Shown here piece after piece: positions 1 to 64,000 of a DNA stretch of 64,000 nucleotides. Source of the stretch: Bryobacterales bacterium (GTDB lineage: Bacteria > Acidobacteriota > Terriglobia > Bryobacterales > UBA6623). Where the stretch lies: assembly GCA_965203925.1 (NCBI GenBank), contig OZ241924.1, positions 4,085,894-4,149,893 of the forward strand, read 5' to 3'. The position numbers and the translations under genes were made by a program. The first letter of the stretch is position 1, and each line of letters opens with the position of its first letter. The notes under the pieces were generated by a model that was not told the DNA's origin, ran no database searches, and saw only the letters and a program-made list of their open reading frames with translations.

Positions 1-564
1 GATCCTTGCCGCCTTGAGGCCGTCCTTGCCCTCGACATGCAGTACGGCTAGGTCTGTCTCGGGGTCGACTCCAATCAGCTTGGCGTCGTATTCCTCGTCG
101 TCGTCAACGAATGTGACCTGTATGCGTTCCGCGTTCTCCACGACATGGTTGTTGGTGATGATGTAGCCCTTGGGATCCACGATGACTCCCGACCCTTGGC
201 CCGGTCCGCGCCTTTGCGGCGGAGTCGTCCCGGGAGGCATGCCGAAGAACCGGCGGAACATGTCCTCCGGCGTGCTGAACTCCCGGTCTCCAGCCTCTGG
301 CTCTTGCTCGCGCGCGGCCGGTATGAAGATGCTGACCACTGAGGGGCGCGCGTTGCGCGCAATCTCGGAGAACTGGTTCTCGACGGGATCGGCCGGCGGT
401 ACCGTTAGCGGTGTGGCGTCAGAGACTGGCTCATCGGCCTCCGGAGCTGCGTCGACGGACCGCGAGATCAGCGTGCCGATGAAGACGCCGGCCATGAGCG
501 TGCTGAACACCAGCAGGGCCGGAAGGATCCTGATTCGCTTGAGGGGTGCGGATGTTAGCTGCAT
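1..564 (-). CDS. HtrA/DegP-family (S1C) serine protease, N-terminal part; gene continues beyond the left window edge
   Basis: Own translation of the minus strand from ATG at 564..562 gives MQLTSAPLKRIRILPALLVFSTLMAGVFIG (signal/anchor), then GSGVIVDPKGYIITNNHVVENAERIQVTF and DAKLIGVDPETDLAVLHV, matching the His and Asp blocks of HtrA proteases. It is absent from the ORF track because no stop codon lies inside the window. Confidence 0.75.
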   Translation of the reverse strand, partial: MQLTSAPLKRIRILPALLVFSTLMAGVFIGTLISRSVDAAPEADEPVSDATPLTVPPADPVENQFSEIARNARPSVVSIFIPAAREQEPEAGDREFSTPEDMFRRFFGMPPGTTPPQRRGPGQGSGVIVDPKGYIITNNHVVENAERIQVTFVDDDEEYDAKLIGVDPETDLAVLHVEGKDGLKAARI

Positions 565-570
565 ACTCGA

Positions 571-1725
571 TTAGACGGGGCCATCTGGCAAAACGTTGAC
601 AAGGCCCACCCCAACATTATCGCCAACTGCGCGCCTATGGGTAGGCTTGGCCGCTGGATCCTTAGGAGCGGAACGGCGGGCGGGCTGCTGCTGGGCGAGG
701 CAGTGGAGCGTCCCTTGGCCTAGGACAAGGTCAACGCAGTGGATGCCGCAGACCTCGCGATCCGGGAAGCACTCCTCTAGGACCCGCAGGGCGACACGGT
801 CGCTCGGGTCGTTGAACGTGGGCACGAGAACCGCTTCGTTGGCGATGTAGAAGTTCGCGTAGCTGGCGGGAAGCCGCCAGCCGTCGAAGTCGAGCCGCTC
901 GGGCATTGGAAGCTCGGCGATGTCCATCTGTCGGCCGCGCTCGTCTCGCATCGACCGCAGCCGCTTGAGATTCTCGGTCAGCGGCCGGTAGTTTGGGTCG
1001 CGCCGGTCGGTCTCGACGGCGGCCACGACCAGACTCGGACCGGCGAATCGAGCCACGGTGTCCACGTGGCCTCCCGTGTCGTCACCTGCGATCCCGCCCG
1101 TCAGCCACAGGACATTGGTCGCGCCCACCGCTTGGGCCAGGACAGCCTCAATCTCGTCTCTCGTCAGCCCCGGATTGCGGGCATGCCGGCCGGTAGCCAG
1201 AAGGCACTGCTCGGTGGAGAGGATCGATCCGCCCCCGTTCGAGTCGATTGCCCCGCCCTCCATGATCACCCGTCGCCCGAGCGCGCGGGGCTCGATCGGG
1301 CGGGCCTTGGCTTGCTGTGCGATGAACGGCGCGACCCGCTTGTCCGCCTGCCAGTTCGCGTATCGCCCCCAGGCGTTGAACCCCCAGCAGACGGCTCGCA
1401 GGCGCTCTCCATGCAGCACGAATGTCGGGCCCGAATCTCTCAGCCAAGAGCGGTCGGTGGGCAGCTCGTGGCACCGGACCTGTGTGGTGTCGGCACCGGC
1501 CCGCCGCAGGGCGCCCATTGCGAGGCGGCGTTCCCGGGGGTCTTGGACGATTAGCTCGACGCGTTCACTGCCGGCCAGCTTCCGCGCAAATTCGACCAGA
1601 GCCCAGCGGACCGGCCAGAGCTTACCCGGCCAGTCGCTTGCAAGCCGCGGATAGGCCAGCCATGTGCAGTCGTGCGGCTCCCATTCGGCCGGCATGCGCA
1701 CCCTGGCCTCTGTGCTGTGGATCAC
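571..1725 (-). CDS. aguA: Agmatine deiminase
   Basis: N-terminal MPAEWEPHDCTWLAYP and C-terminal GQGTLHCLAQQ (catalytic Cys block) are typical of the agmatine deiminase / PAD_porph family. A 4-nt ATGA overlap links it to the upstream amidase gene. Confidence 0.85.
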   Translation of the reverse strand: MIHSTEARVRMPAEWEPHDCTWLAYPRLASDWPGKLWPVRWALVEFARKLAGSERVELIVQDPRERRLAMGALRRAGADTTQVRCHELPTDRSWLRDSGPTFVLHGERLRAVCWGFNAWGRYANWQADKRVAPFIAQQAKARPIEPRALGRRVIMEGGAIDSNGGGSILSTEQCLLATGRHARNPGLTRDEIEAVLAQAVGATNVLWLTGGIAGDDTGGHVDTVARFAGPSLVVAAVETDRRDPNYRPLTENLKRLRSMRDERGRQMDIAELPMPERLDFDGWRLPASYANFYIANEAVLVPTFNDPSDRVALRVLEECFPDREVCGIHCVDLVLGQGTLHCLAQQQPARRSAPKDPAAKPTHRRAVGDNVGVGLVNVLPDGPV

Positions 1726-2642
1726 TCGAGGGACCGTTCTGTCATCTGGCGGTAGGAATCGATCCGGCGGTCCCTGAGGAATGGCCAGTCCCGCCTCGTG
1801 CGCTCAATCTCAGCCCGGTCACACACTGCGATCACCAGCTGCTCGCATTCGCCTGCTTCACCGAGGATGGCCCCGAGCGGATCGCATACGAAGGAGCGGC
1901 CCCAGAAGCGCAGGCCCTGATAGTTGGCCGGGCGGCTTTCGGACCCGTCTAGGGTTCGCTCTGCTCCCACTCTGTTGATGGCGGCTACGAAGACGCCGTT
2001 GGCGATTGCGTGGGCTCGCTGAACGACCGACCAGGCTTCGCGCTGAACGGCCCCTTGGCTCTCCACTTCGCTTGGATGCCATCCGATGGCGGTCGGATAG
2101 ATCAGGAATTCGGCCCCCGCGAGCGTAGCGAGGCGGGCCGCCTCCGGGAACCACTGGTCCCAGCAGATCAGGGGGGCGATTCTGCCGAAGCGGGTGGGGA
2201 ATACCCGGAAACCCAAGTCGCCCGGCGTGAAGTAGAACTTCTCGCAGTAGAGGGGGTCGTCCGGGATGTGCATCTTGCGGTACGTGCCGATCAGGCTTCC
2301 GTCCGCGTCAAGAACGACGGCAGTGTTGTGAAAGACGCCGGCGGCGCGGCGCTCGAAGATTCCTGCGACGATCACCGCGCCGTGTTCGCGCGCCGCTGCC
2401 GACAGGGCCGACGTGGTCGGGCCGGGGATGGTTTCCGCCAAGTCAAAGTTGTCCGCGTCCGCTTCTTGGCAGAAGTACTGCGTGCGGAACAGCTCAGGCA
2501 GGCAGATCACGTGGGCTCCACGCGCCGCCGCGCGACCGATCCCTGCCAGGGCCGATTGCAGGTTGCGGGCCGGATCAGGCCCGCACGCCATCTGCACAAG
2601 CGCCAGAACCGTTCGGTCTGGTTTCTCGGACTTGCTGGTCAA
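1722..2642 (-). CDS. aguB: N-carbamoylputrescine amidase (CN-hydrolase superfamily)
   Basis: The Glu-Lys-Cys triad blocks are present: CLPELF, YRKMHIPD, LICWDQWFPE. The ORF-track version (to 3107) is an Arg-rich extension that overlaps the dehydrogenase gene. I place the start at TTG 2642, which overlaps the dehydrogenase stop as TTGA and gives about 306 aa. Confidence 0.8.
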   Translation of the reverse strand: MTSKSEKPDRTVLALVQMACGPDPARNLQSALAGIGRAAARGAHVICLPELFRTQYFCQEADADNFDLAETIPGPTTSALSAAAREHGAVIVAGIFERRAAGVFHNTAVVLDADGSLIGTYRKMHIPDDPLYCEKFYFTPGDLGFRVFPTRFGRIAPLICWDQWFPEAARLATLAGAEFLIYPTAIGWHPSEVESQGAVQREAWSVVQRAHAIANGVFVAAINRVGAERTLDGSESRPANYQGLRFWGRSFVCDPLGAILGEAGECEQLVIAVCDRAEIERTRRDWPFLRDRRIDSYRQMTERSLE

Positions 2643-3679
2643 GGTCTCAGGACAACCTTTGTCAGGCCCGGCTCTCGGTTGTAGAGCCGATCGAACATTT
2701 CGGGTCCGCGCTCCAGCGGCACGGACGTGCTCAGGATCGGGCCGACCCGCATCGCGCCGCGTCGCATCAGCTCTAGGCAGGCAGGGTAGTCGTTCGACGA
2801 AGCGCACGTCCCCAGCACGTCGATCTCCCGCGTGACGACTTCTTGTAGGGCCAGCGAGACGGTTGGCGTGACATTGCCGATCAGGGTGACCCGCCCGCCC
2901 TTTCGCACGCTTGAGATGCACATTGCCACTGTCGCGTCGGCACCGACGGCCTCCATCGCCACGTCGGCCCCGAGCCCCTCGGTGGCCTGTCGGACGAGGC
3001 TGGGAACGTCCGTGCCGGGGCCGGACTTGATGGTCTCGTCTGCCCCGAGTGCGCGGGCCAGCAGGAGCCTGTCCTCCGCGAGGTCTACTGCGATGATGCG
3101 GCCGCATCCGGCTGCTCTCAGGGCTTGGATGGTCAACAGCCCGATCATTCCCGTACCGATCACAACCGCCGTGTCGCCAAGGCGCGGCGACGTGCGGTTG
3201 ACCGCGTGCACCGCCACCGATACGGGTTCGACCATTGCCGCATCGTCAAACGCTACGCCGTCTGGGATCCGGAAGACGATGTGCTGCGGAACGGCGACGA
3301 ATTCGGCGAAGGCTCCATGGCGCCGGTAGTTCCCGCAGGAGACTCCCAGCACGCGTCGGCTGTCACACAGGTTTGGGCGGCCTCTTCGGCAGAAGATACA
3401 GTTCCGGCAGCTGATCATGGAGTCGAACGTAACGCGGTCGCCCTCACGGAATCCGTCCACTGCGCTGCCCGTCTCGGCCACCTCGCCCGCTGCCTCGTGG
3501 CCCATGATGAGCGGCGGGATCCGGCGTCCGGAGCTTCCGTCGAAGCCGTGCACGTCGCTGCCGCAGATGCCGCAGGATCGGACGCGGACAAGCACGTCGT
3601 CAGGTCCGATGGCGGGCCGCGGCATGTCCTGAAGGTCCAGACGCTTGTATTCGTTGAGTACGAGAGCCTTCATCAGCAA
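2639..3679 (-). CDS. Zn-dependent medium-chain dehydrogenase/reductase (threonine/sorbitol dehydrogenase-like)
   Basis: Contains CGICGSDVH, GHEAAGEV, the structural-zinc Cys cluster CRNCIFCRRGRPNLC and the Rossmann motif VIGTGMIGL. Confidence 0.8.
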   Translation of the reverse strand: MLMKALVLNEYKRLDLQDMPRPAIGPDDVLVRVRSCGICGSDVHGFDGSSGRRIPPLIMGHEAAGEVAETGSAVDGFREGDRVTFDSMISCRNCIFCRRGRPNLCDSRRVLGVSCGNYRRHGAFAEFVAVPQHIVFRIPDGVAFDDAAMVEPVSVAVHAVNRTSPRLGDTAVVIGTGMIGLLTIQALRAAGCGRIIAVDLAEDRLLLARALGADETIKSGPGTDVPSLVRQATEGLGADVAMEAVGADATVAMCISSVRKGGRVTLIGNVTPTVSLALQEVVTREIDVLGTCASSNDYPACLELMRRGAMRVGPILSTSVPLERGPEMFDRLYNREPGLTKVVLRP

Positions 3680-4409
3680 TCAGTGTCGCGCACGGGCAGT
3701 GCTGGTGTGCCCTTTCGGGTCAGGCCTCCAAGTTGCGAGTCTCTAGCTGTGTCGCCCGCGGTCGGCTTGCTCGGCAAGGTCTTGAGCGTGGTGGACTGGA
3801 TTCACCTGTCTGTGCCCCGAGCCCGCCGCACCCGATCAGCCGCGTAGACATCTAGCGCGCCGAGCCAAGGGAATGGTGTCTACAACTCGATTCGGACACT
3901 GCCGAGTCGGACATCGGGCCGCACCGTGTGCCGGACTCGCACATGATTCGGGATTTGATGGCGAGGTGTCCGCATTGGTGCGGCAGGTAGCTTGGAGGTG
4001 GTCTGAGGATCTAGGGGCACCGCCTAGGAAGCCGGAGCAACACTGCCTTGGCGCGGACAGCCTCAGGATCGCACCGTCGGCGATAGCTGTCGGAAGCCCG
4101 CGCCGCCCAAGGTTTGGGGTCCGACAAGCGAAGGCGGACTTGGAAACGTTGTCGGCCATCTGGCGGCCTAGATTCCAGAATGCGTTGAGGATTATGACGA
4201 TGATTCGACAATGCGACGAGAATTCTTCGCGATTCGTCAAGGATGACAAGTGGTACTTGACGATCGGTGCATGATTCTCGATCACTGGGGCCGCACGTGG
4301 CTAGGACAGACCATCGATCCCTACAAACTCCTTATACGACCTCCGGTTCCAATTCACTGTTGATCGGAAGCGGTCCCAGAAGGAACGTCTTCCAGCACCG
4401 ACCAAGTCT

Positions 4410-5651
4410 CTACGTCCGGTTGTAAACGAATGAATCAACCAAAGCGGCACGAATCTGCCTGATTCGCAACAAGGGTCCGTCTGTTGGAGGTGGCTCGACA
4501 TACCAAGGCTGGGCGTAGAGCCATTGAAGTAGTTTGCGATAGTTTTGGGGCTCACCTAGGGTCGAAAATGGCTCCCCAGAGAGTTTGCCAAAAGCCCTGT
4601 TGGACTTGCCGTTAAGACTCAGAATTCGGTCCGGTCTCGCAAGCGTCAGCAGCAGCGTTGCAGTCCCGTGGGACACGTTAGGAATTTTCTTTAGCTGCCG
4701 CAGCTTCGCAACGGCGACATCTGGGAACTCGGTATCGTCGGCTGACACAATTCGGTTGAGCATTGGTCGGATCTCGTCCTCCCTATCGAACACTACTTTC
4801 GCATGTACCGGCCTCATGCGTCCCAGCAGCCCCCACCAACTCGAACTCGTGTTCCGTATACCGCCCTTCAGCTGGATTTGAGAATCGCGATCAAGCTTCG
4901 ACCATCTCAGGTTACCAAGCAGCAATCTCCGACGCTCGTATATGGCTTTCATGTAGCTCCCATCTTGGTAACCTAGAATCCTCCATTCTGCACCTTTGTC
5001 CTTTAACAACTCTTCACACTGTCTAAGTGCTTGTCGATACCCTTCAAGTGTCAGAGGACGATAGACATCGTTGAGAAGATCGATCCGCCGATCGACCGGC
5101 GAAACAATTCTTCGGAAGTCTCGATGGGGCTGGTTGCGCTTCCAGTGTTCCCTATACCGACGGATCATGTCCCTGACGGGGCGGTCCGTACGTCGATTCC
5201 ACCGTTCTCGGAACCATCTTTCCAGCTCATCTGCCGTCTTCCCCGGGCCTATTTGTACGAGTATTTCAGTGTTCTTAGGACCCTCGCTCCCTCCAAACCC
5301 AGCAGTCGTAAAGTTGGCGCTACCGACCCACGCCTGAATCTCGCCGGGCTCGTTCGTGTGTCGATGGAAAATGTACAGCTTTGGATGGAACAGACGACCC
5401 TCGGCACCGACGATCTTGAGATCTCCATTCGTGATTCTATAAAGGTCTTCCAAAGCATCGGGGTGCGTCGCGTTCCCAGCCGTACCGACGATGGCCCGGA
5501 CTTTAACGGGCCTGTTCTCTCGTTTTGTGGCCTCCTCCAATATGCGTAAGTGCTTGCCGCAGGTGGCCCATGCTGTGGCAATATCCACCTGCGTGTGATC
5601 ATTCAGAAGAGTTTCGAACAGGTCATGGATCTTGTCATCACGGAGTACCAT
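4410..5651 (-). CDS. PLD-superfamily protein with a single HKD motif (Nuc/BfiI-like nuclease type) and an uncharacterised C-terminal region of about 250 aa
   Basis: FHPKLYIF...WVGSANFTTAGF fits HxK...GSxN. The C-terminal half has no motif I recognise. Spot GC is 33/60 (5041-5100) and 34/60 (4681-4740) against 39/60 in core DNA (20401-20460). Confidence 0.7.
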   Translation of the reverse strand: MVLRDDKIHDLFETLLNDHTQVDIATAWATCGKHLRILEEATKRENRPVKVRAIVGTAGNATHPDALEDLYRITNGDLKIVGAEGRLFHPKLYIFHRHTNEPGEIQAWVGSANFTTAGFGGSEGPKNTEILVQIGPGKTADELERWFRERWNRRTDRPVRDMIRRYREHWKRNQPHRDFRRIVSPVDRRIDLLNDVYRPLTLEGYRQALRQCEELLKDKGAEWRILGYQDGSYMKAIYERRRLLLGNLRWSKLDRDSQIQLKGGIRNTSSSWWGLLGRMRPVHAKVVFDREDEIRPMLNRIVSADDTEFPDVAVAKLRQLKKIPNVSHGTATLLLTLARPDRILSLNGKSNRAFGKLSGEPFSTLGEPQNYRKLLQWLYAQPWYVEPPPTDGPLLRIRQIRAALVDSFVYNRT

Positions 5652-5930
5652 CTCGCTCCCTTCACATCCCTATAAGGATCCCGTATACTCTGTCACATGA
5701 GAGGGCGTGCCAACTAGGGCATCGGATTCGAGTTTGAAACCTCGCTGGTGGCATTGCCAAATCAATGGCCGCAGTGCAGTCCATTCGACCAGATCTGGGG
5801 CTCAAACGAGCGCGTACGACTTTCCTCATCTGGAGATAGATCTACCAGCCAGAGTAGCGTAACACGCAATCTATGAGCCCTGTCTGGAGATCTAGATACT
5901 TTGCCGTCAAAGTCTTCCGCCTACAACGAT

Positions 5931-5954
5931 ACTAGCCTCGATTCCCAACGCAGG
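5931..5954. repeat. IS terminal inverted repeat (left)
   Basis: 24/24 reverse-complement match to 8161..8184. The outer CTAG (5932..5935) could instead be a palindromic target duplication. Confidence 0.8.
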
Positions 5955-5984
5955 TTTTTTGCCTGCAGTTTTTGGGGTGCCGGT

Positions 5985-7718
5985 TTAGAGGAAGGCGATC
6001 TTGAGAGGGAGGTTGTTGAGCCACGGGATCGTCACGGCCTCGTCAGCGATGCCGGCCTGTACTAAGAGCGGGTTGTAGGCGCGGCGTCCGAAGCGCACTT
6101 CAATTTGGTCGGGAAGGATCTCGATGCGCGCGGAGGCCTGCACGAACTTGCGGAAGAGCGTGCGGGCCTTGGCCTCGGCCAGCTTGCCCCCGAGCAAGCG
6201 TCCCAGCAGGCGGTACAGGCCGGAGGCCATCAGGGTGATCTGCAGGTCGACGTCGATCTTCTGGGGCACCTTTGAGGAGAGCGCGTCCATGTGGAAGAAG
6301 TCGATGGCCTCTGCGATGGCGTTCTCGATCAGCATGCGGCGCGCGTAGCGCTCGATGATCTCCGGCACGGGGTTCTTGAGCTGGTTGGTGATCAGCAGGA
6401 TGGGCCTGCGCTTGCCGATGTTGGTGACCGCGATCTGGCGGATCTCGTGCGGATAGGCGGGCAGCTCCAGACGCTGGTCCAGCACGCGCGGGTTGCGGTA
6501 GCGTCGGCCGATGTTGTGCAGCCGCACCCGGCGCCAATCGGCCTGCGCCGCGCTGGCGACTTGCGCCAGCACGCGCTTGGTGCGCGAGCGCAGGGTCACA
6601 AAGCCGATGCCGCGCCGGTGCAGTTGGCAGAGACCGGGGCGGGTGGTGAAGGTGCTGTCGAAGACCAGCTCGTGCGGGTCGCGGCCGGTGCGCTCGCGCC
6701 ACCAGTCGGCGAAGAGCAGGGCGGCCTGGGGGCGGTCTTGCTTGGCGATGCAGGTGTTGCCGTAGCACAGCGCGCGGGTGTCGGCGTCGCGCGCGACGAG
6801 AGCCAGGATGCCCTTCTGCTTGCGGGAGCGTTTCGAGACGTAGTGCTTGCCGACGAGGGCGTCGTCGCCGTGGTAGGGGATGGTGTGGAAGTCGAGGTCG
6901 AAGGAGTCGCCGCGAGGCAGGCCTTGCTCGTGAAGGGCCTTGTTCCACAGGCGCGCGAGGGTGCGGATGTGGCGCGGGTCGACGCGGCAGGAATACTCGG
7001 TGAGGGTGGAGCGCTTGGGGATGCGGTTGAGGCCGGCGAAGAGGGCCAGGCCGGGGTCGCAGACCTCGCTGTCGACATGGGAGTGGCGGGCGGAGCCGTA
7101 GAGTTTGAGGGCGAGCAGGGAGAGCACGGCGTTGGGGGCGGGCAGCATGGAGCTGCCGGGCATGTGCGCCTGTTCGAGGATGGAGGCAAGCGGGAAGGGG
7201 GCGAGCAGGCGGGCGAACAGGAAGAGGCCGCCGTAGCGGCTTCGGAAGCGCCGCGGTGAGAGGTCGAGGGAGCGCCGGTCAGCGGGGGGTTCGAGCAGGC
7301 GGGGCAGCTGGTCGGGCCTGCGGCGGGGCAGCTTGGGGACACCGTTGTCGGCGAGGACGCGGTGAACGACGGTCTTGCTGGCGGGGATGCCGAGGCGGGC
7401 GAGCTCTGCGGAGATCTCGAGGATGGAGAGGTTGTTCTCGCGGCGGAGCTTCAGGATGGTGCGATCGCGCTCGATGGATACCGGCGTGGGGAGGCCGGGC
7501 TTGCGGCCGGGAGTGGAGGGCAGGAAGAAGTCGCGATCGGGGTGCTTGTCGAGCTTGCCGGCAAGCTGCAGCAGGTAGGCGGGGGAATACTTGAAGCGCC
7601 GAGCGGCTTCAGGCAAGGAGAGGCCGTCGACGCAGAGGGCGCGGAGGGCTTCGTACTGGCGGTGGTTGGGGTTTTGGGGTTTGAGGAAGACGGGGGCCAG
7701 GTGGGAGAAGTCTTTCAT
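5985..7718 (-). CDS. DDE transposase (IS4/IS5-superfamily type; family not resolved)
   Basis: Start trimmed to ATG 7718 (MKDFSHLAPVFLK...). An N-terminal HTH-like region is present, and the C-terminal YARRMLIEN fits the Y-(2)-R-(3)-E signature of IS4/IS5-type DDE enzymes. The gene lies inside perfect inverted repeats. Confidence 0.75.
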   Translation of the reverse strand: MKDFSHLAPVFLKPQNPNHRQYEALRALCVDGLSLPEAARRFKYSPAYLLQLAGKLDKHPDRDFFLPSTPGRKPGLPTPVSIERDRTILKLRRENNLSILEISAELARLGIPASKTVVHRVLADNGVPKLPRRRPDQLPRLLEPPADRRSLDLSPRRFRSRYGGLFLFARLLAPFPLASILEQAHMPGSSMLPAPNAVLSLLALKLYGSARHSHVDSEVCDPGLALFAGLNRIPKRSTLTEYSCRVDPRHIRTLARLWNKALHEQGLPRGDSFDLDFHTIPYHGDDALVGKHYVSKRSRKQKGILALVARDADTRALCYGNTCIAKQDRPQAALLFADWWRERTGRDPHELVFDSTFTTRPGLCQLHRRGIGFVTLRSRTKRVLAQVASAAQADWRRVRLHNIGRRYRNPRVLDQRLELPAYPHEIRQIAVTNIGKRRPILLITNQLKNPVPEIIERYARRMLIENAIAEAIDFFHMDALSSKVPQKIDVDLQITLMASGLYRLLGRLLGGKLAEAKARTLFRKFVQASARIEILPDQIEVRFGRRAYNPLLVQAGIADEAVTIPWLNNLPLKIAFL

Positions 7719-8160
7719 TGAAATAGGAGGAATTGGGAACTTTATCCACCATACCATAATGACGATTCCTGCAGGTGCCTGAGGGAGGGCTCGGAGGCAC
7801 TTCGGAGAGCAGCCGCAAGGCACTCGGGAGAGACCGGTCGACAGGCGCATGACCGCCAAGCATGGCGATTGCGGGCGATATCCGGGCCTTCTGCGGTGTG
7901 GGGGCCAAAACCGGGGCTGAGCCGAGATGGCCAAGGGACGCGCCCCGCGGGGCTCTCGGGAGAGGGGCCACAAGAACTCCTAATGAAACTGTGGATATAG
8001 TTCCTGCTTCCGGTATATCCACTAAGACGAAAGAGCTGAAGCGAGCAGCAGTACCGCGCCACGAGAGCATCGGACACCCTTGGACCAATGGGTGAGTGCC
8101 TGTCGCCAGCGGATCCTGACGGACTGGTGCAGCGATCTGGCCGTCAGCTGAAGTCGATTA

Positions 8161-8184
8161 ACCTGCGTTGGGAATCGAGGCTAG
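8161..8184. repeat. IS terminal inverted repeat (right)
   Basis: 24/24 reverse-complement match to 5931..5954. Confidence 0.8.
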
Positions 8185-8495
8185 TGGATTCTCGCCGTGT
8201 TGTCGAGTTATTGTTATGATTCCCGATGCGTTGGGGGCATGCGCTGCAACCGCTTCTTGAGGGTCTCCGCCCGCGGGCAATGGCTAGGATCGCGGACTAG
8301 TCGCGCAAGTGGTCGGGCCCACGGCGACCGATCGGGGGAGCGAGGCGTCCGATGCCCGCGGTCGATGGCGTTGGCCGCCAATGCGCGAAGAGCCCAACGT
8401 AATTGGAAATGCGGCTCGAGGGCCATCCCGTTCAAGAACTTCCTCGATCGCTGATTGTCCCCGGCGTGGCGGTTCAGCGCCGTGTGCCGACAGCC

Positions 8496-9863
8496 ATGAA
8501 CCGGAACGAATCGGGCACGGACGAGGCACTGAAGGTGATCCGGGGCATGCTCTCGGAACCGGGTCGAAACGTCGTTCTCCGTCGCGAGGTGATTGGCGCG
8601 AGGGTGCCGCCCGGACCTTGTGACCGTGCGCTTCGGAAGCTGCTTTCGATCGGCGAGATCGTGCGCTTCGGGCAAGGCGTCTACTGCGTCGCCGGGGTGA
8701 AGCTCTTCACTGCCCTCGATGAAGTCCTGCAGCGGCTGGGCATCAAGAAGCTGCCCAGCCCCGGGGTCAGGGGGTACAGCCAGTATCTGGGCGGGAACGT
8801 TGTGAGAACGAGTATGCGTGTTGCGCGGCAGCTGCGCCATCGCGGGGTGCGGATCCGATTCGAGACACGCGATGGCAAACTGGTCATGCCAAGGTCGACG
8901 ATGTGCTCCAAGCTCAACGAAATGCCGTCGAGACGTGAGATCGAGGACCACTACCACTCTTTCGAGCGCTGCCACAGCATGGCCCGGGCAGAAAAGGACC
9001 TGCTCGTGGGCAAGGCCGTCTCCTTCTTAGAGCAGTTTGACGGCGGTGACTGCGCCCTGGCGCTTGAGGGTGGCACGGCACTGGCCTACTGCTACAAGTG
9101 GATTCAGCGCTTTTCGGAGGCCTTGGACATCCGCTTCATCCCTCCCCAGAGCTGGCCGTCTCGCAGGTCACCGGAGAGGATCGAGCGTTTCCGCGACTTC
9201 GGCCAGAGGTTTGCCGCAGCCGTTGCCAAGAAGCTTCCGTGGCTAACGCGGTCGAAGAAGGGTCGTTTCAGGCCAGATGGGTCGGTGCAGCCCCTGATCT
9301 TCGACTTCACCAGTCGCACTTCACATGCGGACGTGATGCAAGGCATCAAGTTTGAGCTAGTGGACAGGCGCTGGCATTTGCCGTTATGCCCGGTCGTGCG
9401 CCGCACGGGACGAGTTCTCATGGCAATCGACGCAGCGGAGATTGCAGCGGGCAAGTGGCAGGCGCTTGCGACAAGGCTGCCGCGAAAGCCTGGCTATGCC
9501 GACTTGGTGCGCCACCCGGCGGACTTGGCCCAGATCAGTTCGGGGATCGGACGCTTGGAGCGTGGCGCGATCTGCGAAGTCGTCAAGGGCTGGGGTGGTG
9601 TCAGTGAGGAGAGCTTGGTGGGCGGCCTAGACGCGCTCATCAATCAGCCGCAATGGGAGTTGAACTATTTGGACTACATGGACCGCATGGGAACGCGGCC
9701 CGTCAGCGAATTTGTCGGGGACCACCTGCCGTGGGACGAGCTTCGCAACCGGCTTTGTGCGGCAACGGTGGATTCAGGACTGGTACACCCAGACTCCCTG
9801 CGGGACATCAGGGGCTGGACTCCCGGCAAGCGTGCATTGCAGGACTGCGGCCCACCGCGCTAG
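8496..9863 (+). CDS. Fusion of an AbiEi-like winged-helix N-terminus to an AbiEii/DUF1814-like nucleotidyltransferase
   Basis: The N-terminus, ALKVIRGML...CDRALRKLLSIGEIVRFGQGVYCV, resembles AbiEi antitoxin wHTH domains. The central LEGGTALAYCYKWIQRFSEALDIRF resembles the AbiEii GG(T/S)AL...RxSxDxDF block, and the later GKWQALATR...DLVRHPADL resembles the K..R..RDxYDL block. The start (ATG 8496 versus the earlier 8403) is uncertain. Confidence 0.6.
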   Translation: MNRNESGTDEALKVIRGMLSEPGRNVVLRREVIGARVPPGPCDRALRKLLSIGEIVRFGQGVYCVAGVKLFTALDEVLQRLGIKKLPSPGVRGYSQYLGGNVVRTSMRVARQLRHRGVRIRFETRDGKLVMPRSTMCSKLNEMPSRREIEDHYHSFERCHSMARAEKDLLVGKAVSFLEQFDGGDCALALEGGTALAYCYKWIQRFSEALDIRFIPPQSWPSRRSPERIERFRDFGQRFAAAVAKKLPWLTRSKKGRFRPDGSVQPLIFDFTSRTSHADVMQGIKFELVDRRWHLPLCPVVRRTGRVLMAIDAAEIAAGKWQALATRLPRKPGYADLVRHPADLAQISSGIGRLERGAICEVVKGWGGVSEESLVGGLDALINQPQWELNYLDYMDRMGTRPVSEFVGDHLPWDELRNRLCAATVDSGLVHPDSLRDIRGWTPGKRALQDCGPPR

Positions 9864-10139
9864 CCCCGGCCACGAGGAGCTCCCTCGACTCATGCTCGAG
9901 CACGACTCATCGGCAGTCGCGGACAGATTCTGACGGGGGACCAATGACCGGATCTGGCCGTTGATGGCGGATCGTCCGATCGCAGGGGCATTCTCACTGT
10001 CGGGGTTGATTCGCTCTCGTCAAACACTCCGCCACCAGTCGACTTCTCCTGCAACCGGGCTCTGGATAAGGTTGTTTTCGAATAGTCCTCCATCATCCCC
10101 CAGCTTCTGACCGCCGTCGCTAGAATTGGGTTCTACGGA

Positions 10140-12575
10140 ATGGCGTCCCGATGGAGAAGGGCCCTCATGCGGGGCCCGTGGCCGACAGCCCGTGAGTGGA
10201 AGGCGGCTGCAATGGTCTGCTTTGCCGCGTTTCCCGCGGCAGCGGTCGACGAAGAGCGCCTTTCTGGGATTCTGGAAAGACACTGCGTGGTCTGCCACGG
10301 CCCCGCTGTTCAGAACGCGGATCTGCGCCTTGACAGCCTCCCCGCCCAATTCGGCGGGGACCGGCGTGCGGCCGAAGTCTGGCAGGACGTCTTGGATGTC
10401 GTGGGCCGAGGCGAGATGCCGCCGGAGGGTGCGCCGCCGCTTGAGGCGCTGGACTTGGACGTTCTCCTGAGTTCGGTGCGGTCGCTGCTCGCGGAAGGCC
10501 GAGCGGCAGGCCGTACCAGCGCACGGCCCTTGGTCGTGATGCGCCGGCTAAACCGGGCCGAGTACCAGAACACCATGCGCGACCTGCTTGGCCTAGACAT
10601 CGACTATGTCCGGCACCTGCCTCGCGACCAGGCCAGCCGGGCTGGATTCCACAACAACGGGGCCGCCCTGAGGGTATCCGCGCAGCACTTGGAGCACTAC
10701 CTGCGCGCGGCCCGCGATGGTTTGCGAAGGGCGATCGTGTCAGGTCCGCCGCCACCGGTCCACGAGCACACCGCCTCAGAGACTGTCGTGGACAAGCTCA
10801 AGAACATGCATTGGTCCACCCGGCTCGGACGGACAGGGACGTTCGTGGCGCGTGTTCCGGAGTTTCCCGACGAAGGCGAGTTTGTCCTCCGGGTCCGCGC
10901 ACGGGCGACCGTGCCCCAGGGTGCTCCATACCCGCGGATGCGGGTTGTGATGGGCTATCGAGCGGATACCCAGACACCGTCCCGGACAGTGGCCGAAGTT
11001 GACGTGACGGACACCGGCGTGCAGGACTTCGAGTTTCGAGGACGCATAGAGGAGTACCCGCTGCAAAGCCGCACGCAGAGCAAATACCCAGGACTGCTCA
11101 TCTGGATCTCGAATGTCTACACCGACGGGCAGGCCGCGCCTGCTGGAACGAAGGTGAGCGCGGACGGCATAGGGGGCAAAGGGGACCACTGGGTGTGGCC
11201 AGTGGACCACGACTTCCCGTCGATCGTCATAGAGGAGGTCTCCTTCAAGGCGCCCGTGTTCGAGTCCTGGCCTCCGGCCCACCACTTGAGCATCCTCCCT
11301 TGCAAGCCGGGAACCCCGTCCGGCGAGCGCGAGTGCTTCGCGAAGGCCGCTCGCCGCTTCATGCGCCGCGCCTACCGCCGACCGGTTGGCCGGAAAGACC
11401 TAGCGCCGGTGATGGGCCACTTCGACGCTGTCCGCCCGGCAGTCGGCGATTTCGCCGAATCCGCCCGGGAAGCCCTTTCCGTTGTTCTGGTCTCACCCAG
11501 CTTCCTCTACCGAGTCGAGTCGTCGAGGCAGGGCCAACGGCTGACGGATCACCAGATCGCTTCTCGGCTCTCGTTCTTCCTGTGGAGCACGATGCCCGAC
11601 GACCGGCTTATGCGCCTGGCAGACCGCGGCATCCTAGGGCGCGCGGCTGTGCTGCGCGCGGAGGTGAGCCGGATGCTGGACTCTCCCCGCTCGCAGCAGT
11701 TTGTCGCGCAGTTCACAGACCAATGGCTTGACTTGCAGGGTGTGCACAGGGTGGCGATCAATCCGAACTACTATCCGGACTTCGACCCCACCCTCAAGGC
11801 CGACATGGTCGAAGAAACGCGACATTTCGTCGCGGCCGTGCTGAGGGACCGTCTCAGTGCCCTGAACTTCCTCAGGTCCGACTTCACGATGCTGAACCAA
11901 CGCCTGGCCCGCCATTACGCCGTCGAGGGCCCTAGAGGAGGCGCATTCGAGCGCGTCGAGCTGTCCGGGAGCGGGAGGGCAGGGGGATTGCTGGGTCATG
12001 GAAGCGTTCTGCTGTCCAATTCCACTGGTGAGGACTCGCACCCTGTCGAGAGAGGTGTCTGGGTGCGGACCGCGCTGTTGGGCGACCCACCGGCGCCGCC
12101 CCCACCTGCAGTCCCGAACCTTGCGCAGGGCGGAGCGGACATCGAGCTTCTTCCCGTCCAGGAGCAGCTTGTGGTGCATCGGGACAGTCCCGCATGCGCC
12201 CACTGCCACAAGGACATCGATCCTTGGGGCATCCCCCTAGAGGGCTTCGACGCGGTGGGCTTGCGCCGGGAGGCCGTCACCCGCCGTTCCGGGAACCGGG
12301 TCGAGACACACCCGGTGGATGCCAAGACGACGCTGCCGGGGGGCGTGGAGGTTGACGGAATCGACGAACTCTCCGCCTATCTGGCCACGGAGCAGCGACG
12401 GCGCTTTGCAAGGGCACTGGTCTCGCGAATGCTCTCGTATGCCTTGGGGCGTGACATCCAGCCACCCGACGGTCCGGCCATAGACGAGTTGACCGGGCGC
12501 TTCGAGCGGGCCGGATACCGCTTGAGCGACCTTTGTGCCATCATCGTTACCAGTGAGCTCTTCCGTCAGGGCTGA
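10140..12575 (+). CDS. DUF1592-family protein (CxxCH motif plus DUF1587/1592/1595/1588/1585-type architecture)
   Basis: CVVCHG lies near the N-terminus. The long C-terminal region carries blocks typical of this family (FLWSTMPDD, FTDQWLDL, CAHCHKDIDPWG). A DUF1552 gene follows after 13 nt. Confidence 0.75.
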   Translation: MASRWRRALMRGPWPTAREWKAAAMVCFAAFPAAAVDEERLSGILERHCVVCHGPAVQNADLRLDSLPAQFGGDRRAAEVWQDVLDVVGRGEMPPEGAPPLEALDLDVLLSSVRSLLAEGRAAGRTSARPLVVMRRLNRAEYQNTMRDLLGLDIDYVRHLPRDQASRAGFHNNGAALRVSAQHLEHYLRAARDGLRRAIVSGPPPPVHEHTASETVVDKLKNMHWSTRLGRTGTFVARVPEFPDEGEFVLRVRARATVPQGAPYPRMRVVMGYRADTQTPSRTVAEVDVTDTGVQDFEFRGRIEEYPLQSRTQSKYPGLLIWISNVYTDGQAAPAGTKVSADGIGGKGDHWVWPVDHDFPSIVIEEVSFKAPVFESWPPAHHLSILPCKPGTPSGERECFAKAARRFMRRAYRRPVGRKDLAPVMGHFDAVRPAVGDFAESAREALSVVLVSPSFLYRVESSRQGQRLTDHQIASRLSFFLWSTMPDDRLMRLADRGILGRAAVLRAEVSRMLDSPRSQQFVAQFTDQWLDLQGVHRVAINPNYYPDFDPTLKADMVEETRHFVAAVLRDRLSALNFLRSDFTMLNQRLARHYAVEGPRGGAFERVELSGSGRAGGLLGHGSVLLSNSTGEDSHPVERGVWVRTALLGDPPAPPPPAVPNLAQGGADIELLPVQEQLVVHRDSPACAHCHKDIDPWGIPLEGFDAVGLRREAVTRRSGNRVETHPVDAKTTLPGGVEVDGIDELSAYLATEQRRRFARALVSRMLSYALGRDIQPPDGPAIDELTGRFERAGYRLSDLCAIIVTSELFRQG

Positions 12576-12588
12576 GCCCGGTCAGACC

Positions 12589-13920
12589 ATGCCAATCGAA
12601 ACCCAGCGCTTTCGGCGTCGGGCATTCTTGCGTGGCACCGGAGTTGCGCTGGCCCTACCTTGGCTGGAATCCTTGGCGGAAGGAAGGCAGAGTCCCTTGC
12701 CCAGGAGATTCTGCGCCGTGTACTTCCCCTACGGAATTGTCGATCGCCAGCCGGGAAGCCCCGCGGCGGACTGGAACTGGTTCCCGAGCGGCTCCGGCCG
12801 CAACTTCCGTTTCAATCGCAGCTTGGCCCCTCTTGAGCCGCTGCGGTCCGATCTGACCGTACTTGGTGGGCTTTCCCATCCGAAGGGCCGCAATATGGGT
12901 GGCCACGACACGGCGGACACCTGGCTGACCGCGGCGGAGCTCAAGGAAGGCCACCTGGACAACACAGTGTCTGTGGACCAGATGGCCGCGATGCACATAG
13001 GTGAAGAGACGCGCTTTCCATCCCTTGTGCTTTCCAGCGACGGCGGAGTGGGCGAGCCGACGCGGGCCAGCACTCTTTCCTTCAGCCGGACGGGCCAGCC
13101 CGTCCCGGCTGACAACCGGCCAGGGCCGGTCTTCGAGCGGCTCTTCGGCTTGGACGACCGGTCCTTGGAGGCGCGCCGCGTCAGCTTGGACCGTTCGCGG
13201 AGCATGCTGGATCTCGTTCTGAGCCATTCTCACAGCCTGCGCAGCGGGCTGGCGAACCACGACAGGGTCAAGCTTGACGAATACTTGGAGTCTGTCCGGC
13301 AGATCGAGCGCCGCGTCGAGCGGTCAAGACAGTGGCTGGAGGTCCCCAAGCCGTCGGTAAACGCTGCCGGGCTGCGCCTAGAGGCGGATGACACGACGCC
13401 GGCCGAGTTGATCAGGACAATGTACGACCTGATCTACTTGGCCTTCCGGACAGACTCGACGCGTCTCGCCACATACCAGATCGGAAATATGAACGGTGCG
13501 ACTTCGATTGCTGGGAAGTTCCCTCAGCTCCTCGGCTTGTCGGACAACATGCACAAGCTGGCGCACGATGCGCGCAAGGGTGACGCTGGCGCCGAGCCCT
13601 TGGGGCGGTGGGACCTGTTCCTGACCCGGCAGTTCGCGTACTTCTTAGAGCGATTGAAGAACACTCGGGAAGGGGATGGGACGCTGCTGGACCGCACGGT
13701 CGTTTTGTACGGCAGCAGCAACAGCCAGACACACGTCAACCTGAACTATCCGCTGGTGCTCGCCGGCGGCAAGAGTTTGGGTTTCGGGCATGGCCGCTAC
13801 TTGCGCTTTGGCGATGACGCTCCTATGGCGAACCTCTTCGTGACCATCCTTGGCGGTCTCGGCTTGGCGGTCGATGGCTTTGCGGACAGCACTGGCCCCT
13901 TGGAACAGGTCCTGGCGTAG
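12589..13920 (+). CDS. DUF1552 domain protein with Tat-type signal
   Basis: MPIETQRFRRRAFLRGTGVALALPWLESL is the canonical DUF1552 N-terminus. Start trimmed to ATG 12589. Confidence 0.8.
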   Translation: MPIETQRFRRRAFLRGTGVALALPWLESLAEGRQSPLPRRFCAVYFPYGIVDRQPGSPAADWNWFPSGSGRNFRFNRSLAPLEPLRSDLTVLGGLSHPKGRNMGGHDTADTWLTAAELKEGHLDNTVSVDQMAAMHIGEETRFPSLVLSSDGGVGEPTRASTLSFSRTGQPVPADNRPGPVFERLFGLDDRSLEARRVSLDRSRSMLDLVLSHSHSLRSGLANHDRVKLDEYLESVRQIERRVERSRQWLEVPKPSVNAAGLRLEADDTTPAELIRTMYDLIYLAFRTDSTRLATYQIGNMNGATSIAGKFPQLLGLSDNMHKLAHDARKGDAGAEPLGRWDLFLTRQFAYFLERLKNTREGDGTLLDRTVVLYGSSNSQTHVNLNYPLVLAGGKSLGFGHGRYLRFGDDAPMANLFVTILGGLGLAVDGFADSTGPLEQVLA

Positions 13921-13968
13921 GGAACCCTCGCGTCCCCCATTTCCGCCCGGGGATCGCGCGGGCAGCGA

Positions 13969-16900
13969 TCACGCATTCCGGATGAGGCCAAGCAGTTCGT
14001 CAGCCGAGAGCTTGCCGCTCATGTCGGCGCCTTCGAGGAGACTGTCGGCCAAGTCGCGTTTGGTCGCGTGCAAGTCAACGATCTTCTCCTCAATCGAATT
14101 CTTCATGACCAGCCGGTAGACCGTCACCGGTCGGGTCTGGCCGATTCTGTGAGCGCGGTCTGATGCTTGATCCTCCACAGCAGGGTTCCACCAGGGGTCA
14201 AGGTGAATCACGTAGTCGGCTGCCGTGAGGTTCAGCCCGTGCCCCCCCGCACGAAGGCTGATCAGGAAGAGGTCCGAAGCGCCCGCCTGGAACTTCGCGA
14301 CCTCCCTCTTGCGGGCGGCCTTCGGCGTACTGCCGTCCAGATAGCGGTATGTGATACCCTCCTTGTCAAGGCTCTCCCGGACGATGGCCAGATGGGAGAC
14401 GAACTGGCTGAAGACCAGCGCCTTGTGGCCACCGTCCTTGAGATCCCGGACGATTCGCAAGAACGCTGCCAGCTTGGAGCCCGCGGTCGCTGTCCCGGAC
14501 ATGGCCAGCCGAGGGTGGCAGCATGCAAGTCGGAGCTTCGTGAGCTCCGCAAAGATGCGCAAGTGCTTGCCGCCCTTTTCGCTGCTGCCGGACTCTAAGG
14601 AGGCGATTGCCGTCAGTCGGACGGCTTCGTAGAGCGCCCGCTCTTCCTTGCTCATCTCGACTCGCTGGGTGACCTCCGTGCGGGGCGGGAGTTCGTCGAG
14701 CACCGCCGCTTTCGTCCGCCTCAGGATGAACGGCTGGAGCAGGCCCTTGAGGCGGCGGCGGACCTTGGAGTCCTTGTCCCGGTGAATCGGAATGGCGAAA
14801 TTCGCGGAGAAGGACTCCAAAGAGCCCAGCAGGCCGGGATTGATGAAGTTGAACAGGTTCCACATCTCTCCGAGGTGGTTCTCGATTGGAGTGCCGGTCG
14901 TAATCATGCGGAACTTGCCTCGAAGCCGCATCGCGGCCTTTGACCGCATCGTTTCCCGATTCTTGATGGCCTGGGCTTCGTCGAGTATGACCATCTCCCA
15001 CTGCTGCGTGGACAGCAGATCGGACTCTTGATGCAGCAGGCCGTAGCTGCATACCAGCACATCAAAGGGCCCTAGGTCCTTGAGCAGCAGCTTTCTGTTC
15101 TTTGACGGGAACTCAAGGGCGCTGAGGGCCGGTGTGAACCGGCGGGCCTCGTCGATCCAGTTCGCACATACCGAAGTGGGGGCGACTACGAGTGTGGGGC
15201 CATCCGGCGCCCTCGCAAGCGCGACCGAGAGGGCTTGGATCGTCTTGCCGAGGCCCATGTCATCCGCGAGGCAGGCTCCCGCGCCCCATGCAGCCAATCG
15301 GGACGCCCACCGGAACCCGTCCACCTGATAGTCCCGCAGTTGAGCCTGCAGGGTGGTCGGCAGTGTCGGGATCAACTGTTCCGCGTCGCGGAAGCGCCGG
15401 AGCTGCCGGGACCAAGACTCGTCTGCATCCAATTCGCCAGCCTCGTCGGCGATCCCCTCTATCGCGTGCGCTCGGATCGGTCGAAAACGCAGGCCCTTCT
15501 TGCCGTGCCGCTCCGCGTACCCGGCAAGATCGTCGATCTTCTTTTGAAGGGCCGACGTGAGCGCCACGAATTCGCGTTCGCCGATCTGGAGGAACCTTCC
15601 CGTGGCACTCTTGGACCGCTCGATGAGTTCGCGCAGGCTGAGCACGAGGCCCTCATCCAGTTCGATCGCCCCATCGATGCCGAACCAGTCTCGGGCTTTC
15701 CGGATCTTGAGTGCCAGTCGATCAGTTCCCGCAATTCCGAGGATGCGCAGGGGCTTTCCCTTCGGCCAGCCCACGATCACGCCATCGCCGATCTGCCACA
15801 GTTGCTCAAGCAGCTCTAGGCAATCGAGCGGCTCCGGAACCAACCAAGCATCGCCATCGCGCTCGGCATCCCTCAGCACTGGACACGCCTTAACAATCTC
15901 ACGCAACTTGCGGGTTTCAAGCTTTAGGTTTCGATTTACCTTCACGCGCTTCTGGTCGACGACTGAGAACACCACACGAGCTCCCCTGCCGGGGAAGTAA
16001 CTCGGACCGCCCTTCGATAGTGGGACGACTAGAGCTTCTGCCTGCAGGCCTTTCCCATGTGGAGTCAAGTGGATCCTCGGAGTGGAATCTGCTGGCTTTT
16101 CTACTACATCTGCTCCATCACCGCCTATGTCAGACTGGACCGATAACAGACCACTGACTGCTGCGACAGCTTTGTTGACTCTCGTTTTTGACGACACCGG
16201 GACGGTCAAGGCTCCCCCGCCAAGCGCATTTATGAGTTGTCTATGCTTTTCCTCAAATATAGTGACGACTATCTTTCCAGAATTTGGCTGTGTTATGACA
16301 ACACTTCCTTCCACTGGAAGTTTCGGAACAAGCCGGATCTTCACTTTGCCGTGCCGCGACGAGACCTTTAGCTGAGGTTCATCTTTGGTCACTTCCATCT
16401 GTTCACTAGGATTGGCCTCCTGAAATACCAGAGGGTGCCCGGCCAGTCTCACAATTGCGTCTTCAGGATCGATGTAATAGTCCGATGGCCCCCAAGACTT
16501 GATGGCCCCGCATACCCTGACATCGTCAAGCGTGACGTATTCTGGCTTGTCATCACTACCTAAGTGTTTCAGCGCAACCTTGCGGCCCTTTGACCAGCGA
16601 CCAGACTTTAGACGAGTCTGTAAGATGGGCGTAACGGACGCTGCTTTTTTCTTGTAGGAAACCCGCCAAACCAGTCGGGGCATCTTGGTCGCGCTCTTTT
16701 TCTCTGTTGATTCGATACCCAACCGCTCAAGGGCTTGCAAGCTGCGCTCCCATGTGGATTGGAGATCTATGGCCGACATAAGTGGAGAACAGTCCAGATC
16801 CGCATGGCTCGAAAAATCCGGGTGAGGAGTGGGTTTGCCACCATGGTGTCTGAACACGCTGTCGAACTCAGCAGATAGCCATCGATAATCGACTGCGCTA

Positions 16901-18147
16901 CTGTGTAGAAGCATGATTTCAATGGATTCCATCAGGGACGTACTGGCCTTCAAATCCATCCAAATGACCGCGAGAAATGTGATCAGAATCTCCTGAGGAT
17001 CGACTAAACTATGCTTCTTCTCAATGCTTCCATACAGGTCTCTCGATTCCTGTATTCTACCGCCAACCATCATACCCACACATTGGAGGATCGAGTATAC
17101 TACCTCTTTCCAAGGTCGTTTCTTGAGCGCTCTTTTCAAGTACTCAAGTCCTTCTTTGATTGACGATTGGCTACCGATTCCGAAACATGACACAAGATAG
17201 TATAACTCGCACTTTGGGTGGATCAAAACCTTGCGTCTTCGGTGTTCCTTTTTTCGCCGCTTGACCGACTCTCTGAAGGCTTCCAGTGAGCGTTTGTAAT
17301 CACCTTGCATGCACAATACTCTGCCGAGAAAAGCGTAACGATCATCAGCATCTATATACGTAAGCGCTTTATGTGATGTGGGTAGATTGCCTCGAAGTAG
17401 ACTATGGTCTGCCATCAGGGACAAGTCTAGATCTGCGGTGGAGGACTCAGTCATGATGCGATTCAAGACTTCGAGTATGTCATCTGCCTCAAGGAGCAAT
17501 GCAGTGCGCATTGCCAAGAGATTTCCGAGAGCAGGATTGCGAATCTCTGGATCTCTTGAGAACATCCATTCTGGATCAAAAGGATTATCGAAGACCTCTT
17601 GTATGAAGTCCATTTGCGAATACTGCGAATCGACTTCGTGCCATATATATGAGCTCATGACTCTGGAATAGATCGTAGAATCGTTGAGATAAGCAGCCCA
17701 TCTGGCAAAAGCAATAGCTTCCTGCTTATCATAAAAATACACATAAGACGAGCCACGACTGTAGTTGCGATACCCAGACTTGTCGATGATCTTCACCCAT
17801 GTCTCGAACCTGCCCTTGCCCGCTGCATGCCGGGCGATCAACTCCACAACGAGAGAATTGCATTCGAATCGATGCTGCTGCTTCTCCAGAATCTTCTTCT
17901 TGACTAGAGCCCTTGCGGCTCGATTGAGGGTGCTCTCCGCGTTGCCGACGGGTTTGGCGTTCCCCATTGGCGTTCCGGCCAGCTTCAGCAGCTGATGAGC
18001 AAGACCGATCGAGGCTGGCTCGTACAGCACGGCCAGCACCTCCGTCAGGTCGCGCTCCAAGCGTCGCAAGCCTTGGTACACCCTGAAGAGCCCTTGCGAG
18101 GCGGTTGTCGTTTCCTTCTGTTGCTTCATTCGGTCGCCTCGGCTCAT
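13969..18147 (-). CDS. SNF2/Rad54-family helicase (1392 aa) with a long N-terminal non-helicase region
   Basis: SNF2 motifs are present: LADDMGLGKTIQ (I), ILDEAQAIKN (II), TGTPIEN (III), and the helicase-C block LISLRAGGHGLNLTAADYVIHLDPWWNPAVEDQASDRAHRIGQ. The N-terminal roughly 900 aa hold a wHTH-like start, helical repeats and an SNF2-associated-like middle. Confidence 0.85.
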   Translation of the reverse strand: MSRGDRMKQQKETTTASQGLFRVYQGLRRLERDLTEVLAVLYEPASIGLAHQLLKLAGTPMGNAKPVGNAESTLNRAARALVKKKILEKQQHRFECNSLVVELIARHAAGKGRFETWVKIIDKSGYRNYSRGSSYVYFYDKQEAIAFARWAAYLNDSTIYSRVMSSYIWHEVDSQYSQMDFIQEVFDNPFDPEWMFSRDPEIRNPALGNLLAMRTALLLEADDILEVLNRIMTESSTADLDLSLMADHSLLRGNLPTSHKALTYIDADDRYAFLGRVLCMQGDYKRSLEAFRESVKRRKKEHRRRKVLIHPKCELYYLVSCFGIGSQSSIKEGLEYLKRALKKRPWKEVVYSILQCVGMMVGGRIQESRDLYGSIEKKHSLVDPQEILITFLAVIWMDLKASTSLMESIEIMLLHSSAVDYRWLSAEFDSVFRHHGGKPTPHPDFSSHADLDCSPLMSAIDLQSTWERSLQALERLGIESTEKKSATKMPRLVWRVSYKKKAASVTPILQTRLKSGRWSKGRKVALKHLGSDDKPEYVTLDDVRVCGAIKSWGPSDYYIDPEDAIVRLAGHPLVFQEANPSEQMEVTKDEPQLKVSSRHGKVKIRLVPKLPVEGSVVITQPNSGKIVVTIFEEKHRQLINALGGGALTVPVSSKTRVNKAVAAVSGLLSVQSDIGGDGADVVEKPADSTPRIHLTPHGKGLQAEALVVPLSKGGPSYFPGRGARVVFSVVDQKRVKVNRNLKLETRKLREIVKACPVLRDAERDGDAWLVPEPLDCLELLEQLWQIGDGVIVGWPKGKPLRILGIAGTDRLALKIRKARDWFGIDGAIELDEGLVLSLRELIERSKSATGRFLQIGEREFVALTSALQKKIDDLAGYAERHGKKGLRFRPIRAHAIEGIADEAGELDADESWSRQLRRFRDAEQLIPTLPTTLQAQLRDYQVDGFRWASRLAAWGAGACLADDMGLGKTIQALSVALARAPDGPTLVVAPTSVCANWIDEARRFTPALSALEFPSKNRKLLLKDLGPFDVLVCSYGLLHQESDLLSTQQWEMVILDEAQAIKNRETMRSKAAMRLRGKFRMITTGTPIENHLGEMWNLFNFINPGLLGSLESFSANFAIPIHRDKDSKVRRRLKGLLQPFILRRTKAAVLDELPPRTEVTQRVEMSKEERALYEAVRLTAIASLESGSSEKGGKHLRIFAELTKLRLACCHPRLAMSGTATAGSKLAAFLRIVRDLKDGGHKALVFSQFVSHLAIVRESLDKEGITYRYLDGSTPKAARKREVAKFQAGASDLFLISLRAGGHGLNLTAADYVIHLDPWWNPAVEDQASDRAHRIGQTRPVTVYRLVMKNSIEEKIVDLHATKRDLADSLLEGADMSGKLSADELLGLIRNA

Positions 18148-18534
18148 GCGGGAAGCAGACGAGCCAACACCTTCTCGTCAGGTCCGGACCCAGGACTTGG
18201 CCACAACGGACTCTAGCCTCTGCCCGCAGGTCGGCCGCTGCTGCAGGTGGGCGCACACCGTAGCGGGCACAAGCAGACCCTCATCTGGTAATACCATGCC
18301 ACGCTGTCGGGCGGCACGACGTTCCGGGCATGCCCAGGCGATAGAAGTCGGCGGCGTTGGGGTGGCATCGCGCATGCGGGAGGCAGCGGAAGACTGACCG
18401 GAGAGTTGCCGGCCCGCGAAGCCGACCAAAGGGTGTGCAGTGCTGTTCCAATGTGGCAATGGGCTGGTTTAGGCCACGGGTTTCGGGTCTGTCCTTGCCG
18501 GGCATGTGGAATAATGTGGCCGGGAGCAGGCTTG

Positions 18535-20379
18535 ATGAGGATTCTTGGACTTGGTCTGGCGGCTATGGCGATCGTGGTGGCGGCTGCGGCGCAGCAGCCC
18601 GCCGACAGGGAAGGGATGAACGAGGAAGCCCTGACGCCGGAGCAATTCCGGGCGGCGCATGCATCGCTGACCGCCCCGCGGAACCCGTCCGACCGCGGCG
18701 CTGCGGTCACGGACAAGGTTGCCCGCCGCATTCCCGCCGACCGGACCGAAGCCGTCGTCCGCCGCAACTTCGTGGACGAGCATATCTTCGGGGCAATCGA
18801 GAGAGCTGGCATCTCCCACGCCCCGCCAGCGGACGACGGAGAGTTCCTGCGGCGCGTCTACCTTGACCTGATCGGCCGCATTCCGACGCCCGGCGAGATC
18901 AGGAACTTTCTGGCCGACGCGAATCGCAACAAGCGCGCCGCAACCATAGACAGGCTCCTGGAGCGCGAGGAGTTCAGCGAGAAGTGGGCCTACTTCTACA
19001 TGGACTTGTTCCGGGCGAACGGAAAGATGGGCCGGGGCAGGGAACTCTTCCACTACTGGCTCAAGGAGAACCTGAGATCCGATCGGCCGTATGACGAATG
19101 GGTGCGGGCCATGATCGCCTCCGCCGGCAAGAGCAGCAATGTGTTGGCGGCCTCCAACGTGATCGCCCGTGAGCACGTCCAGGGAAAGGCGCAGCCTGAT
19201 GACGGCCATGACTGGGAAATGGTCCATCAGCTCGATACGCACGATGAGCTGACGATCCTGTACGGCAAGGTGTTCCTGGGGATCAATCTGTCCTGCATCT
19301 CCTGCCACGACGGCGCCAGCCACCTTGAGGAGGTCAACGTCTACTTGGCGGGGCGCACCAGGAACGACTTTCACCGCCAAGCAGCATTCTTGGGCAACAC
19401 TCGCTATCTCATGTACTGGGAGGACGGCGATGTCAAGGCCAACGAGTTCCTGATCGACGACCTTGCGCCGGGTTACGACACCCTCGGACCGAGCATGCTC
19501 AGGATCCCCCGGTGGGGCGGAGACGCGTCGCCGAAATTCCTGCTGACTGACGAGGCACCCCTCTCCGGCGAGAACGCTCGGGACGGGTTGGCGCGCATGC
19601 TGACGGCCCATCCGCAGTTCGCCAAGGCCACCGCGAACCTGTTTTGGAAGCAGCTAATGGGCTACGGGATCGTTGAGCCGTACGACGAATTCGACCTGGC
19701 ACGCCAAGACCCGGACAACGTCCCCGATGGGTGGCAGCTTCAGCCGACGCATCCGAGGCTGCTTGATGACCTCGCTGCGGACTTCCGCCAGTCCGGTCAC
19801 AGGCTGAAGCATCTGATGCGTACGATCTGCAACTCCAGCGCCTACCAGCTCTCCGCGAGCTATCCCGGGGAATGGCATCCTTCCTACCGTCGGCTTTATG
19901 CGCGCAAGTTCGTGCGGATGCTGACAGCAGAGGAGCTCCACGACGCCATCGCAGTGGCGACCAGCCGCCCGGGCCGGTTCCGCTTTGGCGGTGATACGGT
20001 CGGCATGGCGTTGAAGCTGAGCGAGCCGCAAGGAGCCCCAGACCTGAAATACCTGCTGCGGACCTTCGGACAATCAACGCGCAGAAACCCGCCGAAGCCT
20101 TGGAACGGTTCCGTTCGGCAACCGCTCGCGCTGATGGAGTCCCCAGTAGTGAGCGAGCGCGTCAAGGCTGAGAAGGACAGCTTGGTGCAAAGGCTGCTGG
20201 CCAGCTACGAGGACGACGACAGGGTCGTCGGCGAGATCTTCTTGGCGACACTTGCCCGATCACCCTCGTCGGCGGAGATGTCGGTCGCGCTTGAGGAGCT
20301 CTCGCGTGACCGTGTCCGAGGTGCGGAGAATCTGCAGTGGGCCCTGATCAACAACGTGGAGTTCTTCTTCAACCACTGA
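18535..20379 (+). CDS. DUF1549/DUF1553 (PSD1-type) protein, secreted
   Basis: RRVYLDLIGRIPTPGEIRNFLAD (DUF1549 block), CISCHDG, and the C-terminal WALINNVEFFFNH (DUF1553 ending). The signal-like start MRILGLGLAAMAIVVAAAAQQ is at ATG 18535. Confidence 0.8.
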   Translation: MRILGLGLAAMAIVVAAAAQQPADREGMNEEALTPEQFRAAHASLTAPRNPSDRGAAVTDKVARRIPADRTEAVVRRNFVDEHIFGAIERAGISHAPPADDGEFLRRVYLDLIGRIPTPGEIRNFLADANRNKRAATIDRLLEREEFSEKWAYFYMDLFRANGKMGRGRELFHYWLKENLRSDRPYDEWVRAMIASAGKSSNVLAASNVIAREHVQGKAQPDDGHDWEMVHQLDTHDELTILYGKVFLGINLSCISCHDGASHLEEVNVYLAGRTRNDFHRQAAFLGNTRYLMYWEDGDVKANEFLIDDLAPGYDTLGPSMLRIPRWGGDASPKFLLTDEAPLSGENARDGLARMLTAHPQFAKATANLFWKQLMGYGIVEPYDEFDLARQDPDNVPDGWQLQPTHPRLLDDLAADFRQSGHRLKHLMRTICNSSAYQLSASYPGEWHPSYRRLYARKFVRMLTAEELHDAIAVATSRPGRFRFGGDTVGMALKLSEPQGAPDLKYLLRTFGQSTRRNPPKPWNGSVRQPLALMESPVVSERVKAEKDSLVQRLLASYEDDDRVVGEIFLATLARSPSSAEMSVALEELSRDRVRGAENLQWALINNVEFFFNH

Positions 20380-20407
20380 ACTGGCTGACGAAACTGGGGG
20401 GAGGCAC

Positions 20408-21799
20408 ATGAGGACTATTGCGGAAGCGTTTGGCACGCGCCGGGATGCCCTGCGCCTTGGGGGAGTCGGGCTGGCGTCGGCCGCAGTCGATGGGCTGTTG
20501 CCGCGGCGCATTTCCGCCGCCCCGAGGGTGACGCCCCGCGGAACGGCCAGGAACGTGCTCTTCTACGAGATCAACGGTGCCATCAGCCATCTGGAGTCGT
20601 GGGACTTCAAGGAGAATGCCGGCACGCCCGCGGACCTGCGGGTGACGGAGCACCACAAGGGGTTGTACCTTTCGGAGAAGCTGTTCCCGCGATTCAGGCG
20701 GCAGATCGACCAATTCGCAATCCTACGGACGCTGCTGAGTCACGAGGAGGTCCACTTCCGCGGTCAGACCTATGTGCAAACAGGCCGACCGCTGAACTTG
20801 GCCTTCGCCAGCGAAATACCTGCAATCGGCTCGGTGGTTGCGATGGAACTGGAACCGAGCCGGCGAGACTCGGACACGTTCCCCACGTACATGTCCTTCA
20901 ACCTCGAGAAGGCGTTTCCGGGGGCCCTTTCGACCGGCTTTCTCGATCCTCGATTTTCGGTGGTGGACATTAATCCGGAGTTGGCGGGCCAAGGAGTGTC
21001 CTTGGACGAGCCGGCGCTCCGCTTGGTGGAAGAGCGCTGGCGCCTGCTTGAGAAGCTGCGCAACGCGCAACGGGACCGTCTCGACGGATTCGAACGTCGC
21101 ATGGCCAGCTACGAGAGCTTCTACGATGCGGCCCACCGACTGGTCTCGGACGATCGCTGGGCGCGGGCCTTCAGGATCGACGGCGAAGACCGGGAACGCT
21201 ATGGAGAGACGGACGTTGGCACTTCCTGCATTCTGGCCCGCAACGTTCTCGCGGCCGACGCGGGGACGCGCTACGTGCACATCTGCCACCCAGGCTGGGA
21301 CCACCACAAGTACATTTGGGACGCTTCGAAGGACACCAACCACTACAAGCTCTGTGGGGAGTTCGATCGCGCTTTCTCAGCTCTAGTGGCGGACCTCGCC
21401 AGCACGCCGTCCGCGGAAGATCCCTCTCGGAGCGTGCTCGATGACACCCTTGTCGTTGCGATGAGCGAATTCGGTCGCACGCCCGGCGCACTTAACAACC
21501 TTGAGGGCCGAGACCACTACAACAAGGTCTTCCCCGCGCTGTTCGCGGGGGCCGGCGTGCGTCCCGGCGTCATTCTCGGGGAGACGGACAAGGACGGGGC
21601 GCAGTGCGTCCGGACCGGATGGCACCGGAACGAGCAACCGCGAATCGAGAATGTGGTTTCGACGATCTATTCTGCGCTTGGGATCGACTGGTCCAAGAAG
21701 ATCCACGACACGCCGTCCAGGCGGACGTACGCGTATGTCGACGAGCTGGGGGCCCCGGGCTGGATCCCGACTGACGAGATCAGCTCCTTGTATGGCTAG
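20408..21799 (+). CDS. DUF1501 (sulfatase/alkaline-phosphatase-fold) protein with Tat signal
   Basis: The RRDALRLGGVGLASAAV twin-arginine leader, NGAISHLESWDFKE and SEFGRTP blocks are typical of DUF1501. It is the usual partner of DUF1549/1553 genes. Confidence 0.8.
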   Translation: MRTIAEAFGTRRDALRLGGVGLASAAVDGLLPRRISAAPRVTPRGTARNVLFYEINGAISHLESWDFKENAGTPADLRVTEHHKGLYLSEKLFPRFRRQIDQFAILRTLLSHEEVHFRGQTYVQTGRPLNLAFASEIPAIGSVVAMELEPSRRDSDTFPTYMSFNLEKAFPGALSTGFLDPRFSVVDINPELAGQGVSLDEPALRLVEERWRLLEKLRNAQRDRLDGFERRMASYESFYDAAHRLVSDDRWARAFRIDGEDRERYGETDVGTSCILARNVLAADAGTRYVHICHPGWDHHKYIWDASKDTNHYKLCGEFDRAFSALVADLASTPSAEDPSRSVLDDTLVVAMSEFGRTPGALNNLEGRDHYNKVFPALFAGAGVRPGVILGETDKDGAQCVRTGWHRNEQPRIENVVSTIYSALGIDWSKKIHDTPSRRTYAYVDELGAPGWIPTDEISSLYG

Positions 21800-22559
21800 G
21801 GCTGCGGTCCTTGCCATCGCGACAGCCGCATGCCTGGCGGCCCAAACAGGGCAGGTGGCGCTCATCCCGGAAGGGGCGTTCGAGATGGGCCGGTCCTACA
21901 CTCTCCCGGACGACGGGCTCAAGTGGGTTCCCCACACCCTGCGCGACGACCGACCCGTCCACGCGGTCTGGTTGCCGGATTTCGAGATCGACGTCCACGA
22001 GGTGACCAATCGCCAGTACGCCGAGTACGTTGAGAGGTCCGGCGGGGAACTAGACCCTCCTTTCTACTGGGGTGGATCGCAGCCGCCACGAGAGCGGTTG
22101 GACGAACCTGTCGCAAACGTGACGTGGCAAGATGCACGCGACTACTGCGCATGGCGAGGAATGCGCCTACCGACCGAGGCGGAGTGGGAGAAGGCATGCC
22201 GCGGCGGCCTTCCGGCCCGCAAGTACCCTTGGGGCGAAGCCGAGATCGACCGGAAGTTGGCGCACTATGACTCGGTCAACGGACCCGTGCCTGTTTGCAG
22301 CTTTGAGCGCAACGGGTACGGGCTGTGCGACATGGCAGGAAACGCGTGGGAATGGATCGCTGACTTCTACGCGAAGGACTACTACGCTGGCTCACCTTCC
22401 CGCACTCCCCCGGGTGCGGCCACGGGCCGATACAAGGTACTGCGCGGAGGGTCCTGGTCCGATGTACCCAAGTTCCTGACGTGCGGGCACCGCAGCTTTG
22501 CCCGCCCAGCGGAGCGCAGCCCGAACATCGGCTTCCGGTGCGCGCGCACTGTCCGGTAG
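21792..22559 (+). CDS. Formylglycine-generating enzyme (SUMF1/EgtB/PvdO) family protein, secreted
   Basis: RVLRGGSWSD and RSFARPAERSPNIGFRCA are family blocks. Start trimmed to ATG 21792 (MARAAVLAIATAACLAAQ), which overlaps the DUF1501 stop by 8 nt. Confidence 0.75.
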   Translation: MARAAVLAIATAACLAAQTGQVALIPEGAFEMGRSYTLPDDGLKWVPHTLRDDRPVHAVWLPDFEIDVHEVTNRQYAEYVERSGGELDPPFYWGGSQPPRERLDEPVANVTWQDARDYCAWRGMRLPTEAEWEKACRGGLPARKYPWGEAEIDRKLAHYDSVNGPVPVCSFERNGYGLCDMAGNAWEWIADFYAKDYYAGSPSRTPPGAATGRYKVLRGGSWSDVPKFLTCGHRSFARPAERSPNIGFRCARTVR

Positions 22560-22819
22560 ACCGATTCCGGAGGAGACCGACGAGAGGCCGGCGCAGTTGC
22601 GCCAGCAGTTCGCAGCGCACTAGGGAACCGGTGTCGGGATCGCGACGAACTCGTCGGATCCTAGAGATGCTGGTACACAGGCATGCCGGGGCCTGTCCGG
22701 CCTGCTATCGTATCGCTCGCACGCCGTGGCCCGCCTAGACCGGCCAGTGCTGACAGCCGCGACGGGACCGGTGGCCGCTCGTGGCGCCGGGGGTTCAGCG
22801 GTTGACCGCAGCGCAAAGA

Positions 22820-23239
22820 ATGCAACAGTTCGTCCGAAACCTGACAGTCGCTACTTACGGAAAGGGCCTGACCGAGATCACCAGCCAGATCGTTGGGTGG
22901 GTATCCGGCCTGACCATCGAGACGGGGATGCTGACCGTGTACATCCGCCACACGTCCGCGTCGCTCACTATCCAGGAGAATGCCGACCCGGACGTGCAGA
23001 CTGACCTCGAGCGGTTCTTCGCACGCCTGGTGCCTGAAGACAGGCGGCTCTACCGTCACACGTCTGAGGGCCCCGATGACATGCCGGCACACATCCGCTC
23101 CGCGCTCACGCAGACTCACCTTGCGATCCCGGTGCTCCGGGGCCGGCCGGCGCTTGGGGTCTGGCAGGGAATCTACCTGTTCGAGCACAGGAGGCGTCCG
23201 CACAGGCGGACGGTGGCTCTGCATGCAATCGGCGAGTAG
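22820..23239 (+). CDS. yjbQ: YjbQ/UPF0047 family protein (secondary thiamine-phosphate synthase type)
   Basis: HTSASLTIQENADPDV, GPDDMPAHIRSAL and LGVWQGIYLFEHR blocks. The start is ATG 22820 or the earlier 22781. Confidence 0.8.
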   Translation: MQQFVRNLTVATYGKGLTEITSQIVGWVSGLTIETGMLTVYIRHTSASLTIQENADPDVQTDLERFFARLVPEDRRLYRHTSEGPDDMPAHIRSALTQTHLAIPVLRGRPALGVWQGIYLFEHRRRPHRRTVALHAIGE

Positions 23240-23266
23240 CGAGCGGTCCTGAAGCGTCAGCGTTCG

Positions 23267-23285
23267 CGCCGACCTAGCAGGTCGG
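23267..23285. terminator. Stem-loop between the convergent yjbQ and tRNA-Leu genes (possible terminator)
   Basis: GCCGACC-tagca-GGTCGGC forms a 7-bp perfect stem. There is no clear U-tract. Confidence 0.35.
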
Positions 23286-23300
23286 CCTCCCGCGACGCAT

Positions 23301-23385
23301 TGGTGCGAACGGGGAGACTCGAACTCCCACGGGTTGCCCCACTAGAACCTAAATCTAGCGCGTCTGCCAATTCCGCCACGTTCGC
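23301..23385 (-). tRNA. tRNA-Leu (anticodon UAG), 85 nt, CCA encoded
   Basis: Manual cloverleaf: acceptor GCGAACG/CGTTCGC, anticodon stem CTAGA/TCTAG with loop TTTAGGT (anticodon TAG), 13-nt variable arm, T-arm GGGAG-TTCGAGT-CTCCC, then ACCA. Confidence 0.9.
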
Positions 23386-23525
23386 CCGCTGCGCCACGAG
23401 GGGCCGGGGCCGCGGAGCGGCTCACCCGCCCACCAGGGCAAGATTGCTCGGAGAACTCATCCTAGCCGATCTGCCCGGCACGGGCCGGGCCCTCGCCCGC
23501 GCGAAAGAGTCATGGGAATCCCTGC

Positions 23526-24776
23526 ATGTTCGATATCATGGGCCAAATGTCGCAAACCACGGACCTTCTGAGAACGGCTTTGGCGGCTGGTGAGGGTGTC
23601 CTTCGCCTCGCCCCGTGCTGGGTGCCGCGATCGTTCCTGATGCCGGGTGGCAGGTTGAAGCTGCACCCGGGGGACATATACGCGCTTGGGGCTCACAGGG
23701 GGGGCATCGATGAACGCTGGTTCTCGTCCACCACAAATGCCGACAACGGCCCCGGAACGCCCGACGACGAGGGCTTGAGCTACGTAGTCATTCCCAACGG
23801 CGGAGACTCGCCGGCCAAGATTCTCCTGAAGCGCGCAGTGGACGATCTCGGTGATGAGATTCTCGGCAAGGAGGTGATGCGCCAGCACGGCGGCTGGAAC
23901 GTGCTCTGCAAGTTCTTCGACAATCTAGGACCGATCCCGCACCACATGCACCAGGACGAAGCGGCGGCGAAGCGCGTCGGGCGGCGGGGAAAGCCTGAGG
24001 CGTATTACTTCCCGCCCCAGTACAACTACAAGGAGAACAACTTCGCGTACACGTTCATGGGGTTGGAGCCGGGAACGACCAAGGACGACGTCTGGCGCTG
24101 CCTGGAGCGCTGGAATGAGGGCGACAACGGCATTCTGTACCACTCGAAGGCATACAAGCTGAAGCCTGGCACAGGCTGGCAGATCCCGGCCGGCGTGCTC
24201 CATGCGCCCGGATCGGCCGTCACCTATGAGCCCCAGGTGAATTCCGACGTGTTCGGCATGTTCCAGTCCATGGTCGAGGGCCGGGCAGTCCCGTGGGACC
24301 TGCTCGTGAAGGACGTCCCTCCGGAGCACCACCAAGACTTCGAATACATCATTGGCATGCTCGACTGGGAGAAGAACGTGGATCCGTACTTCATGAAGAA
24401 CCGGTTCTTTGAGCCGCTGCCCGTACGGCCGGTCGAGGAGATGGCAGATGACGGCTACCGGGAAGTTTGGGTGACTTACTCCACGGCCGACTACTCGGCC
24501 AAGGAACTGACAGTGTTGCCGGGTCGCAGTGTCACGATCCGGGATGCTGCGGCCTATGGACTGATCCTGACCCAAGGGCGGGGCAAGATTGGCGTCTGGG
24601 ATGCCCACACGCCAGCCATGATCCGCTTCGGCGAACTGACCGCTGATGAGTATTTCGTCACCGCCTCGGCCGCGGCCGCCGGCGTCCGTATCACCAACGC
24701 CAGTCCCGACGAGAAGCTGGTGATGCTTAAGCACTTCGGTCCTGACAACCCGGACGCTCGTCCCCTCGAGAGGTAG
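23526..24776 (+). CDS. Cupin-fold protein resembling type I phosphomannose isomerases
   Basis: LCKFFDNLGPIPHHMHQD and GKPEAYYF resemble the PMI blocks (K.L....LS.QVHP and GK.E.WY). The specific substrate is unknown. Confidence 0.5.
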   Translation: MFDIMGQMSQTTDLLRTALAAGEGVLRLAPCWVPRSFLMPGGRLKLHPGDIYALGAHRGGIDERWFSSTTNADNGPGTPDDEGLSYVVIPNGGDSPAKILLKRAVDDLGDEILGKEVMRQHGGWNVLCKFFDNLGPIPHHMHQDEAAAKRVGRRGKPEAYYFPPQYNYKENNFAYTFMGLEPGTTKDDVWRCLERWNEGDNGILYHSKAYKLKPGTGWQIPAGVLHAPGSAVTYEPQVNSDVFGMFQSMVEGRAVPWDLLVKDVPPEHHQDFEYIIGMLDWEKNVDPYFMKNRFFEPLPVRPVEEMADDGYREVWVTYSTADYSAKELTVLPGRSVTIRDAAAYGLILTQGRGKIGVWDAHTPAMIRFGELTADEYFVTASAAAAGVRITNASPDEKLVMLKHFGPDNPDARPLER

Positions 24777-25048
24777 GTCGGGGCCCATCTCGGGATTGCG
24801 GGAATTCGCCGACCGGCAGCCCCCGACCCGCCAGAGGTCGGTCGCGGCGTAGAACTCGCTTGGCGACGCTGCGGGCCTGAGGGCCGCTTGCCCGGACCTT
24901 GGGCCGATAGAAATTTCTTATGGGTGTGAGCACCAGATCGGCCCGTCCGGCGCTGTGATAGGATCAACGCTTACCAGTCAAGGTGCTTTGCCGGAAGGCA
25001 CGCGCCTCAATTCTGTCCACCCCCCAAAGCGGCAACTAGGAGGAGCCA

Positions 25049-26470
25049 ATGGCTGTACGTAGAACCCCATCCGAGGTCATGGCGTATGCAAGAGACAACG
25101 ACGTCAAGATGCTCGACCTGCGATTCGCGGACCTTCCGGGAATCTGGCAGCACGTCTCGTATCCGATCAGCGAACTCACCGAGGAGAGTTTCGAGGACGG
25201 ATTCGGCTTCGACGGATCGTCGATCCGTGGTTGGCAGGCGATCAGCGAGTCAGACATGCTGATCGTCCCCGATCCCAACACCGCGTTCATCGACCCGTTC
25301 TACGAGGTCCCCACGCTGTGCGTCGTCTGCACCATCCTCGATCCGATCACGCGCCAGCACTACGAGCGCGACCCGCGCTGGATCGCGCAGAAGGCCGAGA
25401 AATTCCTTCAGTACACCGGCGCCGGTGATGTTGCGTACTTTGGCGCCGAGGCAGAGTTCTTCGTGTTCGACAACGTCAGCTACGACTCATCCTACAATTT
25501 TGGCTTCTACAAGCTCGACTCCGAGGAGGGTCGCTGGAACTCCGGTCGCAGCGAGAATAACTTGGGCTATCGGCCCCGCTACAAGGAAGGCTACTTCCCG
25601 GTTCCTCCCACGGATCACTTTCAGGACATCCGCACCGAGATGTCCCAGGTGATGATGGATTGCGGCATTGAGGTGGAGTGCCATCACCATGAAGTCGCCA
25701 CGGGCGGGCAGGGCGAGATCGACCAGCGCTTCGACACCTTGGTCCTGTCGGCGGACAACATGATGCTGTACAAGTACATCGTCCGGCAGGTCGCCTATCA
25801 GAACGGCAAGACGGCTACCTTCATGCCGAAGCCGCTGTGGAACGACAACGGTTCGGGAATGCACACTCACCAGTCGATCTGGAAGGACGGCGAGCCTACC
25901 TTCGCGGGAGACGGCTATGCCGGCCTCAGCGAGACGGCCCTGCACTACATCGGCGGACTACTCAAGCACTCACCGGCGCTGGCGGCGATCGTAGCGCCCA
26001 CGACCAACAGCTACAAGAGGCTCGTGCCCGGATTCGAGGCGCCCGTGAGTCTGGCGTACTCGCGCCGGAACCGCTCGGCTGCCTGTCGCATCCCGATGTA
26101 CTCTGCCAGCCCGAAGAGCAAGCGCGTTGAACTGCGCTATCCCGACCCGTCCTGCAACCCCTACCTAGCGTTCTCCGCTAGTCTCATGGCCGGTCTTGAC
26201 GGCATCCAGAACCGGATCGATCCGGGCGAGGCACTCGACAAGGACATCTACGACCTTTCCCCAGAGGAACTCAGCAACGTGCCGGCGCTTCCAGAGGATC
26301 TGGCGGGGGCGCTGCAGGCCCTTGAGCGCGACCACGACTTCCTGACGCAGAATGATGTGTTCACGGAAGAGCTGATCAGCAGCTACATCGACTACAAGCG
26401 CTCAGCAGAGGTCGACGAGGTTCGCCAGCGTCCGCATCCGTACGAGTTTTCTCTGTACTACGACATCTAA
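25049..26470 (+). CDS. glnA: Glutamine synthetase type I
   Basis: Full-length GSI with blocks [39 protein letters not shown] and [16 protein letters not shown]. Confidence 0.95.
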
Positions 26471-26532
26471 CCGGCCACCAGCCGGAATTGGGGCGTCAGG
26501 GCGAATCAGCCCGGACACACCCTTCGACCTCA

Positions 26533-26561
26533 GGGCGGGAGCTGCTCGACAGCTCCCGCCC
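26533..26561. terminator. Strong stem-loop between convergent genes (bidirectional terminator candidate)
   Basis: GGGCGGGAGCTG-ctcga-CAGCTCCCGCCC forms a 12-bp perfect stem, 63 nt after the glnA stop. Confidence 0.6.
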
Positions 26562-26693
26562 TGTCCGAGCTTTAGGGGCCGTGCGACGGGGCAGAACGTC
26601 TCGCCGGACCGGGGCCGGGCGCTGCCATCTGAAGGAGTCCCGGAGGGCGCCCGAAGCTATTCACCCGGACGGTCCCCACGTAGGGCCGTCCGA

Positions 26694-29507
26694 CTACCGC
26701 TTCGTCACCCAGATCGGGCTTGACCATGCCACGTGGCCATCCTCCTGCTCCATGCGCACGTAGTAGTAGTGCTCTCCCGGCGGCAGGTCCATCTCCGCGA
26801 ATTCAAACTCCATCTGCGGCCCGTCGCCGGCCTCCGTGCTCACATAGGTGTTGTCGCGCACTACGGCGACTTCCTTAATGTTGGCCGTGCCGCGAATCGT
26901 GGCCTTGACGATGGCACGGTCCGATGTCGCGAATTCGTCGCCTTGGAGCCACTCCCCGTCCCCTGCGGCCATCCGGAAGTCCAGAATGATGTTGCTTGTG
27001 GCCGCATAGGTGTGGCGCTGGCGCATGGCCTCCACCAGGCCCTGACGGCTGAAGTCGTCGCTGATGACCATCGCGTACGAACTGTGCGTAGAAACGTGGT
27101 CCGAGCTCGCCTGTACGCCCAGCTTGTAGCCCTTCTCCCACGCCAACCAGACAAAGCCCTTGGGGCGGTAACTGCCAGCCCACAGGTCCGACCGGGCGGC
27201 CGAGGATGCGAGCGGGGCGGCCTCGTGCTCGGCCGATGTCCGGGCGCCTTGGAAGATCTCGACGATCGGCTCCAGATCCGGATCGTTGTCCCGCCAGTCG
27301 GTGCCCATGGATGTGTGCGGAGTGTGCGACGTGGCGATGCCGCCCTGGGCGCGGAGAGCCTCGTACAGGAACGGCCCCGTGCTGGAGTCGCGCTCCTCGC
27401 GAGTAATGCGGATCGGGCGGTGGCCGCGTGTCGGCAGGATGATGTTGCGATGGCCGTTCGGGTACGGCAGGCTTCGCTCGTAGCCAAAGAGCGTCACGAA
27501 GCGACCGGGCACGTGGAACATGTCCTCTGCCTTCTCAGTGCGCCACCAGTCGTATTCGGTGTCGTTGCCGCCCTTGTGGTCCGTGACCACGTAGAAATCC
27601 ATGGCGGCGGCGTCCATCATGTACCGGAACGAGTCGTAGAGCGAGCCGTCGCCCGTCCCGTCGCGCGAGATGTCCGTGTGGCGGTGCATGTCGCCCCGGT
27701 AGATCTTGTACTGCCTGCCCCCGCTGCGGATTGTGTAGTTGCGGACCGCGGCGACTTGCTGCGCTTCGCGCGGCTCGGACGGAAGCATCGCGGGCGCTTC
27801 GGTCCCTCGCCGTGCCAGCACAGGCGCCCGGAACTTCTCGCCGCGGAACTGGTCCGACAGTTCGGCGAATCCGATCTGGTTGTCGCGGGGATAGTGGCCG
27901 AAGTCCGGCCCGCCCCAGAGCCTCTGGTCAGTCGTCCAAGCGGCGTAGATCTTGCCGTTTATCCCTGCAACTGCGTCCATCGGCCCCTCGTTGCGGCCGA
28001 TGCTGTCCGGCAATGGGACCGGCTCGGCCCACCGGTCGCCGGAGTAGTAGGTCGCCATGACCTCCCACTTGCCCCCTGCGGCCCACAGGGACTCCGGCTT
28101 TGTGGAGCGCACCCTTGGCCTAACCAGCATCCACATGCGGCCGATGCTGTCCGGAACCAGCTTGGGCGTTTGGACGTATCGGCGCACGCTCGGGCGGAAG
28201 CGCCGGTTTAGGTCATCGAGAGGAGCCAGCCAATCCTTGCCGTCCCACACGACGACCCGGTTGGTGCGGGACTGGTAGATGCCCGCACCCCCGCGCAGCA
28301 GGAATCCCGTGTCCTTGCCCCAGTTCTCCTCAGACTCGTCGTACGAGATCCAGACGCGGTTCTCGAGGTCCACGGCTACGCTCGGCGTGCCGTGATAGCG
28401 GGGCGAGTCGGTTACCTTGACCAGAGCGCCGGCCCGCCCGGCCGAGACGGGGCGCATGCGGATGTTGTAGCTGCCGTCTTGGTAGCTGTCCCACACGACC
28501 CAGGCCGTGCCGTTCGTGTCTGTGGCTATGTCCGGATACCACTCGTTGGCCGCCGCGGAGGGGTCACTCAGGGGAAGCTCGGTTGACCACTCGGAGCCGT
28601 CGAGCGAACTGTAGTAGACGCCGGAGAAGCCCATGCGGGCAGACTGCCACGCGAGGTGCAGCCGGCCGAATCGGTCGGCCGCGAGCACAGGGAAGAGGTT
28701 GTTGCCGACTCCGGCCTGTACCGTCCGCGGTGGGCTCCACGTCGTGCCTGAGCGGGTCGCGTGGAGCAGTTCCCAGGCCTCTCCCGTCCTCCGGGACCAG
28801 ACAAGGTGGAGGGAGCCCTGTCCGTCGTGGGCGGCCGCGAGCCCCTGAAGGTCTCCTGTAGCGCCGTCCACGGGCATGATGGGGCCCCACCCGGCATCCT
28901 CTCTCTCCCGAACGAAGACTAGGTCCGCCTCATTGCGATAGCCGATCCAGGCCACCGCTAGCGCTCCCTCTGGCGACAGGGCCATCACCGGGTAGTCGTC
29001 CTCGTACTCGTCAGTGCTGATCGGCTCTACGATTGGGACCCGGCGCAGTTCGACCCGCGTTGACAGGATGTGCATCGGATCCGAGGCCGGTAAGTCCCGC
29101 AGCACGAATGAGAAGTCCCCGTTGGCCGTCTCGACTGACAGAGTGGCGTCCTCCGGTGCTCGGTAGTGGAGGGTCACGCCTACGTTCTGGACACGCATCA
29201 CGTGTGGGAACGGGAGTTCGTGGGGGTGCATCCCGCCCGTCGGTCTTGGCCAAGGGTCGGTCCGCGCGACCCATGAATTCCCCGGGCCGACTGCTTCTCC
29301 CTCCTTGAACCGATAGCCGCGCAAGGAGACGACCTCGCCCTTGTCGATCGACAGCGAGCCGTCCCAAACCGTGGGCTCGTGGTCCTTGACGCCGAACTCG
29401 ATGTTGACTGCTCGCACGGGAATGTCTTGGGCTAGGCCCGCGGCAACTGCGGCGAGCGATGCTAGCACCGCGGCAGCACTACGGCATGGCTTGATCATGG
29501 TGCCCAC
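26694..29507 (-). CDS. Large secreted protein: Asp-box/BNR-like N-terminal region plus a PHP (CehA/McbA- or DUF3604-like) metallo-phosphoesterase domain
   Basis: Signal-like N-terminus. Asp-box-like SLDGSEWS and SGTTWSPP. YRGDMHRHTDISRDGTGDG and DFYVVTDH resemble PHP-type metal sites. Confidence 0.6.
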   Translation of the reverse strand: MGTMIKPCRSAAAVLASLAAVAAGLAQDIPVRAVNIEFGVKDHEPTVWDGSLSIDKGEVVSLRGYRFKEGEAVGPGNSWVARTDPWPRPTGGMHPHELPFPHVMRVQNVGVTLHYRAPEDATLSVETANGDFSFVLRDLPASDPMHILSTRVELRRVPIVEPISTDEYEDDYPVMALSPEGALAVAWIGYRNEADLVFVREREDAGWGPIMPVDGATGDLQGLAAAHDGQGSLHLVWSRRTGEAWELLHATRSGTTWSPPRTVQAGVGNNLFPVLAADRFGRLHLAWQSARMGFSGVYYSSLDGSEWSTELPLSDPSAAANEWYPDIATDTNGTAWVVWDSYQDGSYNIRMRPVSAGRAGALVKVTDSPRYHGTPSVAVDLENRVWISYDESEENWGKDTGFLLRGGAGIYQSRTNRVVVWDGKDWLAPLDDLNRRFRPSVRRYVQTPKLVPDSIGRMWMLVRPRVRSTKPESLWAAGGKWEVMATYYSGDRWAEPVPLPDSIGRNEGPMDAVAGINGKIYAAWTTDQRLWGGPDFGHYPRDNQIGFAELSDQFRGEKFRAPVLARRGTEAPAMLPSEPREAQQVAAVRNYTIRSGGRQYKIYRGDMHRHTDISRDGTGDGSLYDSFRYMMDAAAMDFYVVTDHKGGNDTEYDWWRTEKAEDMFHVPGRFVTLFGYERSLPYPNGHRNIILPTRGHRPIRITREERDSSTGPFLYEALRAQGGIATSHTPHTSMGTDWRDNDPDLEPIVEIFQGARTSAEHEAAPLASSAARSDLWAGSYRPKGFVWLAWEKGYKLGVQASSDHVSTHSSYAMVISDDFSRQGLVEAMRQRHTYAATSNIILDFRMAAGDGEWLQGDEFATSDRAIVKATIRGTANIKEVAVVRDNTYVSTEAGDGPQMEFEFAEMDLPPGEHYYYVRMEQEDGHVAWSSPIWVTKR

Positions 29508-29598
29508 ATTCTATGCCGCTGGCAAATTCCGCAGCGCATACGGCCCCGAAGGCGGGAGGGGTTGACCTGAACGGCCAAGAACGCCTAACCTGCGTAGC

Positions 29599-30381
29599 GT
29601 GACCGCTCGTATTCTGGCGCTTGCATCGGCCCTCTCGGTCTGTGCCGCGGCTCAGCAGCTGCAGAGCAGCCCATTCAATGGCGACAAGGAGTCCATCGGC
29701 GCGGGCCGGGCGGCGTACAGGCTGCGCTGCTCGGCTTGTCACGGAATCCACGCAGGTGGGGGCAGGGGCCCCGCGCTCAATCGCGGCAAGTTCGAGGTGG
29801 GGGACACGGACTTGGACATATACCGGGTCATCGAGACAGGTGTGCCGGGGACTGAGATGCCGGCCTTTGGGCCCCGCAGCACCGAGGAGAACATCTGGAG
29901 GATCGTGTCTTACCTGCGCAGCTTCGAGCCATCTCCCGAGGAGGATGTCCTAGGTGACGCGCAGGCCGGGGAGCGGATCTTCTGGGGCAAAGGGGGCTGC
30001 GGAGCTTGCCACAGGGTTGATAGAAAGGGAGGCGCGTTTGGTCCCGACCTGACCCGCATAGGGCGCTCGCGCAGTGTCGAGCATCTACGCGAATCGCTCT
30101 TGGATCCGGAGGAGGACCTGCCGCCCGGCTATTTTGTCGTAAGTGCGGTACACCATGACGGGCGCACGACCACGGGCATCGGAGTTGCATTCGACGACTT
30201 CTCGGCCCAGCTGCGTGACTCGACCGGGAAGCTGCACTCTTTCCTTCGTGAGGAGGTTCGCTCTCTCGAACGGGAATACACGTCGCTGATGCCTTCCGCG
30301 TATGGTGAGAGCCTGACGGCGAACGAGCAGCTGGATCTGTTGGCCTACATGAAGGGCCTGCGGGGCGGGGGGGCGAAATGA
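29599..30381 (+). CDS. Dihaem c-type cytochrome, secreted
   Basis: Two CxxCH motifs (CSACHG, CGACHR) and a signal peptide with GTG start. A 4-nt ATGA overlap links it to the PQQ dehydrogenase gene. Confidence 0.8.
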   Translation: MTARILALASALSVCAAAQQLQSSPFNGDKESIGAGRAAYRLRCSACHGIHAGGGRGPALNRGKFEVGDTDLDIYRVIETGVPGTEMPAFGPRSTEENIWRIVSYLRSFEPSPEEDVLGDAQAGERIFWGKGGCGACHRVDRKGGAFGPDLTRIGRSRSVEHLRESLLDPEEDLPPGYFVVSAVHHDGRTTTGIGVAFDDFSAQLRDSTGKLHSFLREEVRSLEREYTSLMPSAYGESLTANEQLDLLAYMKGLRGGGAK

Positions 30382-31970
30382 GCAAGCTATGCGTGATTGC
30401 CGGTGCGCTGCTGGCCTTAGTGGCCACCTTGGAGGGCCAGGTTGATCAAGGAGTGCTCGCGCGTTCGCAGGAGGACAACGAGTCGTGGCTGATGTACGGC
30501 CGGAATTACTCGGCTTGGCGCTACTCGCCGCTGGACGAGATCAACACTCAAAACGTGACTGGCTTAGTGCCCGCATGGATCTTCCAGTCCGGCGTCGGCG
30601 GAAAATTCCAGACCACCCCGCTCGTGCACGACGGAGTGATGTATGTAACTGGGCCCTCGAACCATGCGTGGGCGCTTGACCTGAAGACTGGTCGGGAGCT
30701 GTGGCATTACTCCGAGCCCGTGCCGGACGATCTCCCACTGTGCTGCGGCAAGCCGAACCGGGGTTTCGCCATCCTCGGGGAACGCCTCTACAAGGTCAAC
30801 ATGCAGGCCACGCTGGTCGCGATCGATGCAACGACTGGCAGTGTGATCTGGGAAGTGGAGTCGGCCGACTACCGAATCGGTTACTCGAATACGGTGGCCC
30901 CTCTGATTGTCAAGGACATGGTGGTGGTCGGAATTGCAGGCGCCGAATTCGGAACGAGGGACTTCATTGACGCGTATGACGCGGAGACGGGTGAACGTCG
31001 GTGGAGGTTCTGGACCGTTCCCGGACCCGGCGAGCCGGGCAACGAGACGTGGGGAGGCGACTCTTGGAAGCGTGGCGGCGCGTCGACTTGGATCACGGGA
31101 AGCTACGACCCGGAACTGGACCTGATCTATTGGGGGACGGGAAACCCCGGTCCCGACTTGGACGGCTCTCCCCGGCCCGGCGACAACCTCTACAGCGACT
31201 CGATGGTCGCTCTCGACGCGGACACCGGACAGCTCAGGTGGCACTTTCAGTTCACGCCCCACGACGTTCATGACTGGGACTCGGTGGCGGATCCTGTGCT
31301 GATCGACATGGAGGTGGCCGGTGAGGCCCGCAAAGCACTCATTCAGGCAAACCGAAACGGTCACTTGTATGCATTGGACCGCACGAGTGGAGAGTTTCTC
31401 TTCGCTCGCGCGTACACGGAGGTGAATTGGACAGACGGCATCAGCCCCGACGGCCGCCCGATTCTGATTCCGGGCCACGAGCCGACCGACGAGGGCACGC
31501 TGACCTGCCCGGGTATGGGCGGAGGGCACAACTGGCATGCGACCTCCTACAGTCCTCTCACTGATCTGTACTACTTCAACTCTGGGGATGGGTGCCAGAT
31601 CTACCACGGTGCGCCGCAGGAGTTCGTCGAGGGCGAATACTACCTCGGCAGTGCGATGGAAAACGTCAGCGGAGAGCCCCGAGAGGGCTCGATCATCGCG
31701 GTCGATCCCGCAACTGGCGACACGCGCTGGAAGTTCCCCCTGGTCAGCCCACCGTCGAGCGGGATGCTGTCGACCGGGGGTGGCTTGCTCTTCGCCGGCA
31801 CGATGGAAGGCTACTTCATGGCCCTGGATGCACGAACGGGGAAGCCACTCTGGCGGCTGCAGACTGGTGGTCCGGTGCGGGCTCCGGCCATCACGTATCG
31901 ATTCCAAGGGCGCCAACACGTTGCGACTGCTGCGGGCGGCTCCATGATGGTTTTCCGTCTGGGGCCATAG
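30378..31970 (+). CDS. PQQ-dependent alcohol dehydrogenase (methanol/ethanol quinoprotein family)
   Basis: Vicinal Cys pair PLCCGKPNRG, W-repeat propeller blocks, and the active-site block TPHDVHDWDSV. Confidence 0.8.
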   Translation: MSKLCVIAGALLALVATLEGQVDQGVLARSQEDNESWLMYGRNYSAWRYSPLDEINTQNVTGLVPAWIFQSGVGGKFQTTPLVHDGVMYVTGPSNHAWALDLKTGRELWHYSEPVPDDLPLCCGKPNRGFAILGERLYKVNMQATLVAIDATTGSVIWEVESADYRIGYSNTVAPLIVKDMVVVGIAGAEFGTRDFIDAYDAETGERRWRFWTVPGPGEPGNETWGGDSWKRGGASTWITGSYDPELDLIYWGTGNPGPDLDGSPRPGDNLYSDSMVALDADTGQLRWHFQFTPHDVHDWDSVADPVLIDMEVAGEARKALIQANRNGHLYALDRTSGEFLFARAYTEVNWTDGISPDGRPILIPGHEPTDEGTLTCPGMGGGHNWHATSYSPLTDLYYFNSGDGCQIYHGAPQEFVEGEYYLGSAMENVSGEPREGSIIAVDPATGDTRWKFPLVSPPSSGMLSTGGGLLFAGTMEGYFMALDARTGKPLWRLQTGGPVRAPAITYRFQGRQHVATAAGGSMMVFRLGP

Positions 31971-32270
31971 GCATTGGGGGTCCACTCAGTCTGGGCCGCC
32001 TTCCTCCGTTCAGCTAAGCCGGAAGTCTAGACAGTGAGTGACCAGGGCCGGAACGGCGGACCATCTGCTTGTCTGGTGAAGCTCGCGCTTCCGTCGCTTT
32101 GTCCAAGTCCGCATTTCTCCCGACGCCTTTGGCCTGTCATTGCAGTGGCGGTGTCCCGCGTCGCCGCCGTTGGGCCGCAGTTTCTGGTGGTTTACGGACG
32201 GGACCTACATCCTTGACTTAATTCCCACAGGGTGTGGAAGGTTTCGTGGAAGGGTGGGTAGACTCATTGC

Positions 32271-32582
32271 ATGGCAGGACTAGGCAGGACTGAGCAGGAC
32301 GCCATCATCGGCCGAACCGTGAGGGGGCTTGAGGACCACAAGACGAAGCTTGCTCGTTACAGGGAGAAGGCGGACAGACTGGCTGGCTGCTTGGAGAGGG
32401 CAGCCGAGGCGCTGAGGTGTGCGCAAGAGGGGTCGGCCAGGCTTAGAGATCTTGACAGGTGCGTGATCGCTGTCGAAGAGTTGCCGGAGAAGGGCGAGGT
32501 CGTCGAGGTGTGCGCCGGCATAAGGCGAAACCACAACATCGTGCGGAATGCGGAAGAACGGCTGAAAGACATGCTCCCCTAA
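32271..32582 (+). CDS. Hypothetical 103-aa helical/coiled-coil protein
   Basis: Uninterrupted ORF with high third-position GC. I recognise no motif. The first 30 nt are three 10-nt tandem repeats. Confidence 0.45.
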   Translation: MAGLGRTEQDAIIGRTVRGLEDHKTKLARYREKADRLAGCLERAAEALRCAQEGSARLRDLDRCVIAVEELPEKGEVVEVCAGIRRNHNIVRNAEERLKDMLP

Positions 32583-32606
32583 TACCGTCCGGCGTAGACT
32601 CTACGC

Positions 32607-33490
32607 ATGGACGGCCTGAGCCTGATTGAGCTGTTAAAGCGGTTCCCGGGCGAGGAGGCCGCGATACGCTGGGCGGACGGCGAGCGGCCCTGCCCGCGCT
32701 GCGGCTGGTCGAACTCGGTGCGGGACGTTCCGAGGTGCAAGGCGGGGGCTTACCGCTGTGGGGAGTGCAAGAAGTACTTGAGCATTCGCACCGGGACGGT
32801 AATGGAGCGCAGCCCGATCCCCTGCACAAGTGGCTCGTGGTCACGTTCCTCATCCTGCACGGCAAGAGTGTCTCCAGTTCGCAGCTTGCCCGCGACCTGA
32901 ACACTACGCAGAAGTCCGCATGATTGATGGCGCACCGCATCCGCCGCGCCATGAGGGGCGACTACGCCATGTTCGCCGGTCCAGTAGAGGTTGACGAGGC
33001 CTACCTTGGCGGCAAGAGCAAGAACCGCCACTGGGTTAAGCGGAAGGCAGGTCGGGGCACCGTCGGGAAGACGCCCGTCATTCGCATGAGGGACCGCGCC
33101 ACCAATGCTGTCCTCACCGTTCCCGTCCAGAGCGCGGACCGAGCCACGGTTGAGAATGCGACCTCGGCCAACCTGCAGGTGGGGACGAAGGTCTAGACCG
33201 ACGACTCTTCCATCTACAACCGCGTGGACAGCCACGAGATCGCGACCCACTCGCGCGGCGAGTACGTCTCAGGGGAGGTACACACCAACGGCATCGAGTC
33301 ATTTTGGTCGCTTCTCAAGCGCGGCTACATCGGGGTCGACCGCTGGTGGAGCCCCAAGCGCTGCCGCCGCTACGTTGACAAGTGCACCAGCAGGTAAGAC
33401 CTCCGGCCACTCACGATGATTGCCCGCCTCGGCGCCGTCTTCGACACCATGCAGGGCAGGCGGCTCACATGGAAGGAACTTGTCGCATGG
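32607..33490 (+). pseudogene. IS1595-family (ISXO2-like) transposase, disrupted by frameshifts and an in-frame stop
   Basis: Pieces lie in different frames. They are the zinc-ribbon N-terminus CPRCGWSN...YRCGECKKY, then SSSQLARDLNTTQKSA, then MAHRIRRAM..VEVDEAYLGGK, then an in-frame TAG at 33194, then EVHTNGIESFWSLLKRGYIG, and finally the tail GRRLTWKELVAW. Confidence 0.8.
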
Positions 33491-33779
33491 GCAAACCTAT
33501 CGAAGTGCACATCCACTTGCGGGGCGAATCAATCGAGGTTGTCCAAGAGTCCCCGGGTCGAGGTGAGCAGCTCACGAAGGGCCAGATGGATGTCCTCTCG
33601 GACTTGTGGTTCGAGAGGGTAAAGCGCTAGTTTTCTGCTCAGCGTCTCCATCATGACGCCTAGCCCTGCAAGGTATTCAGGTCTCGTCTTGGCCTGACCC
33701 GCCGCTAGGTGGGTGACAAGCACTTCTAGAGCAAGAACTCGTGCCTCCAATCTCGGCTTGTTCTTCACGTCTTCGATCC

Positions 33780-34724
33780 TCAGTGGTTCCAGTCCTCGAA
33801 GTCGTAGATGCACATGAGGGCCATCTTGTCCTGCTCGCCGAGTGAGACCGTCGATGTGAAGAGTTGCCCCAGTAACTCAAGGTCCTCGGGGAGCACCATG
33901 TAGGGCGTCACGTCGGCCTTGCGCTGGACGATGAAGTTGGACGTGTCCGGGAGGCGCCCAAGGAACATGCCGGATGAGAGCACGATGCCCACGAAGGGGG
34001 CCCTCCAGATGTCCACCATCCGCGGCATGTACTTGTAGCTCATGATGTTTCCCGAGACTGGCACATGGTTCAGACCCAGCGCATGGCCGATCTCGTGCAG
34101 GATCGTCACGTACGTGCTGTTGACATAGGCGTGGACGCCTGTGGTCTCTGTCATGTCGAGGACTAGATGTGTGTAGGCTAGGTCCTGCCCGAACAGGTCC
34201 TCGTGCGTGGTGTTGATGTAGATGTCGGACTCGACCATTGCCCCGAGCCCGTCTGCGCGGGTTCGGGCGAAGCTGATGACGTCTTCGGGGTCACCTCCGC
34301 CCTTGAAGTAGATGACGGACTGATCGTCACGGATGAGGTCTCCCGATGCCGAGACGGGCACGGACCAGAAATCGTCCGGCAGGCTATAGGCTCGTGGTGC
34401 GCGGCCAGTGATGATTGTGATGACATTCCGCCTGTTGAACCCGGCTAGAACGTTGTTCCACAGGGCGACCGCTTGCTGCACCAATTGGTAGTAGTCTGCG
34501 GCCCCCTCTCCAAGGTGAAGGTACATCGGCTGCTCCCAGCCGTGCCACGCGTACTCTGCGCAGAGCCCGCTCTCTTCCAAGCTGAAGGCTCGCGGTTCGG
34601 GCAGCGCCCCGGACGGGTCCTGTACGAGAGCGTGTTGCTGGCAATCCCCGGGCGCGAACGGCAGCGCCTCGGAGTTGGCGAACGAGGCGGACAAAAGGAG
34701 CGCCGCAAGTGTCTTGTAGAGCAT
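33780..34724 (-). CDS. Secreted metzincin zinc metalloprotease (matrixin/M10-like)
   Basis: Signal peptide MLYKTLAALLLSASFA. HEIGHALGLNH fits HExxHxxGxxH and is followed by the Met-turn candidate NIMSY. Confidence 0.8.
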   Translation of the reverse strand: MLYKTLAALLLSASFANSEALPFAPGDCQQHALVQDPSGALPEPRAFSLEESGLCAEYAWHGWEQPMYLHLGEGAADYYQLVQQAVALWNNVLAGFNRRNVITIITGRAPRAYSLPDDFWSVPVSASGDLIRDDQSVIYFKGGGDPEDVISFARTRADGLGAMVESDIYINTTHEDLFGQDLAYTHLVLDMTETTGVHAYVNSTYVTILHEIGHALGLNHVPVSGNIMSYKYMPRMVDIWRAPFVGIVLSSGMFLGRLPDTSNFIVQRKADVTPYMVLPEDLELLGQLFTSTVSLGEQDKMALMCIYDFEDWNH

Positions 34725-35385
34725 CGTGCCCCCTTCCAGCCCGGCAGCCCCTGGATCCGGGCCTTAGAACTGCCGCTCGGAGAGAGCATGCCCCGCGTGT
34801 TCGCCGCCAGCCCGGGAAGCTACGCCGGACCGGCAAGCGGCTCTTGTAGTCCCCAGAAGGCCCGAAGCAGACCTCCGGCTACAGTTCCGCCACAAGGATA
34901 GCAGTGCTGCACGCTGGGGAGAATGTGGGGTGCTCGACGCAGAAACCCGCAGAAGACCGGAAGGTCGCCCCCGTGCTCCGGGAGATGTTCAGGCGGTCTG
35001 ACAAGCGACTTGCCCGTAAGCTGGAGTGGGCCGGGCCGCCACCAGCGGGCTGGTGAGGTCAGTTTCAGCGCAGCTCGGCGGCCCCCGTCTAGTCACGTAT
35101 TTAGGTCGCTTAGAATGGGGCGCAGCAACGACGGCATCAACAGCCGCGTATTGATCTGAGAGCTGCCTTTGTCTTGGGCCTCCGACTCGCTTGCTCGACG
35201 GACTCCGAGGTCGGAATTTTCGACAGCGACAAGGTCGCACGCCCAAGCTTGTTGGGCTCCAAGGTAGTTTATTGCTGCGAGTGCGGGTACGCTTGGGGCC
35301 GCGTGGCGAGCTTCACGGATCGCCCTACGCTGGAAACGTCGTCGGTCGGTTAGGAGCCCATCTCAACGACCGCGACCGCTGCCTT

Positions 35386-36267
35386 TCAGAGGTCCATCAG
35401 TTGCCTAAGTGCCACGCGGTCGGCGGCGATGGCTCTCATGTTCTCGACCTTCTTCCCGGGATCCCGGTGATCGACGTACTCCATGTGCAGTGATAGGGGC
35501 GTTCCGGGTGCAACTTCGGCGCTCACCATTCGAAGCAATTCGGGATCGACCTGTCCCTTCCCCAGTGGGACGTTGACCGCCTTCCGTCCATCCCAACGGA
35601 AGTCCTTTACGTAAACGCACCCGACCCGGTCGCGCATGAGCCGCCAGAGCAATGGCCAAGCTCGACCGCCTTCAACGGTCGCGTGCCGGACGTCGAAGGC
35701 AGCGGTGATGCGTCCTTCAGGCATTCCCTCCAGCAACCGGTGTTGGTCCCAGACAGACGCGCCGACCAACGCCGGTCCCGCATGGTTTTGGTATAGGCCT
35801 CTGATACGGAAGCCCTTGAGGTATTCGCCCAAGCGTAACGCGGTTTCCCGGTGGGCCTCGAGCTGCTCGAGGACAGGCCGCTCAAGGTCGTATCGGTAAT
35901 AGGCCATCCTGAAAAAGGGTATGCCCAGTCTGTCTGCGGTCGAAATCACCCGTCTCGCGAGCGGGTCTTCGGCGCTGCTGACATCGGTCGCCATCACCAC
36001 GACCTCCTTGTTTCGCTTGCCCAGCGCCTCGACGAGACGAGGCAAGTCTCGTTCCACGCGGTCAGGCTCCACTTGGCCTCCCTTGCGCACAGTCGCTTCG
36101 ATGCCGTTGAAGTCGTGCTCCTCGAGGAATGCCGCAACCTCGTCGAAGGACAACCACTGAAGGTGCTTCCCGAATGTGATCACGGGCCCGACACCGCGGG
36201 CCTCTGTGCGGGGGGCGCCTGCATGAGCCGCGCCTGCGGCCAAGGCGAGTAGTTGTCTTCTATTCAT
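35386..36267 (-). CDS. Xylose-isomerase-like TIM-barrel protein (sugar phosphate isomerase/epimerase family) with Tat signal
   Basis: MNRRQLLALAAGAAHAGA leader. The length and pattern are consistent with the AP_endonuc_2/TIM barrel family. The start is ATG 36267 (alternatives 36282 or 36309). Confidence 0.6.
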   Translation of the reverse strand: MNRRQLLALAAGAAHAGAPRTEARGVGPVITFGKHLQWLSFDEVAAFLEEHDFNGIEATVRKGGQVEPDRVERDLPRLVEALGKRNKEVVVMATDVSSAEDPLARRVISTADRLGIPFFRMAYYRYDLERPVLEQLEAHRETALRLGEYLKGFRIRGLYQNHAGPALVGASVWDQHRLLEGMPEGRITAAFDVRHATVEGGRAWPLLWRLMRDRVGCVYVKDFRWDGRKAVNVPLGKGQVDPELLRMVSAEVAPGTPLSLHMEYVDHRDPGKKVENMRAIAADRVALRQLMDL

Positions 36268-36649
36268 CGTCCAGTTCTCCATATTCACCGTATTCCACCA
36301 TAGCCCCACTGTCGGTCACGGCAGCCCGCTCCCGAGCCCGGGCTCGAAACAGACGGGCTCGCACGAGCGGGCTGCTGCCCGGAAGCGACTTGCTGTTGGC
36401 GACCGGACTCGAAGCTCAAGACCGACGCGAGTTCGCAGTGCGGAAGGGAACGTGAATCACTGCGGGTGGTCAGGAGACCCGCTACTCGGATGCACAGCAT
36501 GCCGTGGCGTGCACTGTGCGCCATGATCGGAGTCCGAAGAGACAGGCGAGCGAAAGATCACCGAGCACTTGTGCGATGCTGCCGAATCTGGTCGATCCAA
36601 CAGTCGGGTCGCAAAGCAATTGCGGTGTGAGCGGAATTCGGTGCTCTCG

Positions 36650-36678
36650 TTGCACAGACCATGAAAATACTCTATAAT
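36650..36678 (+). promoter_or_regulatory. Sigma-70-type promoter candidate for the SPFH gene
   Basis: TTGCAC (36650..36655), a 17-nt spacer, then TATAAT (36673..36678), sitting in an AT-rich patch. GAGGTG lies upstream of ATG 36740. Confidence 0.5.
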
Positions 36679-36739
36679 AGGCGTACATTGTTCGGGAACA
36701 AGGTTCCCAAGAGTCCAATAATCATTCATGAGGTGACAC

Positions 36740-37570
36740 ATGTACGACACTTATGGTTCCACATCCGTCCGCGACATCATCCGGCGCACGTTCGGCGGGC
36801 GAGTCTCCGCAGCGTTGGGAGCAATCGCCGCGCTGTTCTTCGCCGTCAATTCCTTCACGGTGATTGGCGCTGGCGAGCGCGGCGTCGTGTTCTCGAAGTT
36901 CGGAGGCGTTCAGCCTGGCGTCCGAGGCGAGGGGCTGCAGTTCAAGGTTCCGTTCATCCAGTCGATCAGCCCGATCGACGTCAGAATCCACAAGTCCGAG
37001 ACGGATGCTTCGGCGTCGTCGAAGGACTTGCAGACTGTAGATTCGCGTATTGCCCTGAACTACCACATCGACCCCTCCAACGCTTGGAGAATCTACCAGG
37101 AGGTTGGGATGTCGTATGAAGAGCGCCTCATTGACCCGCTCGTCCAAGAGTCGGTCAAGGCGACGTCAGCGCAGTTCACGGCGGAGGAGTTGATAACCCG
37201 ACGGGCAGAGGTGTCGAACCAGATCAAGGAGATGCTCACAGCTCGGCTGATGCCCCGCCACGTGATCGTCGATGAGTTCAACATTGTCGACTTCAACTTC
37301 TCCCCTGTATTCAACGAGGCCATCGAGGACAAGCAGAGGGCTGAGCAGGAAGCGCTGAAGGCTCAGCGCGACCTCGAGCGCATCAAGATCGAGGCTGAAC
37401 AGACGATCACGGCCGCCCAAGCGGAGGCTGAGTCACAGCGCTTGCAGCGCGAGACGATTACCGATTCGTTGCTGCAACTCAGGGCGATTGAGAAGTGGGA
37501 CGGCCGATTGCCGCAGGTCGCTGGTGCCGGTGTCCCGTTCATCGACCTGAAGTCGCTCGAGTCACAGTAG
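36740..37570 (+). CDS. SPFH/band-7 (prohibitin-like) membrane protein
   Basis: N-terminal TM segment, SPFH core (GERGVVFSKFGGV..., IALNYHI) and a C-terminal coiled coil (QRAEQEALKAQRDLERIKIEAEQ). Confidence 0.85.
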   Translation: MYDTYGSTSVRDIIRRTFGGRVSAALGAIAALFFAVNSFTVIGAGERGVVFSKFGGVQPGVRGEGLQFKVPFIQSISPIDVRIHKSETDASASSKDLQTVDSRIALNYHIDPSNAWRIYQEVGMSYEERLIDPLVQESVKATSAQFTAEELITRRAEVSNQIKEMLTARLMPRHVIVDEFNIVDFNFSPVFNEAIEDKQRAEQEALKAQRDLERIKIEAEQTITAAQAEAESQRLQRETITDSLLQLRAIEKWDGRLPQVAGAGVPFIDLKSLESQ

Positions 37571-38126
37571 TGGCACTTGGCCCGTGCCGTTGGTGGCCGG
37601 TCATGCGGGGCTGCCATCTCCGCCGCAACGTTTCGGAGGAACATCTTGAGCCCCACCCTAGACCGGCCATCGCGGAAGGCGGTACCCGTGTCCGATAGTG
37701 GCCGTTTAGGACTAGACGGCCTACTGGAACTGCTCTGGCTGCAGTTTCCGCACGCCACCCGCGGCCGCCGGAGCGAGGTCGCGACCCGCTCGTCCGCGCC
37801 GCATTGAGAAGCACTCGTTTGCTAGGGTGTCCGCCTGACGCTCGAAGAACTTATCCACACGGGCGCGGAGGGGGCTCCGGTTCGGGCCAATCGTGAGATT
37901 GGCAGTGTGAGCAGCAAGACCGCTGTCCAATCGCTACGAATTCTGAGGACACACGCCGTGCCAGCGGTCACGGGGACGCCTCGAAGACCGGGTCGGACCC
38001 CTGCAGTTCGCCGCAATGGGCTCAAGGTCGTTCTGCAAGATTCGGAAAGCACACTGGCGTAGTCCTCGAATATCGCGCGGATCCGCGCCAGGCTGGCCGC
38101 CGACTTGCTACTATGCTCTCAGAGTT

Positions 38127-39527
38127 ATGGAGAAGCAGCGAATCAGCCGCAGAACGCTGCTTAAGGGCGCTGGCGGCGTAGCCGTCGGTCTTCCTTTGCT
38201 GGAGGAAATGGCGGCCTCTGCGCACGTGCCCGTCCGCGCTTTCAACGTGTTCTTCGGGTTGGGGGTGCCGGCTCCGTTGCAGTCCGAGGGATTCGACGGT
38301 GTGCTTGAGCCGCTTCGGGGACTCAGCAGCAAGCTCCTGATCCTCCGCGGCGTGGATCAGGTGCGCTGCGACGAGGCGGGGATCAACGCCCACTTTGACG
38401 GCGCGAGCGGGGCATTTACCGGAGAGCCCCCGAATGGCGAGGCGCGTTCTGGCGGGCCGTCAATCGATCAGGTCGTCCGGAAGGCGCACTACCCCAATGG
38501 CCAGCCGCCTGGCGTTGTGCCGACCCTCATCGCCGGCACGTATTTCCGCCGTAGCCGCGTTAGCCGCTATGTTCACAGCTACAGCACTGACGGGACAGTT
38601 GCGGCAGCCATGCAGGAGAAGCCACGCGATCTCTTTGACCGCGTCTTCGGCAAGCTCACTTTGTCGGATGTCGCACCAGACCAGCAACGGGAACGGATTC
38701 GCCGCAGCATTCTGGATTCGCTCGTGGGCCAGTACCAGTACTTCACAGGTTCCAACTCTCCGCTGGGCGCGCAGTCCCGAGCCCGCTTGGCCGATCATCT
38801 GGACCGTATCCGGGAATTCGAAACTCGAGCCTTCGCCCCGAAGCCAAGCGACGGGCGCGAACCATCCCTGCCACCCCGTTCGCGCATCGCCCACGGCGGC
38901 TACGCCGATCCCGGAGGGGAAGGCATTGACATGGACCTCAGCTCCCTTACGGAGGAATGGAGGCTGGTCTGCGATCTCTATGCCCTAGCCGTGGAACTTG
39001 ACCGTGTCCGATTCGGGTCCGTGACGTTCCTCGCGGCTGGAGAGCGTCTTCGCATCAAGGGCGATTACGAGTATGGGGGCCGGAGAGTGTTCCGCTTCGA
39101 TGATGCGAAGCAGCGTGACGCCACCGGTGCGAAAGCGTGTAGCCACGAATGGTGGCATGACTTTGATCCGGGGGCTCGCAACGAGCAGCTTCGGGCGCAT
39201 GCGCACATGCACATCCGCGAGACCGCCTATTTTCTGGAACAGCTCGACAGGATTCGTGATCCCAACGGAAAGAGCGCCCTAGAGAACTCTATGGTCACTG
39301 TCTCGACCGAATCCGGCGACGGCCGGCACTCTGACGTGGAGCGGGAGCTGTCGGGCGTCTTCCATGCGGTCTCCGCTGCGGGTGGCCGGTTCAAGACAGG
39401 AGAGATCTTGGACCTCCAAGTTGAAGGCATCGACCTCTACAACACGATGCTCGACGCCATGGGTACGACCCATCGCCTCGGACCCGAGGATCGGGAAATA
39501 AGCCGGGTGGACTCGATCCGAGCCTGA
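38127..39527 (+). CDS. DUF1552 domain protein with Tat-type signal (second copy)
   Basis: MEKQRISRRTLLKGAGGVAVGLPLLEEMA. Start trimmed to ATG 38127. Confidence 0.75.
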   Translation: MEKQRISRRTLLKGAGGVAVGLPLLEEMAASAHVPVRAFNVFFGLGVPAPLQSEGFDGVLEPLRGLSSKLLILRGVDQVRCDEAGINAHFDGASGAFTGEPPNGEARSGGPSIDQVVRKAHYPNGQPPGVVPTLIAGTYFRRSRVSRYVHSYSTDGTVAAAMQEKPRDLFDRVFGKLTLSDVAPDQQRERIRRSILDSLVGQYQYFTGSNSPLGAQSRARLADHLDRIREFETRAFAPKPSDGREPSLPPRSRIAHGGYADPGGEGIDMDLSSLTEEWRLVCDLYALAVELDRVRFGSVTFLAAGERLRIKGDYEYGGRRVFRFDDAKQRDATGAKACSHEWWHDFDPGARNEQLRAHAHMHIRETAYFLEQLDRIRDPNGKSALENSMVTVSTESGDGRHSDVERELSGVFHAVSAAGGRFKTGEILDLQVEGIDLYNTMLDAMGTTHRLGPEDREISRVDSIRA

Positions 39528-39872
39528 GATCGGCGCTTCGGTGTTGGTCAGTTCAGTGCCAGCCGACCGCCAGTAGTCGCGACCGGCTGCCAATGTGCCG
39601 ACCGGTGCCACCGCGAACCCTCCCTCGACAGTGGGCCACCGGGCCAGGCGGTACTAGGCCGGGGGGCAACGGCAAATGCCTGCCGTACTTCGCGTAGCGG
39701 CCGTCGGGCGGTCGATAGAGGGTCATCAACGTCTGTGTGTTGAGGAACCCGCTAGGCGTCGGAGGGAGACAGTTCCTCTGCGAGTTTGGTCTCGAGGCGA
39801 GGCCGGATTGGCAGGCGGCTTGCACCGAGATGGCCACCTCAAGGCTCACTAGGCGACAAGCCCTCAGTGGGC

Positions 39873-42461
39873 TCAATGCTCGGTCTGAATGGTTCGCGTC
39901 AAGTCGCTCATCGCAACGGCCTTGACTAGTCTCTGGTACGTCCCGCCGCCCGCCATTGAGGATCGGTGAATCTCATCAATCGATCGCTGGTCGCTCGCAA
40001 CGAGTGGTCGCCCCAATGCGAATTGCGCAAACTTTCTGGTGATGTTTCGCTGGACGCGGTCGCTGCGAGCGAGCAGGTTCATCATTTCTGCGATAGAGAT
40101 GTAGGCCACAGGCTCGCTCTCGCCGGGGAACAGGATCTCGCCGTCCTCACGAAGGCGATTCCCATGCTCGTCGATCTCGCTATGGGTGCCCAGTCCGTCG
40201 AACTTCTCCAAGCCGAACGCGAGCGGCTCGAAGCGCGCATGGCAGCCACCGCACGCGCTGCTCTCGACGCGCTCCGTTGCTATGTCCCGGCGGGGCCGCC
40301 CTGGCGCTGCTGGCACTGGAGTCGTGTCGAGACCGGGCGGAGGATCGCCGACTTCGCTGAACAGGACATCACGCAAGATGAAGAGTCCTCGGGTGACCAT
40401 CGACGCATCATCACCGCCCATTGTCAGCACGCTGCCGTGGGTCAGCAGTCCGCCCCGGCTCTCGACCGAGGACAGGTCGTATCGGGACAAGCCTGCTCGA
40501 CTGGGCTCCAGTCCGTAGTGCTTGGCAAGGCGAGGCGTCAAGTACGTGAACTGCGCATTCATGAGATGGGCTAGCGGCCGCTGCTGGTCCCAGACCAGAT
40601 CCCTGAAGAATGCAAGCGTCTCGGCGCGCATGTCCGCCCCAAGGGAGGCATTCCAGCCGGGGAACCGCTCCGGGTTCGGGCTAAGGTTGGCGAGTCGGTC
40701 AAGGTCCAGCCACTGCTCGGCGAATTGGTTCGCCCGTGTGACTGCCCTTGGGTCCCCAAGCATGCGGTCGACTTGGCGGGAGATCTCTTTGTCATCACTG
40801 AGGATTCCTGACCTCGCCTTTGCCAGCAGCTCGTCGTCCGGCGGAGCCCCCCAGATCATGTAGCTAATTCGGGACGCTAATTCGTAGGGGTCGATTGGCC
40901 AAGCGCTGCCGTCGCCCCGCTGAAGCTCCACCCTATAGAGGAAGCGGGGTGACTGCAGCATCGCCTCGACGACATATCGCGCCGCCTCCTCAGCACTTCC
41001 GCCGACATCGGTGACGGACTCTGCCAGCCCCAGAAACTGTGAGAGCTCATGCTCTGTCAGCACACCGCGGAGCAGTTCCTGGCCCAAGCCGAGCACCCAT
41101 TCCTGGCTGACCTCCTCTGCGTCGAAGACCTCCCTGACATCCAGCCGATCGGCCACAATCTGCGCTAAGCGTGAGTACGCTTCGATGTGGCGAAGGTCAA
41201 CGTTCAAGTTGTACGCCGTGTTCTCAAATCCGTCGGCGCGCACTTCAGGCGGGAGGACTTCCCGGGCCTCCGCCGACACGTCGACTCCGAGCGCGGCTCG
41301 CACGCTCTCGATGTACTCCGACACGGTCAGCCTTGACACCCAGTTCCCAATCGCCCGATCGCCTCCACCGTGAACGGCGCGGTCTAGCTTCTCGTAGGGC
41401 CAAGCCGCGCCAGCGGCAATCCAGTCGCGAAGCATCGTCTTCTGCTCTTTGGTGAGGGGGGCGAGATCCTTCGGCATGGTCTCGGCATCCACTCTCAGCC
41501 AGACAAGGCTTGTTTCTGCGCTGCCCGGGTTGATGGCGTTTCGACTGGCGCCTCCCGCGAGCGCGGTCTTCCTGCTGGAAAGGTCAAGGCCCCCTTGCCT
41601 CACGATGGAATCGTGGCATCCTAGGCACCGCCGGGCCAGTAGCGGGGCTATTTCCGTCTCGAACAGACGTGTCCCATCGTTCCGCCGTGAGGAGGCCGAA
41701 ACGCGGGAGTGGTGGCCCGAGCGATAGTTGCGGGAGACTTCACGAGGCGAGAGATCTCGCCCATAAATGGCAACGAGATGGTACGCTCCCGTCCAAGGCC
41801 GTCCCACATCCACTTCGTAGCCGAGGGTCACTGATGCCTTCTCCCAGTCTTCCGTACCTCCGGGGATCCGTTCCTCGACCGCGAGCTCGCCGTCAACGAA
41901 GATTCTGCCCCGTCCCGTGCGGTCCCTCGTGAACACGACGTGGGTGGTCTCGTCCGTGACAGAGCCTGGTACCGTGGAGAGCCCCGGCTTGGCCTCCATG
42001 TCTGTCTTTGAGGTTCTGAAGCGAGCTACGTACCGGTCGCCTTCTTGGCCGAGAAGGAAATTCCGCTGATCCGTGCCGTTGGACATAGTGAGGATCGTGG
42101 CGGGCCCCGTCTGATCTGTCGCGTTCGGCCGGATCCAAGCCTCAAGCGTCATCTCTCCGCCGATCCGGACCATGTCGGAGATCTTGGCCGGTCGGGACCT
42201 AGACTTGAGCCTGCCTCCCGTGAGCAGTTCCAGCCCGTCTGGCAGCAAACGCACCGTGTCCGAGTTCGCGATCTTCAGGATTGAGTCCTCGCTGCGTCCG
42301 GCCGAGTCCTGAACGAAGCCGTTCTCGATGGCCGAAAAGTCATACAGCGCGAGCACGCCGCTGTGAACCCTGCCTTCGGTACGGTCGGCTGTCGCGCCGC
42401 GGAGTGAGGCAGCCGATGTGGCAATGGTCAAGATCAAGATGCCTAAGGAGTATCGAATCAT
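39873..42461 (-). CDS. DUF1592-family protein with an N-terminal LamG/concanavalin-like domain (second copy)
   Basis: Start trimmed to ATG 42461 (MIRYSLGILILTIATSAASL). LamG-like LTLEAWIRPN...ILTMSNG, then CLGCHDS, then family blocks (MIWGAPPDDELL, FAEQWLDL, CGGCHARFEPLAFG). Confidence 0.75.
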   Translation of the reverse strand: MIRYSLGILILTIATSAASLRGATADRTEGRVHSGVLALYDFSAIENGFVQDSAGRSEDSILKIANSDTVRLLPDGLELLTGGRLKSRSRPAKISDMVRIGGEMTLEAWIRPNATDQTGPATILTMSNGTDQRNFLLGQEGDRYVARFRTSKTDMEAKPGLSTVPGSVTDETTHVVFTRDRTGRGRIFVDGELAVEERIPGGTEDWEKASVTLGYEVDVGRPWTGAYHLVAIYGRDLSPREVSRNYRSGHHSRVSASSRRNDGTRLFETEIAPLLARRCLGCHDSIVRQGGLDLSSRKTALAGGASRNAINPGSAETSLVWLRVDAETMPKDLAPLTKEQKTMLRDWIAAGAAWPYEKLDRAVHGGGDRAIGNWVSRLTVSEYIESVRAALGVDVSAEAREVLPPEVRADGFENTAYNLNVDLRHIEAYSRLAQIVADRLDVREVFDAEEVSQEWVLGLGQELLRGVLTEHELSQFLGLAESVTDVGGSAEEAARYVVEAMLQSPRFLYRVELQRGDGSAWPIDPYELASRISYMIWGAPPDDELLAKARSGILSDDKEISRQVDRMLGDPRAVTRANQFAEQWLDLDRLANLSPNPERFPGWNASLGADMRAETLAFFRDLVWDQQRPLAHLMNAQFTYLTPRLAKHYGLEPSRAGLSRYDLSSVESRGGLLTHGSVLTMGGDDASMVTRGLFILRDVLFSEVGDPPPGLDTTPVPAAPGRPRRDIATERVESSACGGCHARFEPLAFGLEKFDGLGTHSEIDEHGNRLREDGEILFPGESEPVAYISIAEMMNLLARSDRVQRNITRKFAQFALGRPLVASDQRSIDEIHRSSMAGGGTYQRLVKAVAMSDLTRTIQTEH

Positions 42462-42910
42462 CAGCCAGCGTTCGTGTGGGACGGTTCCAGTTTCGCTCAG
42501 GGGCAGGCCATGTGACAAGCTGAGTTGGCCGCGATCAGCGTTTGAGGCCAGAGCCTTCGCGAGTTGGCGCAGTTCCGCGGGCACCGAGCCGACCAGGATT
42601 CGGGTTTCCGAACGGCGAGCCCGCTCCCGAGCGCGGAACGCCAACTCGATGGGTAGCAGACCAATTCCTTTGCCCGTCCTCATTAGCTTGCTGTCGCAGC
42701 GACCGTGCCGGGCGACGACAAGCCCGCCACTGATCTTGCCTGATCCGAACCCATCCAGCACTTGCGTCCCGGACCTGATCGGGGCCAAGCACACCGATTC
42801 AGCTCGGCCCGTTTCTGCAACGAACGCGACTTGCCGGTGATAGCGGTCCGTCGCAACACGATTGGGAGGGGGCTGCGACCTGTTCCACTCATGGGGCTAG
42901 AATCGAGCCC

Positions 42911-44323
42911 GTGCGGAGGACTGCAGCGATCGCTGGAGTGCTGGTGAAAGTGGCCAGTGGCGGCTTGGATGCGTCCGAGCGCATTGACCGCTACGTCGAA
43001 TCGGAGATGCAGCTGAACGCCATTCCGGGCGTTGCCGTGGCAGTCGTGGAGGTTGGAGCCGATCCTCTTGTTCGGGCCTACGGTAGTCGCAACATTTCGG
43101 AACAAGATCCGATGACTGTGGACACGCCGACAGAACTTGCCTCAGTGAGCAAGTCTCTCACTGCGCTTGCCGTGCTGGAGGTCGAAGCGTCCGGGGCCGT
43201 GAGCCTGGACGCAAGCATCAGCACGGTCCTTCCCGAGCTCAACTCTGGAGACTGGCAGTCCGTCACCGTCAGGGACCTCTTGCGTCACCGCAGCGGGCTC
43301 CGTCGGGAGGACGACTTTCTTGTTCCCTGCTGCGGATTGTCCGGTGACCGGGACTTGGAGGTGGCGGTCAAGAGGCTTGCGGGTGCCAACTTGGCAGCGA
43401 GCATGGCACCTCTCTTCTCGTACGCGAACAGCAACTTTGTCCTCTTGGCCGCAATCGTAGAACGCCTCTCCGGCTTGACTTTCCCGCGATTCATGCAAGA
43501 GAGTGTCTTTGCACCATTGGATCTGCAGAGGACGACGTTGGATGGGCGCCAAGCCCATGAATGGAACGCATCCGCCCGTCATGAATGGCAGTGGGCGCGA
43601 GTGCGCGTTAGCCGGGCCCCGTTCGTGGGCTGGTACGGGAGTTCTCGGGTAAAGGCGACAGCGAGCGATATGGGTCGCTATTTGGCCGCCATGCTGGGGG
43701 ACACCGGTCCACCGAATGGTCTGCCGACCCTAGGCCCGGAATGGTGGGCCGGACTCGAGCCCGGCTATGACCTTGGCTGGTTCGTGGAGGAGGCTGACTG
43801 GCTAGACGGAGATCTGGTGTTGGAGCACTCGGGCGACATCTGGGGCGCAAACACAGCCATCGTACTTGCTCCTCGGCGCCGCACAGGGGTGGCCGTACTG
43901 ACCAATCTGGATGCGGGAAGGGCCCAACCGATTGCCCGGTCGATTCTCGCCAGCCTTCACGGTGCACCTCTGGTGTCTCCTATGCGGGCAGAGCCATTGG
44001 CCCGGCCAGACACGTGGGCCATAGCGTTTGTCGTGGGCGGAGTGCTCCTCCTTGGGTGGGCTATCGCCCTCGCCTGCATCCTCACTAGGCAACTTCGCAA
44101 CGGTCGCAGGCGATGGAAAGCAGGACCGGCCAGGATAATACGGTCAGCAATCCTGTGCGGGCTCGGCATTTGGCTTGCAGATTACTTCTTCTTGCGGCCC
44201 GACATGCCGCACGAGACCTTGCCGACGACGGTCGGCCAAGCCCTACCAGGTCTGGTCGCTGCAACTTCTGGACTACTGTTTGTCGTGGCTACGGCTGGGC
44301 TATTCCCAAAGTCCAGACGCTAG
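42911..44323 (+). CDS. Beta-lactamase-related serine hydrolase (class C/PBP-like) with C-terminal membrane helices
   Basis: SVSKSLTA (SxxK), YANSN (YxN), HSGD (KTG-equivalent) and two hydrophobic C-terminal segments. GTG start. Confidence 0.75.
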   Translation: MRRTAAIAGVLVKVASGGLDASERIDRYVESEMQLNAIPGVAVAVVEVGADPLVRAYGSRNISEQDPMTVDTPTELASVSKSLTALAVLEVEASGAVSLDASISTVLPELNSGDWQSVTVRDLLRHRSGLRREDDFLVPCCGLSGDRDLEVAVKRLAGANLAASMAPLFSYANSNFVLLAAIVERLSGLTFPRFMQESVFAPLDLQRTTLDGRQAHEWNASARHEWQWARVRVSRAPFVGWYGSSRVKATASDMGRYLAAMLGDTGPPNGLPTLGPEWWAGLEPGYDLGWFVEEADWLDGDLVLEHSGDIWGANTAIVLAPRRRTGVAVLTNLDAGRAQPIARSILASLHGAPLVSPMRAEPLARPDTWAIAFVVGGVLLLGWAIALACILTRQLRNGRRRWKAGPARIIRSAILCGLGIWLADYFFLRPDMPHETLPTTVGQALPGLVAATSGLLFVVATAGLFPKSRR

Positions 44324-44689
44324 GGCCGAACAGGAACCGGTGCCACAACCGCATTGTTGGACGATCAGGTCCGATGCCGATCCGACTCGCATGTGCCTTC
44401 ACCGGCGAGCTGGCTGCTGAATCACCGCTCGGCATGGCAAGCCAATGAAATCCGTTTGCGATGGGTCTCCGCGACCCGCACGAGGGAGGGCGATCAACGG
44501 AGCGCCATACCTAATCGCTCATCACGGTTGTTCGATCTGGCATAGGCAGCCATCCGCGGGCCGGGCGAACTTGAATCGTCGGACCGTGCCGTCGGTAGTC
44601 CCGCCAGCCACTTAAGGTTGTGATTGCGGCAGCTGGGCCCTCTGGCCAAGATCGGCGCCACCGCCGCCCGCGAGTATCGTCGGTCGCGT

Positions 44690-45880
44690 TCAGCCTGCCG
44701 CCTCCTCCGTCGCTCGCATGACCCGCATCACATTACCGCCCAGCACTTTCGCAACGTCGTCGTCGGAAAAGCCGCGCTCCTTCATCGCCTCGATCAGGTT
44801 CGGCGTCTTGCCGATGTGTTCTAGGCCAGCAGGTAGCCTCAGGCCGACACTGTCGAAGTCTGAGCCTAGGCCGACGTGTTCGATACCCGCAACCGTGGCC
44901 GCGTGCTCGATGTGGTCTACCAGGCGGCTTAGGGGTGGTGCTCCGATCAAGTCCACCTCGGCGAGGTTTAGCTTCCACAGCTCTTCTGAGAGCCGCTTCT
45001 TGTCGTTCGTGAACTCTTGCCGGACCGTAGACTTCTGCTGCCCGATCTCGGCCAGCTTGGGAAACTGGGAACGATACTCGTCGTCGAGCATTCCGGCGTA
45101 GTACGCCACGCCCAAGACGCCGCCGTTTTGGGCCAATGCCTTGAGCATTTCGTCGCTTAGGTTCCGAGGGTGGTTGGCAACGGCCCTGCAAGCTGCATGG
45201 GTGTTCAGGATGGGCAGGCTTGACGTCTCTATCGTGTCGAAGAAGGCCCTGTCGGAGGCGTGGGACAGGTCCGGCATCATTCCCAACCCATTCATCTCCT
45301 TGACGATCTCGCGGCCCAGCTCCGTAAGCCCCTCTGGCCCGTCGTCGTATTCGGCCGCGCCCACCCACGGCGTGTTCCCGCTGTGCGTCAGACCCAAGTA
45401 CCGCGTTCCCAAGCGGTACAGCTGTCGCAGCACTTCGACGCTGGAGTCGATCATGTGGCCGCCCTCCACTCCCAGGAAGACGGCGATCTTGCCTTCCGCA
45501 CGGGCGCGAGTGGCGTCGGCCGATGTCGTTCCGAGCAAGAGGTGCTCCGGGTGTTTCTTGACCGTCTCAACGACTACGTCCGTGATGCTCAGGGCGTCCT
45601 TGACGGATTCCACCGGGGCCTTGCGGCGCGCCGGACTGAATACCGCGAAGAAGCCAGCGTGCATTCCCCCTTGCCGCATCTTCGGAATGTCAACTTGGCT
45701 GTACTCCGGGCTCTCGGCTAGATTGAGCCGCTCGCTGACTAGCCTGGACGGCGTGTCGATGTGCAGGTCGAAGTAAAGAGGGCGCGTAGGAGTGGCCTGT
45801 TCCGGCTCTGGAGGAGCAGATGTACTGCAAGCGGCCGCGATCGCGACCGTTGAGATTCCGAATTCTCGTCGGGTGAGCAT
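44690..45880 (-). CDS. Membrane (renal-type) dipeptidase, peptidase family M19
   Basis: DLHIDTP, GVEGGHMID, LTHSGNTPW, DLSHASD and GLGSDFD blocks, with a Tat/lipoprotein-like leader. Confidence 0.85.
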   Translation of the reverse strand: MLTRREFGISTVAIAAACSTSAPPEPEQATPTRPLYFDLHIDTPSRLVSERLNLAESPEYSQVDIPKMRQGGMHAGFFAVFSPARRKAPVESVKDALSITDVVVETVKKHPEHLLLGTTSADATRARAEGKIAVFLGVEGGHMIDSSVEVLRQLYRLGTRYLGLTHSGNTPWVGAAEYDDGPEGLTELGREIVKEMNGLGMMPDLSHASDRAFFDTIETSSLPILNTHAACRAVANHPRNLSDEMLKALAQNGGVLGVAYYAGMLDDEYRSQFPKLAEIGQQKSTVRQEFTNDKKRLSEELWKLNLAEVDLIGAPPLSRLVDHIEHAATVAGIEHVGLGSDFDSVGLRLPAGLEHIGKTPNLIEAMKERGFSDDDVAKVLGGNVMRVMRATEEAAG

Positions 45881-46251
45881 AGACGGTCAGATTGTACAGA
45901 ACTGACCGCGAGCTGGTGGGCCGGCGGCAGCCCCACCGTGGATTGCGGGAGCGCTTGCGGCCATCGAGGCCGCCGCCAATTCCCGGAGTCGAGAGACGAT
46001 CTGACCTTCCTCCAATCACCAGCTCTCCCGGTACCGGAACTTGTAGACACAGCCCAGTTAGCCCATCACCGGCTCTGAGAGGAATCTCTGAGGGGAATCC
46101 TGTCGCCGTCTCGAGGAATCCCGTTTCGACGTAGGGAGGATGAACCGATTCGTCAGAGCCGTTCCCAAGGGACAACCAGCCCTACCACAGAGCCCTGCCA
46201 GACCCGATGTCAAAGCAGGTCTTGAATGAGTCGGTGTCCATGCCGCAAGCA

Positions 46252-46360
46252 CATGACTCGCTCAGCGTGATCCGCACCTATCGTTGAGTAACGTGGGCGT
46301 ATCCGTTGACGCGTCAGGAAAGCGCTATGCTATCCTACTCCGAGTGTCAAGAAGCCTCTA
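46252..46360 (+). promoter_or_regulatory. Conserved leader/promoter region of EEP gene copy A
   Basis: Aligns along its whole 109 nt with 51667..51774 (about two-thirds identity by eye). Includes CCGTTGACGC and the perfect palindrome TGACGCGTCA (46307..46316). Confidence 0.45.
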
Positions 46361-47248
46361 ATGCTGATTCTCTCGTGGAACGTCAATTGTGGTCCGCCCG
46401 AGAAACTCATCGCGAAGATCGAAGATAAGCAACCGGATATCATCACCTTGCAGGAAGTCAGGGTCCTGTTTGCTAATAAGTGGGCCAAACGTCTGAGAGA
46501 AATTGGTTTCAATGTCCACTTGAGCGGCAAGGAAGTCTGGCGTGGGAAGAAGGTCCCGGACCGGTGGTACCACTGCCTGATTGCGAGTCGCTGGGATCTG
46601 ACGCCCGACGGCATCAAGTGGCGCGAAAAAGCGCCTTACCGGGAATTGCTGGGGCGAGCCACAGTCTCTGTGCCTGACGAGGGGGACCTCGACGTGTTCA
46701 CCGCGCACATTCCCAACGGTAGCGGGTATGGCTGGGAGAAGATCGACACCTTCCACGTCCTGTCGGCGGAGCTGCGTGGAGCGAGCGACTCTCCGCGTAT
46801 TCTGACCGGCGACTTCAACGAACCGGAGTCGTTCAAAAGGTCGGGAGAGATCGTAACTTTCGTAGAAGGAACTCACGAGGTGGGAGGAAAGAGCGGGCCG
46901 ATCTATCGTGACAAGTTTCGTAAACAGCGCCAGAGCCGCCCGAGCATCGAGTGGACCAACGGTGTGCTTTCGGTCCTTGGGGGCGTGTCACACCACGGTC
47001 TGCGGGACGCCTATCGTGACCGTCGCGGCTTCGGGTGGCCGACCCCTGTCACGCACCGCACGAAATCCCTCAAGGAGCCGAGATGTTTCGACCACACCTT
47101 CGTCTCAAGACATTTCGAAGTCGTGAATTGTGGCTACTTCCACGAGTGGCGCAAGGCGGGATTGAGCGACCACTCGCCAATGTGGACAGAGCTTCGCCTT
47201 CGAACGGATCTACCGGGATTGAAACAGTGGGCGGACGACCGCTCCTGA
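46361..47248 (+). CDS. Endonuclease/exonuclease/phosphatase (EEP) family protein, copy A
   Basis: MLILSWNV (N), TLQEV (E), FTAHIPNGS, LTGDFNE and LSDHSPMW (D-H) blocks are all present. It is a paralogue of 51775..52593. Confidence 0.8.
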   Translation: MLILSWNVNCGPPEKLIAKIEDKQPDIITLQEVRVLFANKWAKRLREIGFNVHLSGKEVWRGKKVPDRWYHCLIASRWDLTPDGIKWREKAPYRELLGRATVSVPDEGDLDVFTAHIPNGSGYGWEKIDTFHVLSAELRGASDSPRILTGDFNEPESFKRSGEIVTFVEGTHEVGGKSGPIYRDKFRKQRQSRPSIEWTNGVLSVLGGVSHHGLRDAYRDRRGFGWPTPVTHRTKSLKEPRCFDHTFVSRHFEVVNCGYFHEWRKAGLSDHSPMWTELRLRTDLPGLKQWADDRS

Positions 47249-47545
47249 CGGCTTGTGTCTAGATTACGATCGCTCCCGGATTGTCTGCCGATTGCGGTTC
47301 GCTGGACTCTCGGCTGCGCTGGAATATCCGACTCTCTTGCAGAACTGAATTGGTTTCAGACCACGATGGGCCACGTGTGCCACAGTTCTCATAGCCTGAT
47401 CGACCTCTAACGGCCATTGACAATGACAGGGTTCCGCGACGCCGGTGGGACCGGCTTGTTCGTCGATCCGGAACTGGCAGCCGATTCGCGCTGGGCCTGC
47501 GACAGACCTACCGCAGCTTGGGTCGCTGGGTCTCGGCCCACCGTT
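47249..47545 (+). repeat. Conserved 3' tail of EEP copy A (repeat family, copy A)
   Basis: Blocks identical to copy B: GGACTCTCGGCTGCGCT (47304..47320 = 52675..52691), ACGATGGGCC (47363..47372 = 52734..52743), AACGGCCATTGA (47409..47420 = 52780..52791) and GTTCCGCG. Confidence 0.7.
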
Positions 47546-48199
47546 TCATTGCGGCGCTGGTCTACTAGGCAATGCACCTGATCCGCAAGCGACTGCTGGG
47601 TTCTGGCTAAACTAGCAGTCCATCCGGGAAGAGCTGCGGGACTGGAAGCGAGTGACGACGCCAGTGCAGCCGACGGACGGGACGCTGATCACGAATCGCC
47701 AAAATGTGCGGCTGGTGCCGGAGGCGGCGCGGGTCGCACAGGTTGCCGACCTGCAGCATCGACTGTACCGGTGCCGCAATCGGACCGGGAGCCAGACGAG
47801 TCGCCCGACGTAGTGCCATAGCTCCAGGCCAAGCCTTGGAGAGGAAGAGAGCGATGAGCTAGAACCCAGTCGTCGCGAGCCAACGGGTTCGACTCCCGTC
47901 CCGGTAGAGGCGTAGCCCGCCAGCCGGGAGCGAGTGCTTCATGCCGTGCACCAACGCACGTCGTGAAGCGTTCTCAGCGGGTGGTCAAGCGGTGCCGTTG
48001 AGCCTCGATGTCTTCAATGTTGGTGCCTTAGTCGTTGGCACAGCGGGGGCACCACCGGGGATGCCACTACAGGGGAGGCAGCACCGGGCCGAACGGGGTG
48101 TTGAGAACGCTCGCATAGCCACGGGATGGTTCTTCAAGGAACCGGGGAGATCTCCCACTGTCCACATCAAAGGGTCCGGGCCCTCCCGCAGCATGTGGG

Positions 48200-48494
48200 G
48201 TCCGCGAGCGAATCAACAGGCGAAGCGTCGTACTGGCTGGCGAATCAATTGGCTGACGGACAGCCTGAGATGTGGCAAGGTGCCTTCTTTGGGAGACAAA
48301 TCGAATAGTTGCATTCCGGGTTGACTCGGGGGCGCGTTGTGGTGCAGCCTACCTCAGCGCTTCGATTGGACCGTACGGACAGCAACCGGGCGGAGGAACG
48401 CACGGCGCATATCCTTGATGCTCAGGCCGGGCAGGTCGAAATTCTGCTCTAGCTCCGCCTTCTACCGCTGGTAGTCGCGGGGCGGCAAGGTGAT
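48200..48494 (-). pseudogene. Possible relic of the C-terminal catalytic region of a tyrosine recombinase (frameshifted, in-frame stops)
   Basis: Own translation shows two pieces in two frames. The first is ITLPPRDYQR*KAELEQNFDLPGLSIKDMRRAF. The second is IRFVSQRRHLATSQAVRQPIDSPASTTLRLLIRS, loosely matching the R.VPL ... F.ra ... HxLRHtfAT ... G.D...i..LLGHS order. The match is weak. Confidence 0.3.
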
Positions 48495-48521
48495 CTGAAG
48501 GCGGCTTCGGCTGCTTCTTGC

Positions 48522-48722
48522 TCATCGTGCCGTCTCCCGCTTGGTGAATCCCTCGAACAGCCCCTCCAGTCTAGCCATGCGCTCGCGAAGATCCGCGATA
48601 CCGCCACGCACTTCTGCAAGGTCCGCAGGGTTCTGAGACCTGAAGCTACGAAGATCGGCGGCAATCCATCCGAGCATGGCAAGAATCGCCGCTGCAACAA
48701 TCGACTCTGTCATGCGATTCAT
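48522..48722 (-). CDS. Hypothetical 66-aa protein: N-terminal hydrophobic anchor plus coiled coil
   Basis: MNRMTESIVAAAILAMLGWIAADL followed by LAEVRGGIADLRERMARLEGLFEG. Its stop overlaps (ATGA) the ATG of a decayed downstream reading frame. Confidence 0.4.
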   Translation of the reverse strand: MNRMTESIVAAAILAMLGWIAADLRSFRSQNPADLAEVRGGIADLRERMARLEGLFEGFTKRETAR

Positions 48723-48942
48723 GACCCTACCAGCTGTGTATCGCTACGTGCTAGGATTTATCAGCGCTCCATTCGCGGGGAACCCGCTAGGTCGGGCCTC
48801 CTGCCGAATACCACAGCCACGAACCCGGGCGAGGGAGTCATGACCCGAGCCCCGGCGAATAAGCAGGACGATTCGCATTTCCCGCGTAAATGGAGCAAGG
48901 CCCGGCACCCGGAGGGTGCTGGGGGTGGAACCGGAGGTTTCC

Positions 48943-51018
48943 GTGCGAGTCCTCGCTCTCGCAACGTTTCTGGCCGTGTCGCTGCATCCACTACGCGGAG
49001 AGACGAAGCAGCCGCAGCCGCGCCGTATGGTCGGAGGACAAGTCATCGCAACCGTCACGGAAGTTCCGTTTGTCGTTCTGGTCGGCAATGGGCTGAAGAC
49101 CTGTCTTGGGACTCTGCTGACGCCAAAGTGGATTCTAACGGCGGGGCATTGTGTGGATGGGGCCTCTTTCTTGGAAGTGGCCCACTTGAGCGGAGAGAGC
49201 GTGTACGGGTTTGCGAACACGGACGAACGCGCGGACAGATTCAGATGGGGCGTTCTGTTCCATCCCGATTACGATCCATTAAAGGGAGAAGCATCGACCA
49301 AGGACATCGCGCTGATCGAAATGAGCGAATCGCTGACAAGCCGCTACGTTAGGCCCGTAGAACTCCCGTCCGAGTCCCATGTTGCACAGATTCAGGATGG
49401 GTTGAGCGTCACGATTCTCGGGCTGGAACCGGCTAACTTGGTCCGGGCGGAATGGCCTGTGACCCCCTGCGACAATCCTGAAGACTGGATTGTCTGCGCC
49501 CAAATGAGCATGGCGCAGCATGTCGAGCCCGGAGACAGCGGCGGGGCCGTTCTCATGCGTGACGGTGAGGATTGGGTGCTTGTCGGGACGACGTTCTACT
49601 CTTATGGCGCTGGCGGGCAACTGGCGGCGCAGCGCACAAGTTACTACTTGCCTTGGATCGCCCAATATGTAGGCGACGGGCCGGATGGTTCCGGAACTTC
49701 GTCATCGTCCCAGACAATCACCGTGCAGTTGGGCCAGCACGGAGGCACGGCCCAATTCCAGATGACTCTGGCTGGTGGGTTCACCAGAGATGGCAATCCG
49801 TTCTCCAGTGGATCCACAGTAGTGTCGGAGATCAACGGTAAGACCTACAGGGTCACGCTGTCGGGAACGACCGGGACCGCAGAGTTCGTGGCACCAGACC
49901 AAGTGCGGCTGCGGCTTGGCGGCAGCGGGGAGGCTCTGTTCATCGATGAGAACGAAGATGGCACCTACACCGGAACGTTGGCGGTGAACTTCGAAGAGAC
50001 CACGTTTCGCAGCGGCGACCTAGTCAGGACGAGCAGGGGCGTCCAGTACCGCCTCACCATGGATGACGGCACTTGGACAGCCGCCTTTGAGGCCTCGCCA
50101 CCAGTACAGATCACGCTTGGGGCGAGCGAGTACCCCATCGAGCTGGTCATGACCGAAGACGGTGGTTACACGCTCAACGGAAACCAGTTCCGAAGCGGGG
50201 ACATCGTCACCACTCCGACCGACAGCCGCTATCGGCTGACGTTGGTGGACGGCGAGTGGCAGTACACCTATGTGCCGCCGGCCCCGATCCGGGTCTCGCT
50301 GGGCGCATCCGGCGAGGTCGCACTGCTGATGCGCCGGGAGAATGGCAGCTATGAGATCGGTGGCACCGTAATCACGAGCGGCGACAGCATACAGGCCGAC
50401 AACGGCAACAGCTACCGCATCCGCTTCCAAGGCGACCGGTGGACAGCTGCCTTCGTCCCGGCTCCGCCCGTGTCGGTGACGCTTGGGATGAGCGGTTTGC
50501 AAATCTCGCTGGCGCGCCAAGAAGACGGCAGCTACCGGCACGGCAACGACGTGATCCAGAGCGGCGGCACGATCACGGCCGCCAACGGCAGCGAATACCG
50601 GCTAACGCTCGCGAACGGAGTTTGGCGGGCAACATATGTCCTGCCGCGAGGCATCCCGGTCCTTCTAGGCATCAGCGGAGAGTTGGCCAACGTAGTGCGC
50701 CTAGAAGATGGCACCTACCAAGTCAACGGCCAGCCGCTGGGCCCCGATTCGACGGTTAGGGCCTCGAACGGGAACGAATACCGCATCCGCTTCCAAGGTG
50801 GCCAGTGGACAGCTGCGCTCGTGACGGACCCGTCAGTGCCAGATGCCAGCCCAAGGGTGACTATCACGCTCCAGAACGGAACATCCTCATCATGCAGCAT
50901 CGAGGACCTACTCACTACCGCCGGAGCATCAAGTGCAGAACCCGGGACGAGCGTGGACGTGCAGGTTCAAGGGCAGGTCTTCCGGACTGTCTTGCTGGTT
51001 GAGTGCGGACAGCCGTAG
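48943..51018 (+). CDS. Secreted trypsin-like (S1) serine protease with C-terminal tandem repeats of about 61 aa
   Basis: LTAGHC (His), DIALIE (Asp) and GDSGGAV (Ser). I place the start at GTG 48943, preceded by GGAGG (48933..48937); the track start is 48916. The C-terminal half is repetitive. Confidence 0.8.
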   Translation: MRVLALATFLAVSLHPLRGETKQPQPRRMVGGQVIATVTEVPFVVLVGNGLKTCLGTLLTPKWILTAGHCVDGASFLEVAHLSGESVYGFANTDERADRFRWGVLFHPDYDPLKGEASTKDIALIEMSESLTSRYVRPVELPSESHVAQIQDGLSVTILGLEPANLVRAEWPVTPCDNPEDWIVCAQMSMAQHVEPGDSGGAVLMRDGEDWVLVGTTFYSYGAGGQLAAQRTSYYLPWIAQYVGDGPDGSGTSSSSQTITVQLGQHGGTAQFQMTLAGGFTRDGNPFSSGSTVVSEINGKTYRVTLSGTTGTAEFVAPDQVRLRLGGSGEALFIDENEDGTYTGTLAVNFEETTFRSGDLVRTSRGVQYRLTMDDGTWTAAFEASPPVQITLGASEYPIELVMTEDGGYTLNGNQFRSGDIVTTPTDSRYRLTLVDGEWQYTYVPPAPIRVSLGASGEVALLMRRENGSYEIGGTVITSGDSIQADNGNSYRIRFQGDRWTAAFVPAPPVSVTLGMSGLQISLARQEDGSYRHGNDVIQSGGTITAANGSEYRLTLANGVWRATYVLPRGIPVLLGISGELANVVRLEDGTYQVNGQPLGPDSTVRASNGNEYRIRFQGGQWTAALVTDPSVPDASPRVTITLQNGTSSSCSIEDLLTTAGASSAEPGTSVDVQVQGQVFRTVLLVECGQP
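49740..50880 (+). repeat. In-frame tandem repeats (about 183 nt / 61 aa, 5-6 units) inside the S1 protease gene
   Basis: The recurring pattern is xYR(L/I)T(L/F)..G.W.A.(F/Y)V.P.P..V.LG.SG.......EDG.Y...G....SGD. Units two apart are most alike: 50411.. and 50776.. both encode YRIRFQG..WTAA. Confidence 0.8.
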
Positions 51019-51026
51019 GAGGGATT

Positions 51027-51518
51027 ATGAGACACACATGCACACTAACGTTGGCTGCGACAGTCCTCTGCGGGATGGCCAGCGGCGTCGAGCCCCGCAC
51101 AGCCGTCCCGGTGTTCGTAGCGCCGACCAAGGGAGACGACGGCCAATTCAGCGACATGCTCAAGGTCGAACTGATGAAGCGCAAGGGCCTCATCAAGGCC
51201 AAGGTCGATATCGTGCGTTGGCCCGAAGCCGCCCAATACATTCTGGAAGTCTCGATTGCGTACCAGCGGGGCAGAAGGCAGCGCACGATTTGGCAAACCG
51301 AGCGCGCCACGGCCGTCGCATCGGCTATGGCCTACGACGCTTGCGGAAGGCTTGTATGGAGCAAGGTCAAGGGCGACAAGGTTTTGGGGGACGCGGAAGG
51401 CGTCATTGAAACGGCGCAGAAGATGGCTCGCTCGTTCAAGGAGGCGCTGGCCAAGAGGAAGAGCCGTCTGAACCGTGCGCCACCGTGCCTGTCTGTCGGG
51501 GATGAACTGCGGCCTTAG
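51027..51518 (+). CDS. Hypothetical small secreted protein (163 aa) coupled to the S1 protease gene
   Basis: ATG 51027 sits 8 nt after the protease stop and is preceded by GGAGGG. Signal-like MRHTCTLTLAATVLCGMASG. I recognise no motif. Confidence 0.55.
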   Translation: MRHTCTLTLAATVLCGMASGVEPRTAVPVFVAPTKGDDGQFSDMLKVELMKRKGLIKAKVDIVRWPEAAQYILEVSIAYQRGRRQRTIWQTERATAVASAMAYDACGRLVWSKVKGDKVLGDAEGVIETAQKMARSFKEALAKRKSRLNRAPPCLSVGDELRP

Positions 51519-51666
51519 CCTCAGCGGAGGCCCTTGTGGGGCCCATGGAACAACCTACGCTGGATTTGCGTTGAATAGCAGGTGCTCCTTCGCAGGGTCT
51601 GCCATCGCTTGTACTCGCCATCGCCGTCGATGCGAAGTCGGCAGTTATCCCTCATCACCACAGGCT

Positions 51667-51774
51667 CATCACTCGCCCACCGTGACCTAAACGGATCGCT
51701 GGTAACATAGGAGCGCCCGTTGACGCTTCAGGGAAACGTCAACGTAGACTACTCCGGCTGTTCTGGAAGCCATC
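51667..51774 (+). promoter_or_regulatory. Conserved leader/promoter region of EEP gene copy B
   Basis: Homologous to 46252..46360. Contains the inverted repeat CGTTGACG (51718..51725) / CGTCAACG (51737..51744). Confidence 0.45.
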
Positions 51775-52593
51775 ATGCTGATTCTCTCGTGGAACGTCAG
51801 ACTTCTCCCCGATCGCCCGCCCGACAACCGCACGGAGCAAATCGATTCTGCTCGACCGGATATCGTCACATTGCAGGAAGTCTCGCGACATTCTGCCCGT
51901 GCCCGTGCTTGGGTGGACCGTCTTAGAGACATTGGCCTTGTTCACTGTCATTTGAGCGGTGAGGACATATCAAGGAAGTCGTACCAGTGTCTTATCGCAA
52001 GCCGCTGGAAGGTGACACCCGTCGAGAGCGGCTGGCGACACGACGCACCTTACCCGGAATTGCTCGGGCGAGCCACAGTCTCTGTGCCTGACGGGAGAAC
52101 TGTCGACGTGTTCACCGCGCACATCCCTAACGGTTCCAATCATGGCTGGAAGAAGATCGACACGTTTCACGTCCTAGCGGCGGAGCTTCGAAGAGCGAGC
52201 GCCCTGCCGCGTATCCTGACGGGCGACTTCAACGAGCCGAAGAAGATTAGGGAGTCGGGGCAGATCGTGACTTGGAGAGGGACGGGTCGCACGGAGCGCT
52301 GGCGTGACAAGTTCGGCGACGAGCGTCCGCTCATAGAGTGGAGGAACGGCGTGTGCGCAGTCCTCAACGGCAAGTCGGCGCACGGTCTGTCGGACGCCTA
52401 TCGCGACTGTCACGGAATCCAGCCGCCCGACCTCTCGACTTGGCGAAAATATTGTTACGACCATACGTTCGTCTCAAGACATTTCGAAGTCCTAGACTGC
52501 GGCTACTACCACAACTGGCGCCATCAGCTCAAGTTGAGCGATCACTCGCCCATGTGGACAGAACTCCGCCTTCGAGCGGATGTACCGGAATGA
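51775..52593 (+). CDS. Endonuclease/exonuclease/phosphatase (EEP) family protein, copy B
   Basis: Has the same catalytic blocks as copy A. The first 25 nt are identical to copy A, and the C-terminal LSDHSPMWTELRLR is identical. Confidence 0.8.
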   Translation: MLILSWNVRLLPDRPPDNRTEQIDSARPDIVTLQEVSRHSARARAWVDRLRDIGLVHCHLSGEDISRKSYQCLIASRWKVTPVESGWRHDAPYPELLGRATVSVPDGRTVDVFTAHIPNGSNHGWKKIDTFHVLAAELRRASALPRILTGDFNEPKKIRESGQIVTWRGTGRTERWRDKFGDERPLIEWRNGVCAVLNGKSAHGLSDAYRDCHGIQPPDLSTWRKYCYDHTFVSRHFEVLDCGYYHNWRHQLKLSDHSPMWTELRLRADVPE

Positions 52594-52995
52594 GACAAGG
52601 GGTGGGCGACTGCCCCTAAACGGCACTGTCCATACAGCGTTCCCTCCCGGGTCATCTACCGTATTCGGGGCGGCGGACTCTCGGCTGCGCTAGTACATCA
52701 GACCTCCTTGGGGAACCGTACTTGTTCTGGGCAACGATGGGCCCCGTGCAACTTGGTCCTCGTAGCTTGCTCGACCGCGAACGGCCATTGAGAAGACCAG
52801 AGTTCCGCGGCAACGGTACCAACGTTCGACGAACCGCCGTTGGCCAGCCCGAGACCAGCTTGTGACACGACTCCGATGTCTGTATCCCGGGTGACACCCG
52901 AGTCGTGCCTTGCCGGCAGCGGTCGGAGGAGAACCGCCGCTTGGCGGTTTGCCGGAGGCAATTGCCGCAGAGCCCAGACTCCGTTGCGGCCACGG
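52594..52995 (+). repeat. Conserved 3' tail of EEP copy B (repeat family, copy B; right part also matches copy C)
   Basis: The left part matches 47249..47545 (see copy A). The right part (about 52784..52995) matches 54621..54805, including the 18-nt identity CCGGCAGCGGTCGGAGGA (52913..52930 = 54724..54741). Confidence 0.7.
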
Positions 52996-53488
52996 GTGAA
53001 CGAGGAACGGTGCGGACAGGGTCTTTCTTCATGGCAATGGGAGGCAGAGGGGATTCGGCATCGCCTCCAGGTCGACCTGCCGAGGCTGGCCCAAGGTCTC
53101 AGGCCAGAGCCAACCGTTTTCGCTCAGGCGACCCAGCATTGCGCACAACGCCCTTGCATTCCGAGAATCGCTGGCGGCGACGTGCCTACGAGCATTCGGA
53201 CGGCTCCGGGATAGAGCACGCGCAGTCAGCGGAACACATCCGGCAGGAGTTGCAGATCGGCACCCCGATCTGACGGGGGCGAGTCCCGTCTCAGACCAAG
53301 ATTGCACCTTGCCGTGCCACCCGGCTACCGTGACGCTTACCAATGCTATGCCGCTGGGTCGGCATCATGCTAGAGTTGAAATTACCAGTGTGCCGGCGGT
53401 GTCTGTTGACCAATCCTCCGTGCGGACCACGAACAAAAACATTCATCTGTATGATTTACGGGCTATCACACGGAATGCGAGCAACTTC

Positions 53489-54379
53489 ATGATCGACCCC
53501 GCCACAGCACAGCGAGTCCTAAAGGCTCTCACCGACGAAGACAGGGACTTGTACTTTTACAGCGGCAGCATCTCCGCGACGAATGTAGCGATCTTCCACA
53601 ACGTGATTGAGCAGGCACGTTCCCGAGAGCGATCGAGGGCATCACTGGTACTCACGACCTTGGGCGGCGACGCCCACCAGGCCTTTCGATTGGCAAGGCT
53701 GTTCAAGAGTCACTACCCCCGAGCGGGGGCGCGTCGCTTGGTGGTCGTCGGGCCATGCAAAAGTGCCGGAACGCTGATCGCAGTAAGTGCCGACGAACTT
53801 GCCATGGGCCCATTGGGTGAGCTTGGACCTCTGGACGTTCAGCTTGCCAAACAGGACGAGATCGCCGTATCCACGTCGGGCCTCGACACCCTTGAGGCTC
53901 TGGCGGTCCTTCAGCGAGCAGCCTTTGAAGCGTTCGAGACATACATGGTTACAATCGTCAATCGGAGTAACGGAAGGGTCTCGACCAAGACGGCGTGCGA
54001 CATCGCGGCCACGATCGTATCGGGCGTGTTTCGGCCGATCGCAGGTAAGATCGATCCGCTTGTACTCGCGCAGGCTGACCGCAGGATGCGGATTGCCTTG
54101 GCGTATGGTAAGCGCCTTCGCAGTCCGAATCTTATCGGCGAGCACAAGCTGGTTGACTTGGTCAGGAGCTACCCATCCCACGGTTTCGTGATCGACCGAG
54201 TCGAAGCGGAGAGAATATTCGAGAGGGTGCACGGCCCTTCGGAGGCTGAGGAATCAGTGCTCGGGCTACAATACCCAACAGGGCAGAATGAGGAGGTCGT
54301 ACGCGATGTCGTTCAAGATCTTGACTCGCTTGTCAGAAACGCCGCCCAAGCGTCCGCAGAGCTTGGTTCGCCCAGCTGA
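53489..54379 (+). CDS. ClpP-fold serine protease of the SDH (serine dehydrogenase proteinase)/S49-like type
   Basis: LVLTTLGGDAHQAFRLARLF and GPCKSAGTLIAVSADELAMGPLGELGPLD resemble the Clp-fold/SDH_sah pattern. I place the start at ATG 53489 (MIDPATAQRVL); the track starts at TTG 53309. Confidence 0.6.
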   Translation: MIDPATAQRVLKALTDEDRDLYFYSGSISATNVAIFHNVIEQARSRERSRASLVLTTLGGDAHQAFRLARLFKSHYPRAGARRLVVVGPCKSAGTLIAVSADELAMGPLGELGPLDVQLAKQDEIAVSTSGLDTLEALAVLQRAAFEAFETYMVTIVNRSNGRVSTKTACDIAATIVSGVFRPIAGKIDPLVLAQADRRMRIALAYGKRLRSPNLIGEHKLVDLVRSYPSHGFVIDRVEAERIFERVHGPSEAEESVLGLQYPTGQNEEVVRDVVQDLDSLVRNAAQASAELGSPS

Positions 54380-54620
54380 AGTGGGCTCTCTGGCGCTTGC
54401 GCGGGTAAGGGAGTTGGTGCAAGATGGGCTCGGGGCGATGGAGCCGGCGAGACCGATTCCCAAAGATCGTCGTCGGCCCCCGCCGACAGCCAATCGGTTC
54501 CCGTGAATCGGTGGTTCACCTGAACAGCACTCAGGGATAACGTTCTCTTTCGACGGTGCTTCGGCACGACCGGATCGAATCGCAAGAATTCGTTCCACCA
54601 TCCGGTGCTTGGGCCATTCC

Positions 54621-54805
54621 ACCGAGGCGGCAAACAGCCGGTGAACTGCCAGTGGCCGACCCCGCGCCCGCTTGTGGCGTGCCACGGATCGCTGCGTCCC
54701 GGTGACATCCGAGTCGTGCGTTTCCGGCAGCGGTCGGAGGAAAACGGTCGCATGGCGGTTTGAAGTAGGCAAGTGCCGCAGAGCACGGACTCCGATTCGG
54801 CCACC
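54621..54805 (+). repeat. Third, partial copy of the EEP-tail repeat family (copy C), downstream of the ClpP-fold gene
   Basis: Aligns with 52784..52995. The shared blocks are GGCCATT, GCTTGTG, CCCGGTGACA(C/T)CCGAGTCGTGC, CCGGCAGCGGTCGGAGGA, GGCGGTTTG, TGCCGCAGAGC and GACTCCG. Confidence 0.65.
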
Positions 54806-54834
54806 GGAGTTCCCGTAGCCCGTACCCAGCGACC

Positions 54835-55284
54835 CTACCCAGCTTCCCCCTCTGCCACGCGCCTTCGTAGGCAGGCGAAGAATCGGTCCGCCACCATCTT
54901 TGTTGTGCCTGCCAAGAGTCGCTGGCCCACCCGAGCTACGGCTCCGCCTATCTGGGCCTTCGCGGTGACCGACACCGAACTCCCGGCGTCGTTCGGCGCG
55001 ATTGTGACGCGCGATTCTCCCTTCGCGTAGCCGGCCGGCCCACGACCGTCCACTCTCATCGAGTAGGAATGCGGGCGATCTAGGTCCCGGAGCTCTACCG
55101 TGCCCTTGAAGCGGCCCTTGATTGCCGCGACGCCGATCGTCATTTGGGCCCGGTAGCGGTTCTCCCCGATTGCCTCGAGCCGCTCACAACCCGGCAGACA
55201 TTTCGCCACCGTCGCCGGGTCCGTCATCGCGTCGAACACGCGGCCGGGATTCGCTTCGAAACTGTATCGGGACTGGAACTGCAT
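54835..55284 (-). CDS. coxG: CoxG-like SRPBCC protein (CO dehydrogenase subunit G family)
   Basis: MQFQSRYSFEANPGRVFDAMTDPATVAKCLPGCE is typical of CoxG. It is the last gene of the cox-like cluster. Confidence 0.8.
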   Translation of the reverse strand: MQFQSRYSFEANPGRVFDAMTDPATVAKCLPGCERLEAIGENRYRAQMTIGVAAIKGRFKGTVELRDLDRPHSYSMRVDGRGPAGYAKGESRVTIAPNDAGSSVSVTAKAQIGGAVARVGQRLLAGTTKMVADRFFACLRRRVAEGEAG

Positions 55285-55305
55285 CGAGGTTCTACCGTGG
55301 CAAGG

Positions 55306-56499
55306 CTAGCAGAAATCTCGCAGGCTTCTCGCTGGCCGAAGTTTTCCGCCTGCCTTCGGTGCCGCGAGCGTGTTGAGGCGCGCCGCCAGCCTTTCGATGC
55401 TCGCTAGATTGTGTACCGGGAGAAAGTCGTCCACATACGGCAACGCCGCCTGCAGTCCCCGCGTGAGCGGCCTGTAGCGCGGGTCTCCCAGAAGCGGGCT
55501 CAGCCACATCAGGCGATGACACGAGCGCTGGAGCCTCGACACTTCCTGCTCCAGCACCTTTGGGTCACCCCGGTCCCAGCCGTCCGAAACGATCATCAAC
55601 ACGGCTCCCTGACCCAGCACCCTCCTAGCCCAATCGACATTGAAGGTTCGAATTGCCTCCCCGATGCGCGTTCCGCCTGACCAGTCCGGAACGATCTCCG
55701 CTATCTCTCGCATTGGATTCGACGCCCGCCGGCCCCTCACCTTGTGGGTGATCCGCGTCAGCCTAGTGGCGAAGAGGAACACCTCGACTCTGGCGAGCGT
55801 TCCGCTGAGGCAGCACGCGAACCAGAGCAGCATGCGCGTGTACCTCTCCATGGAGCCGCTAATGTCGCACAAAAGAATGAGCTTTCGGGGTGCGAACTTT
55901 CTCGTCCGCGTCGGTGGCAGGTCCGGGACCAATGGTCGACGCGCGATGCCTGCCAGTAGCCTGCGGGGGTCGGGCGCTGCACCGTTGCCGGGCGTCCAGC
56001 GCTTCGTCTTTCTCGGTGCCGGGCGCCACTTCAACTCTCGGAGTAATCTGACGGCCTGTTCGGTTTCCTCTTCGGTAAGCGATTTGAAGTCCTTCTGCCG
56101 CAGCACTTCGCGGTCACTGTAGGTTGCGATTCGGACCATTTCGGGTTTCCGCTCTCCTCGGCTCTTCGAACCTCCTCCGTCGGATCTCAGTGACTCCATC
56201 TCGACGCTCGGATCGCCGAATCGTCGTTCGGCACCCAAGGGGCGCAGATCAAGCTTGGTCGCCGTGCCGGAGGGCGCTCCGAAGAACTTGCGGAACGCTT
56301 GGTCGAAGACCTCGAGGTCTTCAGGCCGACGGACCAGCACGCACCGGAGCGCGAACCGCAAGTCGTCTCGCCGGCGCATGCCCACCAATTGAGCCGCTCT
56401 GGCCGCGTCGATGCTCCCCCCGCCCGGGACCGCCAGCCCGGCGGATCTCAGCAAGCGCGTGAACTGGACGAGGTTGTCCAGTAGGCAGCTCATGGCCAA
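55306..56499 (-). CDS. coxE: VWA-domain protein, CoxE-like
   Basis: The C-terminal VWA block ILLCDISGSM and its position after the MoxR-type ATPase match the CoxD/CoxE pairing. Confidence 0.75.
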   Translation of the reverse strand: MAMSCLLDNLVQFTRLLRSAGLAVPGGGSIDAARAAQLVGMRRRDDLRFALRCVLVRRPEDLEVFDQAFRKFFGAPSGTATKLDLRPLGAERRFGDPSVEMESLRSDGGGSKSRGERKPEMVRIATYSDREVLRQKDFKSLTEEETEQAVRLLRELKWRPAPRKTKRWTPGNGAAPDPRRLLAGIARRPLVPDLPPTRTRKFAPRKLILLCDISGSMERYTRMLLWFACCLSGTLARVEVFLFATRLTRITHKVRGRRASNPMREIAEIVPDWSGGTRIGEAIRTFNVDWARRVLGQGAVLMIVSDGWDRGDPKVLEQEVSRLQRSCHRLMWLSPLLGDPRYRPLTRGLQAALPYVDDFLPVHNLASIERLAARLNTLAAPKAGGKLRPARSLRDFC

Positions 56500-57437
56500 G
56501 CGGGGCGCTGGCCGGCGTGGCTGGATCGGACTCCGCGGTGCCGGGCCCGGTCGAGCATCGCGCGCACGGGATCGCCCCTGACTGCCCTGATGTCATCTTG
56601 GTTCTTGAGAAGGATTCCCAGCGTCTCGTCGATCCTCTCCGGGGCCAGCCGCTGTTCGTCAAGCGCGACGAGCGCCGCGACCCAGTCCAGCGTCTCCGAG
56701 ACTCCCGCTGTCTTATAGAGCTCCGTCTGGCGCAGTTCTTGGACGAAGGCAGTCGCTTCCTCGCGCAAAGCTCCGCGGGCCTCGGGAACTTTCGCCTCGA
56801 CGATGCTCAGCTCCTTTTCGAAGTCCGGGTAGTCGATCCAGCAGTATAGGCACCGCCGCTTGAGCGCATCGTGCAGCTCCCTCGTGCGGTTCGACGTGAT
56901 CACCACGATCGGAGGCTCGCTGGCTCGGATCGTTCCCAATTCGGGAATCGTGACCTGGAACTCGGATAGCAGCTCCAGCAGGTAGCCCTCAAACTCCTCG
57001 TCGGCCCGGTCGAGTTCGTCGATCAGCAGAACGGGGGGCGGGCCTGGATGCTCGATCGCCTTTAGGAGCGGGCGCTCGAGCAGGAAATCGCGGCGGAACA
57101 GAAGGCCGGCCGCCTTCTGACGGTCGGCCCGCTCCCCGCTCCCCATGAGCTGGATCTCGAGCACTTGCCGGCGGTAGTCCCACTCGTAGACGGCGTGCCC
57201 GATGTCCAAGCCCTCGTAGCACTGCAAGCGAATGAGTTCGCGGCCCAGCGCACTCGCGAGCGCCGTCCCGACAGCTGTCTTGCCGACCCCCGCTTCGCCT
57301 TCGAGCAGCAAGGGCCGCTGCAGCCGCAGCGAAAGGTAGGCGGAGGTGCCGAGCGCGCGGTCGCAGATGTAGCCCTGCTGCGCGAGCGTGGCCTGCAGCT
57401 CGTTTACCGAACCGAGGCCCAGCCCGGGATCATCCAT
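56490..57437 (-). CDS. coxD: MoxR-class AAA+ ATPase, CoxD-like
   Basis: Walker A GEAGVGKT and Walker B LLIDELDRA. Length and context match CoxD. Confidence 0.8.
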   Translation of the reverse strand: MDDPGLGLGSVNELQATLAQQGYICDRALGTSAYLSLRLQRPLLLEGEAGVGKTAVGTALASALGRELIRLQCYEGLDIGHAVYEWDYRRQVLEIQLMGSGERADRQKAAGLLFRRDFLLERPLLKAIEHPGPPPVLLIDELDRADEEFEGYLLELLSEFQVTIPELGTIRASEPPIVVITSNRTRELHDALKRRCLYCWIDYPDFEKELSIVEAKVPEARGALREEATAFVQELRQTELYKTAGVSETLDWVAALVALDEQRLAPERIDETLGILLKNQDDIRAVRGDPVRAMLDRARHRGVRSSHAGQRPAWP

Positions 57438-57464
57438 GTGACCTGGACTGTGCCCGGGACGATC

Positions 57465-58337
57465 TCAGCCGCAGCGTGCGGCGGCCGACGAAAGTGCCCT
57501 CTGGACCCACACTTGGGCCACGGACTGTCGATACTCGGCCGAAGCGTACACATCCCCCAAGACATCGTCGGCATCCAGTGCGTCGCCCGTCAGGCCCGAT
57601 GCGCTGGCGATGGCGGCGGCGTCCAGCCGTGTTCCCACCAGTGCCTCCTCCACCGCTGTCGCGCGGACTGGAGCCGGCACAAGGCCTCCGAGCGTGACGC
57701 TGGCGCAGGTGCAAGAGCCGTCCTCATCGACCACCAATGCGGCCGCAGCCCCGATCACCGCGTAGCGCGAGGCCGGATGGGCGAATTTTGCATAGGCCGA
57801 ACCACAATCCGAATCGACCGTCGGGATGCCAATCGACGTGAGGATCTCTCCTTCGCCGATCGCTGTCGACATTAGCCCTTCAAAGAAGTCCGAGGCACGG
57901 ACGCTCCGATCGCCGTTGCCCCCCGTGACACGAAACTCCGCGCCAAGGCATGCCAGCACGGCGGGGAGATCGGATGCCGGGTCTGCATGGGCGACGTTGC
58001 CGCCGATTGTTCCGCGGTTGCGCACCGCAGGATCGCCGATCATCCCGGCCGCCTCGGCCAGGGCCGTCGCGCGGGAACGCAGCAGCTCCGAGGACGCCAG
58101 TTCCGCGTGGGTGGTCAATGCTCCGATTTCGATTGTCCCGGACTCCTCCCGGATGGACCGCAGGCTGTCAATCCGCCCGATGTCGACCAGCGCAGAAGGA
58201 GCTGCCAGGCGCAGCTTAAGCAGCGGGATCAGGCTGTGCCCCCCCGCCAGCAGCTTCGCCTCCGGATGCTCGGCGAGGAGGGCCGCGGCCTCCGCTACGG
58301 AACCGGCTCTGTAGTAGTCAAACTGTGGCGCAAACAT
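57465..58337 (-). CDS. coxM: FAD-binding medium subunit of a molybdenum hydroxylase (CoxM-like)
   Basis: LLAGGHSLIPLLKLR, GTIGGNVAH and the C-terminal SAEYR block. Confidence 0.85.
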   Translation of the reverse strand: MFAPQFDYYRAGSVAEAAALLAEHPEAKLLAGGHSLIPLLKLRLAAPSALVDIGRIDSLRSIREESGTIEIGALTTHAELASSELLRSRATALAEAAGMIGDPAVRNRGTIGGNVAHADPASDLPAVLACLGAEFRVTGGNGDRSVRASDFFEGLMSTAIGEGEILTSIGIPTVDSDCGSAYAKFAHPASRYAVIGAAAALVVDEDGSCTCASVTLGGLVPAPVRATAVEEALVGTRLDAAAIASASGLTGDALDADDVLGDVYASAEYRQSVAQVWVQRALSSAAARCG

Positions 58338-58340
58338 GGC

Positions 58341-60698
58341 TCAGTTGTCCTCCTGTGCTGCCTGGATGGAGCGCCACACCCGCTCGGGTGTCAGCGGCAT
58401 GCGGACCGAACTCACGCCGAGAGGCTGGAGAGCATCGATCACCGCGTTGTAAACGGCCGCCGTGGAGGCGATCGTGCCTGCCTCCCCGATGCCTTTCACG
58501 CCCAGAGGGTGGTGCGGGGAAGGTGTCACCGTGGAGTGCACCTCGATGTCAGGAAGCCCGTCGGCCCGTGGGATGGCGTAGTCCAGCATCGTGCCGGTGA
58601 GCAGTTGGCCGTCTTCGTCGTACACTCCCTCCTCCCACAAGGCCTGCCCGATTCCTTGGACAATGCCTCCGTGGACTTGGCCCTCGACGATCACGGGATT
58701 GATCTGCGGCCCGCAATCGTCAACGGCAACGTAGCGCTGCAGCGTGACGCTGCCCGTCTCAGCGTCCACCTCAACCCTTGCCAAGTGGGCACCGTAGGGG
58801 AACACGAAGTTGGGCGGGTCGTAGAATGTCGTTGCCTCCAACCCGGCCTCGACACCTTCCGGCATGTTCCAGGCGACGTTCGCCATCAAAGCGATGTCTT
58901 GGATCGTCTTGCTCGAGTCCGGTGAGCCCTTAACGAAGAACTTCCCGTCCTCGTACTCCATATCCTCGACCGCCGCCTCCAGCAGATGTGCGGCGATCAC
59001 TTTCGCCTTGTCGCGGATCTTGCGTGCGGCGAGCGCCAGCGCGGCTCCGCCGACCGCCGTCGTCCGGCTGCCGTACGTGCCCCAGCCCATCGGCGTGTTA
59101 TCCGTGTCCCCGTGGATCACCTTGACGTCGTCGGGGGAGACGCCAAGTTCCCCGGCGATGATCTGGGCAAAGGTTGTCTCCTCGCCTTGCCCGTGGGGGG
59201 ACGCCCCGATCATCACGTTGACCTTGCCGCTGGGATGGAAGCGCACTATCGCGCTCTCCCACAATCCGCCTTGGAATCCGATCGCACCGGCAACCTGGGA
59301 AGGTCCCAGTCCGCAGATCTCCACGTAGGTCGACAGTCCTAGGCCGATGTACCGGCCCTGTTTGCGGGCCTCGACCTGCTCTTCGCGTAGCTGGTCGTAG
59401 CCTGCCTTGTCGAGCAGTTTCGTCAGCGCGCCGTCGTAGTCGCCGCTGTCGTAGGTCAGCCCCGTCACAACATCGTGGCCGTTGTCGAACTTCGGGATGA
59501 AGTTCCGGCGACGCACCTCGGCAGGATCAATGTCGAGCTTGGCCGCCAGCAGGTCTACCAGTCGCTCGACCATGAATGTAGCCTCTGGGCGGCCCGCGCC
59601 GCGGTACGCCTCGACCGGCGTAGTGTTTGTGTAGAGGCCATAAACGTCCTCGTGGATGGCCGGGATGTCGTAGACGCCCGAGAGCATGAGACCGTGAAGG
59701 ATTGTGGGAATCCCGGGAGCGGCCGTCGATAGGTAAGCGCCCATGCCCGCCCACACGGTGGCGCGCAGGCCGACGATCTTGCCGTCGCTCGTCGCTGCGA
59801 GCTCGATCTCCTGGACGTGGTCGCGTCCGTGCGTCGTCGCTTGGTAGTTCTCACTGCGGGTTTCCACCCACTTGACCGGTACGCCCAGCTTCTTGGAGCA
59901 GAAGACCGTGATGAAGTCGGCCGGGTAGACCGCGATCTTACTCCCGAATCCTCCGCCGACCTCCGGCGCGATGACCCGCAGGCGGTCCTCGGGGATCCCC
60001 ACGACCAGCGACATCAGGAAGCGCACGATGTGCGGGTTTTGGGTCGTGTTCCACAGCGTCAGCTCGCCCGTTGCCTGGGTGTAACTGGCCAAGGCTGCGC
60101 GGGGTTCCATGGCGTTGGGGATCAGCCGCTGCTGGACGATCGTTTCTTTGACCACTACGTCCGCGCTCTCGAAAGCCTCAGCGATGTCCCCGCCACCGGT
60201 CACCGTCCAGTGGAAGGCCTGATTGCCCTCAATCTCGGCGTGAAGCTGGGTCGCCCCTTCCGCGGCTGACTCTCTTGGCTCGACGACTGCGTCAAGCATG
60301 TCGTAGTCAACGTCGATCAGGTCCAGCGCGTCGTACGCCTGAAGGGGGCTCTCCGCCACCACCACCGCCACGATGTCGCCTACGTAGCGCACTGTGTCCT
60401 TGGCGATGCAGTGGTAGTCAGCGATCGTCAGCCCCGAGTCGGGCAGCAGCCAAGCGCACGGCGCCGGGCCGATCTCGCCTTCTGTGTCCGCGCCGGTGTA
60501 CACCGCCACCACGCCTGGGGCCTCTGCGGCTGCCGACGTGTCGATGCTCGCAATGCGGGCGTGAGCGAACGGGCTGCGGAGCATGGCGGCGTGCAGCATG
60601 CCCGGCAGCACGATGTCGTCTGTGTAGGTTGCCGTGCCGGTGATCAGCCGCGGGTCCTCCCGCCGGCGAATCCCCGAGCCGAATGTCGAGGCGCTCAT
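58341..60698 (-). CDS. coxL: Molybdopterin-binding large subunit of a molybdenum hydroxylase (form-II CoxL-like)
   Basis: Start trimmed to ATG 60698 ([21 protein letters not shown]), which overlaps the coxS stop as ATGA. The active-site loop reads [11 protein letters not shown], the AYRGAGR form-II signature rather than AYxCSFR. Confidence 0.85.
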
Positions 60699-61174
60699 TG
60701 GGCACCTCCGGCGGCCGAACCGGCAGCGTCCCGCACAGCCCGGACGATGTTCTGGTAGCCGGTGCAGCGGCAGAAGTTGCCTTCCAGGCCATGCCGGATC
60801 TCCTCGTCCGAGGGGTCCGGATTGCAGCGCAGCAGTTCGTGCGAGGCCATGATCATGCCGGGAGTGCAGTAGCCGCACTGCAGGCCGTGCTTGTTCCAGA
60901 AAGACTCCTGCAGCGGGTGCAGGCCCTCATCGCCGGCCATGCCCTCGATCGTCGTGACTGACGTGCCGTCCGCCTGAACGGCCAGGCATGTGCAGGACTT
61001 GGCGGCGACTCCATCAATCAGGACCGTGCAGGAACCGCACTGGCTGGTGTCACACCCGACCTTCGTGCCAGTCAGGCCCAGCACGTCTCGGATCAGGTGG
61101 ACCAACAGCAGCCTGGGTTCCACATCGCGGCTGTACTGGCGGCCATTAATCGTGATGCTAACGGGTACATGCAT
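60695..61174 (-). CDS. coxS: [2Fe-2S] small subunit of a molybdenum hydroxylase (CoxS-like)
   Basis: Two Fe-S cluster Cys motifs are present: [11 protein letters not shown] and CGYCTPG ... CRCTGY. Confidence 0.9.
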
Positions 61175-61371
61175 CGAAATCGGCTTGCCTCCTTTCGTCT
61201 CGGGCGACCGCTGACTGCATCGTGCGCTGCGGTGCGCCCAGAGAAGTTATACCACCGCAGGCCCACTGGCTTCAGTTGGCGGGCGGTTCGCAGTTCGCAA
61301 CAGCCCGCGTGTCACACTCTTGTGAGGGCGGCAAAGGCGTTCGGCCATGCGCGCCCGGGCCGTTGCCAAGC

Positions 61372-62931
61372 ATGACTGCACAAAGAGCAAGGTTTGCGTC
61401 CCGTTGGGGAATGATGCTGGCGATGCTTGGCATGGCTGTTGGCACCGGCAACATCTGGCGGTTTCCAAGGATTGCGGCCAAGAACGGGGGAGGGGAGTTC
61501 TTGGTGGCCTGGCTTGTCTTCCTGCTGCTCTGGTCCGTGCCGCTGATCCTGCTCGAGTTCGGTCTCGCTCGCAAGACGCGCTCCGGCCCTGTGCGGGCCA
61601 TGGTGCGCCTGATGGGACCCAAGTGGGCCTGGACGGGAGCGTTTGTGGTGTGGGTCGCCGCGGCGATTGCCTGCTACTACTCTGTGGTCGCCGGCTGGAC
61701 AGCCCGCTACGCTGTCGCCGCGGTTGCCGGCGAGCTCGGGGGCGGCTCACCCGGCTCGTTCTGGACGGCCTTCACCAACTCCGGGTGGCCTCTGCTGTGC
61801 CATGCGGGCATGATCGCCGCAACCGCCGCGGTGGTCGCCAAGGGAGTCACCGCAATTGAGCGGGTGGCTCGTGTCCTCGTGCCGACCCTGCTAGTGCTCG
61901 TGGTCATTCTTGTTGCGCGGGCGGTCACCCTGCCGGGCTCTGAGGCCGGACTGGCGTACCTCTTCGGCATTGACTGGAGCGGACTGACGAGCGCCCGCAT
62001 CTGGATCGAGGCGCTTACGCAGAACGCTTGGGACACAGGCGCTGGCTGGGGGCTGGTGCTGTGCTACGCGGCTTGGCAGCGGGATCGCGAGGACACTGCG
62101 CTGAACGCTTTCGTGCTTCCCGCCGGAAACAATCTCATCTCACTGCTCGCGGGAATCATGGTGTTCTGTACTGTCTTCTCGGTCGTTCCGCCGCTCTTGG
62201 ACCGGGCAGCGGACGACCCGGCACAGTTGGACGGCTTGGGGTCGCTGAGTCAGGCAGTCAGTGATGGAGAGGCCTTTTCTGCTGACCTCATGCAGCGGAC
62301 CGTATTCTCCGAGAGCAATACGGGAATCACCTTCATCTGGATGCCGGAACTCTTCCGCACGATGCCGTACGGGCGGTTCTTCATGACCCTATTCTTCGCA
62401 GCGTTGGCGATGGCAGCCTTCACCAGCCTGGTCTCGATGGTGGAGGTTGTCACTCGGTCACTGGAAGATGCCGGCTTCGCCCGCCGTAAGGCGATTCGGG
62501 GGGTCGCGCTGGGGGCGTTCCTGCTCGGTATTCCCTCGGCCCTGAGCATGAGTGTGTTGGACAACCAAGACTGGGTCTGGGGCGTTGCACTGATCCTCTC
62601 AGGACTCTTCTTTGCGCTGGCCGTCGGTCGCTACGGGACTCGCAGGTTCCGGGAGGAAACGCTCAACCACGAGCACTCCGACGTCCGGATAGGCCGCTGG
62701 TGGGACTTCGTGATCCGCGCTATCGTGCCGTTCGAAGCTGTCGTCCTGACGGTCTGGCTGCTTTTCCAGTCATGGCGCGACAACCCGGACGGCTGGCTGA
62801 CGCCCTTCGACACAGCCAACGTGTTCAATGTCGGAACCGTTCTCATTCAGGTCGGAGTGGTGGTCGTCGTGCTTCTGCTGTGCAACCGCAGGCTGGCGGC
62901 TTCGGCGCGGGACGCGGACGGGGTCGCGTGA
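61372..62931 (+). CDS. Sodium-dependent transporter, neurotransmitter:sodium symporter (NSS/SNF) family
   Basis: FASRWGMMLAMLGMAVGTGNIWRFP is the NSS signature region, and the protein is multi-TM. Start trimmed to ATG 61372. Confidence 0.85.
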   Translation: MTAQRARFASRWGMMLAMLGMAVGTGNIWRFPRIAAKNGGGEFLVAWLVFLLLWSVPLILLEFGLARKTRSGPVRAMVRLMGPKWAWTGAFVVWVAAAIACYYSVVAGWTARYAVAAVAGELGGGSPGSFWTAFTNSGWPLLCHAGMIAATAAVVAKGVTAIERVARVLVPTLLVLVVILVARAVTLPGSEAGLAYLFGIDWSGLTSARIWIEALTQNAWDTGAGWGLVLCYAAWQRDREDTALNAFVLPAGNNLISLLAGIMVFCTVFSVVPPLLDRAADDPAQLDGLGSLSQAVSDGEAFSADLMQRTVFSESNTGITFIWMPELFRTMPYGRFFMTLFFAALAMAAFTSLVSMVEVVTRSLEDAGFARRKAIRGVALGAFLLGIPSALSMSVLDNQDWVWGVALILSGLFFALAVGRYGTRRFREETLNHEHSDVRIGRWWDFVIRAIVPFEAVVLTVWLLFQSWRDNPDGWLTPFDTANVFNVGTVLIQVGVVVVVLLLCNRRLAASARDADGVA

Positions 62932-63917
62932 GACTTCTCGGGCCGGCGGACATCCGCCGTGCGCTGCCGATGGCCAAGGCCATCGAGGCGATGCGTCACG
63001 CATTCGCAGCCCACGCCCGGGGCCGCGTCCAATCGCCGCCGCGGGCGGTTGTCCCGACGGGGGACGCCGACGGGGCGACGCTCGTCATGACGGCCGCGCT
63101 AGATGAGGGCAGCGGCGGGATCCTGACCGTTAAGGCGGTGTCGGTCTTCCCGGCCAATGCGCGCCGAGGCCTCCCGTCTATCCATGGCACGCTGCTCGTG
63201 ATTGACGCCAAGACCGGTGTTCCGCAAGCACTGATGGACGGCGCGACGCTGACGGCGATCAGGACGGCTGCGGCGTGCGGGTTGGCAACGGACCAGTTGG
63301 CCAAGACCGACAGTACTGTGCTGGCAGTGTTCGGCAGTGGTGTCCACGCTCGCACGCAGGTCCGTGCGGTCGAGTGCGTCCGGCCGATCCAAGATGTCCG
63401 GATCTTCAACCCCAACCAGAGTTCCGCAGAGGCCATGGCGCACGAGCTCAACGCCGCCGGCTCAGGTACTTGCACCTACCGGGCCGTCGCGACGGCCGCA
63501 GAGGCGCTTGCGGGCGCTCACGTGGCTTGCCTCGCGACCACTTCCGCCGAGCCGGTGCTGGAGGACCGGAACGTTCCGGACGGGATACACATCAATGCGA
63601 TCGGTTCGTTCAAGCCTACAGAGCGCGAGATCCCCACCGCGACCGTCCGCCGCGCCCTGCTGGTGGTAGACGACCGCGAGTCCGCCCTCGAGGAAGCCGG
63701 TGACTTGCTCATCCCCATAGCTGAGGGCGTGCTGGACGATGACCACATCCACGCCGATCTGGGGAGCTTGGTGCTAGGCCGGGTCCAAGGACGCTCGGCG
63801 GCGACACAGGTGACAATCTTCAAGTCTGTGGGCTTGGCGGTGCAGGATGTGGCGGCTGCCCGAGTAGTCGTCCGGGCGGCGCAGCGGTCAGCTCTGGGCC
63901 AAGTCTTGGACTGGTAG
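62928..63917 (+). CDS. Ornithine cyclodeaminase / mu-crystallin family protein
   Basis: Family-typical N-terminus (ADIRRALPMAKAIEAMRHAF), Rossmann motif VFGSGVHAR and INAIGSFKPTEREI. GTG 62928 overlaps the transporter stop as GTGA. Confidence 0.75.
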   Translation: MRLLGPADIRRALPMAKAIEAMRHAFAAHARGRVQSPPRAVVPTGDADGATLVMTAALDEGSGGILTVKAVSVFPANARRGLPSIHGTLLVIDAKTGVPQALMDGATLTAIRTAAACGLATDQLAKTDSTVLAVFGSGVHARTQVRAVECVRPIQDVRIFNPNQSSAEAMAHELNAAGSGTCTYRAVATAAEALAGAHVACLATTSAEPVLEDRNVPDGIHINAIGSFKPTEREIPTATVRRALLVVDDRESALEEAGDLLIPIAEGVLDDDHIHADLGSLVLGRVQGRSAATQVTIFKSVGLAVQDVAAARVVVRAAQRSALGQVLDW

Positions 63918-64000
63918 CGTCAACCGATTACAACAACAGGATCGCCGAGGACTCCGGGGAGAGGCCTTAGCCCCAGCCCGGGGCTTGTCGGCGCGGACAG

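Follow-up and report, generated by a model that had tools for sequence, protein, structure and literature searches.

The closest described systems are AbiE of S. agalactiae and Lactococcus and MenAT of M. tuberculosis, in which a bicistronic operon encodes a regulator or antitoxin first and a nucleotidyltransferase (NTase) of the PF08843 family second. The motifs of the AbiEii/DUF1814 enzymes, including R63, D67, D69, K173 and R180 of AbiEii, have been defined, and replacement of either motif II aspartate, not only by alanine (D67A, D69A) but also by glutamate (D67E, D69E), abolishes toxicity (PMC3985639). The D67A/D69A double mutant has lost GTP binding (PMC3985639). The phospho-acceptor is T65 in AbiEii and S78 in MenT3. 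Both systems have recently been reinterpreted: the antitoxin is reported to make the toxin phosphorylate itself (preprint 2026, 10.64898/2026.01.19.700257). In another two-gene arrangement, found for example on plasmid p184_1 of Bradyrhizobium sp. 184, a DUF6088 gene precedes the AbiEii gene. An in silico marine survey lists AbiEii/DUF6088 pairs as a 'novel' combination (PMC12654330).

The gene described here lies in a 64,000-nucleotide stretch of a Bryobacterales contig (OZ241924.1), referred to as the window. Unlike the AbiE and MenAT operons, it encodes a single polypeptide, a DUF6088-like/AbiEii protein of 455 residues, at positions 8496..9863 of the + strand, stop codon included. The enclosing ORF (8403..9863, +) is uninterrupted, and the ATG at 8496 is backed by the match of the resulting N terminus to the N termini of homologs. 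The original prediction, made from the sequence, had placed both domains in one ORF. This is indeed the case: a winged-helix module and a full AbiEii NTase form one chain, in the same order as the regulator or antitoxin and the NTase of AbiE and MenAT. The AF2 model of the protein has a pLDDT of 89.1 and a pTM of 0.85; the latter value would fit two modules held in a fixed position relative to each other.

The NTase domain comprises residues 146-440 (8931..9815, +), as delineated by Pfam, Foldseek and alignment with two-gene AbiEii proteins. PF08843 matches residues 178-397 with 46.2 bits (cut-off 22.5), and all 81 family members match it. The PADLOC AbiEii models match at 4.8e-11. The top Foldseek matches in the PDB are to an H. 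pylori putative nucleotidyltransferase, JHP933 (4OK0 and 4O8S, E 2.6e-5), and the domain aligns over its full length with the two-gene AbiEii of locus L011. An AbiEii/DUF1814-like body had been anticipated from several short peptides, all of which were found.

Motif I (hGG) is formed by G192-G193 in the context L-E-G-G-T (9069..9074, +), each position being kept in 80 of the 81 members. Motif II, R205-F-S207-E-A209-L-D211 (9108..9128, +), has the spacing of R63/T65/D67/D69 in AbiEii. Its columns contain R in 81/81, S in 79/81, D209 in 77/81 and D211 in 71/81, and the E208 column is E or D in 81/81. S207 occupies the phospho-acceptor position of AbiEii/MenT-type NTases. Motif III, K320-W-Q-A-L-A-T-R327 (9453..9476, +), reproduces the K-x6-R of AbiEii K173/R180, with K320 present in 81/81 and R327 in 78/81. 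Motif IV is a variant, R339-H-P-A-D343 (9510..9524, +), in which R339, H340 and D343 are each kept in 80/81; the same RHxxD form is found in the two-gene AbiEii of L011. Thus motifs I, III and IV are shared with AbiE and MenAT, and so, at the family level, are motif II (R-x-S/T-x-D-x-D) and the phospho-acceptor position; intact family members keep every NTase catalytic motif and a Ser at that position. The window copy itself departs from motif II at A209, whereas the family consensus and the near-identical alleles P0182 and P0186 conform to it.

The N-terminal module (residues 6-124; 8511..8867, +) stands in the antitoxin position and was delimited by homology to stand-alone DUF6088 proteins. 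It starts with a winged helix-turn-helix (wHTH), placed by AF2 secondary structure at residues 7-65 (8514..8690, +), which carries an AbiEi_4-like signature (...GEIVRFGQGVYCV). Using hhalign, the module could be aligned end to end with the stand-alone protein P0101 (probability 96.4%, E 1.2e-9) and with the Bradyrhizobium DUF6088 protein (probability 96.6%, E 6.9e-10). P0101 matches DUF6088 (PF19570) with 36.8 bits, the cut-off being 25, and the Bradyrhizobium protein carries the DUF6088 annotation, so that whole-domain homology to DUF6088 is established through these two stand-alone relatives. When the fused proteins themselves were scanned for DUF6088 with hmmscan, the outcome was negative (1/81 at E 0.083); the relationship is therefore remote. 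At all four loci examined (L011, L013 and two plasmid types), stand-alone relatives of the module are located directly upstream of an AbiEii gene.

The module is less similar to AbiEi. Pfam AbiEi_4 matches residues 44-66 with 16.6 bits, below the cut-off of 25, and the PADLOC AbiEi model matches at 6.2e-5. Across the family, AbiEi_4 is matched at E ≤ 0.1 in 64 of 81 members (best 6.5e-5), and no other HTH family recurs. In Foldseek searches the wHTH resembles isolated winged-helix domains (TM ~0.75), and the solved AbiEi structure, 6Y8Q, is found only at rank 19 (E 0.16) and rank 22 (E 0.098), interspersed with generic wHTH regulators. No sequence similarity to AbiEi proteins in the PDB was detectable. 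Furthermore, the module has only 124 residues, with ~55 following the wHTH, and lacks the ~125-residue C-terminal domain of AbiEi and a 6Y8Q-like overall fold. Of the AbiEi-like wHTH N terminus that had been predicted, the winged helix and the antitoxin position stand, but a canonical AbiEi (COG5340, a wHTH plus the C-terminal domain) is unsupported, the fold match being non-specific. The module is best described as DUF6088-type, consisting of an AbiEi_4-like wHTH and a ~55-residue subdomain. The latter region includes a candidate functional loop, G-Y-S-Q, at residues 93-96 (8772..8783, +), for which a role is suggested by conservation: no family member departs from G93 or S95, and the conservation of Y94 is 90% or higher, while the model confidence is low (pLDDT < 50 at residues 92-97).

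Both modules are homologous to, and colinear with, the two-gene DUF6088-AbiEii pairs. The stand-alone DUF6088 protein (138 residues) spans residues 12-123 end to end and the downstream AbiEii accounts for the rest, although identity is low, ~30-40% in conserved blocks. The two genes of these pairs are separate, 91 nt apart or overlapping, whereas here they are joined by a variable basic linker (residues 125-145; 8868..8930, +). This fusion junction is recognizable by indel-rich, poorly conserved columns, and its limits agree with the stand-alone DUF6088 proteins, which stop at the equivalent of residue 123-124, and with canonical AbiEii, which starts at about residue 146-163 of the fused protein.

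Homologs of the fused protein number 93, of which ~80 are full length (417-473 residues), and the fusion is common to all full-length members. Among species-representative genomes, 35 from three phyla contain the fused gene, its carriers being Bryobacterales, Pseudomonadales/Azotimanducaceae and Latescibacterota MAGs; to judge solely by the names of the isolates, several of these MAG lineages seem to live in association with sponges. In the eight contexts examined the gene always stands alone, with neither a separate antitoxin gene upstream nor a conserved neighbor. It is consequently not a bicistronic AbiE-type operon of two separate genes, here or in the ~80 homologs. A frameshift or read-through origin had to be considered, and is rejected: the single-ORF layout is kept in these homologs, and 8 of the 9 members of the near-identical cluster have 455 residues. 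A truly frameshifted copy, at locus L012, differs in appearance from the single-ORF fusion. An NCBIfam search with the protein gave no match. The single-protein fusion of an antitoxin-like module with an AbiEii toxin is a conserved, previously undescribed layout of a known toxin-antitoxin (TA) and phage-defence system.

The window copy differs from its family in the active site. Codon 209 (9120..9122, +) is GCC (Ala), where the family and the near-identical alleles, compared at loci L001 and L002, have GAC (Asp), so that the family motif R-F-S-E-D-L-D reads R-F-S-E-A-L-D. The RFSEDIDF of canonical two-gene AbiEii pairs with RFSEALDI of the window without a gap, which puts A209 opposite D67 of S. 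agalactiae AbiEii. An Ala at the first catalytic Asp had been predicted, and the alignment bears this out, the column being D in 77 of 81 members. There is no intact DxD at a neighboring position in the window protein, the next residue pair being D211-I-R213, and an alternative register that would keep the DxD is rejected by the gap-free alignments to both the family and canonical AbiEii. The motif is degenerate in the window allele, as had been proposed, but this is not a trait of the family, whose consensus is an intact D-L-D.

The substitution is one among many independent DxD knock-outs in the fused family. One Asp of the DxD is lost in 14 of the 81 members, which are scattered and contain eight different residues at D211; the nearest neighbors of each are intact or otherwise mutated. 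Among 32 GTDB loci, five have a broken DxD. The 90% cluster to which the window allele belongs contains two DLD alleles (P0182 and P0186), four DLG, one NLG, the ALD of the window and one allele with G192D. An assembly or sequencing error at 9121, with an intact allele concealed by the A-to-C change, is very improbable. Only a single base is involved, but like changes recur, independently, at each of the two Asp codons and in numerous assemblies, and both NCBI and ENA list the exact protein, from a contig of 7.06 Mb.

Because A209 replaces the first metal-binding Asp, the window allele is most likely catalytically dead and non-toxic. An inactive NTase, one half of the predicted 'inactive or repurposed' enzyme, is well supported by the loss of toxicity in AbiEii D67A; repurposing is not. 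The enzyme could still be active if D211, which is intact in the window, were assisted by a nearby acid, either the adjacent and conserved E208 or a third carboxylate. There is little chance of this, since in AbiEii the single substitution D67A is enough to abolish toxicity, as is even the conservative D67E (PMC3985639), the motif II mutant D82A of MenT3 is unphosphorylated, and E208 would, by β-strand geometry, face away from the site.

A relative 97% identical to the window allele keeps D-L-D, and D209A is therefore recent and allele-specific. The gene as a whole is not freely decaying, as indicated by dN/dS against a 94% relative, which is 0.32 for the whole gene and 0.20 for the NTase part, close to the 0.28 of the neighboring PLD gene. 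The window copy departs from near-invariant columns at 21 sites, almost all of them common to P0001; the corresponding numbers are 18 for P0002 and 16 for P0003, both of which are DLD, and only D209A and one other change are private to the window. General decay is rejected on these counts. The intact ORF, the NTase dN/dS of 0.20 between what are two independently mutated alleles, and the preferential loss of the two Asp residues, with R205, K320 and other binding residues invariant, would fit a dead allele kept for a new job, either as a DNA-binding regulator or, without transfer activity, as a decoy or immunity protein that binds nucleotides or tRNA. That the knock-outs are confined mainly to the two Asp, and not spread over all essential residues, could mean something beyond simple loss of toxicity. 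Nevertheless, such a new role is unlikely. The D-L-D of the 97%-identical allele makes the mutation very young, so that the low dN/dS stems mostly from the period before activity was lost; the broken alleles in the sample are dispersed, with intact sequences as their nearest neighbors, and form no large clade; and frameshifted and truncated copies of the fused gene are also found. The window copy is best regarded as a disarmed allele, in which a very recent point mutation has most likely killed the toxin.

An IS element that does not belong to the system (5936..8180, -), 2245 bp long and encoding an IS1380-like DDE transposase, was identified from BLAST break-points and transposase matches and ends 316 bp upstream of the fused gene. 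It is flanked by a 4-bp CTAG target duplication (5932-5935 and 8181-8184, from break-points against L001 and L002), has inverted-repeat arms of 38 nt that are 87% complementary, the CTAG duplication included, and is absent from both of these related contigs. The IS and the divergent PLD-like gene are thus where they had been predicted to be. The PLD neighbor is kept only in the closest (94%) relative among the contexts compared, not across the family, which makes a functional link with the fused gene unlikely, and it is rejected. The remaining flanking genes are housekeeping genes, and the proposed 'defence-island-like' setting is accordingly weak. A phage origin is also rejected, there being no phage matches. 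Upstream of the gene, the search for operator-like inverted repeats and for a sigma-70 promoter gave nothing convincing or conserved.

The surroundings leave room for a protein outside TA or defence, namely a DNA-guided or regulatory NTase, with the winged helix serving just to target or regulate the enzyme. The fused gene lies among housekeeping genes in several genomes, the wHTH has a generic fold, and the toxicity of the family is a prediction. This explanation is nonetheless improbable, because stand-alone relatives of the N-terminal module hold the antitoxin position upstream of AbiEii genes, the family has a patchy distribution and variable neighborhoods, the phospho-acceptor Ser is conserved, and the recurrent catalytic knock-outs and the pseudogenes are in line with a costly toxin. 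The gene is probably a single-chain AbiE/MenAT-type NTase TA (abortive-infection) module, in which a DUF6088-type antitoxin-position gene with an AbiEi_4-like wHTH would have been fused to an AbiEii/DUF1814 toxin gene through a linker of ~20 residues, the copy in the window being most likely dead through D209A.

A mode of action can be proposed from the analogy to AbiEi-AbiEii and MenA-MenT. In cis, the N-terminal module would dock onto its own NTase and keep it inactive, probably by stimulating the NTase to phosphorylate its own S207, which lies at the position of T65 and S78. The module might also bind DNA and thereby autoregulate the gene. Dephosphorylation, cleavage of the linker or a phage cue could release the NTase, which would then extend tRNA 3' ends with nucleotides and so arrest translation. 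Tentatively, the intact members may be self-contained type VII-like TA/Abi proteins, in which the DUF6088 module silences its own NTase in cis through Ser auto-phosphorylation, and the striking excess of independent, segregating Asp knock-outs may reflect the high fitness cost that a cis-controlled toxin imposes on its host MAG lineages.

Fused, single-chain TA proteins in which the antitoxin element is in cis with the toxin domain are exemplified by CapRel-SJ46 and EzeT, whose folds and chemistries are unrelated to those of the fused AbiEii family although the concept is alike. If the interpretation is correct, the AbiE family joins this short list. The fused proteins are currently annotated only as 'AbiEii/AbiGii toxin family protein', and defence finders built on two genes would probably miss them as complete systems. 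A natural single-chain version of AbiE would be a compact model for antitoxin-induced self-phosphorylation, with the stoichiometry set at 1:1. It also raises the question of how the toxin is released, as simple degradation or dilution of the antitoxin is not an option. The window copy is probably non-functional as a toxin; the several independent catalytic knock-outs within one 90%-identity cluster are a population-level signature that could flag costly toxins in metagenomes.

The gene at 8496-9863 (+) lies in a single open reading frame spanning 8403..9863 (+), as found by an ORF search of the window. The ATG at 8496 gives a protein of 455 aa, whose N-terminus lines up with the N-termini of its homologues, and the predicted coordinates are therefore correct. 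An antisense ORF of 253 aa (8214-8975, (-) strand) overlaps the 5' part of the gene and is taken to be a chance ORF of GC-rich sequence. The original prediction described the product as AbiEi and AbiEii domains in one chain. Pfam supports the second of these, as AbiEii (PF08843) matches residues 178-397 with 46.2 bits against a cut-off of 22.5, whereas AbiEi_4 (PF13338) reaches 16.6 bits at residues 44-66, under its cut-off of 25. Many PADLOC AbiEii models match the protein (best 4.8e-11), a single PADLOC AbiEi model matches residues 20-72 (6.2e-5), and an NCBIfam search gave no match.

The fusion is genuine. A search of 5.8 billion proteins found 93 relatives. About 80 of these are full-length proteins of 417-473 aa that align over 86-100% of the query, at identities of 35-62% and, in one case, 94%. 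Their single-chain layout is colinear from the N-terminal helix through the C-terminus, and 34 columns of the family alignment are invariant and about 90 nearly so, distributed across both halves. A frameshift artefact is excluded as the source of the fusion; a truly frameshifted copy is recognisable as such. In that copy (locus L012, 218-1502) the frame is lost just past the linker, after EIEAH, and the sequence has been called as a 165-aa gene and a 237-aa 'AbiEii' gene. It is a pseudogene mimicking a two-gene system. With each GTDB species represented by one genome, a scan located the fused gene at 35 loci in Bryobacterales, Pseudomonadales / Ca. Azotimanducaceae, other Gammaproteobacteria and Latescibacterota MAGs, the closest being in a Bryobacterales MAG (94%). 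The hosts of the fused family (loci L014-L048) are nearly all uncultured MAGs, and isolate names (SB, COS, RHO and IRC bins) suggest that several carriers are associated with sponges, in marine sponge microbiomes. The gene is solitary in all eight contexts examined, with different neighbours every time and no upstream antitoxin gene in any of the eight.

In a fold search, residues 1-140 resemble generic winged-helix regulators. The solved AbiEi structure (6Y8Q) ranks 22nd with these residues (E 0.098) and 19th with the full-length query. Sequence-profile searches did not reach the AbiEi of the PDB, and AbiEi_4 is the sole HTH family that recurs across the fused family (64 of 81 members, best 6.5e-5). 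When a profile of residues 1-140 was run exhaustively against 1.84 billion proteins, the strong matches were fused proteins or fragments thereof, and the weaker ones trailed off into stand-alone proteins 135-200 aa long, aligned to query residues ~9-124. Pfam DUF6088 matches eight of the ten stand-alone proteins scanned, seven above its cut-off. By hhalign, query residues 6-124 pair with residues 62-195 of the 196 in P0101, a stand-alone DUF6088 protein (probability 96.4%, E 1.2e-9), and residues 12-123 with 8-137 of the 138 in a Bradyrhizobium DUF6088 protein (probability 96.6%, E 6.9e-10). The ends of the stand-alone proteins coincide with the start of the fused-protein linker.

Stand-alone relatives are found directly 5' of AbiEii genes at two loci, L011 and L013, and on two plasmids. 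The two genes overlap by 23 nt at L011, overlap also on a Novosphingobium plasmid, and are 91 nt apart on Bradyrhizobium plasmid p184_1; tblastn with the fused protein matched the two adjacent plasmid genes as two colinear pieces. In a marine TA survey, AbiEii/DUF6088 is a combination classed as novel, with 13 pairs listed (PMC12654330). Because stand-alone DUF6088 relatives lie beside AbiEii genes and align colinearly, the window protein is, on sequence grounds, a fusion of both genes of a DUF6088-AbiEii pair: the pairs have the same two modules in colinear order, whereas here they form one chain. 'AbiEi-like' is thus a fair description of the winged helix, but the strict AbiEi label is rejected because the AbiEi C-terminal domain of ~125 aa is absent.

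An AlphaFold2 model of the window protein, built with an 81-sequence alignment (pLDDT 89.1, pTM 0.85), consists of a winged helix (residues 7-65) and a small α/β subdomain (residues 70-123), then, past a variable basic linker (residues 125-145), an α/β NTase domain and a helical C-terminal region extending to about residue 440. The pTM of this two-module chain is compatible with a predicted fixed intramolecular complex. The top matches among solved structures (E 2.6e-5) are 4OK0 and 4O8S, two entries for a putative nucleotidyltransferase of H. pylori (JHP933), a DUF1814 protein, and Pol-beta-type enzymes rank next. The small subdomain contains the loop G93-Y94-S95-Q96 (8772-8783), which is invariant or near-invariant across the family, has the lowest confidence of the model and may be a functional loop directed at the active site. 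In stand-alone DUF6088 proteins a longer Y-N-x-G-R-S-T-Q loop aligns opposite it.

The motifs of AbiEii are hG[G/S] (I), R63, D67 and D69 (II), K173...R180 (III) and +DxxD (IV) (Dy et al., PMC3985639). The mutants G49A, R63A, D67A, D69A, D67E, D69E, K173A, R180A and D192A are all non-toxic, and the D67A/D69A double mutant has lost GTP binding (PMC3985639). Phosphorylation occurs at T65 in AbiEii (preprint 10.64898/2026.01.19.700257) and at S78 in MenT3 (PMC7205606). Among the 81 aligned members of the fused family, R205 and K320 are present in all, G192, G193, R339, H340 and D343 in 80 each, S207 in 79, R327 in 78, D209 in 77 and D211 in 71. The spacing of R205-x-S207-x-D209-x-D211 is that of R63-x-T65-x-D67-x-D69. 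In the window protein motif II reads R-F-S-E-A-L-D, and RFSEALDI pairs with RFSEDIDF of the two-gene AbiEii of L011 without gaps, both by BLASTP and by MAFFT. Since this alignment is gap-free, A209 is the equivalent of D67; no intact DxD at a shifted position appears in it. The predicted alanine at the first catalytic aspartate is therefore real, but the degenerate motif belongs to the window copy and not to the family.

At codon 209 the window has GCC, where the related contigs L001 and L002 have GAC; at codon 211 those contigs have GGC (Gly) and the window GAC. The 90% cluster of the window protein has nine members. P0182 and P0186, 97% identical to the window protein, have an intact D-L-D, four members have D-L-G, one has N-L-G and the window protein has A-L-D. 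P0188 retains D-L-D, but its motif I carries G192D and G319D lies beside the motif III lysine; it represents a further route, within the same lineage, to a probably inactive enzyme. One aspartate of the DxD is replaced in 14 of the 81 full-length members, by A, G or N at D209 and by eight different residues at D211, and the nearest neighbours of each of the 14 are intact or differently mutated. The DxD is broken at 5 of 32 GTDB loci. Each of the remaining essential residues deviates in 0-3 members.

Judged by its sequence, the window copy is not degenerate apart from D209A. Nearly all its departures from near-invariant columns are common to its relative P0001, and two other relatives with an intact DxD, P0002 and P0003, have similarly high counts. 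Against the 94% allele, dN/dS is 0.32 for the whole gene and 0.20 for the NTase part; it is 0.28 for the adjoining PLD gene. D209A arose recently and is one among many such alleles. The data are read most simply as an ancestral protein that was an active, costly enzyme, with loss-of-function alleles that recur and segregate. D209A is predicted to abolish metal binding and with it toxicity and auto-phosphorylation.

The adjoining IS is complete. It is 2245 bp long (5936-8180), encodes a DDE transposase of IS1380-like type and lies 316 bp upstream of the fused gene. It is bounded by a CTAG target-site duplication (5932-5935 and 8181-8184), and its terminal inverted-repeat arms of 38 nt, duplication included, are 87% complementary. 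It sits in the intergenic region separating the fused gene from the PLD-like gene, and is missing from L001 and L002, the two related contigs compared. The divergent gene (4410-5651, (-) strand) was rightly described as PLD-nuclease-like: its 413-aa product has an N-terminal PLD/NgoFVII-like nuclease domain, an uncharacterised C-terminal half and weak PADLOC matches to ZacB and DrmC. It lies within a lower-GC segment (54% vs ~65%). The 94% relative also has it next to the fused gene, but more distant relatives do not. The other flanking genes are of housekeeping or PSCyt/PSD type. 'Defence island' is an overstatement; 'defence islet' is acceptable. As a separate observation, an SNF2-family helicase of 1392 aa is encoded at 13969-18147 (-). 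The PADLOC DpdE and ZorD models match it very strongly (5e-188), its N-terminal two-thirds contain no Pfam domain, and GC is only 50% in the part of its coding DNA at 16001-18000.

A mechanism is proposed by analogy with AbiE and MenAT: the NTase would modify tRNA 3' ends and arrest translation. Acting in cis, the N-module would neutralise the enzyme, probably by stimulating its self-phosphorylation at S207, and the winged helix of the N-module may also autoregulate transcription; some cue would release the NTase. The family's sole name in the sources is 'nucleotidyl transferase AbiEii/AbiGii toxin family protein', and full-text literature searches turned up no account of AbiEi or DUF6088 fused to AbiEii, which is not proof of absence. 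Both the architecture of the family and its knock-out signature merit a specialist's attention, even though the window copy itself is most probably dead.

What the first reader, a model, noticed from the sequence alone, without database searches (positions are those of the whole stretch)
45881..54834. Accessory island built around two diverged EEP-nuclease modules plus two unrelated serine proteases
About 9 kb between two core genes (M19 dipeptidase, coxG) differs in character from its surroundings.

It contains two intact paralogous EEP genes in direct orientation, at 46361..47248 and 51775..52593. Their first 25 nt are identical, as are MLILSWNV and the C-terminal LSDHSPMWTELRLR. Each has a homologous leader of about 109 nt and a homologous 3' tail.

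Between them lie:
- a 1.3-kb gene-poor stretch with recombinase-like debris;
- a 66-aa anchor plus coiled-coil ORF;
- a secreted S1 protease with tandem repeats;
- a translationally coupled small secreted protein.

After the second EEP gene comes a ClpP/SDH-fold protease bracketed by further copies of the tail repeat.

All sizeable genes are on the + strand. I know of no described defence, toxin-antitoxin or secretion system with this composition. Nuclease-plus-protease combinations are common in conflict systems, but that link is inference only.
Basis: partly seen in the sequence, partly recalled or inferred. Interest (0 to 1): 0.75.

Follow-up and report, generated by a model that had tools for sequence, protein, structure and literature searches.

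The report
Mosaic accessory islet, not one system
The 9 kb between the dipeptidase and coxG genes is a real strain-variable insertion hotspot in a Bryobacterales (Acidobacteriota) genome, but its nuclease and protease genes are independent accessory cassettes rather than parts of one new conflict system.

Summary
The region is accessory: in a related genome coxG and the M19 dipeptidase are adjacent (240-nt gap), and a third genome carries about 12 kb of unrelated cargo there.

The components do not travel together:
- None of the 57 genome loci from other lineages that carry an EEP homologue has either protease within 10 kb; the only one that does (L032) is this islet in a near-identical strain.
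- 80 metagenome loci and 2 phages with the SDH/ClpP-fold protease have no EEP.
- The small secreted protein occurs elsewhere, with or without a trypsin gene, never with an EEP outside this species.

Each EEP copy is a 1.2-kb unit (leader, gene, tail). It belongs to a multi-copy, fast-evolving, stand-alone ExoIII/APE1/TDP2-like family. Near-identical strains carry different EEP alleles at the same position.

The "recombinase debris" is a dead group II intron 5' fragment. The repeats around the SDH gene are real but are not copies of the EEP tail.

No PADLOC defence model matches. In a sister strain a type III-A retron lies upstream of the same trypsin module.

Verdict: an ordinary flexible islet. 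The EEP family is the only moderately interesting lead.

The parts
45881..46242 (.). Variable spacer between the M19 start and the EEP1 unit. Contains a 13-nt x2 tandem repeat at 46073-46099.
   Evidence: Identity to sister strain L059 falls from at least 95% inside M19 to 57-88% here. Only about 20 nt upstream of the M19 ATG is shared with the empty-site genome L061. Tandem repeat.
46243..46360 (+). EEP1 leader, probably a promoter plus 5' UTR.
   Evidence: Homologous to 51658-51774. The last roughly 100 nt are conserved upstream of EEP genes in several Bryobacterales loci (L001-L004, L007, L009, L014, L030). No covariation-supported structure.
46361..47248 (+). EEP1: 295-aa stand-alone EEP-fold nuclease or phosphodiesterase.
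   Evidence: PF03372 at 52.8 bits. Catalytic residues are invariant across the family. Foldseek finds TDP2, ExoIII and APE1 at E about 5e-11. The family profile hits L1-EN and ExoIII in the PDB.
47249..47446 (+). EEP1 3' tail, ending in a terminator-like hairpin at 47441-47455.
   Evidence: 68% identical to the EEP2 tail with no codon periodicity. Hairpin. Found only in this species' copies.
47839..48159 (+). Dead 5' fragment of a group II intron.
   Evidence: RF02005 at 81 bits against a gathering score of 49, at 47890-48109. About 70% identical to introns on Rhizobium, Bradyrhizobium and Methylocystis plasmids. No RF00029 (D5/D6) hit and no RT ORF, unlike the complete R. etli copy.
48522..48722 (-). 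66-aa ORF with an N-terminal hydrophobic segment and a coiled coil; uncertain gene. It overlaps by 4 nt the start of a 58-aa ORF at 48349-48525(-).
   Evidence: ORF list. No family hit. Its C-terminal 30 aa are 50% identical to a small ORF beside the small-protein homologue in L072 (E 1e-5 against the fetched loci only).
48916..51018 (+). Trypsin-like (S1A) protease with a hydrophobic N-terminus and about six 61-aa C-terminal repeats; probably secreted.
   Evidence: PF00089 at 3.5e-22. Best PDB matches are kallikrein and prostasin. The motifs TAGHC, DIALI and GDSGG are visible in the translation. Repeats. The sister-strain copy is 498 aa with fewer repeats.
51027..51518 (+). Small (163-aa) protein with a signal-peptide-like N-terminus; function unknown.
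   Evidence: Start inferred from 13 homologues. The family has 14 proteins; the only one with a source name is a Bryobacterales MAG. No Pfam, NCBIfam, PHROG or PADLOC hit. AlphaFold2 pLDDT is only 59.
51658..51774 (+). EEP2 leader.
51775..52593 (+). EEP2: 272-aa paralogue of EEP1 (56-62% aa identity).
   Evidence: PF03372 at 44.3 bits. All invariant family residues are present. Against EEP1: dS 0.62 and dN/dS 0.51.
52594..52817 (+). EEP2 3' tail.
52798..53020 (+). DRa: upstream copy of the roughly 0.2-kb direct repeat flanking the SDH gene.
   Evidence: 79-85% identical to DRb. Mismatches show no codon periodicity and the two copies share no common fold.
53309..54379 (+). SDH/ClpP-fold serine protease of a prophage accessory-gene type. 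The likely true start is the ATG at 53489.
   Evidence: phrog_21683 1e-66, NF047768 6e-8, PF01972 4e-5. It is 41-47% identical to lone genes in a Klebsiella prophage and a Burkholderia P2-like phage. The GPCKSAGTL motif is conserved. A profile hit to the NfeD protease has E 0.003.
54612..54834 (+). DRb: downstream copy of the direct repeat, abutting the coxG stop codon.
   Evidence: It is not present in the coxG-M19 spacer of L061.

Best explanation
Window 45.9-54.8 kb is a flexible genomic islet. It sits at a recombination or insertion hotspot between two conserved core genes (coxG and an M19 dipeptidase) of a Bryobacterales (Acidobacteriota) genome. It is a mosaic of independent accessory cassettes, not a single system.

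(1) Two diverged copies of a self-contained 1.2-kb EEP transcription unit (conserved leader, gene, 3' tail with a terminator-like hairpin). They encode cytoplasmic, metal-dependent ExoIII/APE1/TDP2-like nucleic-acid phosphodiesterases. The family is stand-alone, multi-copy per genome, spread across phyla and fast-evolving. The 1.2 kb of shared sequence lets copies exchange by homologous recombination or gene conversion. That explains why sister strains carry different alleles at the same position, and the same allele at different positions.

(2) An exported trypsin-like protease with a variable number of 61-aa repeats, followed by a small exported protein found so far only in a 14-member family.

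(3) A prophage-type SDH/ClpP-fold protease flanked by 0.2-kb direct repeats, already carrying a nonsense codon in one sister strain.

(4) A dead group II intron fragment.

Shown: the anatomy, the empty site, strain polymorphism, lack of co-occurrence, fold and family assignments. Inferred: recombination as the mechanism of allele exchange, the promoter and terminator roles of leader and tail, export of the protease pair, and any cellular role of the EEP enzymes. My best guess for that role is cleavage of foreign or damaged DNA.
For: Empty and alternative sites:
- L061 (M19 84% aa identical) has coxS/L/M-MoxR-VWA-coxG directly followed by M19.
- CAYWUV010000003 has about 12 kb between coxG and M19 holding a TonB-dependent receptor, DUF3386, three sulfatases and a DUF6036 pair.

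Strain mosaicism:
- L059 (M19 97% aa identical) carries an EEP only 70-74% identical to EEP1 at the same position. Identity along the unit swings between 0.35 and 1.0.
- L067 has S1 (498 aa), the small protein (98% identical) and then the same foreign EEP allele. That allele is 93.6% nt identical to the L059 unit. Its upstream cargo differs: a type III-A retron and PDC-S26.
- The L032 SDH gene has a stop at codon 266.
- Contigs L059, L067, L068, L069 and L032 all end in or just beyond the EEP unit, as expected for a repeated sequence.

Independence of the parts:
- Among the 58 genome EEP loci, only L032 (the same islet in a near-identical strain) has an S1 or SDH protease.
- The 114 neighbours hit 62 Pfam families with no recurrent protease.
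- 0 of 80 SDH loci have an EEP, S1 or the small protein. Their recurrent neighbours are XRE, ImmA/IrrE, cI-like repressors and IS1595.
- SDH is a lone gene in two phages.
- Small-protein homologues occur with a trypsin gene but no EEP (L072), or alone (L073, L074).

EEP family:
- Three proteins are listed on the same 7.06-Mb contig length, and 2-4 copies occur in other MAGs.
- Identity is 50-70% across Acidobacteriota, Gemmatimonadota and others.
- dN/dS is 0.4-0.5 against 0.07 for M19.
- Syntenic Terriglobia orthologues are 78-85% identical while their neighbours are 85-97%.
- Fold.

Intron fragment.
Against: - The source genome itself could not be retrieved, so the third EEP copy and the full repeat census are inferred from protein records. 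Sister-strain contigs are short and come from different samples, so which alleles coexist in one genome is unknown.
- In L067 the trypsin, small protein and EEP are again adjacent. That is the same locus in a close relative, so it is not independent evidence, but it does not exclude local co-function.
- Gene conversion was inferred from mosaic identity, not tested with a recombination detector.
- A retron and PDC-S26 lie next to the module in a sister strain, the SDH homologues sit in prophages, and the EEP evolves fast. All three are compatible with a defence role that PADLOC 2.0 would not recognise.
- The origin and meaning of the 0.2-kb direct repeats remain unexplained.
Confidence: 0.7

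Rival explanations
1. The EEP unit is a stand-alone anti-mobile-element defence nuclease under diversifying selection. The islet is a small defence island in which the SDH protease is a second, phage-derived exclusion gene. The parts act independently but share a theme.
For: - dN/dS is 0.4-0.5 and alleles are replaced between near-identical strains.
- The EEP evolves faster than its syntenic neighbours in Terriglobia.
- A sister strain has a type III-A retron (RT 1e-99, PRTase 2e-105) and PDC-S26 upstream of the same S1-small-EEP module.
- The third paralogue-type copy (L069) lies near AbiEii.
- SDH homologues sit in prophage immunity or accessory positions.
Against: - No PADLOC model hits any of the islet's proteins.
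- Only about 5 of 114 EEP neighbours in other genomes hit defence models. Most neighbours are sulfatases, BNR sialidases and DUF1501/PSD proteins, and other metabolic genes.
- In Terriglobia the gene is stably syntenic rather than island-borne.
- A lone nuclease with no partner for self/non-self discrimination would need an unknown specificity.
- Elevated dN/dS can also reflect relaxed constraint.
Confidence: 0.2
2. The EEP genes are ordinary repair or nucleotide-salvage paralogues (ExoIII/AP-endonuclease-like). The trypsin pair is a nutrient-acquisition or host-matrix protease. All are accessory metabolic genes with no conflict role.
For: - The N-terminal half matches exodeoxyribonuclease III models (TIGR00633, 2.6e-8).
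- The fold matches ExoIII, APE1 and TDP2.
- Neighbours in other genomes are largely glycan and sulfate-ester degradation genes.
- The S1 protease has a hydrophobic N-terminus and an intact catalytic triad.
Against: - Scores are far below the Xth equivalog cut-off (33.7 against 99 bits).
- Housekeeping repair enzymes are not usually multi-copy, 70% diverged between strains whose flanking genes are 97% identical, or evolving at dN/dS 0.4-0.5.
Confidence: 0.15
3. The 1.2-kb EEP unit is itself a selfish mobile cassette, comparable to a free-standing homing-endonuclease gene. It spreads by cutting and copying itself into new sites and seeded the islet.
For: - Multiple copies per genome in unrelated contexts, and distribution across phyla.
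- The unit boundary lies at the same position (46243 and its equivalents) in four copies.
- The closest PDB sequence matches include the LINE-1 endonuclease.
Against: - No terminal inverted repeats or target-site duplications were reported for the region.
- The tail is not shared by the third paralogue type or by other genomes.
- The leader homology extends further upstream in other Bryobacterales, so there is no sharp end.
- The gene is stably syntenic in Terriglobia.
- It is absent from IMG/VR and essentially absent from plasmids.
Confidence: 0.07
4. The whole islet is one new multi-gene conflict system in which EEP nucleases are controlled or activated by the serine proteases.
For: - All large genes are co-oriented.
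- Trypsin, small protein and EEP are adjacent in two related strains.
- Protease-plus-nuclease pairings exist in known defence systems (general knowledge).
Against: - No co-occurrence outside this species in either direction.
- Each EEP has its own leader and terminator-like tail.
- The trypsin and small protein look exported while the EEP has no signal sequence.
- SDH is a pseudogene in one strain.
- A dead intron and small reverse-strand ORFs interrupt the array.
Confidence: 0.04

Closest known systems
Flexible genomic islets and defence-island hotspots between conserved core genes
   Same: The flanking core genes are adjacent in a relative. Different genomes carry different cargo at the same junction. 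Content varies between strains. The region holds mobile-element debris (an intron fragment here; IS21 and a retron in a sister strain). GC and GC3 are slightly lower than in the core.
   Different: There is no integrase, no tRNA and no repeats flanking the whole islet. Most cargo here is not recognisable defence genes.
ExoIII / APE1 / TDP2 / LINE-1 EN branch of the EEP superfamily (PF03372)
   Same: The domain scores above its cut-off. The catalytic Asn, Glu, Asp, Asn, Asp and His residues are conserved. The predicted fold matches TDP2, ExoIII and APE1 (Foldseek probability 1.0).
   Different: It falls far below the Xth equivalog cut-offs. It carries a family-specific, poorly modelled insertion (residues about 154-213). 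It is multi-copy and fast-evolving, and its substrate is unknown.
SDH-type ClpP-fold serine proteinases (PF01972, NF047768), as accessory genes of temperate phages (phrog_21683)
   Same: It shares the conserved GPCKSAGTL serine motif. It is 41-47% identical to lone genes in a Klebsiella prophage (annotated SppA) and a Burkholderia P2-like phage. It is a single gene without a fixed partner.
   Different: It scores below the Pfam and NCBIfam cut-offs. Here it is chromosomal, outside any recognisable prophage, and flanked by 0.2-kb direct repeats.
Bacterial group II introns of the Rfam D1-D4-6 type (related copies on Rhizobium and Bradyrhizobium plasmids)
   Same: It gives a full-length match to RF02005 (81 bits) and is about 70% identical in nucleotides to rhizobial introns over 320 nt.
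   Different: It lacks the reverse transcriptase/maturase ORF and domains 5 and 6, so it is an inactive remnant.

Membership tests
EEP superfamily (Pfam PF03372) | Domain score above the Pfam gathering threshold | tested here: met
   EEP1 scores 52.8 bits and EEP2 44.3 bits against a cut-off of 24.5.
EEP superfamily (Pfam PF03372) | Conserved metal-binding and catalytic residues (N-terminal Asn/Glu, GDFN, SDH motifs) | tested here: met
   N7, E32, D151, N153, D270 and H271 (among others) are invariant in 32 sequences, including both window copies.
EEP superfamily (Pfam PF03372) | Four-layer alpha/beta sandwich fold like ExoIII or APE1 | tested here: met
   The AlphaFold2 model has pTM 0.79. 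Foldseek against the PDB finds TDP2, ExoIII and APE1 at E 5e-11 to 3e-9, probability 1.0, TM 0.55-0.70. Residues 154-213 are poorly modelled.
Exodeoxyribonuclease III (Xth; TIGR00633, TIGR00195) | Score above the NCBIfam equivalog cut-off | tested here: not met
   33.7 bits against 99.05, and 27.3 against 182.55. Only the N-terminal half aligns.
Known anti-phage defence systems (PADLOC-DB 2.0) | Any islet protein matching a defence-system model | tested here: not met
   Seven proteins were scanned at E up to 0.1. The only hit was a chance-level LmuA match (E 0.045, 11 bits) to the S1 protease.
Multi-gene system (operon-like functional unit) | Components co-occur across independent lineages | tested here: not met
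   None of the 57 genome EEP loci from other lineages has S1 or SDH (the 58th, L032, is the same islet in a near-identical strain). 0 of 80 SDH loci have EEP, S1 or the small protein. The small-protein family occurs without an EEP in L072-L074.
Peptidase S1 (chymotrypsin/trypsin, PF00089) | Domain above cut-off and His/Asp/Ser triad motifs | tested here: met
   79.8 bits against 20.6. TAGHC, DIALI and GDSGG are in the translation. Best PDB hits are kallikrein and prostasin at 1.5e-11.
SDH-type ClpP-fold proteinase (PF01972, NF047768) | Score above the curated cut-offs | tested here: inconclusive
   PF01972 scores 23.2 bits against 31.3, and NF047768 scores 32.4 against 250. Only about 70 residues around the active-site serine align. 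phrog_21683 matches at 1e-66 over residues 77-341. An NfeD ClpP-fold protease is the only PDB profile hit (E 0.003).
Functional group II intron | 5' ribozyme domains (D1-D4 model) | tested here: met
   RF02005 scores 81 bits against a gathering score of 49, model positions 1-225.
Functional group II intron | Catalytic domain 5/6 (RF00029) and an intron-encoded reverse transcriptase | tested here: not met
   No RF00029 hit at E up to 1 in 45800-55000. No Pfam hit for ORFs in 47941-48700. The complete R. etli relative has both.
Classical integrative genomic island | Integrase or recombinase gene, tRNA target, flanking direct repeats | tested here: not met
   No recombinase domain in any tested ORF. 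The only tRNA in the window is at 23.3 kb. No repeat pair flanks the whole islet.
Hotspot-type flexible islet | Flanking core genes adjacent in a relative, and alternative cargo in others | tested here: met
   L061 has coxG then M19 with a 240-nt gap. CAYWUV010000003 has about 12 kb of other genes. Strain variants are seen in L059, L067 and L032.
Structured regulatory or non-coding RNA in leader, tail or direct repeat | Conserved secondary structure with covariation, or a fold more stable than shuffles in all copies | tested here: not met
   Leader: 5 predicted pairs and none compensatory. Tail: covariation term +3.7 with many broken pairs. Direct repeat: z-scores from -2.9 to +0.1 and different folds in the two copies. 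No Rfam family reached its gathering score.

The most novel reading that the evidence does not exclude
The 1.2-kb EEP unit represents an unrecognised family of stand-alone, fast-evolving nuclease cassettes. They are multi-copy, spread across Acidobacteriota, Gemmatimonadota and other phyla, and exchange alleles between chromosomal positions by gene conversion. Under this reading they act as a single-gene anti-mobile-element nuclease (or as a selfish cassette) whose specificity lies in the variable insertion at residues about 154-213.
Probability: 0.2. Interest if true: 0.6.

Novelty: new member of a known kind. Interest (0 to 1): 0.3.

Why it matters
As found, this matters mostly as a caution. 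A co-oriented cluster of nuclease and protease genes between core genes looks like a new conflict system. Comparative context shows it to be a patchwork.

What survives is modest. It is a documented insertion hotspot (coxG|M19) in Bryobacterales whose content differs between genomes and strains. It also points to an uncharacterised EEP subfamily: 246 representatives at E up to 1e-30, multi-copy, dN/dS 0.4-0.5, with alleles swapped between near-identical strains.

If that family proved to be a defence or selfish nuclease, it would add an EEP-fold enzyme to the list of stand-alone conflict genes in poorly studied, uncultured phyla.

Tried and rejected
1. Leader as a riboswitch or structured RNA: RNAalifold on 11 copies found 5 pairs and none compensatory. 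It was read instead as promoter plus UTR, though the sigma-70 consensus scan found no match there.
2. EEP tail as a non-coding RNA: three distinct copies gave an unfavourable covariation term. Its divergence (32%) is in line with dS 0.62, so conservation needs no special explanation.
3. Direct repeats around SDH as coding sequence, structured RNA, or native coxG flank: no codon periodicity, no shared fold, and absent from the L061 spacer. The exact core pattern is absent from JGI metagenomes. Two viral-contig hits to an 18-mer were not followed up and are probably chance.
4. "Recombinase debris": no Pfam hits.
5. The 58-aa reverse ORF as a pseudogene of the 61-aa gene next to the L072 trypsin: E 0.76, not significant.
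6. EEP on phages or plasmids: none in IMG/VR, and only 25%-identical haloarchaeal plasmid genes.
7. Small protein as a protease inhibitor: the AlphaFold2 model has pLDDT 59, too poor for a fold search.
8. PDDEXK_4/PDC-S26 as a recurrent EEP partner: two neighbours elsewhere hit it, but they show no sequence similarity to the L067 copy and it is not adjacent there.
9. Literature searches for the SDH proteinase family in a defence context returned nothing relevant. One search failed on term syntax.
10. Direct retrieval of the source genome through exact-protein look-up failed.

Full report
**Observation**

The ORF map matches the finding:
- M19 dipeptidase, 44690-45880(-)
- EEP1, 46361-47248(+)
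- a 66-aa ORF, 48522-48722(-)
- a 700-aa trypsin-like protease, 48916-51018(+)
- a small ORF, 51003-51518(+)
- EEP2, 51775-52593(+)
- an SDH/ClpP-like protease, 53309-54379(+)
- coxG, 54835-55284(-)

Pfam confirms M19, COXG, Exo_endo_phos (twice) and Trypsin above their cut-offs. SDH_protease falls below its cut-off.

Self-BLAST shows one 1.2-kb duplication, 46243-47446 against 51658-52817 (69% identity). It covers the gene, a 118-nt leader and a roughly 200-nt tail. There is also a separate direct repeat, 52831-52996 against 54643-54807 (79% identity), extendable to about 220 nt.

Profiles of the tail and of the direct repeat each find only their own two copies in the window. The repeats around the SDH gene are therefore not further tail copies. 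The upstream one simply abuts the end of the EEP2 tail.

The trypsin-like protein has about six 61-aa tandem repeats. Homologues of the small protein begin at the ATG at 51027, 8 nt after the S1 stop.

Island GC is 60.5% against 63.0% for the rest of the window. GC3 of the EEP and SDH genes is 0.67-0.71, against 0.76-0.83 for the flanking genes M19, coxG, VWA and MoxR.

**The gene-poor stretch**

Rfam finds a full-length match to group-II-D1D4-6 (RF02005, 81 bits against a gathering score of 49) at 47890-48109(+). It finds no domain 5/6 model.

The segment 47839-48159 is about 70% identical to introns on Rhizobium, Bradyrhizobium and Methylocystis plasmids. A complete R. etli copy carries RF02005, then ltrA, then RF00029.

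No ORF in 47447-48730 hits Pfam. The "recombinase-like debris" is therefore a dead 5' fragment of a group II intron.

**Is it an island?**

Yes. M19 homologues gave contexts in relatives:
- In L061 (M19 84%, MoxR 87%, VWA 77%, coxG 68% aa identity), the CO-dehydrogenase-like cluster ends with coxG and M19 follows after 240 nt. Only the coding ends and about 20 nt upstream of M19 align with the window.
- In Bryobacterales MAG CAYWUV010000003, coxG and M19 are about 12 kb apart. Between them lie a TonB-dependent receptor, DUF3386, three sulfatases and a DUF6036 pair.
- Near-identical strains carry versions of the islet. L059 aligns at 92.7% over window 38001-47501. L032 (a MAG titled Bryobacterales) aligns at 96.7% over 51978-55098.

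There is no integrase, no nearby tRNA and no repeat flanking the whole region.

**Is it one system?**

No evidence supports that, and several tests argue against it.

*The EEP family.* There are 241 clusters at 90% identity and 246 representatives at E up to 1e-30 in the wider search. The family was located in 58 genome loci from Bryobacterales, Terriglobia, Longimicrobiales/Gemmatimonadota and others.

None of these loci has an S1 or SDH homologue within 10 kb, except L032, which is the same locus. The 114 immediate neighbours in 34 loci hit 62 Pfam families. The recurrent ones (BNR sialidase, sulfatase, DUF1501, PSD/PSCyt) reflect lineage-specific synteny. About five neighbours hit PADLOC models.

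*The SDH protease.* A profile retrieved 80 metagenome loci. None has an EEP, S1 or small-protein homologue within 8 kb. Their recurrent neighbours are XRE regulators, ImmA/IrrE, cI-like repressors and IS1595 transposases.

In a Klebsiella prophage the homologue lies beside the XRE/ImmA module. In a Burkholderia P2-like phage it follows the integrase. The gene matches phrog_21683 at 1e-66.

*The small protein.* Its family has 14 proteins; the only one with a source name is a Bryobacterales MAG.
- In L072 it lies downstream of a different trypsin gene, separated from it by insertion sequences, with no EEP.
- In L073 and L074 it is alone.

*Defence models.* PADLOC finds nothing in the islet's proteins.

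**The EEP unit**

Both copies keep all family-invariant catalytic residues. A family profile hits LINE-1 endonuclease and ExoIII/APE1 in the PDB. An AlphaFold2 model (pTM 0.79) matches TDP2, ExoIII and APE1 by Foldseek. Scores are far below the Xth equivalog cut-offs.

The leader is conserved upstream of EEP genes in other Bryobacterales but shows no covariation. The tail ends in a terminator-like hairpin and is shared only within this species. Its 32% divergence is comparable with dS 0.62.

The family is multi-copy. Three members are listed on a 7,061,630-nt contig, and other MAGs have 2-4 copies.

It evolves fast:
- dN/dS is 0.4-0.5 among paralogues, against 0.07 for M19.
- Syntenic Terriglobia orthologues are 78-85% identical while their neighbours are 85-97%.

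Alleles differ between close strains:
- L059, whose M19 is 97% identical, has an EEP only 70-74% identical at the EEP1 position. Identity along the unit is mosaic, from 0.35 to 1.0.
- That allele is 93.6% nt identical to the one that follows the small protein in L067, which is the EEP2 position.
- Contigs of five assemblies end in or just beyond the unit.

I read this as ectopic recombination or gene conversion between repeated units. That is an inference, not a test.

**Other strain differences**

- The L067 trypsin is 498 aa with fewer repeats.
- The L067 upstream cargo is a type III-A retron (RT 1e-99, PRTase 2e-105) plus PDC-S26 and an IS21 fragment.
- The L032 SDH gene has a stop at the family-invariant Tyr266.

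**Conclusion**

The region is a real accessory islet at a coxG|M19 hotspot. It was assembled from independent cassettes and reshaped by recombination.

The EEP enzymes are most likely cytoplasmic nucleic-acid phosphodiesterases whose role is unknown. A defence role is possible (probability about 0.2) but untested. The trypsin pair is probably exported. The SDH protease is a prophage-type accessory gene that is decaying in one strain.

Nothing here is categorically new. The EEP subfamily is the one lead worth an experiment.

Noticed in passing
window 47839-48159 (+): A 5' fragment of a group II intron (RF02005, 81 bits) without reverse transcriptase or domain 5/6. It is about 70% identical to introns on Rhizobium, Bradyrhizobium and Methylocystis plasmids.
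   Followed up: yes
window 53242-53299 (-): Weak match to the CPEB3 (HDV-like) ribozyme model: 21.8 bits against a gathering score of 35, E 0.043 for the 9.2-kb search. It lies just upstream of the SDH gene and is probably chance.
   Followed up: no
L032 2141-3211 (orthologue of window 53309-54379): The SDH protease of a 97%-identical strain carries a premature stop at codon 266, a tyrosine invariant in the family. The gene looks dispensable.
   Followed up: partly
L067 1-6669: In a sister strain the sequence upstream of the same trypsin gene is a type III-A retron (RT 1e-99, PRTase 2e-105), a PDC-S26/PDDEXK_4 gene and an IS21 IstB fragment. The window instead has the 66-aa ORF, the intron fragment and EEP1 there.
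   Followed up: partly
window 48916-51018 vs L067 7748-9244: The trypsin-like protease differs in length between strains (700 against 498 aa) through loss or gain of about three 61-aa repeats. The N-terminal protease domain is 96% nt identical.
   Followed up: partly
L002 and L062 (CAYWUV010000003.1, about 76.4-89.2 kb): The same coxG|M19 junction in another Bryobacterales MAG holds about 12 kb of unrelated cargo: a TonB-dependent receptor, DUF3386, three sulfatases, and a 143-aa plus DUF6036 gene pair.
   Followed up: partly
L005, L010, L012, L013, L015: In Terriglobia genomes, two of them titled Candidatus Versatilivorator, the EEP gene is stably syntenic (PSCyt/DUF1553, DUF1501, EEP, BNR sialidase). 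It still diverges 2-4 times faster in protein sequence than its neighbours.
   Followed up: partly
L072 2535-9110: A related genome has a small reverse-strand coiled-coil ORF pair, a trypsin gene, and a small-protein homologue. Two insertion sequences (IS66-type and a DruA/DDE-associated gene) separate the trypsin gene from the small-protein homologue. A further small ORF resembles the window's 66-aa ORF.
   Followed up: partly
L069 83-3935: A third EEP paralogue type (67% identical to EEP1, like P0005 of the source genome) lies beside DUF3500 and an AbiEii-like gene pair. The contig starts 82 nt upstream of the EEP gene, another assembly break at the repeated unit.
   Followed up: no
window 46073-46099: A 13-nt tandem repeat (CTCTGAGAGGAAT, 2.1 copies) lies in the variable spacer between M19 and the EEP1 leader.
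   Followed up: no
window 47447-47838: About 390 nt between the EEP1 tail and the intron fragment have no ORF, no Rfam match and no similarity to any fetched locus. The sister-strain contig L059 ends inside this stretch, at the position equivalent to 47501.
   Followed up: no
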